Shown here: positions 1-64,000 of the stretch, one piece after another | Layout of the letters: every line of letters starts with the position of its first letter | Numbering within the stretch: position 1 is the stretch's first letter | Assembly: GCA_977862235.1 (NCBI GenBank) | Contig: OZ374564.1 | Location: forward strand, 2,542,001 to 2,606,000 | Reading direction: 5' to 3' | Length of the DNA: 64,000 bases | Source of the DNA: Dudresnaya verticillata | Taxonomy: Eukaryota | Notes under the pieces: model-generated | The model's database searches: none | The model's input: the letters and a program-made list of their open reading frames with translations, nothing else | What the model was told of the DNA's origin: nothing | Program-made: the position numbers and the translations under genes

Positions 1-365
1 GTCGTGAAGTCGAGACCTTCTTCAATTCTTCCTTCGACAGGACATCAGCTCTTAGAAGGTTGGGACCCGCTCCAGAATCCAGTACGGACAATACCAGAGT
101 GATCTTTTCAGTTGACGTCCCGACGGAGGCAGCCACATTATAATTGTAGCCTGAAAACGCGCATACGTGATTCCTTCAATACTCTTCGAACGTACGCCCT
201 GGAGGGAGGACCATCGGGCGAGCTAATACCTTCTTGGGTAGAACAAGAGGCGTCTCGACCTCAGACCGTTCCGATGAACCGGGAGTTGGCAACTCGCCCA
301 GCGGGTTTCTACCCTCAGTTTTCGGCTGATCGGGGGGCTCCGGGGTGGAATCCCAGTCCCCCTAG
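1..365 (-). pseudogene. pol: Start of pol (aspartic protease) of element A, with an in-frame stop
   Basis: Minus strand reads NHVCAFSGYNYNVAASVGTSTEKITLVLSVLDSGAGPNLLRADVL, with a TGA shortly upstream in the same frame. Confidence 0.8.
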
Positions 366-2207
366 CTAGTTTTTTGGCTGTGACCCGGGCTTGCTAGCCG
401 GGGAACTTGGTAAAGGGGGTGGTGGAGGAAAGGCGCGTCCGCCCATGCGAGGTGATCTGGGAGAGTGAGGCCGCGGTCTGTCCATTGGGTGGTTCAATCT
501 CGCCTTAAAATTCACTTGGCGATTTTGGTGGAAATGATTTCCCAGCCTTTTGGCGTTGGGTGACCCTGTCCAGGTTGGAGAAGGTGACTCCTCGGCGAAA
601 TTAGGGGGACGGTCTACGACGGGGAGCCAGTCTTTTTGTTGCCGCGACAGCGCATAGAAATTCTGGCGCATCAGCGTGGCAAATTCCAAATCGTCCGTGC
701 GACCTAAGTGAGGGCAGTTGGGCTTCTTGTGGGCCACGCCAAAGCACTCAAAGCAAATATCGTTCGGGAGATCATCGACTGTTAGCAATCCAGGGCGCTG
801 TGCCTTGGGCGGTTTTGCCCATGCGGGGAGCCTCGGATTTTGGTTAGACAGAACCGCTTGAACTGCTTCATAGCGGCTTCTGTCCTCACTAGGCGCTCCA
901 GACCAAGCATCCGTAGGTGACACAGAGGATGAACCCGCGTCGCGCTCGAAGGCAGCAACTGCCTGCCCGTTGGAATTTGATTCACTACTCGAAGCGTCGC
1001 TATCCGAATAGGAGTGGGAAGGTACACAAGCGACCGGCTGCCCTTGTCGAACCAGAAGCGTTCGGCTCGACTTGGCAGCGGCGGCGCGAGTCGTCAGCTT
1101 CTTTCGGGGCAGCAGCCCGGAGGACTTCTCCTTCCTTCGACTGGCTCCGACGAGCGCGCGGTGGGAATCACCTTGGGCGGTGGCTAGCTCCACGTAATCC
1201 GTGAGTCGGGCCGTTGCAGGGTCCAGTGAGGTGGTACTCCGCAATGGCTTGACTGCGGGTAGCAACCCTCGGATGAACCGTGTGATGAGTTCCTGCTCCG
1301 AGTACACTCCGGCAACTCTTCGCGCGTTATTCTGGAGCCTCCTTGAGAATGATACCTCCTCCTCGTCGGGCTCCTGGGACATGCGGTTCATCTCAGCAGC
1401 TATGCGTTCGATGTACACGTCCTTCGTGAAGCTTTGCAGGAGGTAGTTCACTGCCTCCGGCCATTCGGTGAATCCCCCATTATCGTCGCCCGCGACGTCG
1501 AAGTTCGCCTCAAAGAGATCTTTGGCGTCCTTCTCGAGAAACTCCGGTATCACTAGGATCGCGGCTCCCTCGCTTACATGCGCTTGGTCTAATTGACACT
1601 TCAGCGTGGCTAGGAAGCCGATGATTGCTACCGGGTCACTACCATCGAAGAGTCGACTGCGCATCACGGACTTAATCCGCTTAATCTTTGAGGACGTCGA
1701 TTCCGTTACCGCGGGTCCCCGGTACGGGTCAAGGTTTAACAACCGGTATCGTCGATACGAAAGCACGTTAGCGAAAGCTGGGTTCCGTGGTACCAACTCC
1801 TTCAGGCCTGACCGGCGTGGTCCTATCCAAGAAGACCGTGGCTGGCTTCGGGAGTCCGCTCCGTATCCACCCTCCGGCTCGGCGGCACGATGCGAGGACA
1901 GCCGTTGCCGGTTGTCAGCTTGTCGGCCATGCGGCGTTACAGGTCGCGACCGACAATCTCGTGACGGGGAGCCGTCCCGATATCCATCTTGACTTCGTCC
2001 CATACATGGGTTATCGCCATGTCTGGCACTGCAGGGGAACGGACTGTGCTTGTCCGGCTGTCTAGGAGGATACATCTCCTCGCGATGGCACGGGCCGTCA
2101 CCCCTTCTTCCATCCCGATGCGGCGAAAGTCGGCGTCGGTCTCGCGTCCCGCACGGGACAGGAGACCGACGTCTCTGGATTTCTGGGGGTTCATCCCGTT
2201 CACGCAT
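366..2207 (-). CDS. gag: Gag of element A; N-terminal coiled-coil part probably continues in ORFs 1937-2338 and 2357-2896
   Basis: LSYRRYRL...FDGSDPVAIIGFL...EAVNYLL capsid-like block shared with the gags of B and D. Zinc knuckle CFECFGVAHKKPNC (CX2CX4HX4C). Confidence 0.85.
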   Translation of the reverse strand: MRERDEPPEIQRRRSPVPCGTRDRRRLSPHRDGRRGDGPCHREEMYPPRQPDKHSPFPCSARHGDNPCMGRSQDGYRDGSPSRDCRSRPVTPHGRQADNRQRLSSHRAAEPEGGYGADSRSQPRSSWIGPRRSGLKELVPRNPAFANVLSYRRYRLLNLDPYRGPAVTESTSSKIKRIKSVMRSRLFDGSDPVAIIGFLATLKCQLDQAHVSEGAAILVIPEFLEKDAKDLFEANFDVAGDDNGGFTEWPEAVNYLLQSFTKDVYIERIAAEMNRMSQEPDEEEVSFSRRLQNNARRVAGVYSEQELITRFIRGLLPAVKPLRSTTSLDPATARLTDYVELATAQGDSHRALVGASRRKEKSSGLLPRKKLTTRAAAAKSSRTLLVRQGQPVACVPSHSYSDSDASSSESNSNGQAVAAFERDAGSSSVSPTDAWSGAPSEDRSRYEAVQAVLSNQNPRLPAWAKPPKAQRPGLLTVDDLPNDICFECFGVAHKKPNCPHLGRTDDLEFATLMRQNFYALSRQQKDWLPVVDRPPNFAEESPSPTWTGSPNAKRLGNHFHQNRQVNFKARLNHPMDRPRPHSPRSPRMGGRAFPPPPPLPSSPASKPGSQPKN

Positions 2208-3434
2208 CTGACGCGAGCATCCAAGGTCGCGACTCTTCGCCTTTCTTCATCGAGTTCCTTACGGAGGAGCTCGATGGCTTCATTCTGTTCGGCGCACCGC
2301 CCGCCGTCTGCGTTATGATCAACGCCTGTTAATGTCACAAGGGCGTCGTTCCTCGACTAGTCAACTTCTCGGGAAAGCGTTCCCACAGTGTCGTGGAGTT
2401 CCTCGACACGCTCGACCAGCGAATTGACTCGAACGCGAAGCGTCGCGAGTCCTTCCTCTTGCCGGATGCCGGGGTTTCCAAGACGAATTCGAGACGTAAT
2501 CTCCTCTTGACATCTGGTCAGTACTTCCTCATTCTGGCCAACGGCCGACTCATCGATATAACGCTTGATTCTCGAGAGTGACTCGTCCACCTGGACTTCC
2601 AAAGCTGCTGCTAGCTCGGGACCGACTGTCCTTTCTATTCCATCTTGGATCATCCTTCCGATCTCTTGCTCCGTGAAGCACCGTTCTTCGGAAGAATTGG
2701 CCTTCGTCCGGATAGGCATCCCAATGTCCGGGGGGAGGATTGACTCAGTCGGAGTGAATCCTCGGGTATTTGCCGATGGTGGCAACATGCCCGTAGACGC
2801 ACGCGTTCTGGGATTGCGATCCATACTTTCACTCGAGACTTTCGTACTCGCTTCTACTCGAGGTGTAATGGTTGCAACCCGTTCTTCTTCGTTCAAGGCC
2901 TGGTCTCCGCCGGAGCCAGGAAATTATTCTTGAGCTATCCGAGCCGATAACTCCAGGTCTTCAGGGACGCCTCCCGCTTGGTCACGGGGAGGACGTCCCA
3001 GCGTACCCGATGAGGGGCTGCGAACTAAGGCGGTAGCTGCCGTAGTTGCACGGGTGGTCACCCCGGTCAACCGGACGGAAGATAGTCTCGCGGTTCGGCT
3101 GTTGGTGTGACAGCCTGTAAGGCTAGGTCGCGTGGTGTCGCCATTTGAGGTAGGCATGGCGCCTGAGTACACTTACTCGCCCGTTTTCGGCTTGATAGCT
3201 GCCCGTGGGAGTATACCGTTCCGGACGGACAGATGAACGAGCCGTAGCTTTCGGATGTGCCGATGAGGGCGGGGGACAGTTTCCCCCAGGCTTTCACTGT
3301 ACAGTCCGTACTTCTCTTGTTTTCCGTCTTGACCTTGACGCTTCTTGGGGAATCGTCCCGTGGTTGAAGCAGTTGAAACCAGAAAATTCGAAAAGATTGT
3401 AGCAGCAATGGAAGGGAACCGGCCTAGGAAACGA

Positions 3435-3452
3435 TTCTAGGTCGGGAGACCA
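3435..3452 (-). promoter_or_regulatory. Primer-binding site of element A (probably tRNA-Tyr)
   Basis: TGGTCTCCCGACCTAGAA lies 1 nt from the LTR end. The identical 18-mer follows the 5' LTRs of B and D. Confidence 0.85.
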
Positions 3453-3453
3453 C

Positions 3454-3935
3454 TGTAGCAGTATGGCACCGTCCAGGAACAGCAAAAAGCAGAAAAAGAC
3501 AGCTGTCCGGTATCACATGCTAATGGGTTGTAGCTCGAAGGAAGTTTGGTAGAGGCTTGAAAGGGGACAGGCCCTGATGTCCCAAAAGGGGGGGTGCGGA
3601 AGCACGGTAAAGACTCGGCGCGACTGACTGATGGAAAATATAGAGGTTGCGACCCGGTATTTCGTAGAGTACTTGTCGTACGATTTACAGGCCTTTACTG
3701 GGCGACCCCTGCAGGCTCGGAACGTCCAAACGACCAAAAGGTGAACACTTTCCGAACAACTCCGCTGAGCGTTAATTGAGGTCTAGAATTAGAGTTACTA
3801 AGGTTAGTAAAGTCAGTACCAAGTAAATAGGGGAATGAATCCCGGCACGAGGGCTTGGTGGCGGATACGCCGGTGCACAGGCCGGGGTCTCGGCTGCATT
3901 GTCGATACCCTGAGCGCGGGGACGCTCCTCGTGCA
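3454..3935 (-). repeat. 5' LTR of element A
   Basis: Ends ...TGCTACA next to the PBS and is homologous (inverted) to 3940-4507. Outer end approximate. Confidence 0.7.
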
Positions 3936-3939
3936 TGAG

Positions 3940-4507
3940 TAGGAGCGCGGGGGCGCGTCAGAAATCAGCCAATACAAGGAGTCCAATTGGCGTCACTATA
4001 ATGCCGTCAACCAGTCCCCCAACTGGAACGCATTCCCACCTTTAACTTGTACTGACTGTACTAACCTACGTAACTATAATCATAGACTAACATAGACCCC
4101 CTTTCGGGATGATAGACGTTTCGGCTGTCAAGACCTACTTATGGGCGCCGGAATAGCCGGCGCCCTCAGAATAAACGCTCAGCGGAGTTGTTCGGAAAGT
4201 GTTCACCTTTTGGTAGTTCGGACGCTCCGCGCCTGCAGGGGTCGCCCAGTAAAGGCCCGGAAATCGTACGACAAGTACTCTACAAACCACCGGGTCGAAA
4301 CCTCTATATGTTCCCTGAGTCGATCGCGCCAAGTCTTTACCGCGCTTCCGCAACCCCCCGTTCGGACCATCAGGGCCTGTCCCCTTTCAAGATTCTACCA
4401 AACCTCCTTCGAGCTACCTCTGGCACACTATCACCCATTAGCGTGTGATACCGAACAGCTGTCTTTTTCTGTTCTTTGCTGTTCCTGGCCGGTGCCGTAT
4501 TGCTACA
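3940..4507 (+). mobile_element. Solo LTR related to element A, head-to-head with its 5' LTR
   Basis: 4172-4507 is a diverged reverse complement of 3454-3775. It ends TGCTACA with no PBS after it. ATGAG at 3935-3939 and 4508-4512 is a possible TSD. Confidence 0.7.
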
Positions 4508-4658
4508 ATGAGGTGAGGTCGCCATTTAGACTGAAAGTTGTAGGTGACGAAGCAGCGCTATCTCTCTAACCTTGTGCTGATCGGAGCAAAACTTCTCCCT
4601 TGAAGTATCGTTTGGTTCCACTTGGTCTGTCGCTTGAATCAAGATGTTGCAACAGTAC

Positions 4659-5640
4659 TGTGGTATAGACGCTATCCGTGAAACGACTCCGTGGCCTGCG
4701 TGAAAATAATCGAGAAATACGAATTTCGAAATGACTCCGTGAATGTGCACGCCACGATGGCAAACGTATTGCAGTGCGCATACTGTGCGCGCGCCACGAT
4801 GGCATTCGCATTACAGCACGCACGTGATACGAAATCGCCGTGTGGTATAGACGCTATTCATGAAACGACTCCGTGGCCTACGTGAAAATAATCGAGAAAT
4901 ACGATTCTCGCCACGATGGCAAACGTATTACAGTGCGCATACTGTGCGCGCGCCACGATGCCATTCGCATTACAGCACGCACGTGATACGAAATCGCTGA
5001 CACCTCCGGAGGAATCCCGAGCCGACTTCGTGATCGCGCGCGCCACGATGGCATTCGCATTACAGTGCGCACCCGATACGAAATCGCTGACACCTTCGTG
5101 ACTTTCCCGTTGTTTCCCGCGCATAACGGCACTGGGGCCCACGAGACACGCCCACCTCCGTATGCATCGCTGGCGCACTTCACAACCGCCACCATACGTG
5201 AGGCGACCGTTCGTTCGCACCGAGGCCGTTACGAATCATTCGAGTACGAACCGTCTCCCGCGCTGACGTGAATTCGTGCTCACGTAGTATTACTTAGCCA
5301 GTCGTCTGGCACAACCTCCGAGGGTTTCCGGCAAGCGACTAGCGCCTGGACCTCGGAGTCTTTGGTAAACGCCTGTTTCTTCGAGTTCGGTGTCTTCGTC
5401 TTCGTGACCGCGGATACGGTCGAGCCTCGCTTTCGATAGCCCCGCGCACCCGGAGTCATCCCCGGTGATCGATCGCTCGAGTTCTCCCTTCCGGACACGA
5501 ATACGTTGACACCGTGGTCCTTCGTGTTGGTCGCTCCGCTCTACCACGCTACCACCCCTTTTCGTTTCTCCGTTAGGCTACGAGGCCATTCCTTACAGTG
5601 CGAGACTTCCCCGCGTCACCGTGGACTTCGTTATACCACA
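4659..5640 (+). mobile_element. Solo LTR of another family, with a tandem duplication of its first ~180 bp
   Basis: Termini TGTGGTATA...TATACCACA. 5-bp TSD AGTAC at 4654-4658 and 5641-5645. The start TGTGGTATAGACGCT recurs at 4841. Orientation is tentative. Confidence 0.85.
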
Positions 5641-5721
5641 AGTACACAAGCTTCTATGTACCCAGCTGTTACGGCGGTCGTGGAGGCTCTGTGCGACGGC
5701 CCCAGAGAGCCCCACGCATGT

Positions 5722-6322
5722 CTAGTGTCTATTCGACAAGTGGCCTCGCCTGAGGTCAAATGACCTCATATGAGTGGCCTCACCTGAGGTCAAATGACCT
5801 CATATGAGGCCACTTTTCGAACACTTCTGCAGCTTAAGAAAAGCACTAATTCCCCAACTTTTTTGTGCTATGTCGTAGAGAATTGAGTAGTGTTTCATCG
5901 CGGACTTGAACGAACGGGCATCACTGACGTACTACGCAGCTAGAGTAAAACGTGTGGAATAAGAGCCTTTTAGAACCCCCTTTTTAACGATTTTTCAAGG
6001 AAGAAGCCTATGTATCTTTTCGCTGGTCTTCCTACCCTCTATCAGACGTGCAAGCACTACAGCTTCCGAACAGAAATAAAGTTTCTACTTGTTGAGCTGC
6101 CATGCACTAGCTAAAGAGGGTTGGCCTAAGTCGGATTACACTACTTCTGAGCCCACTTTTCCGTACCTACATTCTCGTTCGTGTGTACTCCTTCTTTGGC
6201 CCGACATTTTCGATGGCAGGCGAAGAAAAAAATGTTTTAAATTGGATTAATGCATACGCCGGCCTCATTTGAGGCCAACTCTGGCCTCAGGTGAGGCAAA
6301 ACGCCGGTCGAATAGACACTAG
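5722..6322. mobile_element. MITE / non-autonomous TIR element (~600 bp)
   Basis: Perfect 16-bp inverted ends CTAGTGTCTATTCGAC (5722-5737) and GTCGAATAGACACTAG (6307-6322), possibly including a TA TSD. Subterminal palindromic GGCCTCACCTGAGG-type repeats at both ends; AT-rich non-coding interior. Confidence 0.8.
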
Positions 6323-6807
6323 CTGACGAGCCATATTGAGAACAGCAAGAAAAGCTCCAACAGCAGGTTTACGGTATGTTCGTCTATAATGTTCTATCCG
6401 GGACCAAAGGTGTTCCCCTCGCGACACTACACTAAGTATTGCAGTGTACCGGATACTAACCACACCCTTTCCCTTGCGCTTGTGCAATCGCAAGCAAGCG
6501 CAGTGCTCGCGACCCTTCAGTTTGTCAGTGCATATGGACGACTTGTGAATTCCTGGGTCTAGCGACGCGGTGGGCAACGCTGTTTTCTTGAATATGCTCA
6601 TCCCAACGCGTGTGAGAAGGTTGTAGGAGCTGACCTGAATGTGGAGCAATAGTCTCCAACTCAAACGGAAGGTGTTCCGTAAAGTTCAGGTTGAGACTTG
6701 AGACGTTCAGGTTGAGATCTGAAAAGTTCAGATCTCGGACGTAGAGTCCTGAGTTATTGCAGCGTGGCTCGAGTGCAAGCGGGAAGCTCGCAGCACGTTG
6801 GTAGAAG

Positions 6808-7718
6808 TGTGGTGCAAGGGGAGGCGAGCCCTTTTTCGCTGAAAGCGGGTCGACCAAATACGTCGACCGACGGAGAAATCGCCACCGGCGCTCACCACCG
6901 CCGTTGGCGCGCGAACACGTCATCGACGGCTCACTGGGGCGCGCGCGTACACTGCGCGCCGCGCGCCACGCGGGCACTGTACGGTGATGGCCCGACGTGG
7001 CGCCCCGGGGCACTGTAATACGGATCCAGATGGGATCCGGATCCGGTATCCAGATTGGGTATCCGGATCGCCTAAGCTGTAAGGTACGCGCCTGTAAGGC
7101 TGCGGGTATTCGCATTGCTGGCCCGATCCGGATGGGATCGGGATCGGACAAGTATCGGATTAGATCCAAGGCGCACGCTCTACAGTGCGCGCGCACGCAC
7201 GGCTGTAAGGCACACGCGTCCACGTGTGTGTGTAAGCACCCATACAGGGGGTTGCACGGCAACCTGTCAGGCGCGCGGCTGCATGCAACCGGTGATCTGT
7301 CAGACGCGCCTCGGGACGACACGTGTCCCGAGTTCCCGCGCTACGCATACGCACCGCCGCCGCCGCACCGCCGTACTATACTTAGGTAATCCGTCCCAGA
7401 CGTAACAGTAAACGCCCGGGCAAGCCGGCCTTGGTCCAGACTTCCTCGTTTCGCACGCGCGCATCCTACCGCTGCCTACGGCTAAGCGTCTACCTCCCGG
7501 TCTTCCACGTCTACCATCGTCCTTGACGTGTTCCCCTTTCTGTTTCCTTTTCCCTTCCTTCACACCTTCCGCCTCGGGCGTCTACAGTCCGCCCAAGGCG
7601 TGTTCCTTTGCTCTACCACCAAGTCTCCCACGGCGGGACCACCCCTCGCCAAGGGCGCAGCTACCCACCGAGCCCCGAACTGCTCGGCGGTCTATCGTCT
7701 TAGACGTTTTGCACCACA
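6808..7718 (+). repeat. 5' LTR of element B
   Basis: TGTGGTGCAA...TTGCACCACA; near-identical to 19195-20103. Confidence 0.97.
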
Positions 7719-7720
7719 TC

Positions 7721-7738
7721 TGGTCTCCCGACCTAGAA
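7721..7738 (+). promoter_or_regulatory. Primer-binding site of element B (probably tRNA-Tyr)
   Basis: TGGTCTCCCGACCTAGAA 2 nt after the LTR. Confidence 0.9.
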
Positions 7739-7845
7739 TTGTGCTACGTTTCAACGAGTTACTCCGTCGTGCGACGTCCGGCCCTTCGTCTCTAGACGAT
7801 TGTCGCTAATCGTCCACGACGTTCAAGCAACTCTACGATTGTATC

Positions 7846-10404
7846 ATGGCCTCACGACCGCCGCCGTCGCGAGGCCCAAGTTCAAGAAGACCGTCTTCGA
7901 CGCCTGGGAGTGTACCCGCGTCAGAACGGTCGCTACAGCGGATGACAACGAGGTCTGGGCGCCTCGTGAGCCCCGAGATCGCGTCGGCGTTCCCGACGCT
8001 ACCCCCGGGCCACGGCCACGCAGGCTCCCACGCGTCGCTCAACGGAGGAGCGTTACCTCCCTCGCCGACGCGCCACAACCCCGTCGTCTTCCGCACATCA
8101 GTCCCCGAGGGATCGGCCCTCCGCACCTACCGCTCCTATGTTGACTCGGCTGATACAGTACAAGCCGAGCAACAGGACGTCGTAGACGGAACACAAGCCG
8201 ACATCGTCGAGGGACAACCGGAACTTCCGGATCAACCAACCAACCACGTCAACGACGATCAAGGGCGCTCCGCGGAGCGCAACGTCGCTGACGAACCATT
8301 GACACAAGGGACATGTTGCCCCACTCCCCACGGCAGTGCCGGTTGTTCACCGGCTAAGCCGAAGTCGCCAAGTCAACGGGCGCAAGGGACGCCCGAACGG
8401 TCAAACCGCGAAAGCCAACCGCCAACGGCGTCACCCTCGGCCGTCCGCGTGAGTAACTTAACGATACCACGCGAACGGATCCGAGAGGTGTGCGTCTTAG
8501 AGGACGATGCGATGCTCGCTCGATTCGCCGGGTTGCTGAACGACAGTGTCGGAGGAATCGCAAGTCGTCTACAGACGTTGGAAGAGGATCGGAACGGCGC
8601 CCTACAAGGACTTCGATCCGACCTCGACCGTCTACTGACGAACCAAAACGCCCAAGCGTACACAACCACCGCCGGCAGTAACGGTTCATTCGCATTCCGA
8701 GCTTAGCTCACGCGAAAGCTTTCAGCGACTCGCGACTCGCTTAGAGCGTCTCGAAACCGCCAAGTGGCGCAATGGTCCACCGTCGGGTGACGAGAGCTCA
8801 TGCGAAGATCGTCACAGACGTAAGGATCGGAAGAAACGCCGACGCAAGCTGCGTCAGAGACGGAAGAAGAATCGTCATCGACGAGGGGACTCATCCTCGT
8901 CCTCTTCGGACTCGTCAAGTGACGGAGAGTCATCAGACTCTTCGTCTGAAGATGACGATTTTCCAACTCTCGGCAGTGCCGCAAGACCTCGCGGAAAGCG
9001 GTTCAAGGGGTTGAAGGAGATACGCCCCTCCAACCCCCTTTTCGATCAGTTATTATCTTACAGGACGTACCGTCTCAAAGACGTAGGGGAAAAACGCTCA
9101 GGACGCGATACGGGTAAGGTCAAGGACCATATCAAGCGTTTGGAGCTGACCATGAAGGACGCCGCCTTAAACGGCAGCGACCCCGTCATGGTCCTCGAGT
9201 TTCTGACGCGTTACGCGGATGAAGCCGATACGCTGGAGATGAGCGAAGCCCAAGCGTTCGTCGCGCTGCCGTACTTCTTGCGAAGTACGGCAGCCACGCA
9301 ATTACGCTCCGTCAAGTCGACATCTTCTCGCCATCGCGGTGGTGTGTCTTCGTATCCGGAGGCGGTACAGTACCTCCTCCGTACGTATGCTACGCCAGCG
9401 GCGATCAGGGACGCTGTCCTCGCCCTACGGTCGACTGCCCAAAAGCAAGGCGAGGACGAGACGACCTATGGGATGCGGCTAGCCGGTGCGTGTATTCGTT
9501 GCGGTAACGTATATCCCGATTGGGAAAGATGACGCTGTACATCGACGGGTTAGACCCGTCTATCAGGTCCCTGGTCGCTCGCTTCCGAGAAGAAACGCCA
9601 AGGGCGGAGTTGTCATTTGAGCGGCTGGTCCACTTCGCACAAGACGAAGGGGATGCCAACCGCGCACGACACGGCAGGGCCGGTTCCGCGTCAGCACGAC
9701 GTGACCTACTGACACCGGCTCAAGCCGTACGCACACCGCGATCCGCCATCGGCGATGCCCGAGGGGTACTGCGTCCACAGACGAGAGGCGCCAAGCCTGG
9801 AGCGCGCGCTATGATAGCGGATTCCTCCGTCGAGTTTCGAGACGTTAGTCGCCCTGTCGATGACATGGAAACACACGCCGAAGGCGATCTGTACTTGGCA
9901 GAAGAACAAGCGTCGGTGCCAACTTCGGCTCTATCGACGGACAGCTACGTCGATGACGAAGAAGAAAGGGATATGGACCCCGCTCTCGCCTTTGGGCGCT
10001 CGGTCGTACCAGCGCCACGCATCCCCTATTCCGAGTATGCTCCTCACGTCCACCGAGCGAGGCCCGGATGGCAGGACAGAGGTCCGTCCTGTCAAGACGC
10101 GCGTCGGCAGCTGGTATGCCACCAATGCTGCGCCCGCGGACACATCGCGCCGGACTGCTTCCTCCGCATGAGCGACTTCATGAAGTTTATTACCAACTAT
10201 GAAGGACTAACCGAAGCCGAGAAGGCTGGTGTCCCCGCTGATGCGTATGTACGTTGCAAGGAACGCGCGACCCGCGACGCTGCTCGCCGTGCTGCACGAC
10301 CACAATCGCCACGAGGCGGACCCATGCCGCACGCGGCAGAACGTGATCCGACGATGATCAATCGCTATGTAGCGCCACAACCACCGCCGCAGGCGAAAAA
10401 CTAA
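7846..10404 (+). pseudogene. gag: gag of element B, broken into several frames (7846-8706, 9011-9532, 9520-10404)
   Basis: LLSYRTYRL...GSDPVMVLEFL...YPEAVQYLL capsid block; knuckle CHQCCARGHIAPDC; frameshifts and stops between segments. Confidence 0.9.
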
Positions 10405-13400
10405 CTCGGGCACCAACTCCTGGCACTGGGGTGTCGCACCACGACGAGAGGCCTAGGCCTCAGGTGCTGACACGGAAGGAGGGCCCGGAGTTAGTTACCA
10501 AAGACGCCAACGGGTGGATAGAGTCGTCGCAGACGTCATTAAAACGCCCATGGCGAAGATACCAGCCCCCCCAGGCGCAAGGGCAGTTGTTCGTGATGGC
10601 CAAGAGGAACTATAAGGTGTACGCCGATTTGGGCGCAACCGTTAGTACCTTGGCACGTAAAATCACTGTCCTCGACACGGGGGCTGGTCCGAATTTCATT
10701 CGCATTGACGACATTCCGCTGGAAGCGCGATCGCGTATCGTGACGAAGAGCCTCCCCGTCATAGCCGACGCCAATATTAAGGCGATCCAGACAAAAGGTA
10801 CAATAGACTTGGTCGTTCGTCTAGGATGGAGAGTCGTCTAGTTGGAACTGATCGTTTGCGAACGACTCGCTGCGCCGGTTATACTCGGCTGCGACTTTTG
10901 CGACCGCTTCGTCGAAGCAATATATCCGCGAAGTCGCGAGGTTGAATTGGATGACGGGACTCGTGTCCCTATAATGCGCCGCCCGCTGCGCCGACCCCCG
11001 TCGTATCCTCCGTTACCAACGGAACAGGAATACGGAAAGGCCGAAGGGAGGACGTCGCCCAAGATCCGAGTCGCCGAGCGCACGATCATCCCGCCTAAAG
11101 CGCAGCAATGGGTATCGGTGACCACCGAGCGCGCCGGTATCATCACAATTCAACCGTTCGGAACGCTGTACGACAAACAAGGTCTGGCTGTTACGAACGG
11201 GATTGCTCAAGTGGAGCCGCTAAAATCGTTTCGCATTCTGGTTGCCAACTTCTCTCCCCGCCCGCAGGCGCTAGCCAAAGGCTAAGTCGTCGCGACGGCG
11301 TTACCACATCCGACAGCAGTGTTCCCCAGTCACGTAAGTCTAGCCGATGTTTTGGGCCTCACAGAGGAACAGGCCGAGGAGGAGAAGGCAAACCAAGATT
11401 TCCGTTTTCAAACGAACGATAACACTACGGCACAGCCGGATACTTTCACGAAGTCTATCGAGGCCACCACTGCCAAACCTCCGTCAGTAGACGATTTAGA
11501 CCTGGGACATCTCCCCGCCGAGCATCAAGGCCGGCTTAAGGAGATGCTGCGCAAGTATTCGTCTATGTGGGACGGTTCGTTGGGAGAAATCTCAACCACG
11601 GAGCACTACATCGACTTGCTTCCCGGCTCTAGACCGATATCGTCCCCGCTCTACCGAGCGGGGCCGAAGCAAAGACAACTCGCTCAAGCGGAAGTGGACC
11701 GCATCCTCCGTCAAGGGGTTATTGAACCCGCACAATCGCCGTGGGCGTCACCAGTGGTCTTCGCCCCCAAGAAGGACGGGACCCTCCGCTTTTGCGTGGA
11801 CTACCGTCGTTTAAACGCAGTAACCATACGGGACACGTACCCGCTGCCGCGTATCGACGAATGCATCGACAGTCTAGGGGAAGCAAACGTCTTCACCACC
11901 CTAGACTGTAACAGTGGGTACTGGCAAGTGCCGATCAATCCGCGAGACCGCGATAAGACTGCGTTCACGTGCCACGCCGGACTGTTCCGCTATAAGCGTA
12001 TGCCATTCGGTCTCACGAACGCACCCGCTACGTTTCAACGAACGTTGGACATACTGCTCGCTGGTTACAAGTGGCGTTCGTGCCTCGTCTACCTCGATGA
12101 AGTAATAATCTTCTCCAGCGACATCGACAGTCACTTCCGTCATGTTGACGAGATCCTTTCGACATTGCACCGCGCCGGGGTGACTCTGAAGTTGACCAAG
12201 TGTGACATCTTCACCCCGACCGTCAACTATTTAGGACACGTCATACGTCCAGGACGGTTAGAAGTTGACCGAACTGTCACTGCCGCGCTACGCGAAGCCA
12301 AGCATCCACGGGATCAGAAGGAGCTACGGAGTTTCCTCGGTCTTTGTAACGTCTATAGACGGTTCGTCTCGCGATACGCGCACGTCGCTGCCCCCCTCAA
12401 CAAGTTGCTGAGGAAGGAACAGGACTTCCGGTTACAACCGTTTGATGAGACACAAGCCAAAGCGTTCAGTACGCTCGTCGAGGCCGTGACGCATCCGCCT
12501 ATACTGGCGCTACCACAGCAGGGTCTCCCCTATTCCGTCGATTGTGACGCAAGTGAGTATCAGGTCGGCTGCGCTCTCTTTCAAACGCAGCCCGACGGGG
12601 AACGTAAGCTGCTCGGCTTCTGGTCCCGCTCGATCACCGCTCCAGAGCGTAACTACTCGGTCTCCGAAAAGGAGTGCCTCGCAGTAGTATGGTCCGTCAT
12701 GACGCTGCGACCTTACCTCCAGATGGAGTCGTTCACAGTCCATACGGACCATTCGTCGTTGAGATGGCTGATGGAAATCAGCGACCCCTCTGGACGGTTA
12801 ATGCGGTGGCGCCTTCGCCTTTCCGAGTTCGACTTTGTCGTGAAGTACAAAAAGGGGTACCTGAATACTCAGGCAGATGCCCTTTCGCGTCTACAGACGA
12901 AGGGAGAAACCGTCGAGCCCATTGACGATGATATACCGTGCTATCACGGAAGCTACGTCGAAGACGGCCATCAAACGTCACAAGACGATCTGTCAGACGC
13001 CAAAGACGAGGTAGACTTCGCCGAACGAGAGGTCGAAGAGTTCGACCAAGTGTTGATCAACAACACGCCGCCGGCGGATGAGCTACTCCTTCGTCAAGTG
13101 ACGCATGAAGAGTTGGTACACGCCCAAGGCGATGACAAATACTGTAACGATGTCGGGAAACGTCTGGATGATGGGATCATATTACCGTTCGCCACGGATG
13201 AACAGGGCCTGTTGGTCCGAACAGTGGAAGTCCGTCCGCAAGTGGTCGTACCCTCCGCGTTACGCGCTCGCTTACTCCACCTCCGGCACCACGCCAAGTT
13301 GGCAGGGCACCCAGGGGGGCGTAAGTTGTATCATACGCTTCGACGCGAATACTATTGGCCATCGATGCCAGTGGACTGCTATGCGACCGTCCGCAACTGC

Positions 13401-15117
13401 GTAACCTGCGCTAAGAATCGTGTATTGCTGCGAAAGAACACCAAGCAATTGAAGTTGTTCCCGGCAACCGAGCCTCTCGAATTCGTATCGATCGACATAC
13501 TGGGCGAACTCATACGCACGAAGCGAGGAAACAAGTTCCTACTCGTCATTGTGGACCGCTTCTCGAAGCTGGTCCGGACGGTCCCACTGCGTAGTATTAC
13601 GGCATTGGAAATCGCTAAGGCCTTTGTACGACATTGGGTCTTCGTATACGGACCCCCAAGAAACTGTTGTCCGACAACGGACCACAGTTTGTGGCTAAGT
13701 TCCAGGATATCTGCCGTCTTTTGGGAGTGGAGAATCTCTTCACCACGACGTACCATCCGCAATGCAATGAACAGGTAGAACGATTCAATCGAACTATCCT
13801 GGCCTCGCTGCGCCACTACGTTGCGGATCATCCGAGAGATTGGGACCTGTTCACGGATGCCTTGACGTTCGCATACAACACACAGTTGCATTCGTCTACG
13901 CATTTCGCTCCGTTTGAATTGGTGCAGTCGAAGCCACCACGACCATTGTCGCTCGAAGCGGAACCGTCGCTCGTAAGCGTACCCACCGCGGGGCAATACT
14001 ACACCAAGTGGCGAACCTGGCTGGCCGCACTGATGGGAACCGCTGAAGCGTCGTTAGAGAAAACTCAAGCACGTTACAAACGAAACTTCGATACCCGATT
14101 AAGGAAATCGAAGGAAACAATCGCCATAGGCGACCTCGTATTCGTACGTAAGGAATACTTCGCCCGAGGCGGGAGCACGGATCGCGCAGAGCGTAAGCAT
14201 AAGCTGGCGCCAGTGGCGGACGGACCATACCGGGTAACTCACGTTGATAACAAGACAGTAACCGTCGACAAGGGACGTGATGAGCGGGAAAGTTTGTCCC
14301 GAGACCGCGTGGTCTGGGCGCCGACCCCACCGGGTCAGGCGGCCCTTCCAATCGTCGTACCACCAGGCCCGCCTGAGGAGCAGGGAGCAGTCGCCCCCAC
14401 GTCACAAGACGAAGGGACGACTACCCCAGGCACGCCACCAGCGGACCCGGAACAGGACGCAGACACTTCGCATACTGCGGCAGATCCGCAAGAGCGTACG
14501 ATCGCCGCGTCACGCAGTCGTGGGTTGGCAGAGCTTTCGCCCTTCGCCGCCGATTCCAACGACCGCGCTTCGCAATCGGTCTCCAACGACGACAGTACCC
14601 CAGGGGTTCGCACCCGTTTGGAACACGTCGCTACGGCATCGCCGAATGAGAACAATGACTCCGCTGAAAGCGCGTCCGATAACGAAGATGTTAACCGTGC
14701 AAGCACGAAGCAAGGCGCTGAAAGCGATGAACTCGTCTCAAGACGCAACAATCCACTGACCGCTGATCGAGCGTCCGAGGCCCAAGGCCAACGCCTTCGG
14801 CGATCAACTCGTCGAGTACGCTTCGCCGAACCGGAACAGACGCCCATCACGCAACGAGACAAACCACCAAAGGCTCTGGACAGGCCCACGTCGAAGCCGA
14901 ACGCTGTGAGCGGAAAAGAATACGTGATTGAACGCATCGAGTCGCACGCGTACGCGGATGATGAGGAGATCCTCTACCGCGTCAAGTGGTTCGGATACCC
15001 GCTTCAGCGAACACCTGGGCGCCAGTCTCCAGTTTTCCGGGATCCCACGTGACACGGTACCACCGTCGAAAACGTATGCAGCTGCCGCCAAACGTCGACG
15101 ACGAGCAGCCCGGCTAA
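10395..15117 (+). pseudogene. pol: pol of element B (protease, RT, RNase H, integrase, chromodomain) with stops and frameshifts
   Basis: LDTGAGPN protease; RFCVDYRRLN, MPFGL and YLDE (catalytic YLDD mutated); DCDAS RNase H; HHCC and DILG/SDNG integrase; EYVIERI...YRVKWFGY chromodomain, frameshifted to ANTWAP and ending TAA at 15115-15117. Stops at 10839 and 11283, frameshift near 13655. Confidence 0.95.
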
Positions 15118-16391
15118 CCCTAGTCCGGAAATACCGCTGGAAGCGAATGGACGGACGATCGAGACCGCGTGCTCGACCTACGATCGCCAAAGGCGCGGAA
15201 GCTCAACCCATGGCCTGTGGACGCAGTCGCCCGGGCGACAGCGCCAAACACGTGTGCACGCCACGGACGAACGCGGACGCAAGTCGTTGCGTCATAGACA
15301 GCCTCACGCACGCCACCTCGCAGCAGCCCCCATACGGAACCCCTGGATGGGTGCACTGTTGACAGTGGATCCAGATCGCAAATCAAGATCCGCCGCCGGC
15401 GCCCCTCGGGTAATAGGAGGCAGTAGTTGGTCAAATTTTAATTTGCAAACACGGCAGCGCGCACCACCCGGCCGGCAACGCACGACGAACGCAATCACTC
15501 CAAGTGGCTGAGCAGGTGCTACGGGCCCCAGCGACGACAGGCGCAAGTGGCAGCGCACCACTACCGTCTCCGACGTCGAGACGTGCACTCGCCCCACGGC
15601 CAAGTCCCTGGGACCGCCACCCTGCCAGCCACGGTCTCGCGCGAAAGCACCCGTCGAACGTCTCCGACGTAACTCGCCAAAGCAGGGCCGCACCGACAAA
15701 CCCACCCCCGAAGGGGGGGGGGAAGGTGGTCGAAGACGCAGTTGCTGCGGGCTCCGTTCACGACGCGCCAACAAATCGCCAACGACTCCGCCGCTGCCCG
15801 CTGCCGCCGCGTCGCAGTCGCGCGAGCGCGACCACTCTACCCTACCCCCAAGAAGGAACGTCGTAGACGAAAGGGGCGGCAACGCTAAGGCGTCAACGCC
15901 TACCTCACCGCCTTCGCGACCCTCGTCGAAGACGCCGACAAACCACGCCCAAGACGCAGTGCGACACATGCACCCCAAAAACGCTAAGTAAGCGGACAAA
16001 CGCCAACGCCGCAGGTGAAACACGCAGAACAACGCTACTACAGCGGACACTACCAGGCAAACACAGCCAAGTGCCAACGCACGGCTAAGGCCAATGGCAC
16101 CAAACGCCAACGCTACTGTAGCGGGCAACCAAGAACACGACGCAAAGTCGAAAGTGGATCACAAGTCACACCCTAAGGCTAACGCGAAACGCGACACACA
16201 AAAACGCTGACAATGGCCGAAGTTTACTGGGCTAAAAACAAATGGGGACAACCCCACGCCCTAGCAATCGACCACTACAGCTACATTAATCGTCAAAGAC
16301 GAAGGGGAATACCCCGCTAGTCGGTCCCGCAAAGGAGCCGAAGGGCAACACAATACGCACCTCGCGACCGCTATCCGTTCTTGAAACGACA

Positions 16392-18239
16392 TCAAGACTC
16401 TTTCGTCGCAGACGAATCGGGGGGTACACCCTCAGCGCCTTCGGCGGACTCACGCAACGCCTCTTCGTAGAGGTCGTCCTCCGTCCTGGACGGTACACTC
16501 ACGGCAGGAGCCGGGGCGGACCGCAAAGGCCTTGCCACCGCAACCGCCGGAGTGACTATAACAGGCGCTGCAGGCGAAATGGGCGACTCATCAATCGCCT
16601 TCGGCGTCGTCGCGACAATATCCGCCAAAGGCGATGAAGCAATAACACTCGCCACGGGCGCAGAGCTCAAGCCATTGTTCGCCTTAGGCGCGGGCACAGC
16701 CCCATGCGTAGTCAACGACTCGTCGACCGCCTTTGGCGTCAGTTCCGAAACCGCCTGCATTGGCGTCGCCTCTTCACTCGCCTTCGGCGCTGTTATTCCG
16801 ACACCCGTCAATGACGCAGGAGCGCCTAGCTCCTGCGGAGCCGTCAACGACGCTATAGCGGCATTCGCTTCGCTCGCCGCAGGCGGTACAGTCATACTCA
16901 CGTCTTTAGACGCCGGACCATTCGCCGTAGGCGACGAAGGCTTCTCCGCCACACCATCCTTCGACGCAGAACCTACGACACTAGTCGACTTCGGCGTGGT
17001 CCCACCCTGAGGTGGGACCACAGCCGACAAAGATTGGCTCATCCACTCAGTAGGTGAGCCGCTCAGACCGCTAGTAGCGACGCCCGCCGCCTGCAATAAC
17101 GCAAGCACGGTGCGGCGCTGCTCTTCGGTCCAAACTGGCACCGGAGCTGGACCCCCAGAACCGTCTGCGACGTTTGATGCTTCGCCTTGAGGCGTCACGG
17201 TCGGCGGAGCCGACTCCAATATTGGCGTCGCCATAACGGCATCGCCATCATCGTCAGCGACGGGAGCCGCAAGGTCCAGAGTAGCAACAGCTGGCAGGCC
17301 AGCTGGCACTCCACCGCCACAGACAGCGCCTCCGGGCAAAGCCGAAGACGCGGGCGCAGGCTCGGCAGTCGACTCAACCGCCATAGGCGTAGCGATATCC
17401 GTCCCAGACGGGTTCTCCGGTCGGCCATCGGCGTTAAACGCATCCTCCTCGCCCATTAAGGCACTCAAATGCGGAGGAAAATCACCGACAAAGTAGCAGC
17501 TCTTACGCAAACCACGCGGGTGATTACCCGGGGTGAAGCGGTCTGTTTTGCGATGGCGCTTCGCAACGTTCTTCGTCGTACGACGCTTAGTCCATGGATT
17601 ATAATGGATCCAATCGCCACAGGCGGAGTGAGTCCGACTCATCGCGAATCGCGGACGATTCGCCTTACGGCGGTTGTTCGCATACGGCACAATTGCCGGG
17701 TCGTTCCAATCGATCTCATCCGCCACAGCGCGCAGGTTCCAGAACTCCTCGGTGTTTCGGGACCCGCCAAATATTTCGACCAAGTCGAGGCTGCCAAGCT
17801 GAGCCACCACACGCGGGGGCAAGTGGTACATACGGAAGGTGTCATACACCTCGCATAACCACGCATACGCCACATTGGCGACCCACTCCGTGTAAAACAC
17901 GATCCAATACCTGGAATAGGGGTCGGTCATCAGCTCGGAACCAAGATACGTGACACACGGAGGAATCTCTACGGAGAAACCCTCGCATATCTCAAACTCT
18001 CGCCATACAGGCGGTACCTTCACGAAACAGAACGGTAACTTACTACGCTCAATGCGATCGACCTGCATCTCCTGGTAAGGTACGAATACGCCCTTTCGGC
18101 GACGCGTCTCGCACTCCCACTGGATACAACGCTCCCAAAAGAACGTACCCGTACGATGCAAGTAACGAAAATCCGCTTTCAAGCGTACGCCTAACAGGTA
18201 GGCCTCTCCCAACACACGAGGCTCAATCGATACGCTCAC
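16392..18239 (-). CDS. Antisense extra ORF inside element B (615 aa; originally probably ~760 aa starting at 18679), function unknown
   Basis: Long open frame between pol and the 3' LTR. Aromatic-rich globular N-half and Ala/Pro/Ser/Thr-rich tail with TPKA-like repeats. The frame continues upstream through one TGA (18252-18254) and one frameshift near 18495. Confidence 0.8.
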   Translation of the reverse strand: MSVSIEPRVLGEAYLLGVRLKADFRYLHRTGTFFWERCIQWECETRRRKGVFVPYQEMQVDRIERSKLPFCFVKVPPVWREFEICEGFSVEIPPCVTYLGSELMTDPYSRYWIVFYTEWVANVAYAWLCEVYDTFRMYHLPPRVVAQLGSLDLVEIFGGSRNTEEFWNLRAVADEIDWNDPAIVPYANNRRKANRPRFAMSRTHSACGDWIHYNPWTKRRTTKNVAKRHRKTDRFTPGNHPRGLRKSCYFVGDFPPHLSALMGEEDAFNADGRPENPSGTDIATPMAVESTAEPAPASSALPGGAVCGGGVPAGLPAVATLDLAAPVADDDGDAVMATPILESAPPTVTPQGEASNVADGSGGPAPVPVWTEEQRRTVLALLQAAGVATSGLSGSPTEWMSQSLSAVVPPQGGTTPKSTSVVGSASKDGVAEKPSSPTANGPASKDVSMTVPPAASEANAAIASLTAPQELGAPASLTGVGITAPKASEEATPMQAVSELTPKAVDESLTTHGAVPAPKANNGLSSAPVASVIASSPLADIVATTPKAIDESPISPAAPVIVTPAVAVARPLRSAPAPAVSVPSRTEDDLYEEALRESAEGAEGVPPDSSATKES

Positions 18240-19182
18240 ATGTTTGAGCGATCACGTCCCAAGACGAGCACCATATTCGGCTTCGCCGGCTGTGCGGTAC
18301 TGTCCCGCATCATAATTGAACAAGGGCGGCGTTAACGTCGACCCCGGATAACGCGTGAAGCGACGATACACGTCCGAGACGAACTGCGCGTGGATGTCCG
18401 CGCGCGACTGCCCCGCTCGCACCCAAAGCCATTCCGCAGGAACGGCGCAGCGTAACTTCCATTCTAACGTCCAGACGACGCCGAGGGGCAGGCCCCCGGC
18501 AAGAAACCGCTAGTAGCGTAATGGGCAACCAATGCTTCCTCGCGCAGGGCCTCCTGGTCAAACCAGGGGGCCCGCGCGAAGAAATGCGCGTGATCGCGAG
18601 GGTTCTTCCCGACGAAGTCGACCGGCGAAGCGTACACAGGCGCAGCCGAGGGCGCCGCCACCTGCATGCCATTGAACATCGGCCTGACGTCAACGACGAG
18701 AATATGTTAACGCCAAAGGCGATGCTTGTACAAACGTCAAAGATGACTCGCGTTCTGCGCCACTGGTGAAAACTCCAAGAAGCGTGCGTCGAAGACGATT
18801 ACTGTTGTAAGGCCTTAGGCGAGGAAAAGAAGCCCACGTCAACGACGTTCAGCTGCTGTGCCACTGGTGATACCGAAAACAAACGACGTCGATGACGATT
18901 AAGTTGCGACGCCCCAGGCGAGGGATATGTGATAGACGTCAACGACGGAGCTCGTTATGCGCCACAGGCGGTGATGTCGGGGCAGCGTCAACGCAGCCGC
19001 ACGAGTACGCAAACGCAACAAGAGCGGAGTTCTTACGGCACAGCCGAGGCCGCAGTCGCACGCGGGCGCACCAACACAATACGCGAAGGCGCGGGGACTC
19101 GCTCGCAAGGCGCGGAAGTTGGCAGGGACGCAACGGAAGAGCGCACGGCAGCAAGTTGAGGGTCGGGTCGTGTTCGCGTTTT

Positions 19183-19191
19183 GGAGGGGGG
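19183..19191 (+). promoter_or_regulatory. Polypurine tract of element B
   Basis: GGAGGGGGG 3 nt before the 3' LTR. Confidence 0.75.
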
Positions 19192-19194
19192 TCG

Positions 19195-20103
19195 TGTGGT
19201 GTAAGGGGAGGCGAACCCTTTTTCGCTGAAAGCGGGTGGACCAAATACGTCGACCGACGGAGAAATCGCCACCGGCGCTCACCACCGCCGTTGGCGCGCG
19301 AACACGTCATCGACGGCTCACTGGGGCGCGCGCGCACACTGCGCGCCGCGCGCCACGCGGGCACTGTACGGTGATGGCCCGACGTGGCGCCCCGGGGCAC
19401 TGTAATACGGATCCAGATGGGATCCGGATCCGGTATCCAGATTGGGTATCCGGATCGCCTAAGCTGTAAGGTACGCGCCTGTAAGGCTGCGGGTATTCGC
19501 ATTGCTGGCCCGATCCGGATGGGATCGGGATCGGACAAGTATCGGATTAGATCCAAGGCGCACGCTCTACAGTGCGCGCGCACGCACGGCTGTAAGGCAC
19601 ACGCGTCCACGTGTGTGTGTAAGCACCCATACAGGGGGTTGCACGGCAACCTGTCAGGCGCGCGGCTGCATGCAACCGGTGATCTGTCAGACGCGCCTCG
19701 GGACGACACGTGTCCCGAGTTCCCGCGCTACGCACACGCACCGCCGCCGCCGCACCGCCGTACTATACTTAGGTAAGCCGTCCCAGACGTAACAGTAAAC
19801 GCCCGGGCAAGCCGGCCTTGGTCCAGACTTCCCCGTTCCGCACGCGCGTACCCTATCGCTGCCTACGGCTAAGCGTCTACCTCCCGTGCTTCCACGTCTA
19901 CCATCGTCCTTGACGTGTTCCCTTTCTGTTTTCTTTTCCCTTCCTTCACACTTTCCGCCTCGGGCGTCTACAGTCCGCCCAAGACGTGTTCCTTTGCTCT
20001 ACCAACAAGTCGCCCACGGCGGGACCACCCATCGCCGAGGGCGCAGCTACCCACCGAGCCGCGAACTGCTCGGCGGTCTATCGTCTCAGGCGTTTGCACC
20101 ACA
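19195..20103 (+). repeat. 3' LTR of element B
   Basis: Direct repeat of 6808-7718, followed by TSD AGAAG. Confidence 0.97.
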
Positions 20104-20536
20104 AGAAGGTCCAGTGCGGGCAGCGAAATGATGGGTAACAGGGAGACGGAGGTCGGAACAGGGAGAGGGCGCTACCTCTCTGCTCGGTCGGTTCGCCGAG
20201 AGAGAGCTGCCTTTATTGTGGACGCAGTTCGCGTCCCGCTACAAAAGACAAGGAATCTGAGCTCTCACGCAGCAAGAGGCACAGGGAGAATTACTTGCCG
20301 CGTGCTGTGCGGTCATATCGCCACACAAGCCGCCGGGTCGTGATGTGTCGTGGAGACACGCCGGTGATCTCATTCTGATTGCGCATCAGGCGCAGCCTGT
20401 GGACCAGAAGATTATCACCCATGTTGGAAATATCCAGGTCACCGGATATTTTTACAACGCCAGCCAAGTCGGTCGCAGACCTGGCAGTGCTACGTCGCTC
20501 AATGGTGCAGCCATTGTCCGCGCAACGGAACTCGGG

Positions 20537-20765
20537 TCAGGAGCTCAACGGCGCAGCCGTTGCCGCGCAGCGGGTCCTGACCTGAATAGTACGTCGTAAA
20601 TGGTAAGGATCAATTCAGGAGCTCAACAACGCAGTCGTTGCCGCGCAGCGGGTCCTGACCTGAATAGTACGTCGTAAATGGTAAGGATCAATTCAGGAGC
20701 TCAACAACGCAGCCGTTGCCGCGCAGCGGGTCCTAACCTGAATGGAACATCGGAAATGATGCTCA
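20537..20765. repeat. Tandem repeat, 78-bp unit, ~3 copies
   Basis: TCAGGAGCTCAAC...GGGTCCTGACCTGAAT units start at 20537, 20615 and 20693. Confidence 0.9.
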
Positions 20766-21036
20766 GGTATAACAGACTACAGTATCACGTCCACACTGTG
20801 TTCTGTACTGTAGTCTTTTGGTGTGAGCATGGCATGCACCTTCTGAAAACAGCTGAACCCACACAGATATATCGACCACTAATCGTAATGTTTGAGGTCA
20901 AAGTCGCTCAGTTTGGAAGGAACGATAAAACAGTTGATAGCTTTTTAGCGACAGGAAGTGGGTATTGATAGTACTTGGTTATCAATCTGTGTGATAGGAA
21001 CACCTAAGAGGTACATACTTATAGCCAACTAGAACA

Positions 21037-21415
21037 TGTTACGTACCGGTAAAGAGCTCTGGTCTCTTTAGTTGATTTCTCGCTGTAGACACGCGCGGAC
21101 CCGGTTCCTTCTCAAAGCACGGATACCTCTTTACTTCTGTTGCACCTTTTCCCTCTATTTGTATTCCTTTTCACAACCGTACTTTCTACAGAGCACAAAC
21201 TAAAACACGACAGAATACTCTCCATGCCTACAATTGCACTAATAAAAGAGAGTTGATTACTCTCTTCGTCTACACTTGAACTGACACACGAGAATTGACA
21301 TGTCGACACTACTACTTCTTGACAGGCGACATCCGCCACCATCAAGATAGCACCTGATCCAGCCTGCCGGGAGGCGGCCACCACTAACTGCCCACGCTTG
21401 CCCTGGCCTCTAACA
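21037..21415 (-). repeat. 3' LTR of element C
   Basis: Direct repeat of 26338-26716. Confidence 0.96.
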
Positions 21416-21425
21416 TTCGGCCTCA

Positions 21426-24400
21426 CTAGACAGAATCCTTACTTTTTCTTTGTTGAATGGCGTCGTACTCAGCCACTATCAACTGCGGCAGGTCCGTTTC
21501 GCAAATCCACTGGGCGGATGAGTCCCATACGCCTTTGACCTTGAAGAAGCGCTTACCATCGATATTTTTATCCGCAGTTATTGCTTGGATGAGACGCCTT
21601 GTGTCCGGGAAGATACCATCAAGTGGGTCACCCGTTTCTTGAACATCCTTTCCAATGCGACGCAGGCGATTCACATGAACCCGGGCTACTTGGTTGCCAA
21701 TTTCTGATTGTACAATGTAGGAAATCTTCGTTAAAACAACCTCTTCGATGCGATAAGGTCCAAGCCACGGCGTCTTTAGCTTGCGCCCCTTTTCTATTTT
21801 ATGTCGTGGTTTGTACAACATCACTCTGTCTCCAACCTGATATTCGACGTCCTCCACGAGCTTGTTGTACTGTTTTGCTCCCTTGCCGCGGGCATCGGCT
21901 CCGTTTTGCAACAACTGCCAATGCAATGCCTCAAGTCGTGCTGCAAGTTCGGGCTGTGACTGCGGCTCCTCATCCAGTGCCATCCGACAGCCGACTTCTG
22001 CATCAAAGTCAAAGGCTTCGACACCAAATACAGCCCTGTACGGGGTAATCCCGGTTGCAGAATTCACTGCGGTATTGTACCTAAGGCATGCCATGGAGAT
22101 ATGCTCGACCCAATCATCCTCTTCCGTGGACACGTAAGCACGGATGTCCTTCAGAAGTGTGCGATTAAAACGTTCTATGAAACCATCTGTCTGGGGGTGA
22201 TAGGGACTCGTAAATATCTTACGGGTTCCCACGAACTGGCAGGGGTTTTTCACTAACTTGCTCACAAAGCATTTCCCCTTATCGCTGAGCAACTTTTCAG
22301 GAGGCCCGAATCGTAGTATCCATTCATCCAGCAGCACCCTCGCCACGGTCTCTGTAGTTTCGTCCCGGATAGGACAAGCCCAAACAAACCGAGTGAATAG
22401 GTCTCCCATAACTGCGGCTTTGTAGCCCTTTCCTTTCGACGTCGTTACTTCCAATACGTCAATAGCAACCACTTGAAATCTGCGGAGAGGATGCCAAGTG
22501 AGCATCTTCCGTTGTCGGCCTGGCCTTCCGAGCCTGTGCAAAGCACAGTGCACGCATTTAAGAACGCGATGAGATACGTCCCTCCGTAACCCTTTCCACC
22601 AGAATCGCTTTCGTATCCAAGAAAGTGTCTTCCAAACGCCACGATGGCCGTTAGGACGGGAACCATGCGCGTAATCTAGCACTTGGTCCACCAGCGCTCG
22701 CGGAATTAGAACGTGCATTTCCTCCTTGTGCAAGACGCTTACCAGTCCGTCTTCGTCCTGTACATAAAAGTCTCCTTCATTGCATAAGGCTTCCAAGCTT
22801 CCAAATTCCGCCTCTTGCTCCGCGCGTATCTCTTCCGCCGTCGGAAGTGACCGCTGCCTTTCCGTCAGCATAAGTACCCGTTCATGACAGTTGGGGCACT
22901 GCTGGACATCAAAAGCGTCACGACTCAGCGTATCCGGTACAGTCATTATTTCTCCCGGGGCTTACTCGACAACAAAATCGTAGTCCTGAACCTCGGCCAT
23001 CCAACGAGGAGCCAGACGACCCCGGGGTTCACGAAGTGACATCAACCATTTTAACGCTTCGTGGTCAGTCATGACGGTGAACGTTGGTCCGCCATGCAGG
23101 TAGTGGCGCCATTTCTTCAAGGCATGAACCACTGCTAGGCACTCCTTTTCCGTAACGGTATACCTAGCTTCTGCACCTTTCAGCATACGAGATGTGAAAG
23201 ATATTGGACGGCACATACCATCCTTGTCAACCTGAATCAAGACACCCCCCACACCATAATCACTTGCATCGGTCATAACGATCTTTTGCTTAGAGACATC
23301 CGGCGCAGCCAAGATTTCCGGGTTAGCTAACGCGCCTTTGAGATCAATCCAACTCGCTTTCTGCTCCTTGTTCCACCGCTTGTCCCAGTCAGGCACTCGA
23401 CACACTGTGGACCTCCTTTTCTTTTTCTTATTGAAACCTGTGTCTTTTAGGACGTCATAAAGCGGCCTCGCTCTGTCAGTGAACTCCGGGATGAATACGG
23501 AAAAGTAGTTCATGAGCCCTAGAAATCTGAGCAGCTCCGTCACATTGGTCGGTTCTCGTAAGCATTCTATGGCCTTAATATGACCTTTCGAAGGCTGTAG
23601 TCCTTTAGGAGACACTCGGTGTCCCAGTACTTCTATCGCCCGAACACCAAATCGACATTTGCTCAACTTGAGTCGCATCCCTGCCTGTATCATGCACTCT
23701 AATGCCTCGTCCAGATCTTTAAGGTCCCCCTCCTCAGTCTCAGAGCCCACATTCCCATCATCCATAAATGCCCAAACACTCCGACCTTTCAGAGGGCCGA
23801 GAACTGTGTTAACCACTCTTTGAAAAGCCGCAGGCCCATTCTTTAGTCCCATAGCCAATCGACAATATTGTAACAGCCCAACGACGGTACGAACCGCCGT
23901 ATATGCTTTGGACGACGCGTCCAGCTCCACTTGGAAATAGCCGGCCTTCAGATCAAATGTAGAGAACACTTGCTTGCTCGCTAGCCAGTCGAGAGTCTCC
24001 TTGACGCCTTCCATCGGGTACTGGTCAGTCACCGTCCTAGAATTGAGGGCCCTGAAATCTGTCGTACACCGTAGAGTCCAGTCCTTTTTAGGGACGAAGA
24101 CATTGTTTGCTGCCCACGATGACTCAGACTGTTCAACAATTCCTTCCCGCAACAACCGTTCCATTGTTTCGCGCTCGACTTCCAACTCTGATGGCGATCT
24201 GCGACGGATAGGAACAGCAATTGGCTCAGCATCAGGCACCAAGCTGATCTTATGCTTGTAGCCCCTGATGCAACCTACCCCTTTGAATATATCCCTATAC
24301 TTCCACAGAATATCTCGCAAGCTCTTCTGCAGCTTGGGGCAAGGACTGAACCCGGTAAGGTCCATGTGAGTGATTGTGTTGTCTACGTCCGCATCTTCAA

Positions 24401-24803
24401 TGACGGCGCGAACCTCCTCCCCGAAGACTGCCTTTAGCAGCACCGATCCTGAGAACAGTCGCCGTTGAACGGTGACACTGCCCACCATCTTGTTTAGGTC
24501 CAGAACCATGCCGTATTTCAACCAGAACCTCCTGCCAATCAACATTCCACTTGGTAGACAGTTCAACACACGAACCTTTTGTTTGTAGAACTTACAGCCC
24601 CATAGAGTAAAGTTGAGATATCCCTGTCCTACGACATCCAATCTTCGTCCTCCTGCATCTGCTGCGCCATCCTTGTCAGGTAACAGTTCGCCGCCCAACG
24701 TTACAAACAACTTTGAATCCAACCAGATACTAAATGCCCCAATGTCCGTGACAGCTGGTACTATCTTCGACCCCCCCTTGGTTGAGAACTCTACGTCTAC
24801 CAC
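21426..24803 (-). pseudogene. pol: pol of element C (PR-RT-RH at 22962-24803, integrase at 21426-22946, same frame, split by one TAA)
   Basis: TDFRALN, AMGLKNGP and FMDD (RT); TDAS (RNase H); HHCC, SDKG, ERFNRTL and WLGPY (integrase); degenerate chromodomain-like tail FFKVKGVWDSSAQW. Confidence 0.93.
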
Positions 24804-24934
24804 TACGTCTACACCTTCTGTAGTCTCCTCCTCTTCATCGCTATCATCCCTATCGGTTTTACCACCTTCCTCTTGACAACGACAAACTCCTTCACACCTC
24901 TCATCTCCTTCATCTTTAGAGCCTACCTCGGGAC

Positions 24935-26166
24935 CTAACCCTGGTGTTGTCCACCGGGCTTCCCCCCTATCTCTGTCCCCTGCTCATCTCCTTTGTCCTC
25001 CTCTTTTGCGCTCGGTCCGGGACAGATGCGCTTCTGCCAGGAACCATGACCAAGCTTGCCACATACGTAGCATTTCATATTCGCAAACCTGTCTTGCTTT
25101 GTCTCCGGCCCAGCCTTGCCACCCCCGTCCTTGTTGTCTCTTCCATCAACCAGTTTTAGGGACTCTGATCGCTTCTGCGTCTCGGCAACATGCATCATTG
25201 CTGATACCAGCACATCATAGCCACCCTGTATTGTGTAGGCGTACGGCTGTAGTCGGTTAGGTATACCTTTTATGAAGGTTGCTTGAATCATATCCTGCCC
25301 GTAGCCCAATGACGTTCCGAGAACATTAACACGCTCCCCAAACTTCGTCACCGTCTCGGCCTTCTCATTCCATCTCATGGATAAGAACGTAGAGTGCTGC
25401 GAACGGCGCTGAGTCTGATTAAACAGACTCTCTTCGAGCCGGTCCCAAAGCTCGGTTGCACTGACATCCGGATTCTCTCGTGAAACTCCGTTCGCAATCT
25501 TAAGAGCAGCCTTGTCGAACGCAAGCATAGATAGTCCCTTTCTATATCGTCTTCCAGAACGAACTTGCTGTGTACTCGTAGGAAATCTTGCTTCGCTGAC
25601 GGGAAGTTGAAATCTCCAACGTTACATACTTTGTTATGGTCCATTTTTCGGTTCCACAGCTTCAGCTTGTCCGAAACAGACAAAGAAGAGGCCCCAGATG
25701 ATGCAGTAGAGAACACTCCCCGCCTTATATCGTGTGCTATTATCGGTTTGCAGCCCGCCCTTCCCTTATCAGCTTCCACAACACCCCGCACGGGGGTAGC
25801 CCCACTATCGCGCATCTTGGCTCGCAAGCCATCCATAACCTCCTCCTTGAATGGTTGCGCTGTAGCTCTCGGTGCATCTGCTTCTGCAACAACTTCTACT
25901 GCCGGTGCGACTGCGGCTTCACCAGCCTCTGTCGTCTTTTCTGCTTGACCGGACACCAACGCCTGGAGTAGTCCCATTACTTCCGTGTGGCTTTTGGCCC
26001 CATCCTCTTGGAGCTTACTCACCGTGTTCTCCAGGTTCCCCATCCGGGACTCCACGGCTTCAAGTCCTTCTTTAGTACCGGACACTGCATCACATAACTT
26101 CTCGATTTCTTCCTCAACAGCCTTGATTCGTTGTGCCTGTGTAGCACCCACCTTGCTGCTGGACAT
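24935..26166 (-). pseudogene. gag: gag of element C in two frames (25375-26166 and 24935-25528)
   Basis: N-terminal coiled coil, ATFIKGIP capsid-like segment, knuckle CYVCGKLGHGSWQKRIC, one frameshift near 25530. Confidence 0.85.
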
Positions 26167-26337
26167 AGCTGTAATCTCGCCCTCACTGTGACAGCCTCAC
26201 TTCTTCTCGCTACACCTGATAGACAATCTGCGTCCCACTGTCGAGTCCTTCTCTAGCTCAACCACAATTTGTAGCAACAACACCAGAACAATCGCCAAGG
26301 TCACTCTCCTTGACGAACACAGTAAGTTTAAACTTAG

Positions 26338-26716
26338 TGTTACGTACCGGTAAAGAGCTCTGGTCTCTTTAGTTGATTTCTCGCGGTAGACACGCGCGGA
26401 CCCGGTTCCTTCTCAAAGCACGGATACCTCTTTACTTCTGTTGCACCTTTTCCCTCTATTTGTATTCCTTTTCACAACCGTACTTTCTACAGAGCACAAA
26501 CTAAAACACGACAGAATACTCTCCATGCCTACAATTGCACTAATAAAAGAGAGTTGATTACTCTCTTCGTCTACACTTGCACTGACACACGAGAATTGAC
26601 ATGTCGACACTACTACTTCTTGACAGGCGACATCCGCCACCATCAAGATAGCACCTGATCCAGCCTGCCGGGAGGCGGCCACCACTAACTGCCCACCCTT
26701 GCCCTGGCCTCTAACA
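26338..26716 (-). repeat. 5' LTR of element C
   Basis: Direct repeat of 21037-21415. Confidence 0.96.
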
Positions 26717-26824
26717 AACAGTCTACGGGTCTTGCTAGCGACCTTTGAGGAAAGAACTCATTAATCAATGTGATTCATCATCACACAATATGAACACAAC
26801 TGTTGATGACTGATTCAAAGAATT

Positions 26825-27142
26825 TTACTCATGCTTTGCAGCAGATGCAATTCGAATTATATGAGTATGCGCATCATAAGGCATACGCATTCTAGGAGCA
26901 GCTCCTTCGGTTTTCTGCCACCCCCATTCATTATTAAAACTCCCCCATTTGGATTCAGAAACCTGCTCGAATTTATCAGTTTCGGACTTGGCGACGGTAA
27001 CCTTGGTAGGGCTCACTTTGATTGCTGTGGAGAGATTGACCTTCTCGGCAGCATTCAGATTTGTGGTGCCACCTTGTGGGGCAGCAGTGGTGAGAACGAC
27101 CAGTACCAGAGACATTGTAACGAAGAGTGGGGTAGAGGCCAT
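26825..27142 (-). CDS. Small secreted protein, paralogue 1 (105 aa; C-terminus unrelated, possibly truncated or rearranged)
   Basis: MASTPLFVTMSLVLVVLTTAAPQGG signal-peptide-like N-terminus; TATAAA about 190 bp upstream; matches paralogues 2 and 3 up to VSESKW. Confidence 0.6.
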   Translation of the reverse strand: MASTPLFVTMSLVLVVLTTAAPQGGTTNLNAAEKVNLSTAIKVSPTKVTVAKSETDKFEQVSESKWGSFNNEWGWQKTEGAAPRMRMPYDAHTHIIRIASAAKHE

Positions 27143-29438
27143 CATTGTTCTTAAATTCGTTGGGGTAGATAGGCCTTCGGAAGGGCTGCACTGCAAGAAC
27201 GCCGAGCTTGCGGACTGCAAGCGCAAGCAGAAGTTGTGGATGGAATCTAAATGTGAAGAACCGGTTAAAAGCGGTGGTTGGTTGAGCTGGACAGGAAGCA
27301 AGGATGGTGTCCAAGTGGTACTCAGCCTTTATATGCGTTTTGGAGAGGATGAATCAGTAACTCTGTCTGTAGTAATAGACCGGGCAACAATTATGCACTG
27401 ATTAACGAGAAGAGATGCAGTTTTCTGGCAGATTATAGATTCATGCTTGTACTAGAAGGGCGAAGAAAGGGCAATAAAGCTGTCATTGGAATACTCATTG
27501 GAGTATCACTGCACTGCCGTTATGTGAGACTTGTGTGTGATCGCCAAAACATTTAGACGTATGATTCAATCATGTTTCCTTAGTTCAAGTAAATAGCATT
27601 GATGAATGGGTAGGGGGTTGCACTGCTTTATCAGGCATCGAAAGGAGCCCCGTCTCTGTCTACACGCACGAGCTGATATGGAGCGCTTCAAGAAAGGTAC
27701 TGATTGCGTGCCTACTCCATCAGTTCGGAGCATCAAGTAGGACCTAAAAACGAGAGCATAATGGTTAACATAATCGTAGCTTGTGATAGCTCCAATTCCA
27801 GGAGCAAAGCCCTATAGAGTTTTCATTTCTACTGCTGACCAGAGGACAGCATTCCGAATTCGGTCGACTTGAGTTACCGCTTTCTATATTATATTATAGG
27901 ATACTGTGCCGGCACATAAACACAGGTCGATATATGCTGTTGCACTTAGAGCGCTCTTGCAATGTTTAAACAAGTTTAATACCTCTTGCCACCTTTTTTC
28001 AACCAAAGAAGAAGTGCATACGGCGTCCAGGCAACAAAATATATGAACTGCACTGCTTATTGCCAAGCGTGGCGATGCATGGACAGCCCATTTGTAGCAA
28101 TGCATCTTAGGCGGTTGTGTGATTATTGCCAGGAAAGAGTCTCAATGGGGAGGTTTTGGGGGCTGCCCTTTTGATCGGCACGCAAAGCCAGTGTGCGAGA
28201 ATATAGGAATGGGCTGAGCTGCAATGCTGGCCGTATTCGTATGTCCACTTTGCAACTTGACTTATCGCGTGTCGGACCTCTACTATACCTATTGTTGAAG
28301 ACTAACATCGGTACGAGATGCGGCGGGAGGCAAGCGGAAAAAAGCTTCAACAAGTTGCGGCAGTGGATTTTTTCAAATACATTCTTCTTTAAGGCCAAAA
28401 CGGCTACATGTCCATCTATTTCTGCCTAGATGGATCGCTGGCAGCTCCCATGCTGTTTGGGAGGTACCGTTGGAAGCCGTTCTGTATTCTGAACTATTAG
28501 CTATACAAAGCAATATTGAACAATTGTTGAACACTGTAACAAACACAAGCAGTGAATCAATGTTTCAACAATGAGTACCCCGTTTGTGACCGTTTTGCGA
28601 AGAACGCTTCAGACTATATAGCACCAGTCTAATCGTATCTTTTATCAATGCCCTAAACGCATCAAGCATCAACAATGTCGCCTTTTTGGTAGCTGATAGG
28701 GTAACTGCACTATTTGGATCAGCGAGTGGTATAACCCATAGAGTATAGTGGGATTGAGATTGCGGAGTCATTCGGCGTCATTCCAGGGTACCCGGGATGA
28801 TCTCAGAGTTTGCTGTGCTCATCCCTGCAGCTGACCGCAGCATTTCTGGACTGGGAATGAATATTATATATCGTGATAGCAAGTCTTAAGACTGAGTGTG
28901 ACTGCTTGCCCTTCACTTTCAAACCTTGCAAAAAATCATTCGCAAAGTCTTGCGACGAAAGTTGCAAGTTCGGACTCAAAGACTTGCCTGGAGGCTTTTT
29001 TGAGTGCTCCCATGTGCTCAAAGTGTTATTGCATTGCATGCGTGTGCAATGAGCACACCAAAACGGCTCCTCAAACCTTTACGTATGGCCTTCCAGCGTA
29101 GCTAATTGCGGAGATCCACGAATTCCGATCACTCCACTGCTGAGCATTTCCATTCATCAATATCGGGTGATGTGCGGCTCATTCACAACTCTCCTCAACA
29201 CATATCTTCTGCGTTGCTTCGTCAGATTCTGAGTCAATTACTGTCAAAATCTAACACAACCAGATAATCTTGCAACGGGAAGAACCGGCTTGATATCCTT
29301 CTATCAGGGCCGTTCCCCTTCACAATGATCCGGACACTACGCTATGGCCTATATTATACGGAAATCGGCCTGCCCTCATAGACCAGATCTACAGGAAACA
29401 ACCCAACCCGCGTTCCCATCTGCCCATAGGCCTTACGC
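26942..29438. repeat. Left arm of a ~2.5-kb diverged inverted duplication
   Basis: Collinear reverse complement of ~30878-33455; for example CTTTCGTCGCAAGACTTTGCGAATGA and CAAGTCTCACATAA appear on opposite strands in the two arms. Confidence 0.9.
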
Positions 29439-29439
29439 T

Positions 29440-30875
29440 CAGGGCTGTCGTGCAATTATTTGCAATAGCAATATATTGCAATATACAATAGTTATAAAAT
29501 ATTGCGTTAATGATAGCAGATTGCAATACTTACTGCAGTGACATTGTATATTGCTGTACCTATTGGGTCGAGTAGTAAGATTGGACAGAATCCCTATTGC
29601 TAAATTCAGTATACAGTAAGCATATGTGTTGTTGTATTTTATTTGTTGTTTAACGTGGTCCCGCGTGAGCGACTTTGGCCCATTTGCTGGCACATGGTCG
29701 ATTGGTGGGCGGGGAGTTATACACTACAGAATGGAGATGTGGTAGTGGGTGGGCATGTCTACTGGGTGGCATGCGGTGGGGGTAGTCCTCGAGGCATATA
29801 CGACGGATGGCTCGCAGGGCGTCGCAGACGCGGGCGGCGGCGGCGGATGAGTCGGGGTCTTGGAGTGACAGAAGTGACAGCGTCTGTGCGTGCAGTCGCA
29901 GTGCGAGGCGGGCGGCTGGACAGCGGGGTGGGATCGGGAAAGTCCCCAGATGCCAGCGTGTGGCTAGCTTCCTGTCTTGATGGTCCGGGAGTTGCAGAGC
30001 CAAAGCCGGCGATGGCTGTAAACCGGTGCCATCCTTCTTCCTGATAACGCCATTGTCCATTCTCTTATATATGCCGAGAATACAGCATTTTCTAGCCCCA
30101 TGCTGAAAATTAAATCTTACCAAATCATTACTATCACTAAAATGTTGTCAGGTCTTCTTTCTGGCTAAGAGGTGCTTCATCGTCGATGATGCTATCATTA
30201 GATGCACCATGACTTGACTCGCGTTTAGCCAAGAAGCGAAAGGTGCCGTGCAAACTAGAGGCTTTTTTCAACTGCGGCTTTATTCTTGGCTCTGTTGCCG
30301 AGGTTGAACGTCTCTGGAGTATTTCCAAGCACGTGCTAACCGACAATCGCAAGGCGATGACCCCTCAAGTTTTTGAAGCTGCTATATTCCTGAAAATGAA
30401 TGAGCGGTTTTGGATGTGCATCTTGTTTTTGATGCCAAACAAGTTGCTCGTTCTGCACGTGTTGCTGCCAGACTTCAACAGTACAATTTGCAGGAAGAGC
30501 TTGCTATTTGAAGAAGTCATACTGACGTATTCGATTCTCGGCCGGCGTACTTGTTTCTGTCTGACGCCTGGCGCGGCTGCTAATGGGTTTTAGTTGCCCG
30601 TGCGGGACCACCCTAAACAGTTTGTAAATGATTATCATCACGTATATCGTTCTGTAGGCACATAAAACAACATCGCATTACACAAGCGTTAATATGGATA
30701 TATCGAAGTCTATTGCAAATGTATTGCACGAGGTAGGCAAATATTGCGGATGTTATTGGGGCGTGATGGCGGCTATATTGCAATATATATTGCAAAAGGG
30801 GAGAACATTGGTGCAACATATTGCTTGTTGCATTTTTGGCAGCAATAATTTGTAATGATATTGCTTGCAGCCGGG
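29440..30875 (+). mobile_element. Internally deleted hAT-family element at the centre of the inverted duplication
   Basis: Left end CAGGGCTG, degenerate right end CAGCCGGG. Dense TATTGCA/TGCAATA subterminal motifs at both ends. hAT C-terminal dimerisation fragment GSVAEVERLWSISKHVLTDNRKAMTPQVFEAAIFLKMN at ~30290-30410. Confidence 0.75.
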
Positions 30876-30877
30876 GG

Positions 30878-33455
30878 CAGCATAAGGCCTATGGGCAGGT
30901 GGACTCCTAACGCGTTTTAGGTTACTTTGTACAGATCTGGTCGGTGAGGGCAGGCCGATTTCCGTATATAATATAGGTCGTCGCATAGGGTCCGGATTTT
31001 CGTCTTATGCGCACGTGAATGGACTTGGATAATTGTGAAGGAGACCGGCTCTGTTAGAAGAGTATCAAGCCGGTTTTTCCCGTTTCAAGATTCTCTGGTT
31101 CTGTTAGGTTAGTCACAAAATGTGATTCAGAATCTGCCAAAGCTTCGCAGAAGATATGTGTTGAGGTGGGTTGTGAATGGGCCACACATCACCTGATATT
31201 GATGGATGGAAATAATCCGCAGTGGAGTCATCGGAATTCATGGATATCTGTAATTTACTTAGCTATTCTGGACGGCCATGCGTACAGGTTCAAGGAGGCG
31301 TTTTGGTGTGCTCACTGCACACGCATACAATAATGCAATAACACTTTGAGCACACAGGATCACACTAAAACGCCTCCAGGCATGTCTTTGAGTCCCAACT
31401 TGCGACTTTCGTCGCAAGACTTTGCGAATGATATCTTGCAAGGTTTACACGTGAAGGGCAAGCGAGTCACAGTCTTAAGGCTTGCTATTGCGATAGATTC
31501 TATTCTTTCCCAGTCCAGAAATGCTGCGGTCTGCTGCAGGGATTAGCACAGAGAAACTGTGAGAGTATCCCGAGTACTCTGGAATGACGCCGAATGACCA
31601 TTCAATCTCAATCTCACTATGTTTCTATGGGTTATGCCATCCGCTGATCCAGAAATAGTGCAGTTACCCTATCACCTACCCGAAAGGCGACATTATTTGA
31701 TGCTTGATGCGTTCAGAGCAGTGAAAATCGATATGATTAGACTGGTGCTATAGATTCTCAAACGTTCTTCGCAAACTGTCCCAAACGCTGTCCCAAACGG
31801 GGTTCTGATTGTTAAAACACAGGTTCTCTACTTGTGTCCAACATTTGTTCAATATTCCTTTGTATAGCTAATAGTTCAGAATGCAGAATCGCTTCCAACA
31901 GTACCTCCTAAACAGCATGGGAGCTGCCATCCATCCATCCCTAGACGACCAGGCAGAAAATATGAACGTGAGCTGTTCTGGTCTTAAAGAAGAATGAATT
32001 TGAGAAAATCCACTGCCGCATCTTGTTCAAGCTTTTCTCCACTCGTCTCCCGCCGCATCTCGTACCGCTGAGGGGCCGGAACAATACGTGTAGACGAGGT
32101 CCGGCACGCGATGCGTCAAGTTCCAAAGCGGAAATACAACTCGACATATTCACAGCATTGCTGCTCAGCCCTTTCCTCTCTCATCGATAATCTCGCACAC
32201 ACGCTTTGCAAGCCGACCAAAAGAGCAGCCCCCAAACCCTCCCCTTTGAGATTCTTTTCCTGAAAATAATCACGCAACCGCCTGCGATGCCTTTGTGCGT
32301 TGCTACACATGGGCGGCTGTCCATGCATCGCCACGCTTGGCAATATGCAGTGCAGTTCATATATTTTGTTGCCTGGACACCGTATGCACTCCTTCTTCGG
32401 TTGAATAAAGGTGGCAAAAGGGATTAAACTTGTTTAAACTTTGCAAGAGCGCTCAAAATGCAACAGCATGTGTCAATCTGTGGTTATGTGGCGGTAAATT
32501 ATCCTATAATATAGAAAGCGTTAACTCAGTCGCCCGAATTCTGAATGCAGTCCTCTGGTCAGCTGCAGAAATAATGACTCTGTAGGGCTTTGCTCCTGCA
32601 ATTGGAGCTGTCACAAGCTACGATCATGTTAACCATTGTGCTATCGTTTTTATTTCCCTATTTCCTACTTGGTGCTCCGCACTGACGGAGTAGGCACGAA
32701 ATCAATACATTTCTTGAAACGCTCCATATCTGCTGCTGCTTGTACACAGAGACGTGACTCCTTTGGATGCCACAGAAAACTGTGCAAACCCCCTCCCTGT
32801 CCATCTGCGATACTTGAACCACTGAAACATTATTGAGTCATACTTCAAAACGTTTTGGTGATCACACACAAGTCTCACATAAGAGCAGTGCATTGATATT
32901 CCAATGAGAATTCCAAGAAAAGCTTTATTGTCCTTTCTTCGCCCTTCTCTTACAAGCTTGAGTCTGCAACCTGCCAGAAAACTGCCTCTCTTCTTATAAT
33001 TGTTGCCCAGTCTACTACTACAGACAGAGTTACATACTCACCCTCTCTAAATCGCATATAAAGGCCGAGTACCATGTGGGCACCATGCTTCCTTCCCATC
33101 CATCTCAACCAAACTTAACAAACACCGTTTTTAACCGCTGCTTTACATTTCTATTCCATCCACAACTTTTACTTGTGCTTGCAGTCCGCAAGCTCTGCTT
33201 GCTTGCAGTGCACCCTCTCCAAAGGCCTATTTACCCCAACGAATTTAAGAATAAAGATGGCCTCTACCCCACTCTTCGTTATCATGTCTCTGCTACTGGC
33301 CGTACTCACCACTGCTGTCCCACAAGGTGGCGCCACAAATCTGAATGCTGCCAAGAAGGTCGATCTCTCCACAGCAATCAAAGTGAGCCCTACCAAGGTT
33401 ACCGTCGCCGAGTCTGGCACTGTTAAATTCGTGAAGGTTTCCGAATCTAAATGGG
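30878..33455. repeat. Right arm of the ~2.5-kb inverted duplication
   Basis: Reverse complement of ~26942-29438. Confidence 0.9.
33057..33062 (+). promoter_or_regulatory. TATA box of secreted-protein paralogue 2
   Basis: CGCATATAAAGGC is conserved upstream of all three paralogues (minus strand at ~27330 and ~35242). Confidence 0.6.
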
Positions 33456-33625
33456 AGTGGGGCCAATTCGACTTTGACTCCAAACGTTACGATCAGCGGT
33501 CGATCTATCTGTTCAACAGCCAGTTCAACGTGTATGCTCGAATTGACATTCACACGAGGAAGATTATTTGGTCGATCCCGGGGTCTTTGACCTGGAGCAC
33601 CGCCATCACGGCTTTGTACGGTTAA
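33257..33625 (+). CDS. Small secreted protein, paralogue 2 (122 aa)
   Basis: Intact ORF with a signal-peptide-like N-terminus and a beta-strand-patterned mature part (KWEWGQFDFDSKRYDQRSIYLFNSQFNVYARIDIHTRKIIWS). Confidence 0.75.
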   Translation: MASTPLFVIMSLLLAVLTTAVPQGGATNLNAAKKVDLSTAIKVSPTKVTVAESGTVKFVKVSESKWEWGQFDFDSKRYDQRSIYLFNSQFNVYARIDIHTRKIIWSIPGSLTWSTAITALYG

Positions 33626-34673
33626 GCCCTGCCTCCGCACTGCCAGAAATGGGCCGCTCACAACTAAATGCCCTACATGAGGTTCAGGGACGTTCCATCA
33701 AATCAGATTGCTGATTCGAAATGCCCGTCCTGGCCTTCCATCGGTTCTCAGTGAGGAGGCAAAGCTCTTACTTCTTTCCCGTTGCTCACCTTGCATTAGT
33801 AAAGTTGGCACAATGGTTCTCAGCTGACGGGATTATCAAACTCATTCTGCCGAAAGTCCCGGAGAACGATACGCTTTCGTCTATTATCTCGTATAAGGGT
33901 ATCTGTTTTTCCTTTGGCAGAATATGTCTTCGCGCTGATTTGTCATCGCAGTCTTGTTTACCATGATGCTCCGGCCGGGGGCGAATAGGCCGTAGTATAC
34001 ATGTGAATCGTCTTTTAGAGTGCAATTAGACACTGTATGCACCCAGCATAGAGCATTTCTCTATTTGGTCTCGTCTCATGTAGAAGAGTAATGCGGTGTT
34101 TGGAAAATTACGGGTTCTGTTTAAGTGCGTTAGTGCCTTTGCGCACTGTTCTGGCCTCTGGGTAGAGAGAGGAGAGACGTAACTACAGACACGATACGCA
34201 GATACTTTCTTCATCTGCTTTTGCATGTGATAGTATGTTCTTCATGCTTTTCAAGGCTCACAAGTTTAAAAGTATATTAGTAGAAGTAGCTGGATAGTTA
34301 CAGCCAGCAAATCTCTATCATAGAACTCGGTGAAATTGCATTCTTGTATTATTAAACGGGTAGTTGTTGCAATAATAGCCACAAACCCTGAAGACTAGAT
34401 TCTGGTTTCATACAGTATACCCACACCGTCAACCTAGAATTTTCCCTGAGACCTTCAATACAATGGGTTTGGAAACGGCATGAAGTATGAATTGGCATCC
34501 CCCAGCATTATTGGGAAACGGTGAACGACGGGATGGCACTAACAGCTTCCTCTCTGACTACTAATTGTGGACGGGCATTACGAATAATTAATGCAATACG
34601 TTGGAACGCCACTGAATCACATCAGCAGCATTTAGTTGTGAGCGGCCCATTTCTGGCAGTTCGGAGGCAGGGC

Positions 34674-35081
34674 TTAAAGGTACATCTTGATGGAGGTGCT
34701 CCACGATGGACACCCCGGGCTTGACCAAGTAATCGTGTTGGCGTAAATGTTAATGTTAATACCCAATTCGCGCTCGGGGTTGTACAGCAATATAAACTCC
34801 GACCATGCCTTGGGTGGTTTGTACTCAAATTCGATTGGCGCGGGCCTTACGCCGTGATTCACAAGCAATTGGTTCCACTCCCATTTGGATTTGGAAACCT
34901 CATAAAAATTACCACCGCCATACAGGACGAATTTAATCTTGGGAAAAGGGCTCGCTTTGATTGCGTTGGAGTGATCGACCTTCTCGGCAGCATTCAGATC
35001 CATGGCGCCACCTTGTGGGGCAGCAGTAGTGAGAACGACCAGTACCAGAGACATGGTAACGAAGAGAGATGTAGAGGCCAT
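34674..35081 (-). CDS. Small secreted protein, paralogue 3 (135 aa)
   Basis: Intact ORF with the same leader, upstream region and 3' flank as paralogue 2; mature part strongly diverged. Confidence 0.75.
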   Translation of the reverse strand: MASTSLFVTMSLVLVVLTTAAPQGGAMDLNAAEKVDHSNAIKASPFPKIKFVLYGGGNFYEVSKSKWEWNQLLVNHGVRPAPIEFEYKPPKAWSEFILLYNPERELGININIYANTITWSSPGCPSWSTSIKMYL

Positions 35082-35451
35082 CATTATTCTTAAATTCGTT
35101 GGGGGTAGGTAGGCCTTGGGAGAGGCTGCACAGCAAGAAGATAAGTTGTGGATGGGATCGAAATGTGAAGAAGCGGTTAAAAGCGGTGTTTGGTTGAGAT
35201 GGATAGGAAGCAAGGATGGTTTTCACATGGTACTCGGCCTTTATATGCGATTTGGAAAGAATGAACCAGTAACTCTGTCTGTGGCAATAGGACTGGGTAA
35301 CAATTGTGCAGCGATTAACAAGAAGAGATGCAGTTTTCTGGCAAATTACAGACTCATACTTGTAAGAGAAGGGCGAAGAAGGGACAATATAGCTGTCATT
35401 GGAATCCTCATTCGAGTATCACTACACTGCTCTTACGTAAGACTTGTGTGC

Positions 35452-36848
35452 TAGAGCGAGCGAAGTTTGGCATGCTGTTTGGTAAAGGAATGGAGAACGG
35501 TATCCGACACCATTTCCTTCACCTGCATCCGCCGCCATTTCACCACCGATATACCTGAATGTGCTCCGTAATGCAGTACCGTTTCGTCCTATTCGCACTT
35601 TGTTCTATCATATGTGTTACAGTGGGGGGATTCACAGTACTATTTTTTGCTACAAATACACATTGAGATGCTGCAAACAAGCGGCACACCTGCCCCGTAC
35701 TGTGAATCCCCGGGTGACAGTGCACGGGTGCAGAACGAGTGCGCTCAGCACACACAAAACTGACCTGTCTGATCTGCGCCATGCCAGAAGCCAGGGTCAA
35801 TCTCGAAATCCACACGCCGGGAAGACAAACTTCATTCGATCCTTCACCAGCCGCGTACTCACGATGCCTCGCATTAGCAAACGCGCTAAGCGCTGGCGGG
35901 AGCTGCGGAGTCAGTGTAGCTCTGCGGTCTTGTGGGACGGAATTCGTATGTTACGACTGTGCCCTGATCTCTCGCTGCAAATCGCTGGTTTGTCTCTTCC
36001 GTCAAGTATGCTTATGCTTTTGCTGCTCCTGCTGGAACATACCACACTTTCAGCATCAAGGTACCTTCCCGATTCGAGAAGGATCGCCGTTCCGAAATCC
36101 TCTGCGTGGATGCGTAGAATTCTTCCGGTATATGACTCGGTCCGCCGCGCGGTTTACATTCGCGTGAGTGATGAAGTTTTCGAGGCATACTGAGGCTAAT
36201 CAACACGAGCGGCAGGCGTTTGTTCTTCAAACGCAAAGGCCCCGAGCAACTGAGCCAAAGAACACAAGTCGCGATTGGACTTATCCGGATTGGCTGTTAC
36301 GGAAATTCCGCGTCTACAGGAAGAATTGCGGAACTCTTCGGATGTGGCGAAGGGATGGTTACCAAGGCAACATCTAGAACTGTTGCTGCACTGAGAGTCC
36401 TGCCCTGCTCTGTGATCAAGTGGCCATCAAGGGAGGTGCGGAAACGCTTAGCTGAGAGAACAGCAGATAAATATGGCTTTAACGGCGCTATTGGCAGCGT
36501 AGACGGCACCACAATTCCTCTTTACAAAGCACCATCTGTAAGATCTTGGAACGTTTACGACAAGAAGTCACGGTATTGTCTTCACGCGCTGCTGACTGTG
36601 ACGCACGACTACAAGGTAGTAGATATTGTGGTGAGATACCTTGTACCTGCTCCGGATTCGATTGTGCAGAGGGAGGCATATTGGCAGCGGTTTTCCAGAC
36701 AATGTTTTTCCCTGATGGATTATTTGCTTGGTGACAAAGGAATGTTAATGACAGAGGAATTTTTAATTCCGTTTAAAGGAGAGGCGGCTGCATTTCCGGA
36801 CAACACAAACTTTAATCGACAGTTAGCCAGGCTGAGGATTGTAGCGGA
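35452..36848 (+). mobile_element. PIF/Harbinger transposon remnant (degenerate DDE nuclease, ~35864-36848), interrupted by element D
   Basis: GAIGSVDGTTIPL...YLLGDKG...FLIPFK...FNRQLARLRIVA are HARBI1/DDE_Tnp_4-type motifs. Homology to the secreted-gene upstream region stops at ~35450, and the ORF is cut at the LTR starting 36849. Confidence 0.85.
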
Positions 36849-37367
36849 TGTAATACAGTGAAGGGCTTACAGAAGTGGGCCCTCTGCCCCCGTGTATACG
36901 CGGAAATAGCGTTACCTGTAGGGCGCCAGCAGGGACAAGACGGGTAGCCTATGATTGGTCCAAGTGTCACTCTGCAGGTCAGTAGCTTAGTATCTGTGTA
37001 TTTATTTTAGAAATTATAGCTTAGGATAGGGGGCGTGTATATAGCCCAGTATGAGGGTTGCTGCCTGACAGTCGGAGTACCATATAAGGGTACCTCCCGT
37101 AGCGGTCACTGAACAGTAAAGGCAAGCACCTTCCGGCCCCAACTACGTCTCCAAGCTATCGGCACCGCAGCACACTTGTCACCCGTGCCCGGTTAACCGC
37201 CCGCCCAGTGAACCACCTTCAGTATCGTGCTTCCAATCAGGTTACGTGCCCTCGTCTACTCTCTGGGTTCCTCCCGCTCTACCACCGCTACCAGGTACCC
37301 GCTCTGTGGCTTTCTCATTGAGTGCACTCTTTGAGTGCACAAGAGACCTAAAAGGCACTTCCTTACA
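36849..37367 (+). repeat. 5' LTR of element D (519 bp)
   Basis: Starts TGTAA where the Harbinger ORF is cut and ends TTACA 2 nt before the PBS; TATAAG at ~37083. Confidence 0.85.
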
Positions 37368-37369
37368 TC

Positions 37370-37387
37370 TGGTCTCCCGACCTAGAA
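37370..37387 (+). promoter_or_regulatory. Primer-binding site of element D (probably tRNA-Tyr)
   Basis: TGGTCTCCCGACCTAGAA. Confidence 0.9.
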
Positions 37388-37466
37388 CTTCAAGGTTGGT
37401 GAGCCGTTAAGAGAACGACGAATATCGTAACCCAATTGGATACTGAAGAAAATCAACCCACCAAGG

Positions 37467-38363
37467 TGTGGTGCAAGGGGAGGCGAGCCCTTTTTCGCTG
37501 AAAGCGGTCGGACTAAATACGTCGACCGACGGAGAAACCGCCACCGGCGCTCACCACCGCCGTTGGCGCGCGAACACGTCATCGACGGCTTGCTGAGGCG
37601 CGCGCGCGCACTGCGCGCCGCGCGCCACGCGGGCACCGTACAGTGCTGGGCCGACCTGGCGCCTCGGGGCACTGTAGCGCGGATCCGGATGCGATCCTGA
37701 TCCGGCATCCAGATTGGCTATCTGGATCGCCTAAGCTGTAAGGTATGCGCCTGTAAGGCTGCGGGTATCAGCATTGCTGGTCCGGTCCGGATGGGATCAG
37801 GATCGGACGAGTACCAGATTAGATCTAAGGCACACGCTCTACAGTGCGCGCGCACGCGCGGCTGTAAGACACACGCGTCCACGTGTACGTGTAAGCACCC
37901 ACACAGGGGATTGTACGGCGATCTATCAGACGCGCGGCTGCATGTGACGCGTGATCTGTCAGACGCGCCTCGGGACGACACGTGTCCCGAGTTCCCGCGC
38001 TACACGCACGCCGCCGCGCCGCCGTACTATACTTAGGTAAGCCGTCCCAGACGTCACAGTAAACACCCGGGCAAGCCGGCCTTGGTCCAGACTTCCCCGT
38101 TCCGCACGCGCGCATTCTACCGCTGCCTACGGCTAAGCGTCTACCTCCCGTGCTTCCACGTCTACCATCGTCCTTGACGTGTTCCCCTTCTCTTTCCTTT
38201 TTCCTTCCTTTCCGCCTCGGGCGTTTACAGTCCGCCCAAGGCGTGTCCCTTTTGCTCTACCACCAAGTCGCCCACAGCGGGACTACCTACCGCCGAGGGC
38301 GCAGCTACCCACCGAGCCCCGAACTGCTCGGCGGTCTATCGTCACTGGACGCTTTGCACCACG
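37467..38363 (+). mobile_element. Solo LTR of the element-B family inserted in the leader of element D
   Basis: Diverged copy of 6808-7718 with ends TGTGGTGCAA...TTGCACCACG and near-TSD CAAGG/CTAGG. Confidence 0.93.
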
Positions 38364-38384
38364 CTAGGCCCCTGTTACTCCAAG

Positions 38385-40093
38385 ATGTCAACTCACTCTC
38401 AAAGTAGTTCCCGTCGTGGTCAGAAGGCGGAGCAGACCCCATTGGTCCCCCCAGTTGAGGACCCGGAGTCTTTGCTCCACCCTCCGAGAACTCCTGGAGT
38501 AGAACAAGAGGAACCGCCTGGTCAAGCATCCACCAATCCCGTAACAGGTAAACCCTTAGCCGGTCCTTCGAAAGAAGTCGCAAGGTATCCCCCGCTACAT
38601 TCCAACCGTAACCATTGGGTCAATACTGATCTGATGCCCCGTCTGATCAACTGGCTACATGATGAGTTGACCCTTCGGTTACCTCAAACGGTTGAACCAC
38701 TAGTGGGACACTTTCTAGAGGAACAAGGTCCAAGGACACTCTTAGAGTTTGCCGCCACGGCTACTGACAAGTTAGTCCAGTCATGGACCACTCAGCCGGA
38801 CAGTAGTCCAATCTATGGGATGCTTACCAAAATGGTTCCCCCGTTGGTCGCTCAGTCTCTCGAGGCCTATGGGCAAGCAGCGGACCCTTCAACTGGACCA
38901 AAGTCTAAACCCACAGGGGAAACCAAAGTGGAAAATAAGGAGGATGATGTCGTCCCTCCTGGCATCGTTCTACCAACCGAAACTGGTGATATAAAAAGGG
39001 AACCCGAAGGGGGTTTGTCGGACTCCGAAGGTAGTAAGAGTAACCGACAAGGATCGAAGTCCAAGAATTCTAAAAAGAAGAAGAAGAAGGACAAACGAAA
39101 GAAAAATAAGAAGAAACATCACTCATCTGAGTCTGACTCATCGTCAGTTACCTCAGATGGTTCAAGTTCGGATGATTCATCCGATGATGACCGACGGCGC
39201 CGTCGCCGGTCGTCTAAACCTACAAAGGTCAGGAGGATTAAACCCCTTAACGACCTATTTACCCGAGTGGTTAGCTTTCAAAGTTACCGATTAGACAACC
39301 GCTCAAGGCTTTACTCTTCGAGAATCTCTCGGAAAGTAAATACCTACTATAAGAGGATGGCTATTCAGATGCCACCCTCTCGGTTTTCGGGTGTAGACCC
39401 GATTAACATCTTGGGTTTCCTAGCAAGGTTCAAGGATGCCTGTAACCACAACGACATCCATGAAGGAGCGGCCGTTTGGTTACTACAATATTTTATGGCA
39501 GGAACCGCAAGGGACAACCTTCAGGCCAGGCTACAGACAAGAACCAGTATGGTTGTGGACTCCGAAGATGAGGGAGATTTGTTGACAACGTACCCCGAAG
39601 TGGTTAATTACCTTTTGGAAACTCATGCCACCGATGAGGTTATTGCGCTAGCCTATGCTGACGTAATCTCGTTGAGACAAGCAGAAGGAAAAACGGAACG
39701 GGACTTCGCAGAGTTAGTAAGAGCCAGAGCTCGCCGTTGCGGGTCGGTATTTACGGAACACCGCCTCAAGGCGATCTTCGTTGATGGACTCCTCCCGAGT
39801 ATCCGTGCACCGGTTCGTAACCGGTTGGCGTCTTCAAAGAGTTTGTCCTATACGCAGATTACACAATATGCACAAGACCTTGGAGAAGCTCATAGGAGTA
39901 CACGTGGGACGACAAACCTAAAAGGTAAAAGGGGAGTAATTCCCGTCGCCGCGGTTAGCTTCGAGAAGCCACCGTCTCACTCCGTGAGTACGTCGACAGC
40001 TACCTCTGATGGTTTACCGGGCATGGAAGACATTCATGAAGAGGAGATTTTCCAACTCGGTGAAGACTTATCCAAGCAGTCTATGTCACCCCC
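38385..40093 (+). pseudogene. gag: gag of element D, 5' part (interrupted by the DNA transposon)
   Basis: VSFQSYRL...FSGVDPINILGFL...YPEVVNYLL capsid block. No knuckle before the insertion; the knuckle is found at ~59125. Confidence 0.92.
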
Positions 40094-40570
40094 AACACCC
40101 ATTTAAGCCATTCCAGAATATGACTTTGAAAACAGACTGGAGTCGAATAGCTATTTTATGGTATTATTGGAAAGGGAAGCGTGCCCTGAGTACGATGGTG
40201 AAATCCGATTGGCCAACGGACCATTTGTTCCAAAGTTATGGCGGTTTGCGTGATTTTAGACAAAATAATTCCGGGTTTTCCGAAATTTAATTTCTTTGCG
40301 TCGATTTGGCCCGGCCGGGCCACTCCGTGGTCCGGACTGGGCCAAATTGGTCCACCCGGTCCCCACCTGCCCCATGCGCTCGCCCCCCTCTCCCCGATGC
40401 CACGGCACGCCCCCCCCATGGCACACAATGCCCCGGTTGTACCGTGCCCCCCCGCGCACCGCACCACAGATGCGTGCGCGGCCCTGTTTCCGCAGCCCCT
40501 ACTCTGCTGCGCCACGCCTTCTCACCGCACCTACTGTACTGTCCTGTGCGCGTCCGTACGGGAATACAGA
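40094..40570 (+). repeat. Left TIR of the 19-kb transposon
   Basis: Reverse complement of 58592-59072 with only scattered mismatches. Confidence 0.95.
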
Positions 40571-40609
40571 CTGCCTCGTCGCCCGTTTCCCGCACCCGCC
40601 CCGCGAGGC

Positions 40610-41095
40610 TCATGACCAGGGACAGCAGGTGATCGACGGCGCCGGCACGTATTCCGCCGACACCCCCGCCTAGTTTAGCGCCCATGCAGCTCAAGGCGCA
40701 GAGCGGCTCAAGCTCGTTGCCGCCCTGGGCGCCCAGGCCTCCGGCAAGTAGACCGTGCTCAACAACCTCTTCGGCATCTCGTTTCAGGTCGCCCCGCGCT
40801 CCACCGACGCCACCCCGGGGACCACCGGCATCCTCTCTTCATTTTCCCCCGCCAACCCGCTTCAATCCAGTCGCCCTGGATGTCGAGGGCGCCGACTCCC
40901 GGCAGCGCGGCCGTGACAGCCGTGCCTTTCAGGCGAGGTGCGCTGGATTCGCGTCTGCAATTGCTGATGTCATTCTGCTCAACCTGTGGTATCATGACGT
41001 TGGTCGTTTTGACGCCGCAGGGTATGCGCTGTTGGATGGCATTTTCGCCGAAGCTGTCAAGAACGCTGAGCAGGACCCCGGGTCTTTCAAAACTT
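40610..41095 (+). pseudogene. SEY1: Captured fragment of an RHD3/SEY1 (atlastin-like) GTPase
   Basis: QVIDG...LVAALGAQASGK*TVLNNLFG (P-loop with a stop), then after a frameshift LDVEGADSRQRGRD...ADVILLNLWYHDVGR. Confidence 0.85.
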
Positions 41096-41161
41096 CAAGA
41101 TGACGTCGTGCTCCCGCAGCTCGAGTTGCTGCTACAGTCCAATGCAAAGGAGATGAGCAGG

Positions 41162-41620
41162 AGACGTCCTTCACTGTGAAGCTATTACCTTCACGGTTAA
41201 TAACCGTTTAACTCGCTGCGCTGTTCCATCTCAACGAACATTATCTGCTGTGGCAATACCTTCGGACAAGACTGGGTCAACACCACACACAAAGCTTTGT
41301 TTAATACCCTTTACATCCAAACCACCTTGATATCCAAACCCACTCACGCCTCTGATTCAGGATCTTCTACGGTCCACTCCAACGGGACCTCCCAGCCCAG
41401 CAACCCTAACACACCCCGAGCTCCCCTCATCACCCCTTCTCCAACCTGGCCAGCCCTCGCGATCATTTCACGTGCCCATCCCATGAGCTGGTTCCGGAGC
41501 CAAAAAGTGGTATCCAGCTCAGCCAGGGCAACTCCGCGCGCCTCGATGATTTCAGCGCGGAGCTCCCTGAGTTCTTCTACAAGCCTTTCGGGAGCTGTGT
41601 CGGAAGGTAGCATTTTGTCA
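41162..41620. repeat. Inner inverted repeat, left copy
   Basis: Reverse complement of ~56578-57037; more diverged than the TIRs. Confidence 0.9.
41344..41613 (-). CDS. 89-aa helical protein of unknown function, copy L
   Basis: Intact ORF of the same length as copy R, with many synonymous differences between the two. Confidence 0.7.
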   Translation of the reverse strand: MLPSDTAPERLVEELRELRAEIIEARGVALAELDTTFWLRNQLMGWAREMIARAGQVGEGVMRGARGVLGLLGWEVPLEWTVEDPESEA

Positions 41621-41785
41621 CCGTGCATCACCCGTGGGGTCCGCAGTGTCCTTCATATAGATCTCGACACCGATACATTGTCTGCACTGAGTATAGAAAA
41701 TACCAGCATGTATACATCGAAGACAGCCACTTTGGCTGCACAAAGTTTAACAACATCCACCTGCCCAATGTCTATCGTTTCGGAT

Positions 41786-42315
41786 TTATCCTGACTCATC
41801 AAAGAACGCCGTGGCATACAAGACGCTGATGTTATGTTTAGCTTGCTCGGCCCTCGCCCTCCTGACCTCCTCCGAACCTTCCATATTTTCCTTGGCATGA
41901 TGCCATGTGACTAATAAACGGCACATTCTCTCCAGGTCGCGAACGGGCGCGCTTGCCGTCCTAGTTGCCTCGAGTAGCACAGAATCTATGTCGTGAGCTG
42001 TTGCACCATAGAAACCGTCATCACAAACTTCATAATCTCGGTCCTGTACACGGCATCCAGCATATTGCAGTCATGCTCGTGTTGCGATAGAACATGGTTC
42101 AACTCGCTGTTTCGACTTCCATTCATGAGTGTTTCGCTCTCACGGACTTCCAAAGCGTCCATCACCCGCCGTGGAAACTGCAAATACTCACTCCGAAGCC
42201 TCCTCGAGCGATTGTTTAGTCTGCATTTCAGCTGCGCTCTGACGTGCTTGTGAAACTTTCCAAAAGCAGCTTGCATGTCCGCGGACGCGGGAGCTGCACC
42301 AAGGCCCGAAAACAT
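41786..42315 (-). pseudogene. Transposon-borne hypothetical protein, probably one ORF split by a frameshift (41986-42315 and 41786-41980)
   Basis: Adjacent helical, protein-like ORFs in different frames; no recognised motif. Confidence 0.4.
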
Positions 42316-42560
42316 TGTTGTGCTAGACCCGATAATGTAGAAGCTCTGCTTGCTCTGATGCGAGCTTGGCGTTAGCTGTGAGGGGATCTACTATGTTGGT
42401 AAGGGGTGAAGTATGCAGTAATGAAAATAGACGAGCCTCTCTTCACAATCTCGGCTCGAGCCGCGGAGTTCTTTGACGCTCCACTTGTGTTCGTACGGCA
42501 TGCATTTCAATAGACATCAATAAGGGGATAGATCTTACTTCGATCTGCAACGTGGGGTAT

Positions 42561-43452
42561 TTACACTACCTGTCCACGTTGTACGTTTACGCCGCCACGT
42601 GGCGTCGTTCGTGGGTTGTCGTTTTGCAAGCAGGCAAGAATGTGTAGTGCCTGAGGACCTAAGCAAACTGTTACCGGCTGTACATAACACGAAGATCTGG
42701 GGGCACATGGCAGACGTAATGAAGACACGACATGTGAGTAGGAGGGATTCCTGCTGTTCCAAATCGGAATACTAACCGGTCCGAAAAACCAATATGTGTC
42801 AAGCAGGGAATTTGTCCGCAGCTGAACCACAGCCAAAACGCCTTTACTACAGCTCTTACCATGGGTCACACTTTCCTTTACAATCGAATGTACTGTCACT
42901 GCTCAGCTTCTCTATTTCCTTCTTTCTGCGATTGAACTTCTGAACAGCACAGTAGTACTCGTTTCTCTCACGGTAGTTACTGAACTTCCTTTCCCCACGA
43001 CACCCAACCTCAAGCAGAATGGCTAAACTTGGATCTGCCAACAGCTTCTGGTTCTCTCGATCCTGAATTTCCTGCGTGAACCGTTTGAATGCCCCTGTAC
43101 ACTCCTTCTCCTGCTCGTATCGAGACAATGAGCACTCTGAAATCCTTCTCAAGAAGCGTTGGAAGACAGACCGATCGAAAGGTCTGAAACCGAGTTTGTC
43201 GTATCCGCGTACTGCTATTCCGCGAGTCCTCATCAAGCAGAGAACTGAGAACAATTGATGCTCTCCGATTCGACACGCCATTTCCTCAGTGCTCTCATCT
43301 TCTGTGCAGAGCATCTTGAGGTCGAATGAGGACAAGTCTTCAGAAAGCTCCAATTTGTCCAGCTGAAATCCGACAGTTCTGTTACACTCTGATGTATCTA
43401 GCGACCTGCCCTGGCTTCCGACTCGTTCGCTCATTGTCTCTCCAGTCTGCAT
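42561..43452 (-). pseudogene. Transposon-borne hypothetical protein (198-aa ORF 42856-43452, possibly continuing in 42561-42899)
   Basis: ATG-initiated, charged helical ORF oriented divergently from the methyltransferase gene; no recognised motif. Confidence 0.45.
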
Positions 43453-44363
43453 AACGAGTTATCCTTCTGTTTGTTTCGATATTGCCCGCGCACTGTGTGT
43501 GTGGACGCATTACCCCCAAGATTTAAGTGTTCAGTTGTCAACTATTTATTCCAGATGGTAGAGCGGCTTTTTTCGAAACTGTACAGATCCCAACATAGCC
43601 ACGTGGATTAAGGATATGGCCTAATCAAGGAAATGGGCGTGTCTGTAGCCACGTTTTGTTTCAGATTTGACTTTGTACAGGGCCTGTCGTGGATCGCTTC
43701 CGACGTGGGAAGACAGAATTTTGCCAATACCCTTAAACGCAGTGTCTATGCTATATACGCTATATATGCTATTGGATGATATCTCGAGATATCATGTAAT
43801 CAAAGTACCCTTTCCGCATATCTCAGTGGATAATAATGCCTCCCGCCCTGCTCAAAACAGCGTCACTGTGGCCTTTACGTGTTGTAACGTGGCGGAAAAG
43901 GCTGCATGATTTCTTACTCCACCTAAGAATTCAGGTGGCCCCTCATGAAGAGGAAAAGTGAAATCAGAACCTCTGGACGGTAGGTTTGTCCTGTCGTATG
44001 GTCTCCCGATTCTTAATCCTACACTTTGCGGACTGTACGGTAGTTTTCACTGATTAAAGCAGTACGAGTTGCACGAGGTGGTCAAACCGTTCTGGCACTA
44101 GACATGGGAATACTGAACGGGCATGTGCACTGCAGTATCAATATGCCATCCACTGACTCTGAAATGATTGCAGCCTGAGCCTCGACGACAACAAAGTTAA
44201 CAGAACGTTTCACGCCTATACGAGCATAAGCTCGTGTCCCGCAACGTTTTATCAAGACATTCAGCATCCTGCAATAAGGGCTGCAGAATTGCGGAACCCA
44301 CAGAACAGAACTGTGACAGACCTTCGAAACTCGCCGCCGCGTTCAACAGGGAGTTTGTACGAG

Positions 44364-47329
44364 ATGACGAGAAAGGGAAAAGGACAAGGGGTTGATAGCT
44401 CCCCTGCAGAAGCAGAAATAGCTTCCTCCATTAGTAGAGGGAAGGCGTTGTTCCCTGATGTCATGGATGGCTCGGTCAACATTCGAATCGACCCCAGAGC
44501 ATGTATTCCATTGAACAGATAAGACCTGTTTTGCGATCTGGTGTGGAACGACTAAAAGCGCGTTTTCACCTACGTTCTTCTCAAGACAGGGAGGGAGTTG
44601 TTGGCTACGTCGCTGGGTCCGACTCCCCTATCGTTGTAGAACTAAACGGAGCACTAAGGGGTTTGGTTGTAGCATATTTCAAGAAGTCGAAAACAGAAGG
44701 AGGAAAGTTGTGTTCCGACGAGGATGCGTCGGTAAAGGCGAATAGTCGTGCCAAGTGGTATGGTATTGTGGATGGTGTACATCGACATAGTGTCATATCA
44801 TAATTAATGGAGGAAGTTCCCACAGTGTGGCAATCGTTTGCGTGGCCAGTCACCGTACTGAAAGGCGGTCACAGCGTCTGTGAACTACGACAGCTTGCCC
44901 GTCACCAGAACGAGAAACATGCACAGGGTTATTTCATCGAAACTACGTTTTACGATCTTATCCACGGCTTGCGACAGGAGGCTGACCGGTTGCAATCCAA
45001 GACAGGGAAGCAACCCAGCGCCCCCAGAATTGCTGAGGCTTATGATGGCTCGAAGCTGTATCGCAACAACACCATTAAACAGACTGCTCAGACTGTTATG
45101 CGTTTGGATCAGAAGGTTATCGATGCAATAGGACTCATCACAAATGAGGAAAGGCCGGACTTGGCTGCCAGGATAAGCTGCGACAGGGAAGGCACGTCGA
45201 TGGACAAAGATGGGGCAATGCGAAGCGTCGACTGTAGAGTGTACAGGAAATTCATCCATATATCGTCTCTAAAGTCTGCAGCATCATACATGAAAGCAAG
45301 CAAGATGTCGGACGGGGTGGAAGTCCAGATAGCTACATTGTACAGACTCCGTGAAATGCACCGACTTCAGAACTTCCGGCCTGTGGCAAGCTATCAGACC
45401 CTGGAGCAGTTTCAGAAAGCGAAGGAGGCAATGAAGGAAGCGCGTAAATTCGAACGATTGTTGGAGACCCAAACTTGGCCGGAAGGTATGCAGGTCATTC
45501 GGGAAAACCTTTTGCACTCCACGAAGTTGGACCATGAGGTACGCGCGAACTTCGGCAACGATCAGGATGTTATAAAGCCGTTGCTTGATGCATATCGAAG
45601 GGAATGCCCTCAGGAAGCTCCACGGAAATAAAAGAAGTTTAGATACCAGTTCCGCACACAGGTCGAGTCCCAGGGGGAATCCAATCCCGCAACTGGCCAG
45701 AAGGAGAGCCATTCGGTTTCAATGTCTAAGATTGGCTCCGATAGCGTGGTTAATCGGAGCAATGCCGAGGAAAAGGATGGAATGGACGGGATGGCACTTG
45801 AAGAAGAGCAGGAAAATCTCGACATAACTACCGGCGTCGTCAATCAGACACTGCATATGACCACACCGGTCAAGGTGCATGGCAATGAAGATGGCGAGAA
45901 TGGTGAGACCGGTACAGCAGAACAGGTTGATCAGCGTGGAGAGAATGTTTCCAGGCCCTCTATTCGCTCAGCGGCATCTACTCGACAATCGGAGAGATTA
46001 AACACATCGTCTATTGAGGGAGACCGTGATGTTATCTCCAAATGCGGAATAAGCACCCATCAGATGCTGTGGCAAGAGTATGACCAGTCAGTCCGAAACG
46101 AGTCCAGTCCTCTATTTGACCTTGTCCTTGCAGACCCACCGTACGGGATACCGAAGGGCATGTCAGACGCTGGTACTGCGTATGATAACAGATTTACTGA
46201 AGAGGACGTCAGGCGGTTGTGTGAGTTCTGCGGACGAGTAGTGAAGGAGGGTGGGTGGGTCTTCATCTTTTGCAGTTTTATGAACTTCCCCACATTTAGA
46301 AGAGCTCTTACGGAGAAGAGCTTCGATTGCCCGCAGTACCCATTTCTGATATGCAAGGACACAGCTACGATGCAGATAAGTCGCAGGAAGGGATTACAAA
46401 ATGGTGCTGAGATTGCAGTATTTGGCAGGCGAAAAGGAATATCGAAGGCATCATTCTCCCCCGACTTGTCAAGTCCGTACCACTACGTTCCATGTGGCGA
46501 GAGAAGAAAGTTCGCTGTCATGACATCTGTTCCCGCGGCAAGGGATAAAATTCTGAAGCCTGGAACGACTAGAGCTCCGCTTCTCACAGAAGAAAAGAAC
46601 CCGGACATGCTCACTGAAGTCCTTACCACGTTCTGCCCTGACGGAGGTTCTGTTCTGGACACACACGCCGGAACGATGACTACAGGAATTGCGTGTCTCA
46701 GATTGGATCGGAAGTGCACTCTTGTGGAAAGCAAAGCTGAGACGTTCAGATTAGCCACAGAAAGACTACAACGCCTCGCCAACGAGAAACAAAGTTGCGT
46801 ATCTGGGGATTTACTTCCAAATAAGCGTTCAACGGATCTTTCGGAGACGCAAGAAAAATCGAAGAAGGCGCGTCAAGCTGAGTGCGGAGTGGCATCGCAC
46901 ACTAAGGATGTCACAGAAGAGGGGAAGGATGACAAACAGGGTTACAGTGTCGTGCAAGACTCAGTAGCAGTGAAAGATAAAATCTTGTCTCAGGACTCTT
47001 CCTTCAAGCGCGGTGGGGCGAAACTGAAAGGGGACGACAGAGTGTGGCTCAGATACGGGCAGCAGAAAGTTGGGGAGGCGACAATTCAGCCGAATGAATA
47101 CGGAACTGGGGTTAAGGAGAAAATACACGGTCACTCGTTGCAGCAGTTCAGCAAACCTGGTGAACATCTCGTGGCGGTGTTCTCATTCAATCTGTTAGAG
47201 GCATTTGCTGACAAGCCATACAATTACACCTTCAAGGGCCCGGAGGAACAACCGGCCCTGCTTAGAGATTTAACTGCATTCTTTGCGTGGGATCTCAAAG
47301 AGATGGAACCTTTCGAACCCGAGTCGTAG
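44364..47329 (+). pseudogene. ParB/Srx-like domain fused to a beta-class amino-DNA methyltransferase (N6-A or N4-C), ~990 aa, disrupted
   Basis: IRPVLRSGVERL...SPIVV...WYGIVDGVHR (ParB-like, 44771-44785); FDLVLADPPYG (DPPY at 46133-46144), EEKNPDML, VLDTHAGTMTTGIACLRLDRKCTLVE (from 46658). ORFs 44501, 44807 and 45722 share one frame, separated by TAA at 44801 and 45629; one frameshift near 44515. Confidence 0.88.
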
Positions 47330-47428
47330 ACATCTTGAAACACCTGCACTTTTGCTGCGTAATAAACTCACATTTTTCGCCAGTCAAGAGTGCGCTTCGT
47401 TCGGCAGGCAGCTCTCGTTTCCATACCC

Positions 47429-47752
47429 ATGGCGTCATCGCGAGACAATGGACATGAGGCCGGCACTGCAATGGACGTGGATACGGAAGCACTTCTCTCC
47501 GAGGTACGGGCTCTTCGAATGGAGGTAGACGCGCTACGAACTCGAGTGGAAAGTGCTCTGCAGAGAATGAGCGAGATAACCACCAACGTCATGGACCGCT
47601 TGTCGAGGGTTGTGGTTCAGGCAGTGCACATTGCGAGAGCTGCGAGAAGAAGACTGCAAACCATCGAACGGCGTCTTGGGATACAATTCCTGGGTGAAGA
47701 CGACCCTGAGTTGGATTCGGATATTGAGAACCAACTTCAACACAACCTCTGA
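47429..47752 (+). CDS. Small coiled-coil protein (107 aa)
   Basis: MASSRDNG...LLSEVRALRMEVDALRTRVESAL heptad pattern; acidic tail. Confidence 0.55.
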   Translation: MASSRDNGHEAGTAMDVDTEALLSEVRALRMEVDALRTRVESALQRMSEITTNVMDRLSRVVVQAVHIARAARRRLQTIERRLGIQFLGEDDPELDSDIENQLQHNL

Positions 47753-47773
47753 AAAGCTCGACCAACACCCGAA

Positions 47774-48046
47774 ATGCCGTTGCCCCTTAACCCAACCGTT
47801 GGCGACGCACAGGTCGAGGTCATACGACTACGTCAACAAGTCGCCCATCTGCGGAACGTAGTCCGTAACCTGGAGGGCGAAGTGCAAAGCGCATCCAATT
47901 TCGTTCGCTACCTCATTCAAGAATTCGGAAGAAGGATAATAAGTGCGCTTCGTCATGCTCGGCGAAATGTACAGGACTTGCACCGTTCTGTACGTGCACT
48001 TAGGGAGGAAGTAGAGCGCGATGTAGAAGACCCACTCTCGGAATAG
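47774..48046 (+). CDS. Small coiled-coil protein (90 aa)
   Basis: VEVIRLRQQVAHLRNVVRNLEGEV heptads and acidic tail; starts 21 nt after the previous stop. Confidence 0.55.
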   Translation: MPLPLNPTVGDAQVEVIRLRQQVAHLRNVVRNLEGEVQSASNFVRYLIQEFGRRIISALRHARRNVQDLHRSVRALREEVERDVEDPLSE

Positions 48047-48391
48047 GCTTCGTGCAATTGTTGTAAACGATCTGATTTGATTGTCCATACCTGTTGCGAT
48101 GACAACCTTCGCAATGCCGTTTTCGGATCCGCTCGAGCGCACACGCTTACCCACTGAGACATCCACATTGAGCAGACGGGAGAGAATATTACCCGCATGG
48201 GTTTCTTTGTCGCCCGCCATTTCGCATCACTTCTTGACCTCTGCGAGAATCTGCCCCTCGCCATTAACAAGCGAGTCCAGACCGACCGACACGCGAAGCA
48301 GATGCCATGAGGCCTCATCCTCATGTTAACATGAGAAAATGCTTTCGCAGCTCCGCGACGCTCAAGCCGCTGTAGTTTGACAGCCGGGCGA

Positions 48392-49237
48392 CTACTTCCT
48401 GGGTCTCACGGAAGGGGTGTTCCAACACAAGATAGACCTCCACACGTTTGTGGGTACTGTTTCAAGAAGCCGTTTTGAAATGTCACTATCGCGCTTCTCT
48501 TCGTCAAGTTCATCTGCCTTGTTGGCTTCAACCTTTCCATTTTGCCGCTCTGCTATTTCTTTCGTTAGCTCTGCAGATGTCAAAACTCGGAGAACTTCTT
48601 CAAAAGTCGGCCTAGCATCTTGGTCTTGAGCCCAACATCGCTCAATTAGTTCCCGTAGCGTTGGCGGGACGTTGTCACTCTCGTGAAACTCAGGTCTGCC
48701 ACCCTCCGATACACAAAACATTAGCTGAATGGGTTTCATCTTTGGAAACGTAAAACGACTGGTGTACATTTCATACAGTACAATACCAAATGAGTATACG
48801 TCAGCAGCTGGAGTGTAGGGCTTCCTTTGCATTACTTCGGGGGCCATTGTGTAGGGTGTGCCGACGACTCCTGCTCCTCGTCCGTCCTGCGAGCTGTTTA
48901 TGCCAGATGCTTCATGCACGAACTGGCTGCCAAGTCCAAAGTCACATATGACGCAATGAGTAATCGTGCGGTTGATTAGAATATTGCTTGCCTTTAAATC
49001 ACGGTGAAGGATTGGTGGAGACGAAGCATGAAGGTAAAACATGCCCCGAGCCACGCCGCACTCCATTTCCAGAGACTGCTCCGATGAGAACTTCCGAGGA
49101 TTCGGTCCATGCAAGAAGTTTGCAACGGAGCCTCCAGAGTACAACTCCGCGATGATGCACACGACTGGCTCGAAGGTACTTGATACGATCAGGGAGGTGG
49201 GTACTGCAGTTAAATGTTGGTCAAACATGTTTATCAA
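48392..49237 (-). pseudogene. Captured fragment of a TKL-group protein kinase (C-lobe only)
   Basis: ARGMFYLH, HRDLKASN, DFG, GTPYTMAPE, DVYSFG, CWAQDQDARPTF; no Gly-loop or VAIK upstream. Confidence 0.9.
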
Positions 49238-49359
49238 CTCCTGGAACCTCAGCTGAAAGTGTACTGGCAGGTTCCAGTGCTTCCAGAACTCTGCTGTCGC
49301 ACCGAACGCGGTATTTTAGACCTTGTTTATGGTGAGCCACTTGATCCAGCTCGAGTCAT

Positions 49360-49700
49360 CTTGAAAAACGCGCCATCGAAAAGTCTGCTTAGCCTGAACG
49401 ACAGTTGGAAACTTTCACCAGCAATTCGCTCGACGAACATCAGCCCCACCGCGGACGGCGTGGAAGCAAACTCGGAGTACTCCTTGAGCAGCCGCTCGCA
49501 TTTCAGGAGCAGATCATTCGCGTCGAGCAATGTGCGCAGCGCAGACGTCCTAGCAGCAGCCTCGCGGCGCTGCACGAGGGTAGTGTGAAGGTCGCCGATC
49601 GGCTCGTCCAGCAAGCCGAGCAGCGCGACCAAGTCGCGGCGGAGCGCTTCCAGCGAGACTGCGGCCGCGTCGGCAAGCGGCTCCGAGGCGGCGATAGCCG
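49360..49700 (-). pseudogene. COG2: Captured fragment resembling the N-terminal region of COG2 (conserved oligomeric Golgi subunit 2)
   Basis: LVQRREAAARTSALRTLLDANDLLLKCERLLK...VERIAGESFQLSF resembles the recalled COG2 pattern (QR..AA...L..LLD.....K.E.L...ERIA.E...L.F); from memory only. Confidence 0.55.
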
Positions 49701-50309
49701 GGCCGAACGAGGTGAAGGTGTTGAAGCATGTAGACCGGCCCGAACAGCATGAAGGCGAGGAATAGTGCGAGGAATAGTACAGGAATCAGGGTATCCAACA
49801 CGCATGCAGCGGCGGTGGTGGAGCAGAGAGACGCGTTGAGTACTTCTGTGAGGCAGTAGCTAATTCGTTTCTCGTGCGTGGGAGCTATCGACGAATATGG
49901 ATATTTATTATAGCTCCTCGGCGACGCCCAGATCGAAAAGCTATTTTCTTAGGTTTCACGATTCCGCTTCCTGAATAGCTATGTAGCTAACGAGATTACC
50001 TCCAGGCAAATATCTACTTTTTTAGGTTTTTCATTCTGACTAAATGGGGAGCTATGTAGCTCCGGCGGAGTCGCAAATCAACAACCTATAAAAATAGATG
50101 TTTCATTTGGCGCATCTCAACATCTATTGGCCGATATCTATATTCGTGTATAGCTTTTCCAGATCTGCGTCCTGGTTTGCTACTGATCTCAATGTGTTAC
50201 ACAGGGCCTGGCCCACCTCTTCGTACTACCATCTCTTGCTTTGCACGTCCCGGGACGTGCAAAGGGAGAGGCCTCTCCGCCGCCGCAACCCCCCGTTCCC
50301 CCGTTCAGG

Positions 50310-51270
50310 AGATTGACTCACCCAAGCCCTTGAAGCATCACACTAGCTTTATCAACTATGTCTGCTTCTCCCCGGGCAGCTCCAAGCTCGCCATTGCGTC
50401 CTCGGATAGGTCCATTAGCATTGTCGACGTCGCCGAGGCGGACGTTATCGCCACTTTCAAGCGGCACACTGCGTCTGTCACTGGCCGGTGTTGGGCGGAT
50501 GACGGCTCCAAACTGCTGTACTCGTCGAATGACAAAACCACCCGCATGTGAAGCATTCCAGATGGCGAGTGCCTATCCACTGTCACCTTCGGCTCTAATG
50601 TCATGGACATTCATGTGGGCTGCACGATTGCCCGCAACACTGGCGAAGTAGTGTTCGCCTCGCTGCATTCTGAGATATTTATCACTGGAGCCGATGGAGA
50701 GCGCGAGACCGTCATGCGAGCGAGAGGGTTAGACGGGTGTTGCAGCGACGGGGCGTGGGTATGTCAACGCGGTAGGGGCGCGAGGGGCGGGCTTACCGTC
50801 TTCAAGGGCTTCGCTTCGGACTTTCCCGAGGGCTTGACAGCGGTTCTCTTCGCGCTGGTCATGGTGCGGGTGCGGAGGTGGGCGCGGTGACGGGCCGGGA
50901 GGAGTGGGGAGGGGTGTGTGGGAAGTGTGAAGGAAGGGGAAGGCGTGGTCGAGGTGCGGTGGGGGTGGTGGGGTTGGCGCGGTGGGGGGCTGGGGAGGAC
51001 TTGGGCGAGTGTTAAGAAGGGGCGGAGGGGCGAGCGGAAGCTCGCCGATGCCGACACTCTGCTTTGCGTGGCCGCGCGGCCACGCAAAGCAGAGTGTCGG
51101 CATTGCCGACGTGGCAGATAGGTTCTACTCGTCAGACTACTCGGGGCTCATGTTTGCTTGGACCTGCTCTTCAACGGCAAGGGCCCAAACCACTGCTGTT
51201 TGTTCTATTCCTGCTAATGACCAAATTGTCGCGAATGTTGGACAGGACGTAAAGGTTTTCATCAGGATGG
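50310..51270 (+). pseudogene. AIP1: Captured WD40 fragment, AIP1/WDR1-like, interrupted at ~50718-51075
   Basis: HHTSFINYVCFSP...HTASVTGRCWADDGSKLLYSSNDKT..*...VMDIHVGC...ETVMR, then RGHAKQSVGI...YSSDYSGLMFAW. Confidence 0.7.
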
Positions 51271-51465
51271 GGTGTCTCACGGTGAGGGCAGGATGCGAGT
51301 TCTTGCATGTCACTTCGTATCTATAGCAGCGCATGAACCGGTCTCAGACTCCTGGGCGCTACTACGTGAGGCTCAAACTCAACTCCTAAACATATTTATT
51401 CAATATCAATCGTCCCATGGCATCATTTCGAGCAACCGATACCCGCTCGCAAGGCTTTGTGGTCC

Positions 51466-53814
51466 CTACGCGATATTTTCCGATCGCATGTCCAGGGCTT
51501 CCCTAATTTTCCGTTGCGCAGTCACCGGGATCCCACCATTTGTTAAACGAGCGAACTCGACCAGTACGGAGTTTTGAGGGACTTTATCTCTCCATGGAAT
51601 GGTTTGGTCGACACCTTTGGTGACTTTTGCTTTTTTGTACCTCCCTGTAAACGTATTGCCTCTGCCCGTACTCCTCTGGTACCACTCCACCTCCAGAGTT
51701 GTTATCCTCCCCGTTTGGTTAGAATTCCAGTCCGTGATTTGGCCAAGCCAGAATGGACAATTTTCAGTACAGTCATCTCCCAGAACCGCTACGAAGCTGT
51801 TCTTAGTATAAGGTAGGTCCTGCCTCACAACTTGCTCTTCTCCTGAATCGGCTTTGGAATCGGAATCGGAATCACCAGCGGGAACGATGCCACTAGGCTT
51901 GTAAGAACCGTCTAATTCAAAGACATCCGGCAATGACCAGTGCAAGGGGTCATCGCGGTCCGAATAAACTCTATCTCGGAGTGCCAGCAGTTTCTGCAAC
52001 TTTGTGTGGTCGTTGATTCTTGTTTCCTCGGAACGCAGGCGATTAGTAATTTTGTGCTCGTCGGGTGGGGAGCGACACGGTGTAGGCGGTGTTTTGCTTA
52101 AGTCTGGCGGGAATAACAAGAATCCTCCCTGTCCGTCTTTTGTTTGTAGTGGTTTCCAGGATTCCTTGCTCCATATCTTGAATTCGCAGCGTGTTTTAAA
52201 CTTAGTAGGATGTGAGGCCAAAGGGCCTTCCGTTGTAAAGCGAAAGTACCGATACTCGGAAGTGGCCTCCGTTCGTCCGAGACACTCCTCCATGTTGCAC
52301 AACCCGGAGAAATTAGCAACATGGCGTATTTCTGTAACGCGCGGCTGGGGTGTGTAGGAATGTCGCAATTTGTGCATCAGATCGTCCATAGTAATTGCAG
52401 CTCTTACCCGCAGTCTCCTTGCTGTGCAGCTAAATACCTGGTCGATATCAGCATGTGTGTGCCCAATAGGTAGGAACGATGCATGCACTTCGCAAAACAC
52501 ACCCATGGCAACGAGAAACTCTAAGTACCCGAATAGATACTTGTTCTTGTTTTCCCTCGTGCAGTTGTCGGCCTGGACATACAAAGTTCCCTTGAGTGGA
52601 ATTCTGTCCCTACGGGACATTAGCATTCTGTGCAACGCCTCAATGACGTGATTGGCACCGGTCTCAAATTCACTAGTCATTGTGAATAGGTGGAGGTTCG
52701 CAGTTTGACCGTGTTCCAGGACACCAACAACTTTCGCCTTCAAGTCGTGCCCGCGAGTATCCTTCCGCTTGACATGGAAGTGGGGAAGTCCGAACGCGGA
52801 CTGATCTGCACCATCGATTATTGCAGAGCAGTAGCTCTTCGGGTACATAGATGCCATTTCGCATTTCTTGCGATACTCTGTCCTCTCCGTCATGATCGCT
52901 TTGACATGTCGTGAACGACGCTCACGAAGCGTTTCCGTGCCAGGAAGATCTGTAGTAGCCTTTGCCAGCAAGTCTTTGATATGTTCGCATTCAGGGCATT
53001 TCGCAAACCTATGCGTGCGCCGTACCTTGATTTGTGGGCAGTATCGAGTCCAGATGCTGTAAAAGTAGCTTTGAGATGGCGTCTCTCGCCTCGGATACAG
53101 AGCGTCATGTTCTTTCTTAAACGTGTTGTAAACTGCGAGTTTCTGATAGAACGGAAGATGAATCTCCTGCTTGTCGGATTGCGAGTCCCCAGAGACTTCC
53201 GCAAGGCGCTCCAGAAAAGAGACGATGACTTCCAGTTGCTCAGTAGAAGAAGAAGTGACAGCGAGCCCTCTACCCTTCCTTTCACGACTGAGATTGGTCC
53301 CCTTCACAACGGACTGAAGGTCTCTGGAAAAGCCGAACGCCCTCTCCAGAAATGTGTAGCATACAGGACGACTGCTAAAAAAATACATGTTGGAGTTGTG
53401 CTCAAGAAGCCCTGCGAGGTAGCTTTTTCTCTCGGTCCCGTTCTGCGCCATGAATTTGCGCGACTCCGCTATGACATAAACAGGCTCGATAGTGGCGAAG
53501 CACTGCTTCGTCTTGCAGCAGTAGATACCGGACATGTCCTGACTCTCCAACGTTTCCAATACCCTCCGCCTTTTCGCCTGCATTATTGACCCTGAAAGGG
53601 CTCCTTCCGGGCGGTTGACATACCTGTATTGGCGTCTGCCCTTATCCCGCGAGGCTTGCAGTCTATCATTGTTAGCCTCTTTATCAACATCCCTGGTCTC
53701 CGTTGGGGTCCAGTCTGGTGACTCGTCAGCGTCCGGTGTGTGATTATCGTCAGGACGCACACTATCATCATTGCTATCATTTTTTGGTGACTCGTCCCTC
53801 CTTGTGGTACACAA
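51466..53814 (-). CDS. DDD transposase core, Sola-like, with a C-terminal BAH/Tudor-like segment
   Basis: CC...C...VC Cys cluster, IHLP, FAKCPEC...H, IIDGADQ, LYVQADNCTRENKN, FLPIGHTHADIDQVFS; tail FWLGQI...LEVEWY. Confidence 0.85.
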   Translation of the reverse strand: MCTTRRDESPKNDSNDDSVRPDDNHTPDADESPDWTPTETRDVDKEANNDRLQASRDKGRRQYRYVNRPEGALSGSIMQAKRRRVLETLESQDMSGIYCCKTKQCFATIEPVYVIAESRKFMAQNGTERKSYLAGLLEHNSNMYFFSSRPVCYTFLERAFGFSRDLQSVVKGTNLSRERKGRGLAVTSSSTEQLEVIVSFLERLAEVSGDSQSDKQEIHLPFYQKLAVYNTFKKEHDALYPRRETPSQSYFYSIWTRYCPQIKVRRTHRFAKCPECEHIKDLLAKATTDLPGTETLRERRSRHVKAIMTERTEYRKKCEMASMYPKSYCSAIIDGADQSAFGLPHFHVKRKDTRGHDLKAKVVGVLEHGQTANLHLFTMTSEFETGANHVIEALHRMLMSRRDRIPLKGTLYVQADNCTRENKNKYLFGYLEFLVAMGVFCEVHASFLPIGHTHADIDQVFSCTARRLRVRAAITMDDLMHKLRHSYTPQPRVTEIRHVANFSGLCNMEECLGRTEATSEYRYFRFTTEGPLASHPTKFKTRCEFKIWSKESWKPLQTKDGQGGFLLFPPDLSKTPPTPCRSPPDEHKITNRLRSEETRINDHTKLQKLLALRDRVYSDRDDPLHWSLPDVFELDGSYKPSGIVPAGDSDSDSKADSGEEQVVRQDLPYTKNSFVAVLGDDCTENCPFWLGQITDWNSNQTGRITTLEVEWYQRSTGRGNTFTGRYKKAKVTKGVDQTIPWRDKVPQNSVLVEFARLTNGGIPVTAQRKIREALDMRSENIA

Positions 53815-54766
53815 TTCAACTTCATCCGAGGCGTTGCGACTCCCTTTTTGCCATTATTCGCAGTATCCAATGCGTACGGACGACGGCACATGGGAGCTTG
53901 TCGCTCAGGAGTGTAGACGAGTAAGGGCTGTTCCGGGACAGGCGAAGGCGTTCTTTCCTTGGTTTGCTCGATACCTTCACCAGGAAGTGCCTCAGCCACT
54001 GAGTCTGTACTTGTTCTATTCTCCTGTAACGACCGTTTCGGAGATTCAGAACGGGGAGTAGGTATTTTAGTTCCCATCCCTATCGTTTTAGCAAGGCGCT
54101 GCAGTAGACCAGGCCTCGCTTTCCGTGATGGAAGCACCCTTCGAGCAACACGGCCATCATTTGCCGTATTACTTGTCAGTTTCGACTTGACAGGTATATT
54201 CCCTTGCGCACCCCTGTAGTTTCCTCTTCCGTTTGCTTTCTCTTCCCATTTTTTATCTGCTCCCTGTCCCAAACATGAATTCCAACATTGAGTCCAGAAA
54301 GAGTGTTGGGTGGGGGCTCCAGTCCTGGGTACTTGTATTTGTAACGACTTTGAAGATGGTCTTTGTGAACTTTGAAATTGTATATGACTACCCATGTCTC
54401 ACCCTTACCTTGCAACGCCTTCAGCGAACGACCATGCATCTTCACCTTGAAAGCTCCCGTGTCATCCGCTTCTTCGGGTGCTGACGGCCTCATTGGCTCA
54501 GCCGTGCCTACCTCCTTTCCATCCATCATAAGTACGACACTCCTCGCTTGTACATGTTGCCTATCGCGCTGTTTGACGGAATCAGAACCGGGAGACTTGA
54601 CGGTAACCATTATTTCGCGCTTCTCTTCGTGTTCTTCCTGCATGTGCTCGTCGTTACGCAGATTGCAAGGCGTAGGATGGCACCCCGCAGTCGTTGGAGC
54701 GTTTCTTATGTCCGCAGTGACAACTTTAGCCATGCGTCTCTGCGCATTCTCCCGATCGCGACCCAT
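53815..54766 (-). pseudogene. Probable N-terminal part of the transposase gene (two -1 frameshifts), containing the domain shared with the methyltransferase
   Basis: Overlapping ORFs 54176-55060, 53583-54395 and 51466-53814 step by -1 each; ATG at 54766 (MGRDRE). Confidence 0.6.
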
Positions 54767-56577
54767 CTCGCTTTTGTGATTGTGGGGTGAGATATCGATG
54801 TTCCACTGTTCGTATCTCTTCCTTGCCAGTGGAATGCGTGCACAGAAGAGTTGCCGGTGAGGGGCCTTCCGGAGTGGAATGCAGTAGGTTTCGATATCTC
54901 CAAGGCGTAAAAGAACGGTATTGGGTAGGGTGTACCTGGTTCGCGAACCAAGCGAGGGAGTGGTGTCGCTGCAGATGCAGTGTAGCCAGACTGAGAATAT
55001 GGGTACCCTTCGGGATACGCAGTCCCTGGAACTTACGGTTACGTGAAGAAAGAGAAGCAAGCAAGCAATTCAGTACGATTCCGGAATCGGACTCACTGGT
55101 GAGTTGGCAATCGGGATAGCGTGTGGAGATGATCTTGAAACCAGTGGTGGAGGCGTTTTCTGCGATTTAGATCGTGATCGAGGCGTGAGATTTTAGTAGA
55201 CTAGCCACTCTGGATCCAAAGATTCAGCCATGTCATTCATTGGGGTGCACAGCAGTGATGAATGACTAATAGGCCACCGTCTATGCCAATCAGAACCTGT
55301 GTCAACCCTGGACATGTTCCTTTTGCTGCAAGTGCAACACTTTCATACACGAGTATGGTCTTGAAGAGTATCTGTATTTGCGTGGAACCAGCTTATGGGA
55401 TGGTTGGAGGTCCCGGCGGAGTGGACGGTGGTAAGTTCTGAATCAGAGGGGTGAGTGGGATTTGGGTGTAATGGGCAATAAGGGCGACATTCCGTGTGGC
55501 TTTGAGCAAGATTTGTTTCTACGTACTGGCTGTGCAAATACGTCGCAGTAGGAATCTTCTGACTTGAGGGAGATTATAAGTCAGTAGTTGTGGAGTTGAC
55601 TGGTAAAGGTCCTACGGTTAACATATACATGACGCCCGCCGCAGTTCAAATATGCAGCGGAGCACTCCGCTGCCCCTCCTGGCGTCGGTCTCACGTTATT
55701 GCGTGGCCCGCGCGCTGGAGCTCATGATAGCCCCGCCAACTTTACTAGACGTGAGGCGCAAGCATCACGATCGTGACGATACGAGCTGGACGCAAAGGTC
55801 ATTCGGCCCCATGGCGTGCAAGGCAAGGTGATCAGAAAGGGGCATTTGTGACTTCACTAAACATGTTTATTGTGCACAATAACAAAGCCTCTTAATTGAT
55901 AACGCGAGAACCATAATATGTATTCCGAATGCCAGCGCCGAGTCTGTGAGGAGAGTAATGTTGGGTTGGTGGTCCTCGATGTTGCACCTCATCTTATCTC
56001 GACCAACTTTATTCAGACCCATTCAAGCATCACGACGCGAGCATGATGCAAGGACCATTCAGCCGCGGCTGCGCGCGTGGTGTACAAGGAATTGTCGCAA
56101 AACAACAGAGGATATTTGACCATTGCCGTGTGGGTCACATCCTGGTAAGGACGAGGCCAGTATCGTGCATACGAGCCGGAAACCTCAGCACATTCAGCAC
56201 CGTACCTGCAGCATGGAAGCACAATGGCAGGGGACGCGGCAATATCAAGATGGGCAGCTGCCAAATGTCGCCAGCTTCGGAAGAATGTCCCGCCAGCACG
56301 TCCTGCTGACCGAGTACCGTCGATTGTCTATGCAACGGGTTTTGAGCATGCCGAATGGTCTCAATCCTGACGCTTCATAGGAGCAGTGTCGTGGGATTTC
56401 GGACGCCATTCTTAACCACGATACCAGTGTGTAGGATGTGAGCCCCCCGTCAAGGTTGAATGAGGTGATCAAACACCGCATTTCTTTCCTCCTGAAAACG
56501 CCTGCGAAGTTGACTCGAGTCGAGGGTTGTTGATCAATAGGTCAGCGTGGAGACACGGACCCGAACAGTGAAGCAAA

Positions 56578-57037
56578 GTGACGAAATGTTATCTTCCGAC
56601 ACAGCTCCAGAACGCCTAGTACAAGAACTTAGGGCACTCCGCGGTGAAGTCATCGAGACGCGCGGAGTTGCCCTGGCCGAGCTGGATACAACGTTCTGGC
56701 TCCGAGACCAGCTCATGGGATGGGCACGCGATATGATGGCGAGAGCTGGGCAGGTTGGGGAGGGGGTGATGAGGGGAGCACGGGATGTGTTAGGGATGCT
56801 AGGCTGGACGGTCCCGTTGGATTGGACCGTAGAAGATCCTGAATCAGAGGCGTGAGTGGGTTTGGATATCAAGGTGGTTTGGATGTAAAGGGTATTAAAC
56901 AAAGCTTTGTGTGTGGTGTTGAACCCGTCTTGTCCGAAGGTATTGCCACAGCAGATAATGTTCGTTGAGATGGAACAGCGCAGCAAGTTAAACGGTTATT
57001 AACCGTGAAGCTAATAGCTTCACAGTGAAGGACGTCT
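56578..57037. repeat. Inner inverted repeat, right copy
   Basis: Reverse complement of 41162-41620. Confidence 0.9.
56586..56855 (+). CDS. 89-aa helical protein of unknown function, copy R
   Basis: MLSSDTAPERLVQELRALRGEVIETRGVALAELDTTFWLRDQLMGW...WTVEDPESEA; intact paralogue of 41344-41613. Confidence 0.7.
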   Translation: MLSSDTAPERLVQELRALRGEVIETRGVALAELDTTFWLRDQLMGWARDMMARAGQVGEGVMRGARDVLGMLGWTVPLDWTVEDPESEA

Positions 57038-58591
57038 ACAAGGTAGTCTTTCTCAAGAAGACCGCCGAGGTAGGGCCAGAGCATCACGATTTGCCCATGG
57101 TGCAAGCGCCTGGGGTGCCGGATACGATGAGAGGCGACGACGCGAAGTTCTCATCATGTGGACCTCTCCCAATATTAATGATACAAAGTTCTCATCATGT
57201 GGAGCTCTGCCAATATTAATATTTGTTACGCAGTTTGTCGCCGTCAGCGTCAATCTTCACCGTTTGACTCCCTAGATTTTCCTCCTATGTAGTGCTTACG
57301 AGTATCCAGTAGGGATGCTCTAGCTTTATGCTTTCGTAAAGTGACATCTACCCCCAATATTAAGACTTACTGAGATTGACAAGAAGGGAAACATCGGTGC
57401 AGGGCCAGGCGCTGTGCTGCGTCGTGGGGAGTTAACTTTGTAATGTAAGCAGTCCGTATTTGCAGAATGCAAGCATTGTTAGTAGTGTGCCCTAGGGCAG
57501 CACCCACCATGCCGTAACAAGACTGCGAGGGCCCACCGCAATCCGTCGCTTGGTGATACTGTGATTGCATTTAACGACGATAGTTGGGCTGACACGATAC
57601 GCAATTCAATGCTTTGGACAGGGGTCGCCATGAGGTGGGATAACGGCGGACTTCCGCTCAACCTGAACCTCCTCTTTTCCGTCCCTTCAAGCCACAGATT
57701 CCGAATGAAACGAAAAAAATTATGGCGAAAGGTACTCCTACTGGCGCTGAAGAATTAGCCAAAGCAACACAGACCGCCGTCGCCGTTGAAGGTATTCAGC
57801 AAGAGGCGACTGTGATGGATGGAAACAGTTGACGATTTGCGAAGAGCCACAACAGGTCCACTTCCCTTTTGTGTCAGAGTAAGAACGAATTGGACACGAT
57901 TTTCAGGATTCAGAACCTAGTCGCTTGTGGGCTGAATATATTCTATCTTCTCTGGGAGGCGAGTTCAGTACGTGGCTGAGTGATCTGAAGAGCTTCAATG
58001 ACGTTGTTGTTAATGTCTCCGGCAATTATGTTTATGGAGCAGCAGTGCATACCGTAGTCGCATGTGGTGGGAGTATGAATCATTTTAGCCATTCTGTGGT
58101 CGTTAGCGAGTGAATCTAAGGCGTTTTGACAACCGCAGCAATATCCCAAAGCACCCCACCACACATCACCAGCACCCTGCTCCTCCCTCTCCACGCCTAG
58201 ACGTGGAGTAATTTGTCTGGCTGGTATCAAAAATATTCTCTCGGCCGCGGGTTAGAAAACAACCCGATCCTGCTGAAAGAAGTCAGTTGTGGCGCTCTGC
58301 GCCCCAAGTCAATCACCCACACGCTTGCCACGGGCCAGCATGAAGCAAGCCGTCTCATCCGTGGCCGCAGTCGTGCCCACAAGCCCTTCACCGCCTTTCC
58401 CCGCCGTGAGCTTAGCGAGGGAACAACGCTTCGCACTGCCGTCGCGTCTGACGGCGATTACTGGACCAACTAAATCAGTGAGACCGGAGCTCCGGACTCC
58501 TAGGAGTAGTCGCGCAGGTACTGAGCTATATATGGAGGTGCTTGTTGGGTCAGGCGCACATCTGTACAGCTTGAGAACGCGGTGACGGTGA

Positions 58592-59072
58592 TCTGTATGC
58601 GTTCCCGTACGGACGCGCACAGGACAGTACAGTAGGTGCGGTGAGAAGGCGTGGCCCGGCAGAGTAGGGGCTGCGGAAACAGGGCCGCGCACGCATCTGC
58701 GGTGCGGTGCGCGGGGGGGGCACGGTACAATCGGGGCATTGTGTGCCATGGGGGGGCGTGCCGTGGCATCAGGGAGAGGGGGGCGAGTGCATGGGGCAGG
58801 TGGGGACCGGGTGGACCAATTTGGCCCAGTCCGGACCACGGAGTGGCCCGGCCGGGCCAAATCGACGCAAAGAAATTAAATTTCGGAAAACCCTGAATTA
58901 TTTTGTCTAAAATCACGCAAACCGCCATAACTTTGGAACAAATGGTCCGTTGGCCAATCGGATTTCACCATCGTACTCAGGGCACACTTCCCTTTCCAAC
59001 GATACCATAAAATAGCTATTCGACTCCAGTCTGTTTTCAAAGTCATATTCTGGAATGGCTTAAATGGGTGTT
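58592..59072 (-). repeat. Right TIR of the 19-kb transposon
   Basis: Ends ...GGCTTAAATGGGTGTT, followed by CCCC. Confidence 0.95.
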
Positions 59073-59076
59073 CCCC

Positions 59077-59401
59077 GTCGTCAATAACCACAGTGGGTTC
59101 CTGAGATGGTGTACCGATACGGGCGTGTTGGATCTGTGCCAACCCAGACCATATGGCACAGGAATGTCCATTGGTAACCCCCGCGGTGCGCGCTGGCATA
59201 ATCGCTTCCAGAAGGCAAAACCTCTATGGTTTAGCTCGGGCCCGAGCCATGCAAGGTAATCGACAAGGTAACCCCGGGGCCTCCTCCTCGACAGGCCATC
59301 CGGGCCCCACCCAGGCTAGACGCACGGGATCACCCTCAGTGGAGCCCTCAAAGGCAGCTCAAGGAGTTTCCATTGCGGAAAACGTGGAGGAGGAGGTATA
59401 A
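59077..59401 (+). pseudogene. gag: gag of element D, 3' part with zinc knuckle
   Basis: RACWICANPDHMAQECP (CX2CX4HX4C) is in frame with 38385-40093 after excision; one TGA at 59102. Confidence 0.9.
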
Positions 59402-62400
59402 CGACGCATACCCCCTCCTCAAATATGCGCCTTCCAGAACCCGTATTACGACCCGATATCGTGGATAACCTGGAGGGTGATGACTATGATGAAGTATGTT
59501 TACTTAAGAAGCAAAACTACAAAGTGGATCTATCGTTAGGGGTCTGGTCATCTCAGATGATATCCGCAAGGGGCGTGATTGATATGATGAAGTATGTTTA
59601 CTTAAGAAGCAAAACTACAAAGTGGATCTATCGTTAGGGGTCTGGTCATCTCAGATGATATCCGCAAGGGGCGTGATTGATATGATGAAGTATGTTTACT
59701 TAAGAAGCAAAACTACAAAGTGGATCTATCGTTAGGGGTCTGGTCATCTCAGATGATATCCGCAAGGGGCGTGATTGATTCTGGCGCCGGACCCAATCTG
59801 GTTCATGTTAAAATGTTACCTAATGGTTGGGAAAAGCGAGCCAAACCCTATAAGGAAACCACGCGTAGCATCGTTGACGCTTCTAATAATCGAATATTAC
59901 CTCTAGGAGTCATCCCCTTATATATCCGTGTCGGTAATTTCTATACGAAGACCCATTTTCTGGTTGTTGCTAATATGCCTGCCGAGGTTATACTTGGAAC
60001 AGCCTTCATCGATCGACATGTCACAGCCATCATGCCGGGACCCCGAAGGTTACTCTTGAAGGATGCCCCAGCAGTACCTATTCTCGGTGTTTCTATGGGA
60101 GGAGTTGCTGTTCCCGACGCTAAACAACCAACGGTTTCTACCAAAGTGAGAATAGCCGAAGATTGGGTTATACCTCCTAGGTCACGTTCGTTTGTGCCGG
60201 TGAGAACCAGTGCATCTGGATTATGCCTGGTTCATAATACCCCGCGGTCAGTACATAAGTCGTTAACCATTATGGCAAATGGGATCAGGGATGTTCTTCC
60301 TATGGAAGTTTTTCCTGTGCTAATGACCAATTTTGGTGATCGCCCTGCTCGCTTGAAGAAGACTCAAGTAGTAGGCCATGCGTTACCAAGACCGGATCAG
60401 GTTTTGAGTATTGGAACTCTACTAGAAGATCCCCGGTCGGATACCCAGGGGGAGCAGCCAAAAGCGGAACCCAGTTGGGAAGACACTGTCCATATAGGTG
60501 TCGAAGACAGTGCTACTAGATCCCAAATCATGGAAATGCTTCAAGAGTATCAAGAAATGTGGTCAGGCCAACTGGGCACCATTAAGGCCACTCAGCATAG
60601 GATTGAGTTGATGGAAGGCGGATAACCCATCTATCAACACCCTTACAGAGCTGGCCCTAAAGCTCGGGAAGCCGAAAAGGCGGAAGTACAATGTTACGCG
60701 AAGGCGTTATTGAACCCTCTGGAGCAGAATGGGCCAGTCCTGTGGTCCTTGTGTCCAAACCTGATGGGTCTCTACGTTTTTGCGTGGACTACCGCCGACT
60801 TAATAGTATTACTCGGAGAGATTCATATCCGTTACCTCGAATGGACGAATGTATCGACTCGCTGGGAGACGCTATGGTATTTACGACGCTCGACTGTAAT
60901 AGTGGCTATTGGCAAGTTGAAGTCGATCCCGACGATCGCGATAAGACGACGTTCACCTGCAACGAAGGGTTATACCGTTTTATCAGGATGCCATTTGGTC
61001 TCAAGAATGCGCCCGCCACATTCCAACGTGCAGTCGACATTATATTATCTCGATGCAAGTGGCAATACTCTTTGGTTTACCTCGACGACGTTATCGTGTA
61101 CTCTCGGAGTATTAATGACCACTTCCACAATTTAGGTACTGTGCTTGATCTACTAAGAACCGCAGGGGTTTCTCTTAAGTTATCTAAGTGTAAGTTCTTC
61201 GAGGCGTCCGTCGATTACCTCGGCCATATCATACGCCCAGGAAAACTGGAAGTCGCCTCCAAGAACGTTACCGCACTACGCCAGGCGAAACCTCCCACGG
61301 ATCAAACCGAGTTAAGGTCCTTTCTTGGAGTATGTAACGTCTATCGCCGCTTTGTTCCAAATTATGCACGCATTGCGTCTCCGCTCTCCCGGAAACTTCG
61401 CAAAGATCAACCCTTCACTTTTGAGTCACTCACAGAGGATGAATACGACGCCTTCGACGAACTCCGGCGTCGTCTTTTAACGGCACCCATATTGGCGTTA
61501 CCTCGAAAGGGATTCCGTTATTACGTTGATACCGATGCGTGCGACCTTCAGGTTGGCTGTTGTTTACTTCAAGAAACCGAACAAGGGGATAAGCTGCCTA
61601 TTGGTTATTGGAGTCGCACTCTTAATTCCGCCGAGCGTAATTATTCGGCTACCGAAAGGGAATGTCTCGCCGTTGTATGGAGTCTTTTAACACTCCGACC
61701 TTACCTTGAAGGTGACCGCTTTACGGTTAGAACTGACCACGAACCACTTCAGTGGTTGCTCAACCTCTCAGATGCATCGGGTCGCCTAGCACGTTGGCGT
61801 TTAAGACTCTCGGAGTTCGACTTCCTAGTCACCTACAATCCTGGAAGGGAACATCATTTGGCGGACACCATGTCACGGCTTTCAACTACAGGGAGTGACC
61901 AAACACCATTAGATGACGACATCCCCTGTTTTACCCTCGCGGTTGAAAATAGCACCCCGCGTCAGCTCAATTTACCGACCGTCCGTGACTTGGCAAACCA
62001 AAAAGGTTTACCCCGTCAGGTTAGCAAGCAAGAACTCCTAGAGGCACAAGCACGGTATGAGTATTGCCAAAAGATGGCTAACCAAGTTGGTATCGCTGGC
62101 TCTCAATTCCAGTGGGACCATAATGGTTTTCTAATCCGCCAAGCGACACTCGACGGAGCACTTCAGATAGTGGTGCCAAAGTCCCTGCGTCCCCGTATCC
62201 TATACTTGGCCCACTATCCTCTCCTTTCCGGACACCCTGGTGGTTCAAGAATGTATTATACCCTCCGGCGACAGTTTTATACGCCGTATATGGCTAATGA
62301 CGCATATGCCGTTGTGGGTGACTGTACTAAGTGTGTCCAAAATCGGGGTACCTTACGGAAACATCAGAACTACCTTAAGTTATTTCCCGCCGCTGGGACA

Positions 62401-63582
62401 CTGGAATTCCTTGCTATGGACCTCGCGGGGCCTTTTCCGAAAACAGAACACGGTAACCGTTTCGTCTTGGTTATTACCGATCGGTTTTCTAAGCTTACGC
62501 GCGCCATACCTTTACGGAATACCAATGGCCGTACGGTTGCGCAAGCTTTTCTCGACCACTGGGTCTACCCTTGCGGTGTTCCGCTCTATGTGCTTTCCGA
62601 TAATGGTCCCCAGTTCATGTCAAAGTTCTTTGCCACGATCTGCCAAACCCTGGGGTTACGTCAGCTATTTACAACCGCTTACCACCCCCAGACCAATGGT
62701 CAGGTCGAACGGTTCAATAAGACCCTTGTCCAGCGGTTACGTCATTATGTCGCAGATTATCAGCGCGACTGGGACAGTTACCTACATCCGCTTACCTATG
62801 CGTATAACCTCCAGGTTCACCGCTCTACGGGTAACTCGCCCTTCGATCTCGTCCTATCCCAGCAACCTTCGGTTATACCTCTACAGGGTTCTCCCACAAC
62901 GGGCTTTACCAATCAATTGGATTCGCAACTCACTGCTGCTTCGGTTAAGCGTTTAACCATTCGGAAACTTCAACAGGCTATTGCTACCGCTAAGGTCACC
63001 ATTACGGCTACCCAACAACGTTACAAATCTGCCTTTGACACCTCCGTGGCACGGCCTTTCTCGGTTACTGTTGGTGATTGGGTTTACCTCGATCGCCCTA
63101 AGTTCACTAAACGCCAAGTTGGTGAACGACAGGCTTCCCTCGTCGACCCCGCCGAGGAGCAGAACCTTTCTAGGAAACTTTTGCCCAAAGCGACCGGACC
63201 CTTTCTGGTTACCGCCGTTCATGCCAACCATACGGTTACTATTAAGCAATATGGGCTTTTTAATACCACAATATCACAAGACCGCATTTCGGTTAACCCT
63301 CATCGTGGTCCCCGCACCACTATCGACGACCTGGAAATTACTCAGGATCCACCATCGGCTCCTCCGCCGCCTACGGCGACCACCCACTCGGATTACTATA
63401 CAGTTGACCATTTGGTTAAGCACCGTGTCACCGACAGTGGTTACCAATATAAGGTTCGCTGGTATGGTTATGCCCCTAACGACGATACTTGGGAGCCACC
63501 CGCGCACATCCCTCACAACTTTTTGTTACGCTACTGGCGCCGGCTTGACAAGACGCCACCGCCTGGGGCTGGGGGGGTGTAG
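59377..63582 (+). pseudogene. pol: pol of element D (PR, RT, RNase H, IN, chromodomain); 60691-63582 is open for 963 aa
   Basis: VIDSGAGPN; YLDD; DTDAC; SDNGPQF...ERFN; YTVDHLVKHR...YKVRWYGYAPNDDTWEP. Broken by a 98-bp triplication, TAA at 60623 and a frameshift near 60690. Confidence 0.95.
59485..59778. repeat. Tandem triplication, 98-bp unit
   Basis: TATGATGAAGTATGTTTAC... starts at 59485, 59583 and 59681; copies appear identical. Confidence 0.95.
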
Positions 63583-64000
63583 ACTTCGTGGATTTTCGCA
63601 GACTCCAAAGTATCTCGTGAAGCGTCACTCAGGGAGTTAGCGTCACCCAATCAACAGGTCTCGCGACGGCGTTATCTCATGGAGTCAAATGAATCGGCAC
63701 TAGGTCTTACCCCCTCTTCACCTTTTCTATTTATTCTACGCTACTTGCCTACAGTACACTGTACTCTTTTAGAAACCAAGACAAAGGACAGCCACACAGG
63801 GAGATACAACACAAGACAGAAGATATTTTATTGGGCACTCGTCAGGTCACCCTAGAGGCTCATCTAATTAGAGTGCCTACTGGTAACGGGAACGTTTCCC
63901 AACCGACTCCTCGAAGTCGCCCGAACGAGAAGACGCAAGGCGACGGGGTTGGAAAGGAGACGCCCTGCGAGTCTCCGCAGGGGTGGTAACTCTAGGAGTC

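Follow-up and report, generated by a model that had tools for sequence, protein, structure and literature searches.

A giant Sola1 element with a ParB-methyltransferase (ParB-MTase) gene has already been published from the brown alga Ectocarpus. This element, Sola1-1_Ec32, is 21,549 bp long, has AACCG-CGGTT ends and a 4-bp target-site duplication (TSD) with a bias toward ending in A, and carries the ParB-MTase and the transposase on opposite strands; the ParB-MTase gene type is transcribed in Ectocarpus (PMC12477816). Animal Sola1 elements are ~2-5.5 kb long, with one gene and short terminal inverted repeats (TIRs) (PMC3845634, PMC10294476), and those of insects prefer AWWT targets (PMC3845634). 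In red algae, giant Plavaka (EnSpm) and Mutator elements of 17-19 kb have the accessory genes PAG1-3, and accessory genes, those for methylases included, move between TE families (bioRxiv 10.1101/2025.02.11.637652); EnSpm elements of Chondrus measure 16-20 kb (PMC6431247). An accessory protein that counters silencing by removing methylation is VANC of the VANDAL transposons (as cited in bioRxiv 10.1101/2025.02.11.637652). Further background is found in PMC4738411, PMC5751038, PMC4455052, PMC3985635, 10.1101/2021.11.30.470311 and 10.1101/2021.09.26.461848.

We analysed a window of 64,000 nucleotides from the red alga Dudresnaya verticillata (contig OZ374564.1), in which one copy of an 18,979-bp element (40094..59072) occupies one insertion site. 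With a probability of about 0.8 we consider it to be a single cut-and-paste DNA transposon of 19 kb that landed in the gag of a gypsy retrotransposon, that likely belongs with the giant Sola1 elements of algae and that carries a now broken ParB-MTase gene, likely its own. The left TIR (40094..40570, forward strand, 477 bp) begins with AAC and the right TIR (58592..59072, reverse strand, 481 bp) ends with GTT; the arms are 97.9% similar, with 466 of 476 bases identical, 10 mismatches and, in addition, 6 gap positions. Directly outside them lie the two copies of the TSD, CCCC at 40090..40093 and at 59073..59076. An earlier sequence-only reading, which had proposed TIRs of ~480 bp, AAC...GTT termini and CCCC on both sides, was thus borne out. 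The left TIR contains a perfect 16-bp palindrome at 40307-40322. The outermost bases are AACAC here versus AACCG in Sola1-1_Ec32.

The 5′ part of the interrupted gag lies at 38385..40093 and the remainder of the gypsy element at 59077..63582, both on the forward strand; the latter contains a stop codon (59102-59104), the zinc knuckle, a protease-region ORF and a pol with RT, RNaseH, integrase and chromodomain. The two halves of gag are in one frame if 4 (or 1) of the C's are counted as duplicated, and out of frame with 0, 2, 3 or 5; a 2- or 3-bp TSD would break the frame, while a 1-bp duplication fits it as well as a 4-bp one, the TSD being inside a C-run. The proposal that gag is rejoined in frame upon removal of the element stood as to the register; the frame itself is closed by the stop codon before the zinc knuckle is reached. 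The gag linker between capsid and knuckle is ~55-70 residues shorter (by alignment count) than in two other, distant gags of the window (29-31% identical), and because of this shortfall the two gags do not define the empty site with single-base precision. The single pair of TIRs, the 4-bp direct repeat and the in-frame split of gag support the earlier suggestion that a single element was inserted after the retrotransposon.

Several frameshifts in the element resemble 1-nt losses, and at two of them the overlap contains A-runs, a pattern seen in long-read assemblies that have not been corrected; this would fit an assembly artefact, and one may also think of two small inverted elements flanking unrelated DNA. 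Both are highly improbable. In the whole 64-kb window the terminal 20-mer was found at the two outer ends only, the next best sites having 5 mismatches, which leaves both TIRs without a partner further inside; since 10 substitutions separate the arms, neither is an assembler's copy of the other; and the two flanks follow one another within a single gag, in the same frame.

The transposase ORF (51466..53853, reverse strand; 705 aa from the Met at 53583) has a CxxC..H motif and the aspartates D257, D339 and D379-381. Its sole transposase-type Pfam match is DUF7869 (E 7.7e-50). We collected 125 homologs, with PF25273 in 120/120 of those listed; in the homolog alignment the aspartates are kept at D257 in 120/120, D339 in 119/120, D379 in 119/120 and D381 in 121/121 sequences. 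The predicted structure (pLDDT 90) carries an RNase H-like fold with the DDD triad; it matched Metnase (Z 8.1, rmsd 3.4, 162 residues aligned) as well as Mos1 and integrases (Z ~8). Together with the invariant aspartates, the predicted fold speaks for a DDD transposase of the Sola type. The motifs DNCxRENKN and GHTHxDID we take to resemble those of Sola1. The sequence-only reading had listed transposase motifs, an MTase fusion, several small ORFs and host fragments inside the element, and all of these were confirmed.

Upstream, two other frames of the reverse strand (53583..54562) contain a low-complexity linker and a copy of an unnamed 100-aa domain (54242-54562), hereafter domain X. The closest transposase homologs, P0001 and P0002, have domain X at the N-terminus, and in a tree the copy at 54242-54562 is sister to that of P0001 (99/78, unstarred); to judge from sequence, these frames are likely the N-terminal part of the transposase gene. 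Transposase output from this copy depends on whether the two upstream frameshifts are real.

The element has three features of Sola1, namely TIRs, a DDD triad and a 4-bp TSD (at a single site, where the frame allows 4 or 1), along with those of the Sola1-1_Ec32 type: a size of >10 kb, AAC...GTT ends and a long imperfect TIR. The likeness to Sola1-1_Ec32 is drawn from the published description of that element. Plavaka/EnSpm was rejected: DUF7869 is the only match, the ends are AAC and not CAC, and a 2-bp TSD breaks the gag frame (CAC ends and 2-bp TSD being as listed for Ectocarpus EnSpm). Sola2 was rejected as well; its motifs DFxENY, SDGxxxQYKN and FFATSHGKxxCD are absent (by eye, against Additional file 10 of PMC3627910), while CxxC, H, D, D and HxxxxD follow in the same order within different motifs.

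The C-terminus of the transposase (residues 586-690, ~51514-51828, reverse strand) is predicted to be a conserved BAH-like domain. The two best Foldseek matches were BAH domains with modest E-values (~0.008-0.009); ORC1b was matched with Z 7.0 (rmsd 3.5, 87 residues aligned), and the BAH domains of EBS, DNMT1 and AIPP3 were matched too. Z-scores of 6-7 are in the range typical of common folds, and chromodomain, PWWP and Tudor tie with BAH or come near it (Z 5.8-6.4; chromodomain 5in1, Z 6.4). The region is covered in 103/121 alignment rows, with F611 kept in 104/107 and W634 in 104/105; position 636 is mostly E/D (79/98), not aromatic. We assume that F611, W634 and 636 occupy the positions of the aromatic cage that binds methyl-lysine in BAH readers.

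The MTase gene (44355..47329, forward strand, opposite to the transposase) encodes a ParB-like domain, a helical part, a beta-class N6A/N4C MTase with a DPPY motif (PF01555, E 1.8e-13) and, at the C-terminus, domain X (47018..47317, forward strand, ~100 aa). The gene is broken: its reading frame shifts near 44.5 kb and meets TAA codons at 44801 and 45629. This copy probably no longer yields an active MTase. There were 215 representative homologs at E<=1e-30; the model of one intact homolog, P0146, matched CcrM with Z 24.8 and ParB-N with Z 8.2. A methylase-SET fusion of the PAG2 type was ruled out, SET being absent from the window protein and from 54/54 scanned homologs.

One could regard the MTase as neutral or inactive cargo, hitchhiking like the host fragments and having no role in transposition. 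The two stops and the frameshift of this copy agree with that, as does the finding that DPPY is exact in just 22/95 aligned homologs, 13 rows being gapped there and many others looking misregistered. Still, intact homologs of 900-1050 aa, 40% and 35% identical to the window protein, keep the entire architecture, 48/54 scanned homologs retain the MTase domain, and the transcription in Ectocarpus concerns the same gene type (PMC12477816); we therefore consider inert cargo quite unlikely.

Linkage was assessed with the ten MTase clusters that come with a contig of 5.9 kb or longer (the clusters were chosen as top-scoring or as bearing domain X). In five of the ten, size and source of the contig were identical to those of a transposase match; the other five had no such match. 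A null distribution from shifted sizes had a mean of 0.04 matches, with >2 matches in 0/1000 shifts. One extra match, of 4334 bp, is too short for both genes and hence must be due to chance. Over six pairs, transposase and MTase divergence are correlated (rho 0.81, 1/720 permutations), a correlation that could stem from shared host ancestry alone. Indirectly, the sequence records thus point to a contig shared by the MTase and a DUF7869 transposase in five other lineages, and the ParB-MTase is likely part of the element's own machinery.

Domain X is carried by 13/132 transposase homologs and 35/160 MTase homologs, many of the latter being fragments. It had no Pfam match up to E 10 and no usable Atlas match, and no match to it was listed in fold searches made with whole proteins (rather than with domain X alone). 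It presumably resembles the TNP1/EN/SPM-type domain of CACTA proteins, a likeness without Pfam support.

Between its TIRs the element is a patchwork that includes a second, inner pair of inverted repeats and broken host pieces. The arms of this pair (41162..41643, reverse strand, and 56556..57037, forward strand) are 91% identical and include small ORFs (89 aa at 41344-41613; 56586-56855), while a third, deleted copy lies at 55384..55465 on the forward strand. In the duplicated small ORF 17/36 differing codons are synonymous versus 25% expected (P=0.003). Such a patchwork, as well as the hopping of methylase genes among red-algal TE families (bioRxiv 10.1101/2025.02.11.637652), would suit a history in which a smaller unit of ends and transposase moved, the MTase and much of the interior came later, as nested insertions or through recombination, and the full 19 kb at no time transposed together. 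We find this history very doubtful: the inner repeat has no TSD, for which reason it was also rejected as a nested transposon; the MTase appears paired with DUF7869 transposases in the five other lineages and shares domain X with such transposases; and over its outer 182 bp the inner repeat is 97.8% alike between arms versus 97.9% for the TIRs, which is what joint homogenisation of the arms would produce.

Host fragments include a 5′ piece of a SEY1/RHD3 GTPase gene (40623..41155, forward strand; residues ~6-186) with two stops and frameshifts (Pfam RHD3_GTPase, E 1.9e-14; 80% identity over 76 aa with P0297 of Chondrus crispus), which indicates a florideophyte red alga as host, and a chimera of COG2 and a protein kinase (48392..49785, reverse strand). 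The kinase piece matches PK_Tyr_Ser-Thr (E 2e-38) at profile positions 57-257 of 258, the domain start being missing; the COG2 piece (~49200-49280) matches COG2_C (E 2.9e-5) at positions 1-29 of 300; a helical piece upstream (49327-49785) has no Pfam match and reads as COG2-like by its residues. A WD40 fragment with a stop (E 2.8e-9) lies at 50330..50700 on the forward strand. Between the divergent host fragments there is a cluster of nine AGCTA/TAGCT motifs (49857..50160), none of 100 shuffles being as extreme; nearly as strong clusters occur elsewhere in the window. Other ORFs are an apparently frameshifted one (41786..42387, reverse strand) without Pfam match, one of ~198 aa (42856..43452, reverse strand) with no Pfam match and no usable Atlas match, and two short coiled-coil ORFs (47429..48046, forward strand; 47429-47752 and 47774-48046), whose Pfam matches are sub-threshold and to coiled coils only. 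The latter two appear weakly akin, their pair score being reached in 0/1000 shuffles, though coiled-coil bias can cause that; kinship of the duplicated small ORF with them is weak (4, 9, 101 and 285 of 1000 shuffles). An Rfam search found no family. The earlier suggestion of an accessory gene set of the element's own holds well for the ParB-MTase and moderately for the one duplicated small ORF, but does not extend to the host fragments, as these are broken.

Searches for relatives elsewhere with the MTase alignment confirmed 0/205 pattern matches in viral contigs and 2/245 in metagenome contigs (one a contig of 2.3 kb that lies within the gene, the other a weak match of 42 aa). With the transposase alignment 1/55 viral and 6/43 genome-contig matches were confirmed, every one distant (25-35%); profile searches of these contigs found neither MTase nor domain X, and five of them checked for inverted repeats had no TIR pair with a TSD.

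Excision and staggered insertion are established for DDE enzymes. In the mechanism that we infer, the transposase would bind both 480-bp ends, excise all that lies between them and reinsert it with a 4-bp stagger. It is possible, at somewhat below even odds, that the ParB part binds and spreads on the element and that the MTase writes 6mA or 4mC, aiding expression or countering silencing. More tentatively, the predicted BAH-like domain might tether the transposase to chromatin, so that insertions would favour silent, TE-rich regions, this retrotransposon being an example. Domain X, which both proteins have, might unite them or bring both to the same DNA or chromatin, which we hold to be doubtful. 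An old, co-diverging Sola1 transposase/ParB-MTase machine of red and brown algae, with a BAH-like domain that reads a histone mark and directs the transposase to silent chromatin, and with an X-coupled, bacterial-type 6mA/4mC self-mark by which the element evades silencing there, would be the boldest version, and an unlikely one. Pack-type elements gain host fragments through gap repair; by analogy, the fragments here were likely copied in that way and are now decaying.

With our observations, the giant Sola1-plus-MTase design, published from a single brown-algal family, takes in a red alga as well; its presence in different eukaryotic supergroups points either to spread by horizontal transfer or to a partnership of great age. 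The intact homologs, among them P0122 and P0146, together with the transposases that are probably their partners, make the published idea of self-methylation in algal transposons directly testable. If the cut-and-paste transposase indeed has a chromatin-reader domain, this would parallel the chromodomains of gypsy integrases. What this locus adds is a red-algal copy of the Sola1-type version, domain X in both genes and a predicted BAH-like domain on the transposase, to which comes indirect evidence for co-occurrence of MTase and transposase in five other lineages with correlated divergence. Domain X, a BAH-bearing Sola transposase and a red-algal Sola1 with MTase are undescribed in the literature searched, which lies outside Repbase reports, the Current Biology version on Bostrychia and the bioRxiv supplements; DUF7869/PF25273 is named in no paper that this search found. 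The main text of bioRxiv 10.1101/2025.02.11.637652 has 0 occurrences of 'Sola', while its Supplemental Table 6 may list such elements.

Among known systems, Sola1-1_Ec32 shares with this element the giant size (19.0 kb here versus 21.5 kb), AAC...GTT ends, a 4-bp TSD, a long imperfect TIR (~480 bp here versus 282) and a ParB-like plus N4C/N6A MTase of ~1000-1100 aa opposite the transposase, broken here. It differs in host, brown rather than red alga, and in its TSD, which here is CCCC and not A-ending; host fragments, domain X and a BAH-like domain are unmentioned for it in the accessible text of PMC12477816. Giant Plavaka/PAG elements are alike in the 17-19 kb size class, PF01555 methylase and ParB-like domain (bioRxiv 10.1101/2025.02.11.637652), but have a transposase of another superfamily; PAG2 combines methylase with SET and PAG3 ParB with a 2OG oxygenase, whereas here ParB and methylase form one protein. 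In having long TIRs that enclose chimeric, broken pieces of host genes, the present element recalls Pack-MULE-type capture (PMC6431247), although it is not a Mutator and has its own transposase. The proposed role of the MTase would make it, like VANC in VANDAL, a transposon-borne accessory protein acting on the epigenetic state of its element, yet one that is an unrelated bacterial-type amino-methyltransferase. With animal Sola1 the element shares a 4-bp TSD, TIRs and a DDD-type transposase (PMC3845634, PMC10294476), while being larger and multi-gene, with long TIRs and a CCCC instead of an AWWT target, the latter difference being seen at one insertion in a C-run only.

The left terminal inverted repeat (TIR) occupies positions 40094–40570 and starts with AAC, the right one occupies 58592–59072 and ends with GTT, and CCCC lies outside each; in the alignment of the arms 466 positions are identical, 10 are mismatched and 6 are gapped, in agreement with the boundaries, ends and flanks described in the sequence-only reading. 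Every other site in the 64-kb window differs from the terminal 20-mer by at least five mismatches, thus neither arm is the end of a small element. The transposon structure at 40094–59072 is real; that it is an artefact is very improbable.

To the left of the element is a gag ORF that shares 29–31% identity with two further gags of the window; to the right are a zinc knuckle, a protease-region ORF and an RT-RNaseH-integrase-chromodomain pol. It had been proposed that excision rejoins gag in frame to the zinc knuckle. The halves do share a frame with 4 or 1 duplicated C's (0, 2, 3 and 5 break it), but a stop at 59102–59104, ahead of the zinc knuckle, had gone unmentioned. As both distant relatives in the window have a longer gag linker, the reconstructed empty site is consistent with the sequence without being fixed to the base. 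The host protease region begins with three tandem 98-bp copies, at least 96% identical (59472–59779).

The transposase ORF (51466–53853, minus strand) matches DUF7869 with E-value 7.7e-50. Among its 125 homologs, identity reaches 43–49% in the best that are full-length. Residues D257, D339, D379 and D381, together with an upstream CxxC..H, are nearly invariant across 121 aligned rows. Foldseek with the predicted model (pLDDT 90) gave no match at E≤0.001, the top two rows being BAH domains, followed by integrase cores. In a wide structural search, residues ∼196–414 of the model grouped at Z about 8 with Metnase, Mos1 and integrases. Residues 586–690 resembled BAH domains (Z 6–7), with a chromodomain tying at Z 6.4. 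This C-terminal domain, present in 103 of the 121 rows with F611, W612 and W634 conserved, is possibly a BAH-like barrel and a chromatin reader. The putative tie of the transposase to Sola1 rests on element anatomy and on motifs that look Sola1-like.

Perfect palindromes of 56 bp (51048–51103), 26 bp (50239–50264) and 20 bp (43776–43795) occur within the element, the longest ∼360 bp past the transposase stop codon. Assignment to Sola2 was rejected, as by eye the motifs differ from those in part 1 of the Sola2 alignment (PMC3627910, Additional file 10). Distant DUF7869 relatives were found on a giant-virus MAG contig (locus L003, 5114–5695) and in prokaryotic MAG records (L004–L009); some of these loci are likely to be eukaryotic contamination.

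The methyltransferase (MTase) gene, at about 44355–47329 on the plus strand, is interrupted by two TAA codons and by a frameshift near 44.5 kb. Of 7988 candidates, three proved homologous to its product read through with X; two of these are 40% and 35% identical over 93–99% of its length. In a profile search, 215 representatives reached E≤1e-30. Domain scans of 54 long homologs, out of 150 listed, gave a PF01555 match in 48 and a SET match in none. The predicted model of an intact homolog, P0146, matched CcrM (Z 24.8, rmsd 2.9, 231 aligned) as well as other beta-class N6A/N4C enzymes; N-terminally it matched ParB-N (Z 8.2, rmsd 4.4) and PadC (Z 7.3). By these matches, the mark made may be either 6mA or 4mC.

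Linkage of the two genes was assessed from recorded contig sizes and sources for 21 MTase clusters chosen as top-scoring or bearing domain X, an unnamed domain found on both genes. Contigs were at least 5.9 kb for 10 of the 21, and five of these 10 equalled a transposase match exactly in contig size and source; in the cluster of MTase homolog P0122, five of six members matched members of the cluster of transposase homolog P0005. A null obtained by shifting sizes gave a mean of 0.04 matches (maximum 2 in 1000 shifts). Chance matches do occur, since at 4334 bp the contig of one further match has no room for both genes. For the window's pair and these five matched pairs, similarity of the MTases rises with that of the transposases (rho 0.81, 1/720 permutations), a correlation that could also come from shared host descent. 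A neutral MTase is a doubtful reading. As judged from these records and similarities, the MTase and transposase genes probably belong together.

Domain X (∼100 aa) is at the MTase C-terminus (47018–47317) and upstream of the transposase (54242–54562); it is N-terminal in 13 of 132 transposase homologs and C-terminal in 35 of 160 MTase homologs. A tree built from 44 X domains after removal of six near-duplicates, its bootstrap values still unsettled, places transposase copies among MTase copies at a cost of three label changes, and still allows them one origin. The upstream copy is sister to the X of the closest transposase, P0001, which argues that domain X probably formed the start of the transposase gene, which now lies in three separate frames. 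Since each frame change fits a 1-nt loss and every overlap contains an A-run, assembly error is possible. Among probable partner pairs the location of X varies: it is on the MTase in P0122/P0005, P0144/P0018 and P0163/P0029, on the transposase in P0145/P0002, and on both in the window's element.

What the TIRs enclose is a single element with two main genes on opposite strands and decayed cargo. Host-derived SEY1, COG2, kinase and WD40 pieces have been cut short or contain stops, and resemble the likewise broken gene pieces of Pack-type capture. A 76-aa part of the SEY1 piece matched 19 proteins among 107 candidates, the four named ones being from Chondrus crispus (80%), Agarophyton chilense, Gracilaria domingensis and Gracilariopsis chorda. 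Provided that this piece is of host origin, a florideophyte red alga is the likely host. An inner inverted repeat without TSD (41162–41643 and 56556–57037) holds an 89-aa ORF; given the synonymous excess between its copies (17 synonymous and 19 non-synonymous codon differences, P=0.003 against neutrality), this ORF is likely a real small gene. The outer 182 bp of the repeat are 97.8% identical between arms, similar to the TIRs; assembly of the interior later than the ends is an unlikely history, somewhat more so than MTase neutrality. Between TIR and inner repeat the arms carry different cargo at the same position (40571–41161 versus 57038–58591), which suggests a possibly longer ancestral TIR that captured DNA then split.

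Two longer ORFs at 41.8–43.5 kb, in the element interior, have no assignment. Nine AGCTA/TAGCT motifs within 300 bp (49857–50160), between two divergent host fragments, are possibly a binding or methylation array, but the window has other clusters almost as strong. The palindrome ATAGCTAT is also present in the TIR (40144–40153).

Just upstream of the host gag, an LTR at 37466–38362 is 90% identical to the LTRs of element 6807–20103, whose proteins are only 30–52% identical to those of the host gag element. The sequence following the other 5′ LTR is absent and a near-matching 5-bp repeat flanks the LTR, which suggests a solo LTR from that other family, not the host element's own. Element 6807–20103 contains, antisense and downstream of pol, a 619-aa ORF (16392–18251, minus strand) with no Pfam match. 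A second, younger LTR element (21037–26716, minus strand) has 379-bp LTRs, 99% identical. In regions 26944–33455 and 34569–35450, a pair of inverted 2.6-kb repeats (81%) and a third, partial copy may represent a large foldback element of greater age; a DDE_Tnp_4 (Harbinger-type) ORF (36175–36861) adjoins them.

DDE enzymes bind element ends, excise the element and insert it with a staggered cut. Here the BAH-like domain would tether the transposase to chromatin, the ParB-MTase would self-mark element DNA, domain X would couple the two proteins, and host pieces would be captured through gap repair. We give a probability of about 0.2 to the reading that MTase and transposase form an old, co-diverging two-protein machine of red and brown algae, with BAH-like targeting and an X-coupled 6mA/4mC self-mark.

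Giant elements are known in algae. Published examples are Chondrus EnSpm elements of 16–20 kb (PMC6431247) and red-algal Plavaka elements of 17–19 kb with methylase and ParB accessory genes, which move among TE families (bioRxiv 10.1101/2025.02.11.637652, on Bostrychia); in bivalves, typical Sola1 elements average about 5.4 kb (PMC10294476). The literature searched, whose scope stopped short of Repbase and Supplemental Table 6 of the Bostrychia preprint, held no red-algal Sola1 with an MTase and no description of domain X or of a BAH-bearing Sola transposase. As described in PMC12477816, Sola1-1_Ec32 of Ectocarpus has 21,549 bp, AACCG-CGGTT ends, a 282-bp imperfect TIR, a 4-bp TSD and a 1104-aa ParB-like + N4C/N6A methyltransferase opposite the transposase, and self-modification was already suggested there. 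Our element matches Sola1-1_Ec32 in its anatomical features and would therefore work like it; on this anatomy its placement in Sola1 is putative. The element is one more example of a recently described transposon type.

Follow-up and report, generated by a model that had tools for sequence, protein, structure and literature searches.

A decayed accessory gene of a giant Sola DNA transposon was identified in the analyzed window, a stretch of 64,000 nucleotides whose host organism is likely a red alga. The gene encodes a ParB-fold domain fused to a beta-class methyltransferase. Our preferred reading, held tentatively, is that the intact protein is predicted to load onto its own element and to mark it with N6-methyladenine (m6A), which would aid activity or transposition. 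The ParB-fold and helical domains would place the protein on the element's own DNA, the methyltransferase domain would write m6A there, and the adenine mark would help the element to stay active or to transpose. We infer that the protein targets its own element and that the element benefits; the protein would then be the transposon's own DNA-marking enzyme, as the earlier note on this DNA had suggested from the sequence alone.

Structure of the host element

The element occupies positions 40094-59072, starts and ends with AAC...GTT and is bounded by terminal inverted repeats (TIRs) of 472 bp. Its ends, repeats and further cargo are the following.

40090..40093, no strand: left target-site duplication CCCC (4 bp)
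40094..40564, plus strand: left TIR, starting with AACAC; matches the right arm in 460 of 472 aligned columns
40633..41103, plus strand: captured, frameshifted RHD3/Sey1 GTPase fragment (PF05879 E=1.9e-14; Sey1 5ca8 E=1e-7)
41162..41643, plus strand: left arm of an inner inverted repeat (482 bp, 91%), with a minus-strand ORF of ~90 codons inside
47429-47752 and 47774-48046, plus strand: two coiled-coil-like short ORFs (coiled-coil matches only, under the cut-off)
48392..49315, minus strand: protein kinase fragment, captured host gene (PF07714 E=2e-38)
within 48392..49315, minus strand: COG2-like short piece (PF12022 E=2.9e-5, under the cut-off)
50060..50551, plus strand: WD40-repeat fragment, captured host gene (PF00400 E=2.8e-9)
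56556..57037, minus strand: right arm of the inner inverted repeat, pairing with 41162..41643
58602..59072, minus strand: right TIR, ending with GTGTT
59073..59076, no strand: right target-site duplication CCCC (4 bp)

Sola transposons are described in the accessible text of PMC10741241 as having 4-bp target duplications and TIRs of 11-1124 bp, with some elements longer than 15 kb; CCCC on both sides, the 472-bp TIR and a length of 18,979 bp were found here. The duplication rests on one insertion, sited in a run of C. The insertion site is a Gypsy gag gene: gag sequence precedes the left end of the element, and the zinc knuckle of that gag follows the right end (zf-CCHC E=9.7e-4, a sub-threshold match). 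The inner inverted repeat was also considered as the pair of element ends and was rejected, as it is not accompanied by a clean target duplication. The outer pair was chosen because of its clean duplication and because the AAC...GTT ends match those of Sola1-1_Ec32; the inner repeat could be a nested element. A placement inside a DNA transposon had been proposed earlier without boundaries, and the TIRs and the CCCC duplication bear it out. A profile search to the right of the inner repeat gave no match to a continuation of the RHD3 fragment, and an Rfam search of the sequence gave no match. The short ORFs had looked like paralogues by eye, an idea that was dropped when tblastn gave no cross-match (of the four queries, one had been translated in an incorrect frame).

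The methyltransferase gene and its breaks

The gene lies within the element and is composed as follows.

44364..47329, plus strand: whole ParB-methyltransferase gene, ~988 codons, with a frameshift and two TAA stops
44440..45640, plus strand: ParB/Srx-fold domain and then a helical region (limits approximate), with DGVHR at 44771-44785
45640..46020, plus strand: acidic linker, unconserved in the alignment with relatives
46030..46790, plus strand: beta-class (permuted) N6A/N4C methyltransferase domain (PF01555 and fold matches)
47036..47308, plus strand: ~95-aa beta-rich C-terminal domain, shared with the transposase N-terminus

Read as ORFs, the gene starts with the ATG at 44364 and terminates with the stop at 47327-47329. 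The loss of one base at ~44517-44519 leads from frame 1, which ends in DPRACIPLNR and a stop, to frame 2 (IRPVLRSG); tblastn with relatives places the frame change at 44492-44519. Premature in-frame TAA codons are found at 44801-44803 and 45629-45631. Relatives of 879-1010 aa with one intact ORF align along residues 1-780 (7 of 10 matches cover 92-99% of this stretch, with 29-42% identity), so the pieces are a single gene and not chance ORFs, and since these relatives read uninterrupted across the break sites, the frameshift and the stops are not introns. The joining of four ORF pieces into one gene, as first proposed, therefore stands, and this copy is dead as had been supposed. Decay after insertion fits the number of stops, for which the TIR divergence predicts 1.4 and 2 were observed; the single indel fits less well with an expectation of ~6, an estimate derived from only 2 gap columns. 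Of the anatomy given previously, the motifs are in place, while the ~95-aa C-terminal domain had been missed.

The ParB-fold and methyltransferase domains

The N-terminal fold was judged on a structural model of the relative P0007 (49-50% identical; pLDDT mostly >90 over residues 30-440), and Foldseek ranks 1-10 for this model were all ParB/Noc proteins. The structural matches include pNOB8 ParB (Z 8.9, rmsd 4.1, 214 aligned) and PadC (Z 7.5, rmsd 2.4, 97 aligned), and also KorB, Srx, SerK and SbnI. A phage ParB was matched at E=2e-4, the best Foldseek match in the PDB had E=2e-3, and the Pfam ParB profile matched none of 53 relatives or 11 members of A1. These moderate scores point to a ParB/Srx core fold, in line with the earlier assignment. 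DGxxR-type motifs bind nucleotides in the ParB/Srx superfamily; DGVHR is present in this copy and DG.HR in 20 of 56 full-length relatives. Matches to DGQHR/DndB profiles on the relative P0153 were weak.

In the catalytic domain, DPPY (46133-46144) precedes the SAM-binding DTHAG (46658-46672), an EEKNP motif is also present, and PF01555 is matched at E=1.8e-13 (51.4 bits vs a cut-off of 26.7). The closest solved fold is CcrM (Z 23.7, rmsd 3.0, 226 aligned; Foldseek E=8e-15), followed by the m6A enzymes M.BceJIV (Z 22.8), M.MboIIA (21.8) and M1.HpyAVI (21.8). These four resemble the domain in fold and motif order (Z 21.8-23.7) but are bacterial, are devoid of a ParB part and share only 18-21% identity with it. 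The N4C enzymes N4CMT (Z 18.7) and M.PvuII (18.6) score lower and the METTL3/MTA1 fold lower still (Z 14-15). By motif order, profile and predicted fold, the domain is a beta-class amino-methyltransferase, as had been claimed. DPPY and the nearest folds favor m6A as the predicted product, and we infer N6-adenine rather than cytosine as the target and DNA as the substrate, even though the beta-class fold is described as having switched repeatedly between m6A and m4C (PMC8885841).

Canonical ParB CTPases, which bind CTP, are loaded as clamps onto recurring parS-like palindromes. A binding site for the ParB-fold part was sought within the element. Neither a parS-like array nor a recurring palindrome was found there (no exact 11-mer occurs more than 3 times, and no 16-mer more than 4 times when 3 mismatches are allowed). 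The element has more perfect palindromes than its shuffled versions (23 vs 4.65), but all are different and they are also common outside of it, with 24 in the first 40 kb. For these reasons, neither a binding array nor a self-binding site is claimed for the element.

The transposase and a domain shared with the methyltransferase

The methyltransferase gene is faced, on the opposite strand, by the transposase.

51466..53853, minus strand: DDD transposase (DUF7869, Sola type), open frame of 795 codons (PF25273 E=7.7e-50)
54176..54766, minus strand: detached transposase N-terminal piece, holding the ~95-aa shared domain at 54251-54541

DUF7869 is taken here as the marker of Sola transposases. The search yielded 94 transposase relatives, and the three catalytic-type aspartates are conserved in 74/74, 72/74 and 74/74 transposases. 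P0038 and P0039 match both pieces, and in intact relatives the N-terminal piece is joined to the catalytic frame, from which two frameshifts were deduced for the transposase.

The ~95-aa domain is C-terminal in 18 of 56 methyltransferases and N-terminal in 7 of 94 transposases, and the two sets of copies align at 97% probability in HHalign (E=1e-10). No family could be assigned to it from Pfam, PDB sequences (best E=0.21) or the Atlas (no usable match); the fold-match lists of the whole-protein model were filled by the methyltransferase part. It may resemble the SH3-like accessory domains of CACTA elements. Complex prediction for the methyltransferase and transposase copies of the domain, run with no alignments, returned a score of 0.00.

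Loss of the catalytic motif among relatives

The copy in the window clusters with P0002, P0003, P0004 and P0133 (support 0.99), and DPPY and DGxHR are present in all five. Judging from its motif, this DPPY clade is presumed to be catalytic. The canonical [DNS]PP[YFW] is absent in 37 of 56 full-length relatives and was lost clade by clade, with EPPx, ALPS and DPFQ variants, while the long frames are open and the SAM motif is mostly kept; catalysis thus appears to be dispensable in much of the family. This observation lends weight to a doubtful rival, in which the protein acts chiefly as a scaffold or reader that binds DNA, a helper akin to TnpA or VANC; its methylase fold would recognize DNA, SAM or a modified base, and catalysis would be secondary even in members with DPPY. 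The EPPx-clade members P0009, P0010 and P0132 are still paired with transposases, the protein has a domain in common with the transposase, and DIRS1 retrotransposons are described as bearing inactive adenine-methylase domains (PMC4738411). However, 19 of 56 relatives, on distant branches and only 28-46% identical, keep the canonical motif, 13 of them together with DGxHR, and a DPPY motif kept for so long is not easily accounted for unless the protein is catalytic.

Elements of both readings are combined in a more far-reaching scenario, which we regard as rather speculative. An old red-algal Sola lineage would employ a ParB clamp that loads a bacterial-type m6A writer and is coupled to the transposase via the shared domain, the resulting adenine mark in seaweed genomes would lie outside host control, and several sub-lineages would later have become catalysis-free readers or anti-silencing scaffolds.

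Comparison with known systems

The novelty of the ParB-methyltransferase combination had been flagged for checking, and the combination turned out to be already described. Sola1-1_Ec32 of Ectocarpus carries a ParB plus N4/N6-methylase accessory gene, and self-marking by the element's own methylase was proposed for it (PMC12477816). Both are giant Sola elements (21.5 kb vs 19.0 kb here) with AAC...GTT ends, a 4-bp duplication and long TIRs (282 vs 472 bp here), and in both a gene of ~1000-1100 aa for a ParB-like protein with an amino-methylase, likened here by its description, lies on the strand opposite the transposase. They differ in that Sola1-1_Ec32 is from a brown alga and the present element likely from a red alga, with a broken copy. 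The accessible part of the published account contains neither the domain shared with the transposase nor co-divergence nor catalytically degenerate relatives.

Plavaka accessory genes of Bostrychia and other red algae offer a second comparison (bioRxiv 10.1101/2025.02.11.637652). According to the accessible text, PAG2 combines PF01555 with SET and PAG3 combines ParB with a 2OG oxygenase; both move between transposon families and were proposed to modify their own DNA. They likewise place a PF01555 methylase and a ParB-like protein on red-algal giant DNA transposons, but in separate genes with other partners, whereas a single protein is found here, and their carriers are EnSpm/Plavaka elements with palindrome arrays rather than DUF7869/Sola. 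A SET domain was matched in none of 53 relatives or 11 members of A1, and a 2OG oxygenase was found in 0 of 53 relatives; in the present protein a methylase follows the ParB-fold part instead. Supplemental Table 6 of the same preprint may list such Sola elements too.

In the chlorophyte-type Dam with a ParB-type HTH and in phage ParB-methylase loci, a ParB-related domain likewise accompanies a prokaryotic or phage adenine methylase, in algae and fungi, but chlorophyte-type Dam is an unpermuted group-2 (DpnM-like) enzyme and not a permuted beta-class one (PMC4738411). The permuted clades in the accessible text of that review include no red-algal ParB fusion. The ParB plus methylase layout in Sola is therefore in print, as are red-algal transposons with PF01555 genes, which limits the surprise. 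What is likely added here is the red-algal Sola lineage, the co-divergence with the transposase, the shared domain and the motif loss.

Bdelloid N4CMT is likewise a bacterial beta-class PF01555 enzyme with a targeting domain in a eukaryote and has the same fold, but it is a host gene with SPPY and a chromodomain that writes m4C for the silencing of transposons (PMC8885841), in contrast to the DPPY- and ParB-bearing transposon cargo described here. Together with the shift to RNA described for several eukaryotic recruits of such enzymes (PMC4738411) and the lack of a self-binding array in the element, this example gives some credit to an unlikely alternative, namely that an active enzyme has broad targets in host chromatin or competing elements, or that its product is m4C or its substrate RNA. 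Yet the motif is DPPY and not SPPY, DNA m6A enzymes have the most similar folds, the ParB-fold fusion points to DNA, and a gene that one type of element has retained across deep divergence should be useful to its carrier.

No tests of the proposed self-marking in algal transposons were found in the literature searched. The methyltransferase family makes self-marking testable, as intact DPPY proteins of ~900-1000 aa exist, naturally catalytically dead clades are built-in controls, and Asparagopsis is a sequenced seaweed with 66 PF01555 genes. Should such an enzyme prove active, red-algal genomes would receive m6A or m4C from it, and it would exemplify a transposon that controls its own chromatin, something VANDAL achieves by a different route.

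Probable linkage to the transposon family

Linkage between methyltransferase and transposase relatives was deduced from equal lengths of their source contigs and not from the DNA. Exact matches of length and source between 41 methyltransferase and 123 transposase records numbered 15, of which 14 are physically possible; the remaining one is physically impossible and hence due to chance. In 600 shifted controls the matches averaged 0.18 and never exceeded 2; the excess over the controls agrees with the earlier proposal that a transposon family carries the gene. A transposase record was matched for 14 of 21 methyltransferase contigs of at least 5.9 kb, and of the 20 clusters of methyltransferase relatives, 8 have a related transposase as partner. 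Across nine pairs the distances correlate (Mantel Spearman rho 0.85, p=5e-5), a value that could be inflated by shared host ancestry, and the linked transposases occupy four distinct regions of the transposase tree. Indirectly, these records indicate that the relatives adjoin related transposases and diverged with them. The intact relatives, the pairing and the matching distances argue that the gene is family cargo, neither a contaminant nor a stray capture.

It is thus very improbable, and largely refuted, that a host gene or neutral passenger was caught by a single element, like the adjoining RHD3, kinase and WD40 fragments. The element demonstrably captures pieces of host genes and only one copy from this genome was examined, but the gene is whole rather than a fragment, its relatives pair and co-diverge with a transposase that has a domain in common with them, and the gene table of Asparagopsis contains broken multi-copy members (the table, listing 8 of the 66 PF01555 rows, held no transposase with a RENKN or GHTH motif). 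That the contig contains wrongly joined DNA from a bacterium or phage is a practically negligible explanation: the domains are of prokaryotic type and phage methylases match the catalytic domain, but these matches extend over no more than 25% of the protein, with ~27% identity, low-sensitivity pattern scans found no relatives in IMG/VR (0/11 pattern matches) or GTDB genomes (0/8), the GC content of 0.49-0.50 equals that of the flanks, and the gene is enclosed by TIRs and a target duplication, the whole element being inserted in a Gypsy gag. Neither outcome named beforehand as refuting, a contaminant or an unlinked host gene, has occurred, nor has the lack of an amino-methyltransferase match. 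A scan of viral contigs with the transposase pattern retrieved no relatives, and the metagenome scan recovered one relative (L001) among 72 pattern matches, on a 3-kb contig without neighbors.

An interrupted ParB-methyltransferase gene

The four reading-frame pieces at 44364-47329 (+) form a single gene of about 988 codons, in line with the ~990-aa gene proposed in an earlier note. The gene is broken three times, by a one-base loss at about 44517-44519 (previously placed at about 44515) and by in-frame TAA codons at 44801 and 45629, and the window copy is dead, as that note had supposed. A search with residues 1-780 yielded 10 relatives (7996 candidates scored), seven of which are single frames of 879-1010 aa with 92-99% coverage and 29-42% identity; the relatives are uninterrupted across all three break sites. 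A profile search gave 331 proteins with E <=1e-30, of which the best 150 were taken as relatives, and 56 of the 158 sequences thus collected cover the N-terminal and methylase parts to more than 70% each (full-length relatives).

The last gene piece matched PF01555 with 51.4 bits (cut-off 26.7), and its motif order, DPPY followed by DTHAG, is that of the beta class. The structure model of 45989-47326 (pLDDT 83.6) matched CcrM with Z 23.7 and rmsd 3.0 (226 aligned), which bears out the earlier assignment to beta-class amino-methyltransferases. The Pfam ParB profile did not match the N-terminus of the window gene or of the scanned relatives. The N-terminal fold was modelled from the sequence of the intact relative P0007, 49-50% identical to the window protein (residues 30-440, pLDDT mostly >90). 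Foldseek placed ParB/Noc proteins at ranks 1-10, none reaching E 0.001, and VIA scored pNOB8 ParB at Z 8.9 and PadC at 7.5, followed at lower values by KorB, sulfiredoxin, SerK and SbnI. Phage ParB proteins matched the N-terminus at E 2e-4, and an Atlas search agreed with the ParB-type assignment. The predicted ParB/Srx fold, already suspected from sequence motifs, is thus consistent across methods at moderate scores. A well-modelled, beta-rich domain of ~95 aa follows 3' of the methylase domain and matched no family in Pfam, PDB sequences or the Atlas. Both named domains are of bacterial or phage type; low-sensitivity pattern scans of prokaryotic and viral sequences contained no donor candidate and no relative matching over the whole protein, and phage proteins matched the catalytic domain only (~27% identity).

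The transposon carrying the gene

The gene is enclosed by two nested inverted-repeat pairs.

Features of the element
40094-40564 and 58602-59072: outer inverted repeat (TIRs), 460 of 472 columns identical; starts AACAC, ends GTGTT
41162-41643 and 56556-57037: inner inverted repeat, 91% identity; no clean duplication
40633-41103: RHD3/Sey1 host-gene fragment
48392-49315: protein kinase host-gene fragment with COG2-like piece
50060-50551: WD40 host-gene fragment
51466-53853: DUF7869 transposase frame, 795 codons, facing the methylase gene

The outer pair, flanked on both sides by CCCC, is taken to bound an element of 18,979 bp, whose insertion has separated the zinc knuckle from the rest of a Gypsy gag. 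Together with the DUF7869 transposase, these features substantiate the proposed location inside a eukaryotic DNA transposon. Three aspartate positions are nearly invariant among 74 aligned transposases of at least 690 aa, window copy included. With its 4-bp duplication, its long TIRs and a transposase of DDD type, the element fits Sola transposons (PMC10741241). The inner pair possibly arose by duplication within the element or belongs to a nested one; it is more diverged than the outer TIRs (91% versus 97.5%), carries a ~90-codon ORF per arm and has a third, 60-bp remnant at 55406-55465. The RHD3/Sey1, kinase and WD40 fragments indicate Pack-type capture of host genes by a Sola-type transposon. 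Further ORFs of 90-200 codons at 41989-42387 and 42856-43458 (-) and at 47429-48046, with no family above cut-off, are possibly extra cargo, for example a PAG1-like gene. TIR divergence (10 substitutions) predicts 1.4 stops in the gene under post-insertion decay, and 2 were observed; for indels the fit is poorer (~6 expected from 2 TIR gap columns, 1 observed). No repeated palindrome array was found within the element. Its perfect palindromes at 51048-51103 (56 bp), 50239-50264 (26 bp) and 43776-43795 (20 bp) all differ, and the last lies 570 bp 5' of the methylase gene.

Linkage of methylase and transposase

Linkage was tested indirectly, by pairing 41 methylase and 123 transposase records on contigs of the same source and identical size in bp (short fragments and duplicate sizes excluded). 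This yielded 15 pairs, compared with 0.18 on average and never more than 2 when sizes were shifted in 600 ways; 14 of the contigs are long enough for both genes and one (4334 bp) is too short and represents a chance match. Among methylase contigs of at least 5.9 kb, 14 of 21 were matched, and the matches derive from 8 of 20 methylase clusters looked up. Methylase and transposase identity matrices agreed for nine pairs (the eight clusters and the window; Spearman 0.85, Mantel p=5e-5), to which common host ancestry may contribute. The linked transposases occupy four separate parts of the transposase tree. That the gene is cargo of a transposon family, as first proposed from this single copy, is well supported by this indirect test. 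On one matched contig at most 684 bp remain besides both genes, so the 4 kb separating them in the window are probably later cargo. Among the relatives listed, the ~95-aa domain is C-terminal in 18/56 full-length methylases and N-terminal in 7/94 transposases. A window copy also lies at 54251-54541, detached upstream of the transposase frame, so a frameshift has probably broken this gene as well.

Catalytic motifs and possible function

Among the relatives listed, [DNS]PP[YFW] is kept in only 19 and DG.HR in 20 of the 56 full-length proteins; both are kept in 13, including the window copy and its four nearest relatives. EPPx, ALPS or DPFQ replace the catalytic motif in whole clades. On this distribution, the window clade is probably catalytic and much of the family is not.

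Most plausibly, an intact protein would load on element DNA via its ParB-fold and helical parts and methylate adenines there, which would favour element expression or transposition; we infer binding, catalysis, target and benefit alike, and favour this model tentatively. A narrower version, in which the enzyme is active, writes on its own element and is coupled to the transposase, is doubtful. Three EPPx proteins are still paired with transposases, and a non-catalytic binding or reader role, the main alternative, is conceivable if rather unlikely. Broader activity, m4C or RNA activity is slightly less probable still; M.BceJIV, M.MboIIA and M1.HpyAVI also matched the methylase model, and N4C enzymes and METTL3-like proteins ranked lower. 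A mere passenger gene is improbable beside the repeated pairing with transposases, and contaminant DNA can practically be dismissed, as the element's GC equals that of its flanks and the gene lies within TIRs that split the Gypsy gag.

Known systems and red-algal relatives

The earlier note had considered the ParB and methylase combination in a transposon possibly new. This gene layout is already published: in Sola1-1_Ec32 of Ectocarpus (21.5 kb, AACCG-CGGTT ends, TIR of 282 bp, 4-bp duplication), a gene whose 1104-aa product joins a ParB-like part to an N4/N6 methylase lies opposite to the transposase, and the authors of that study proposed self-modification (PMC12477816). The accessory genes of red-algal elements, Plavaka among them, include PAG2 (PF01555 and SET) and PAG3 (ParB and oxygenase) (bioRxiv 10.1101/2025.02.11.637652), whereas the window protein is of neither type; no SET domain occurred in 53 scanned of 147 newly listed relatives. 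Methylase-bearing Mariner elements in viruses (PMC3627910) and enlarged EnSpm elements in Chondrus (PMC6431247) were reported earlier. The literature searched yielded no report of a domain common to methylase and transposase, nor of co-divergence with the transposase, degenerate clades or an activity test of such a methylase. The red-algal Sola family may already be listed in Bostrychia Table 6 or the Ectocarpus FASTA supplements.

The relatives P0005 and P0006 are, by eye, near-identical to gene models of Asparagopsis taxiformis, for which 66 PF01555 genes are reported; the counts for three further red algae are 6, 5 and 4 (PMC12115072). An enlarged group of 45 probable DNA methylases is reported for Delisea (bioRxiv 10.64898/2026.03.31.715562). 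These resemblances make a florideophyte red alga the likely host of the element. P0104, a 43% identical transposase labelled as coming from a Bacteroidota MAG, lies on a 1951-bp contig, probably an algal sequence that was binned with a bacterium.

Surroundings in the window

Nested Ty3/Gypsy LTR retrotransposons occupy 6807-20103, 21037-26716 and 37466-63640 (LTR pairs 97-99% identical), two of them with C-terminal chromodomains. A fold-back of ~6.5 kb at 26944-33455 has arms at 26944-29439 and 30879-33455 (81% identity) and a third, partial arm copy at 34569-35450. An element of 1 kb, which has long inverted arms (86%), lies beside short tandem-like repeats (3451-4510 and 4659-5098).
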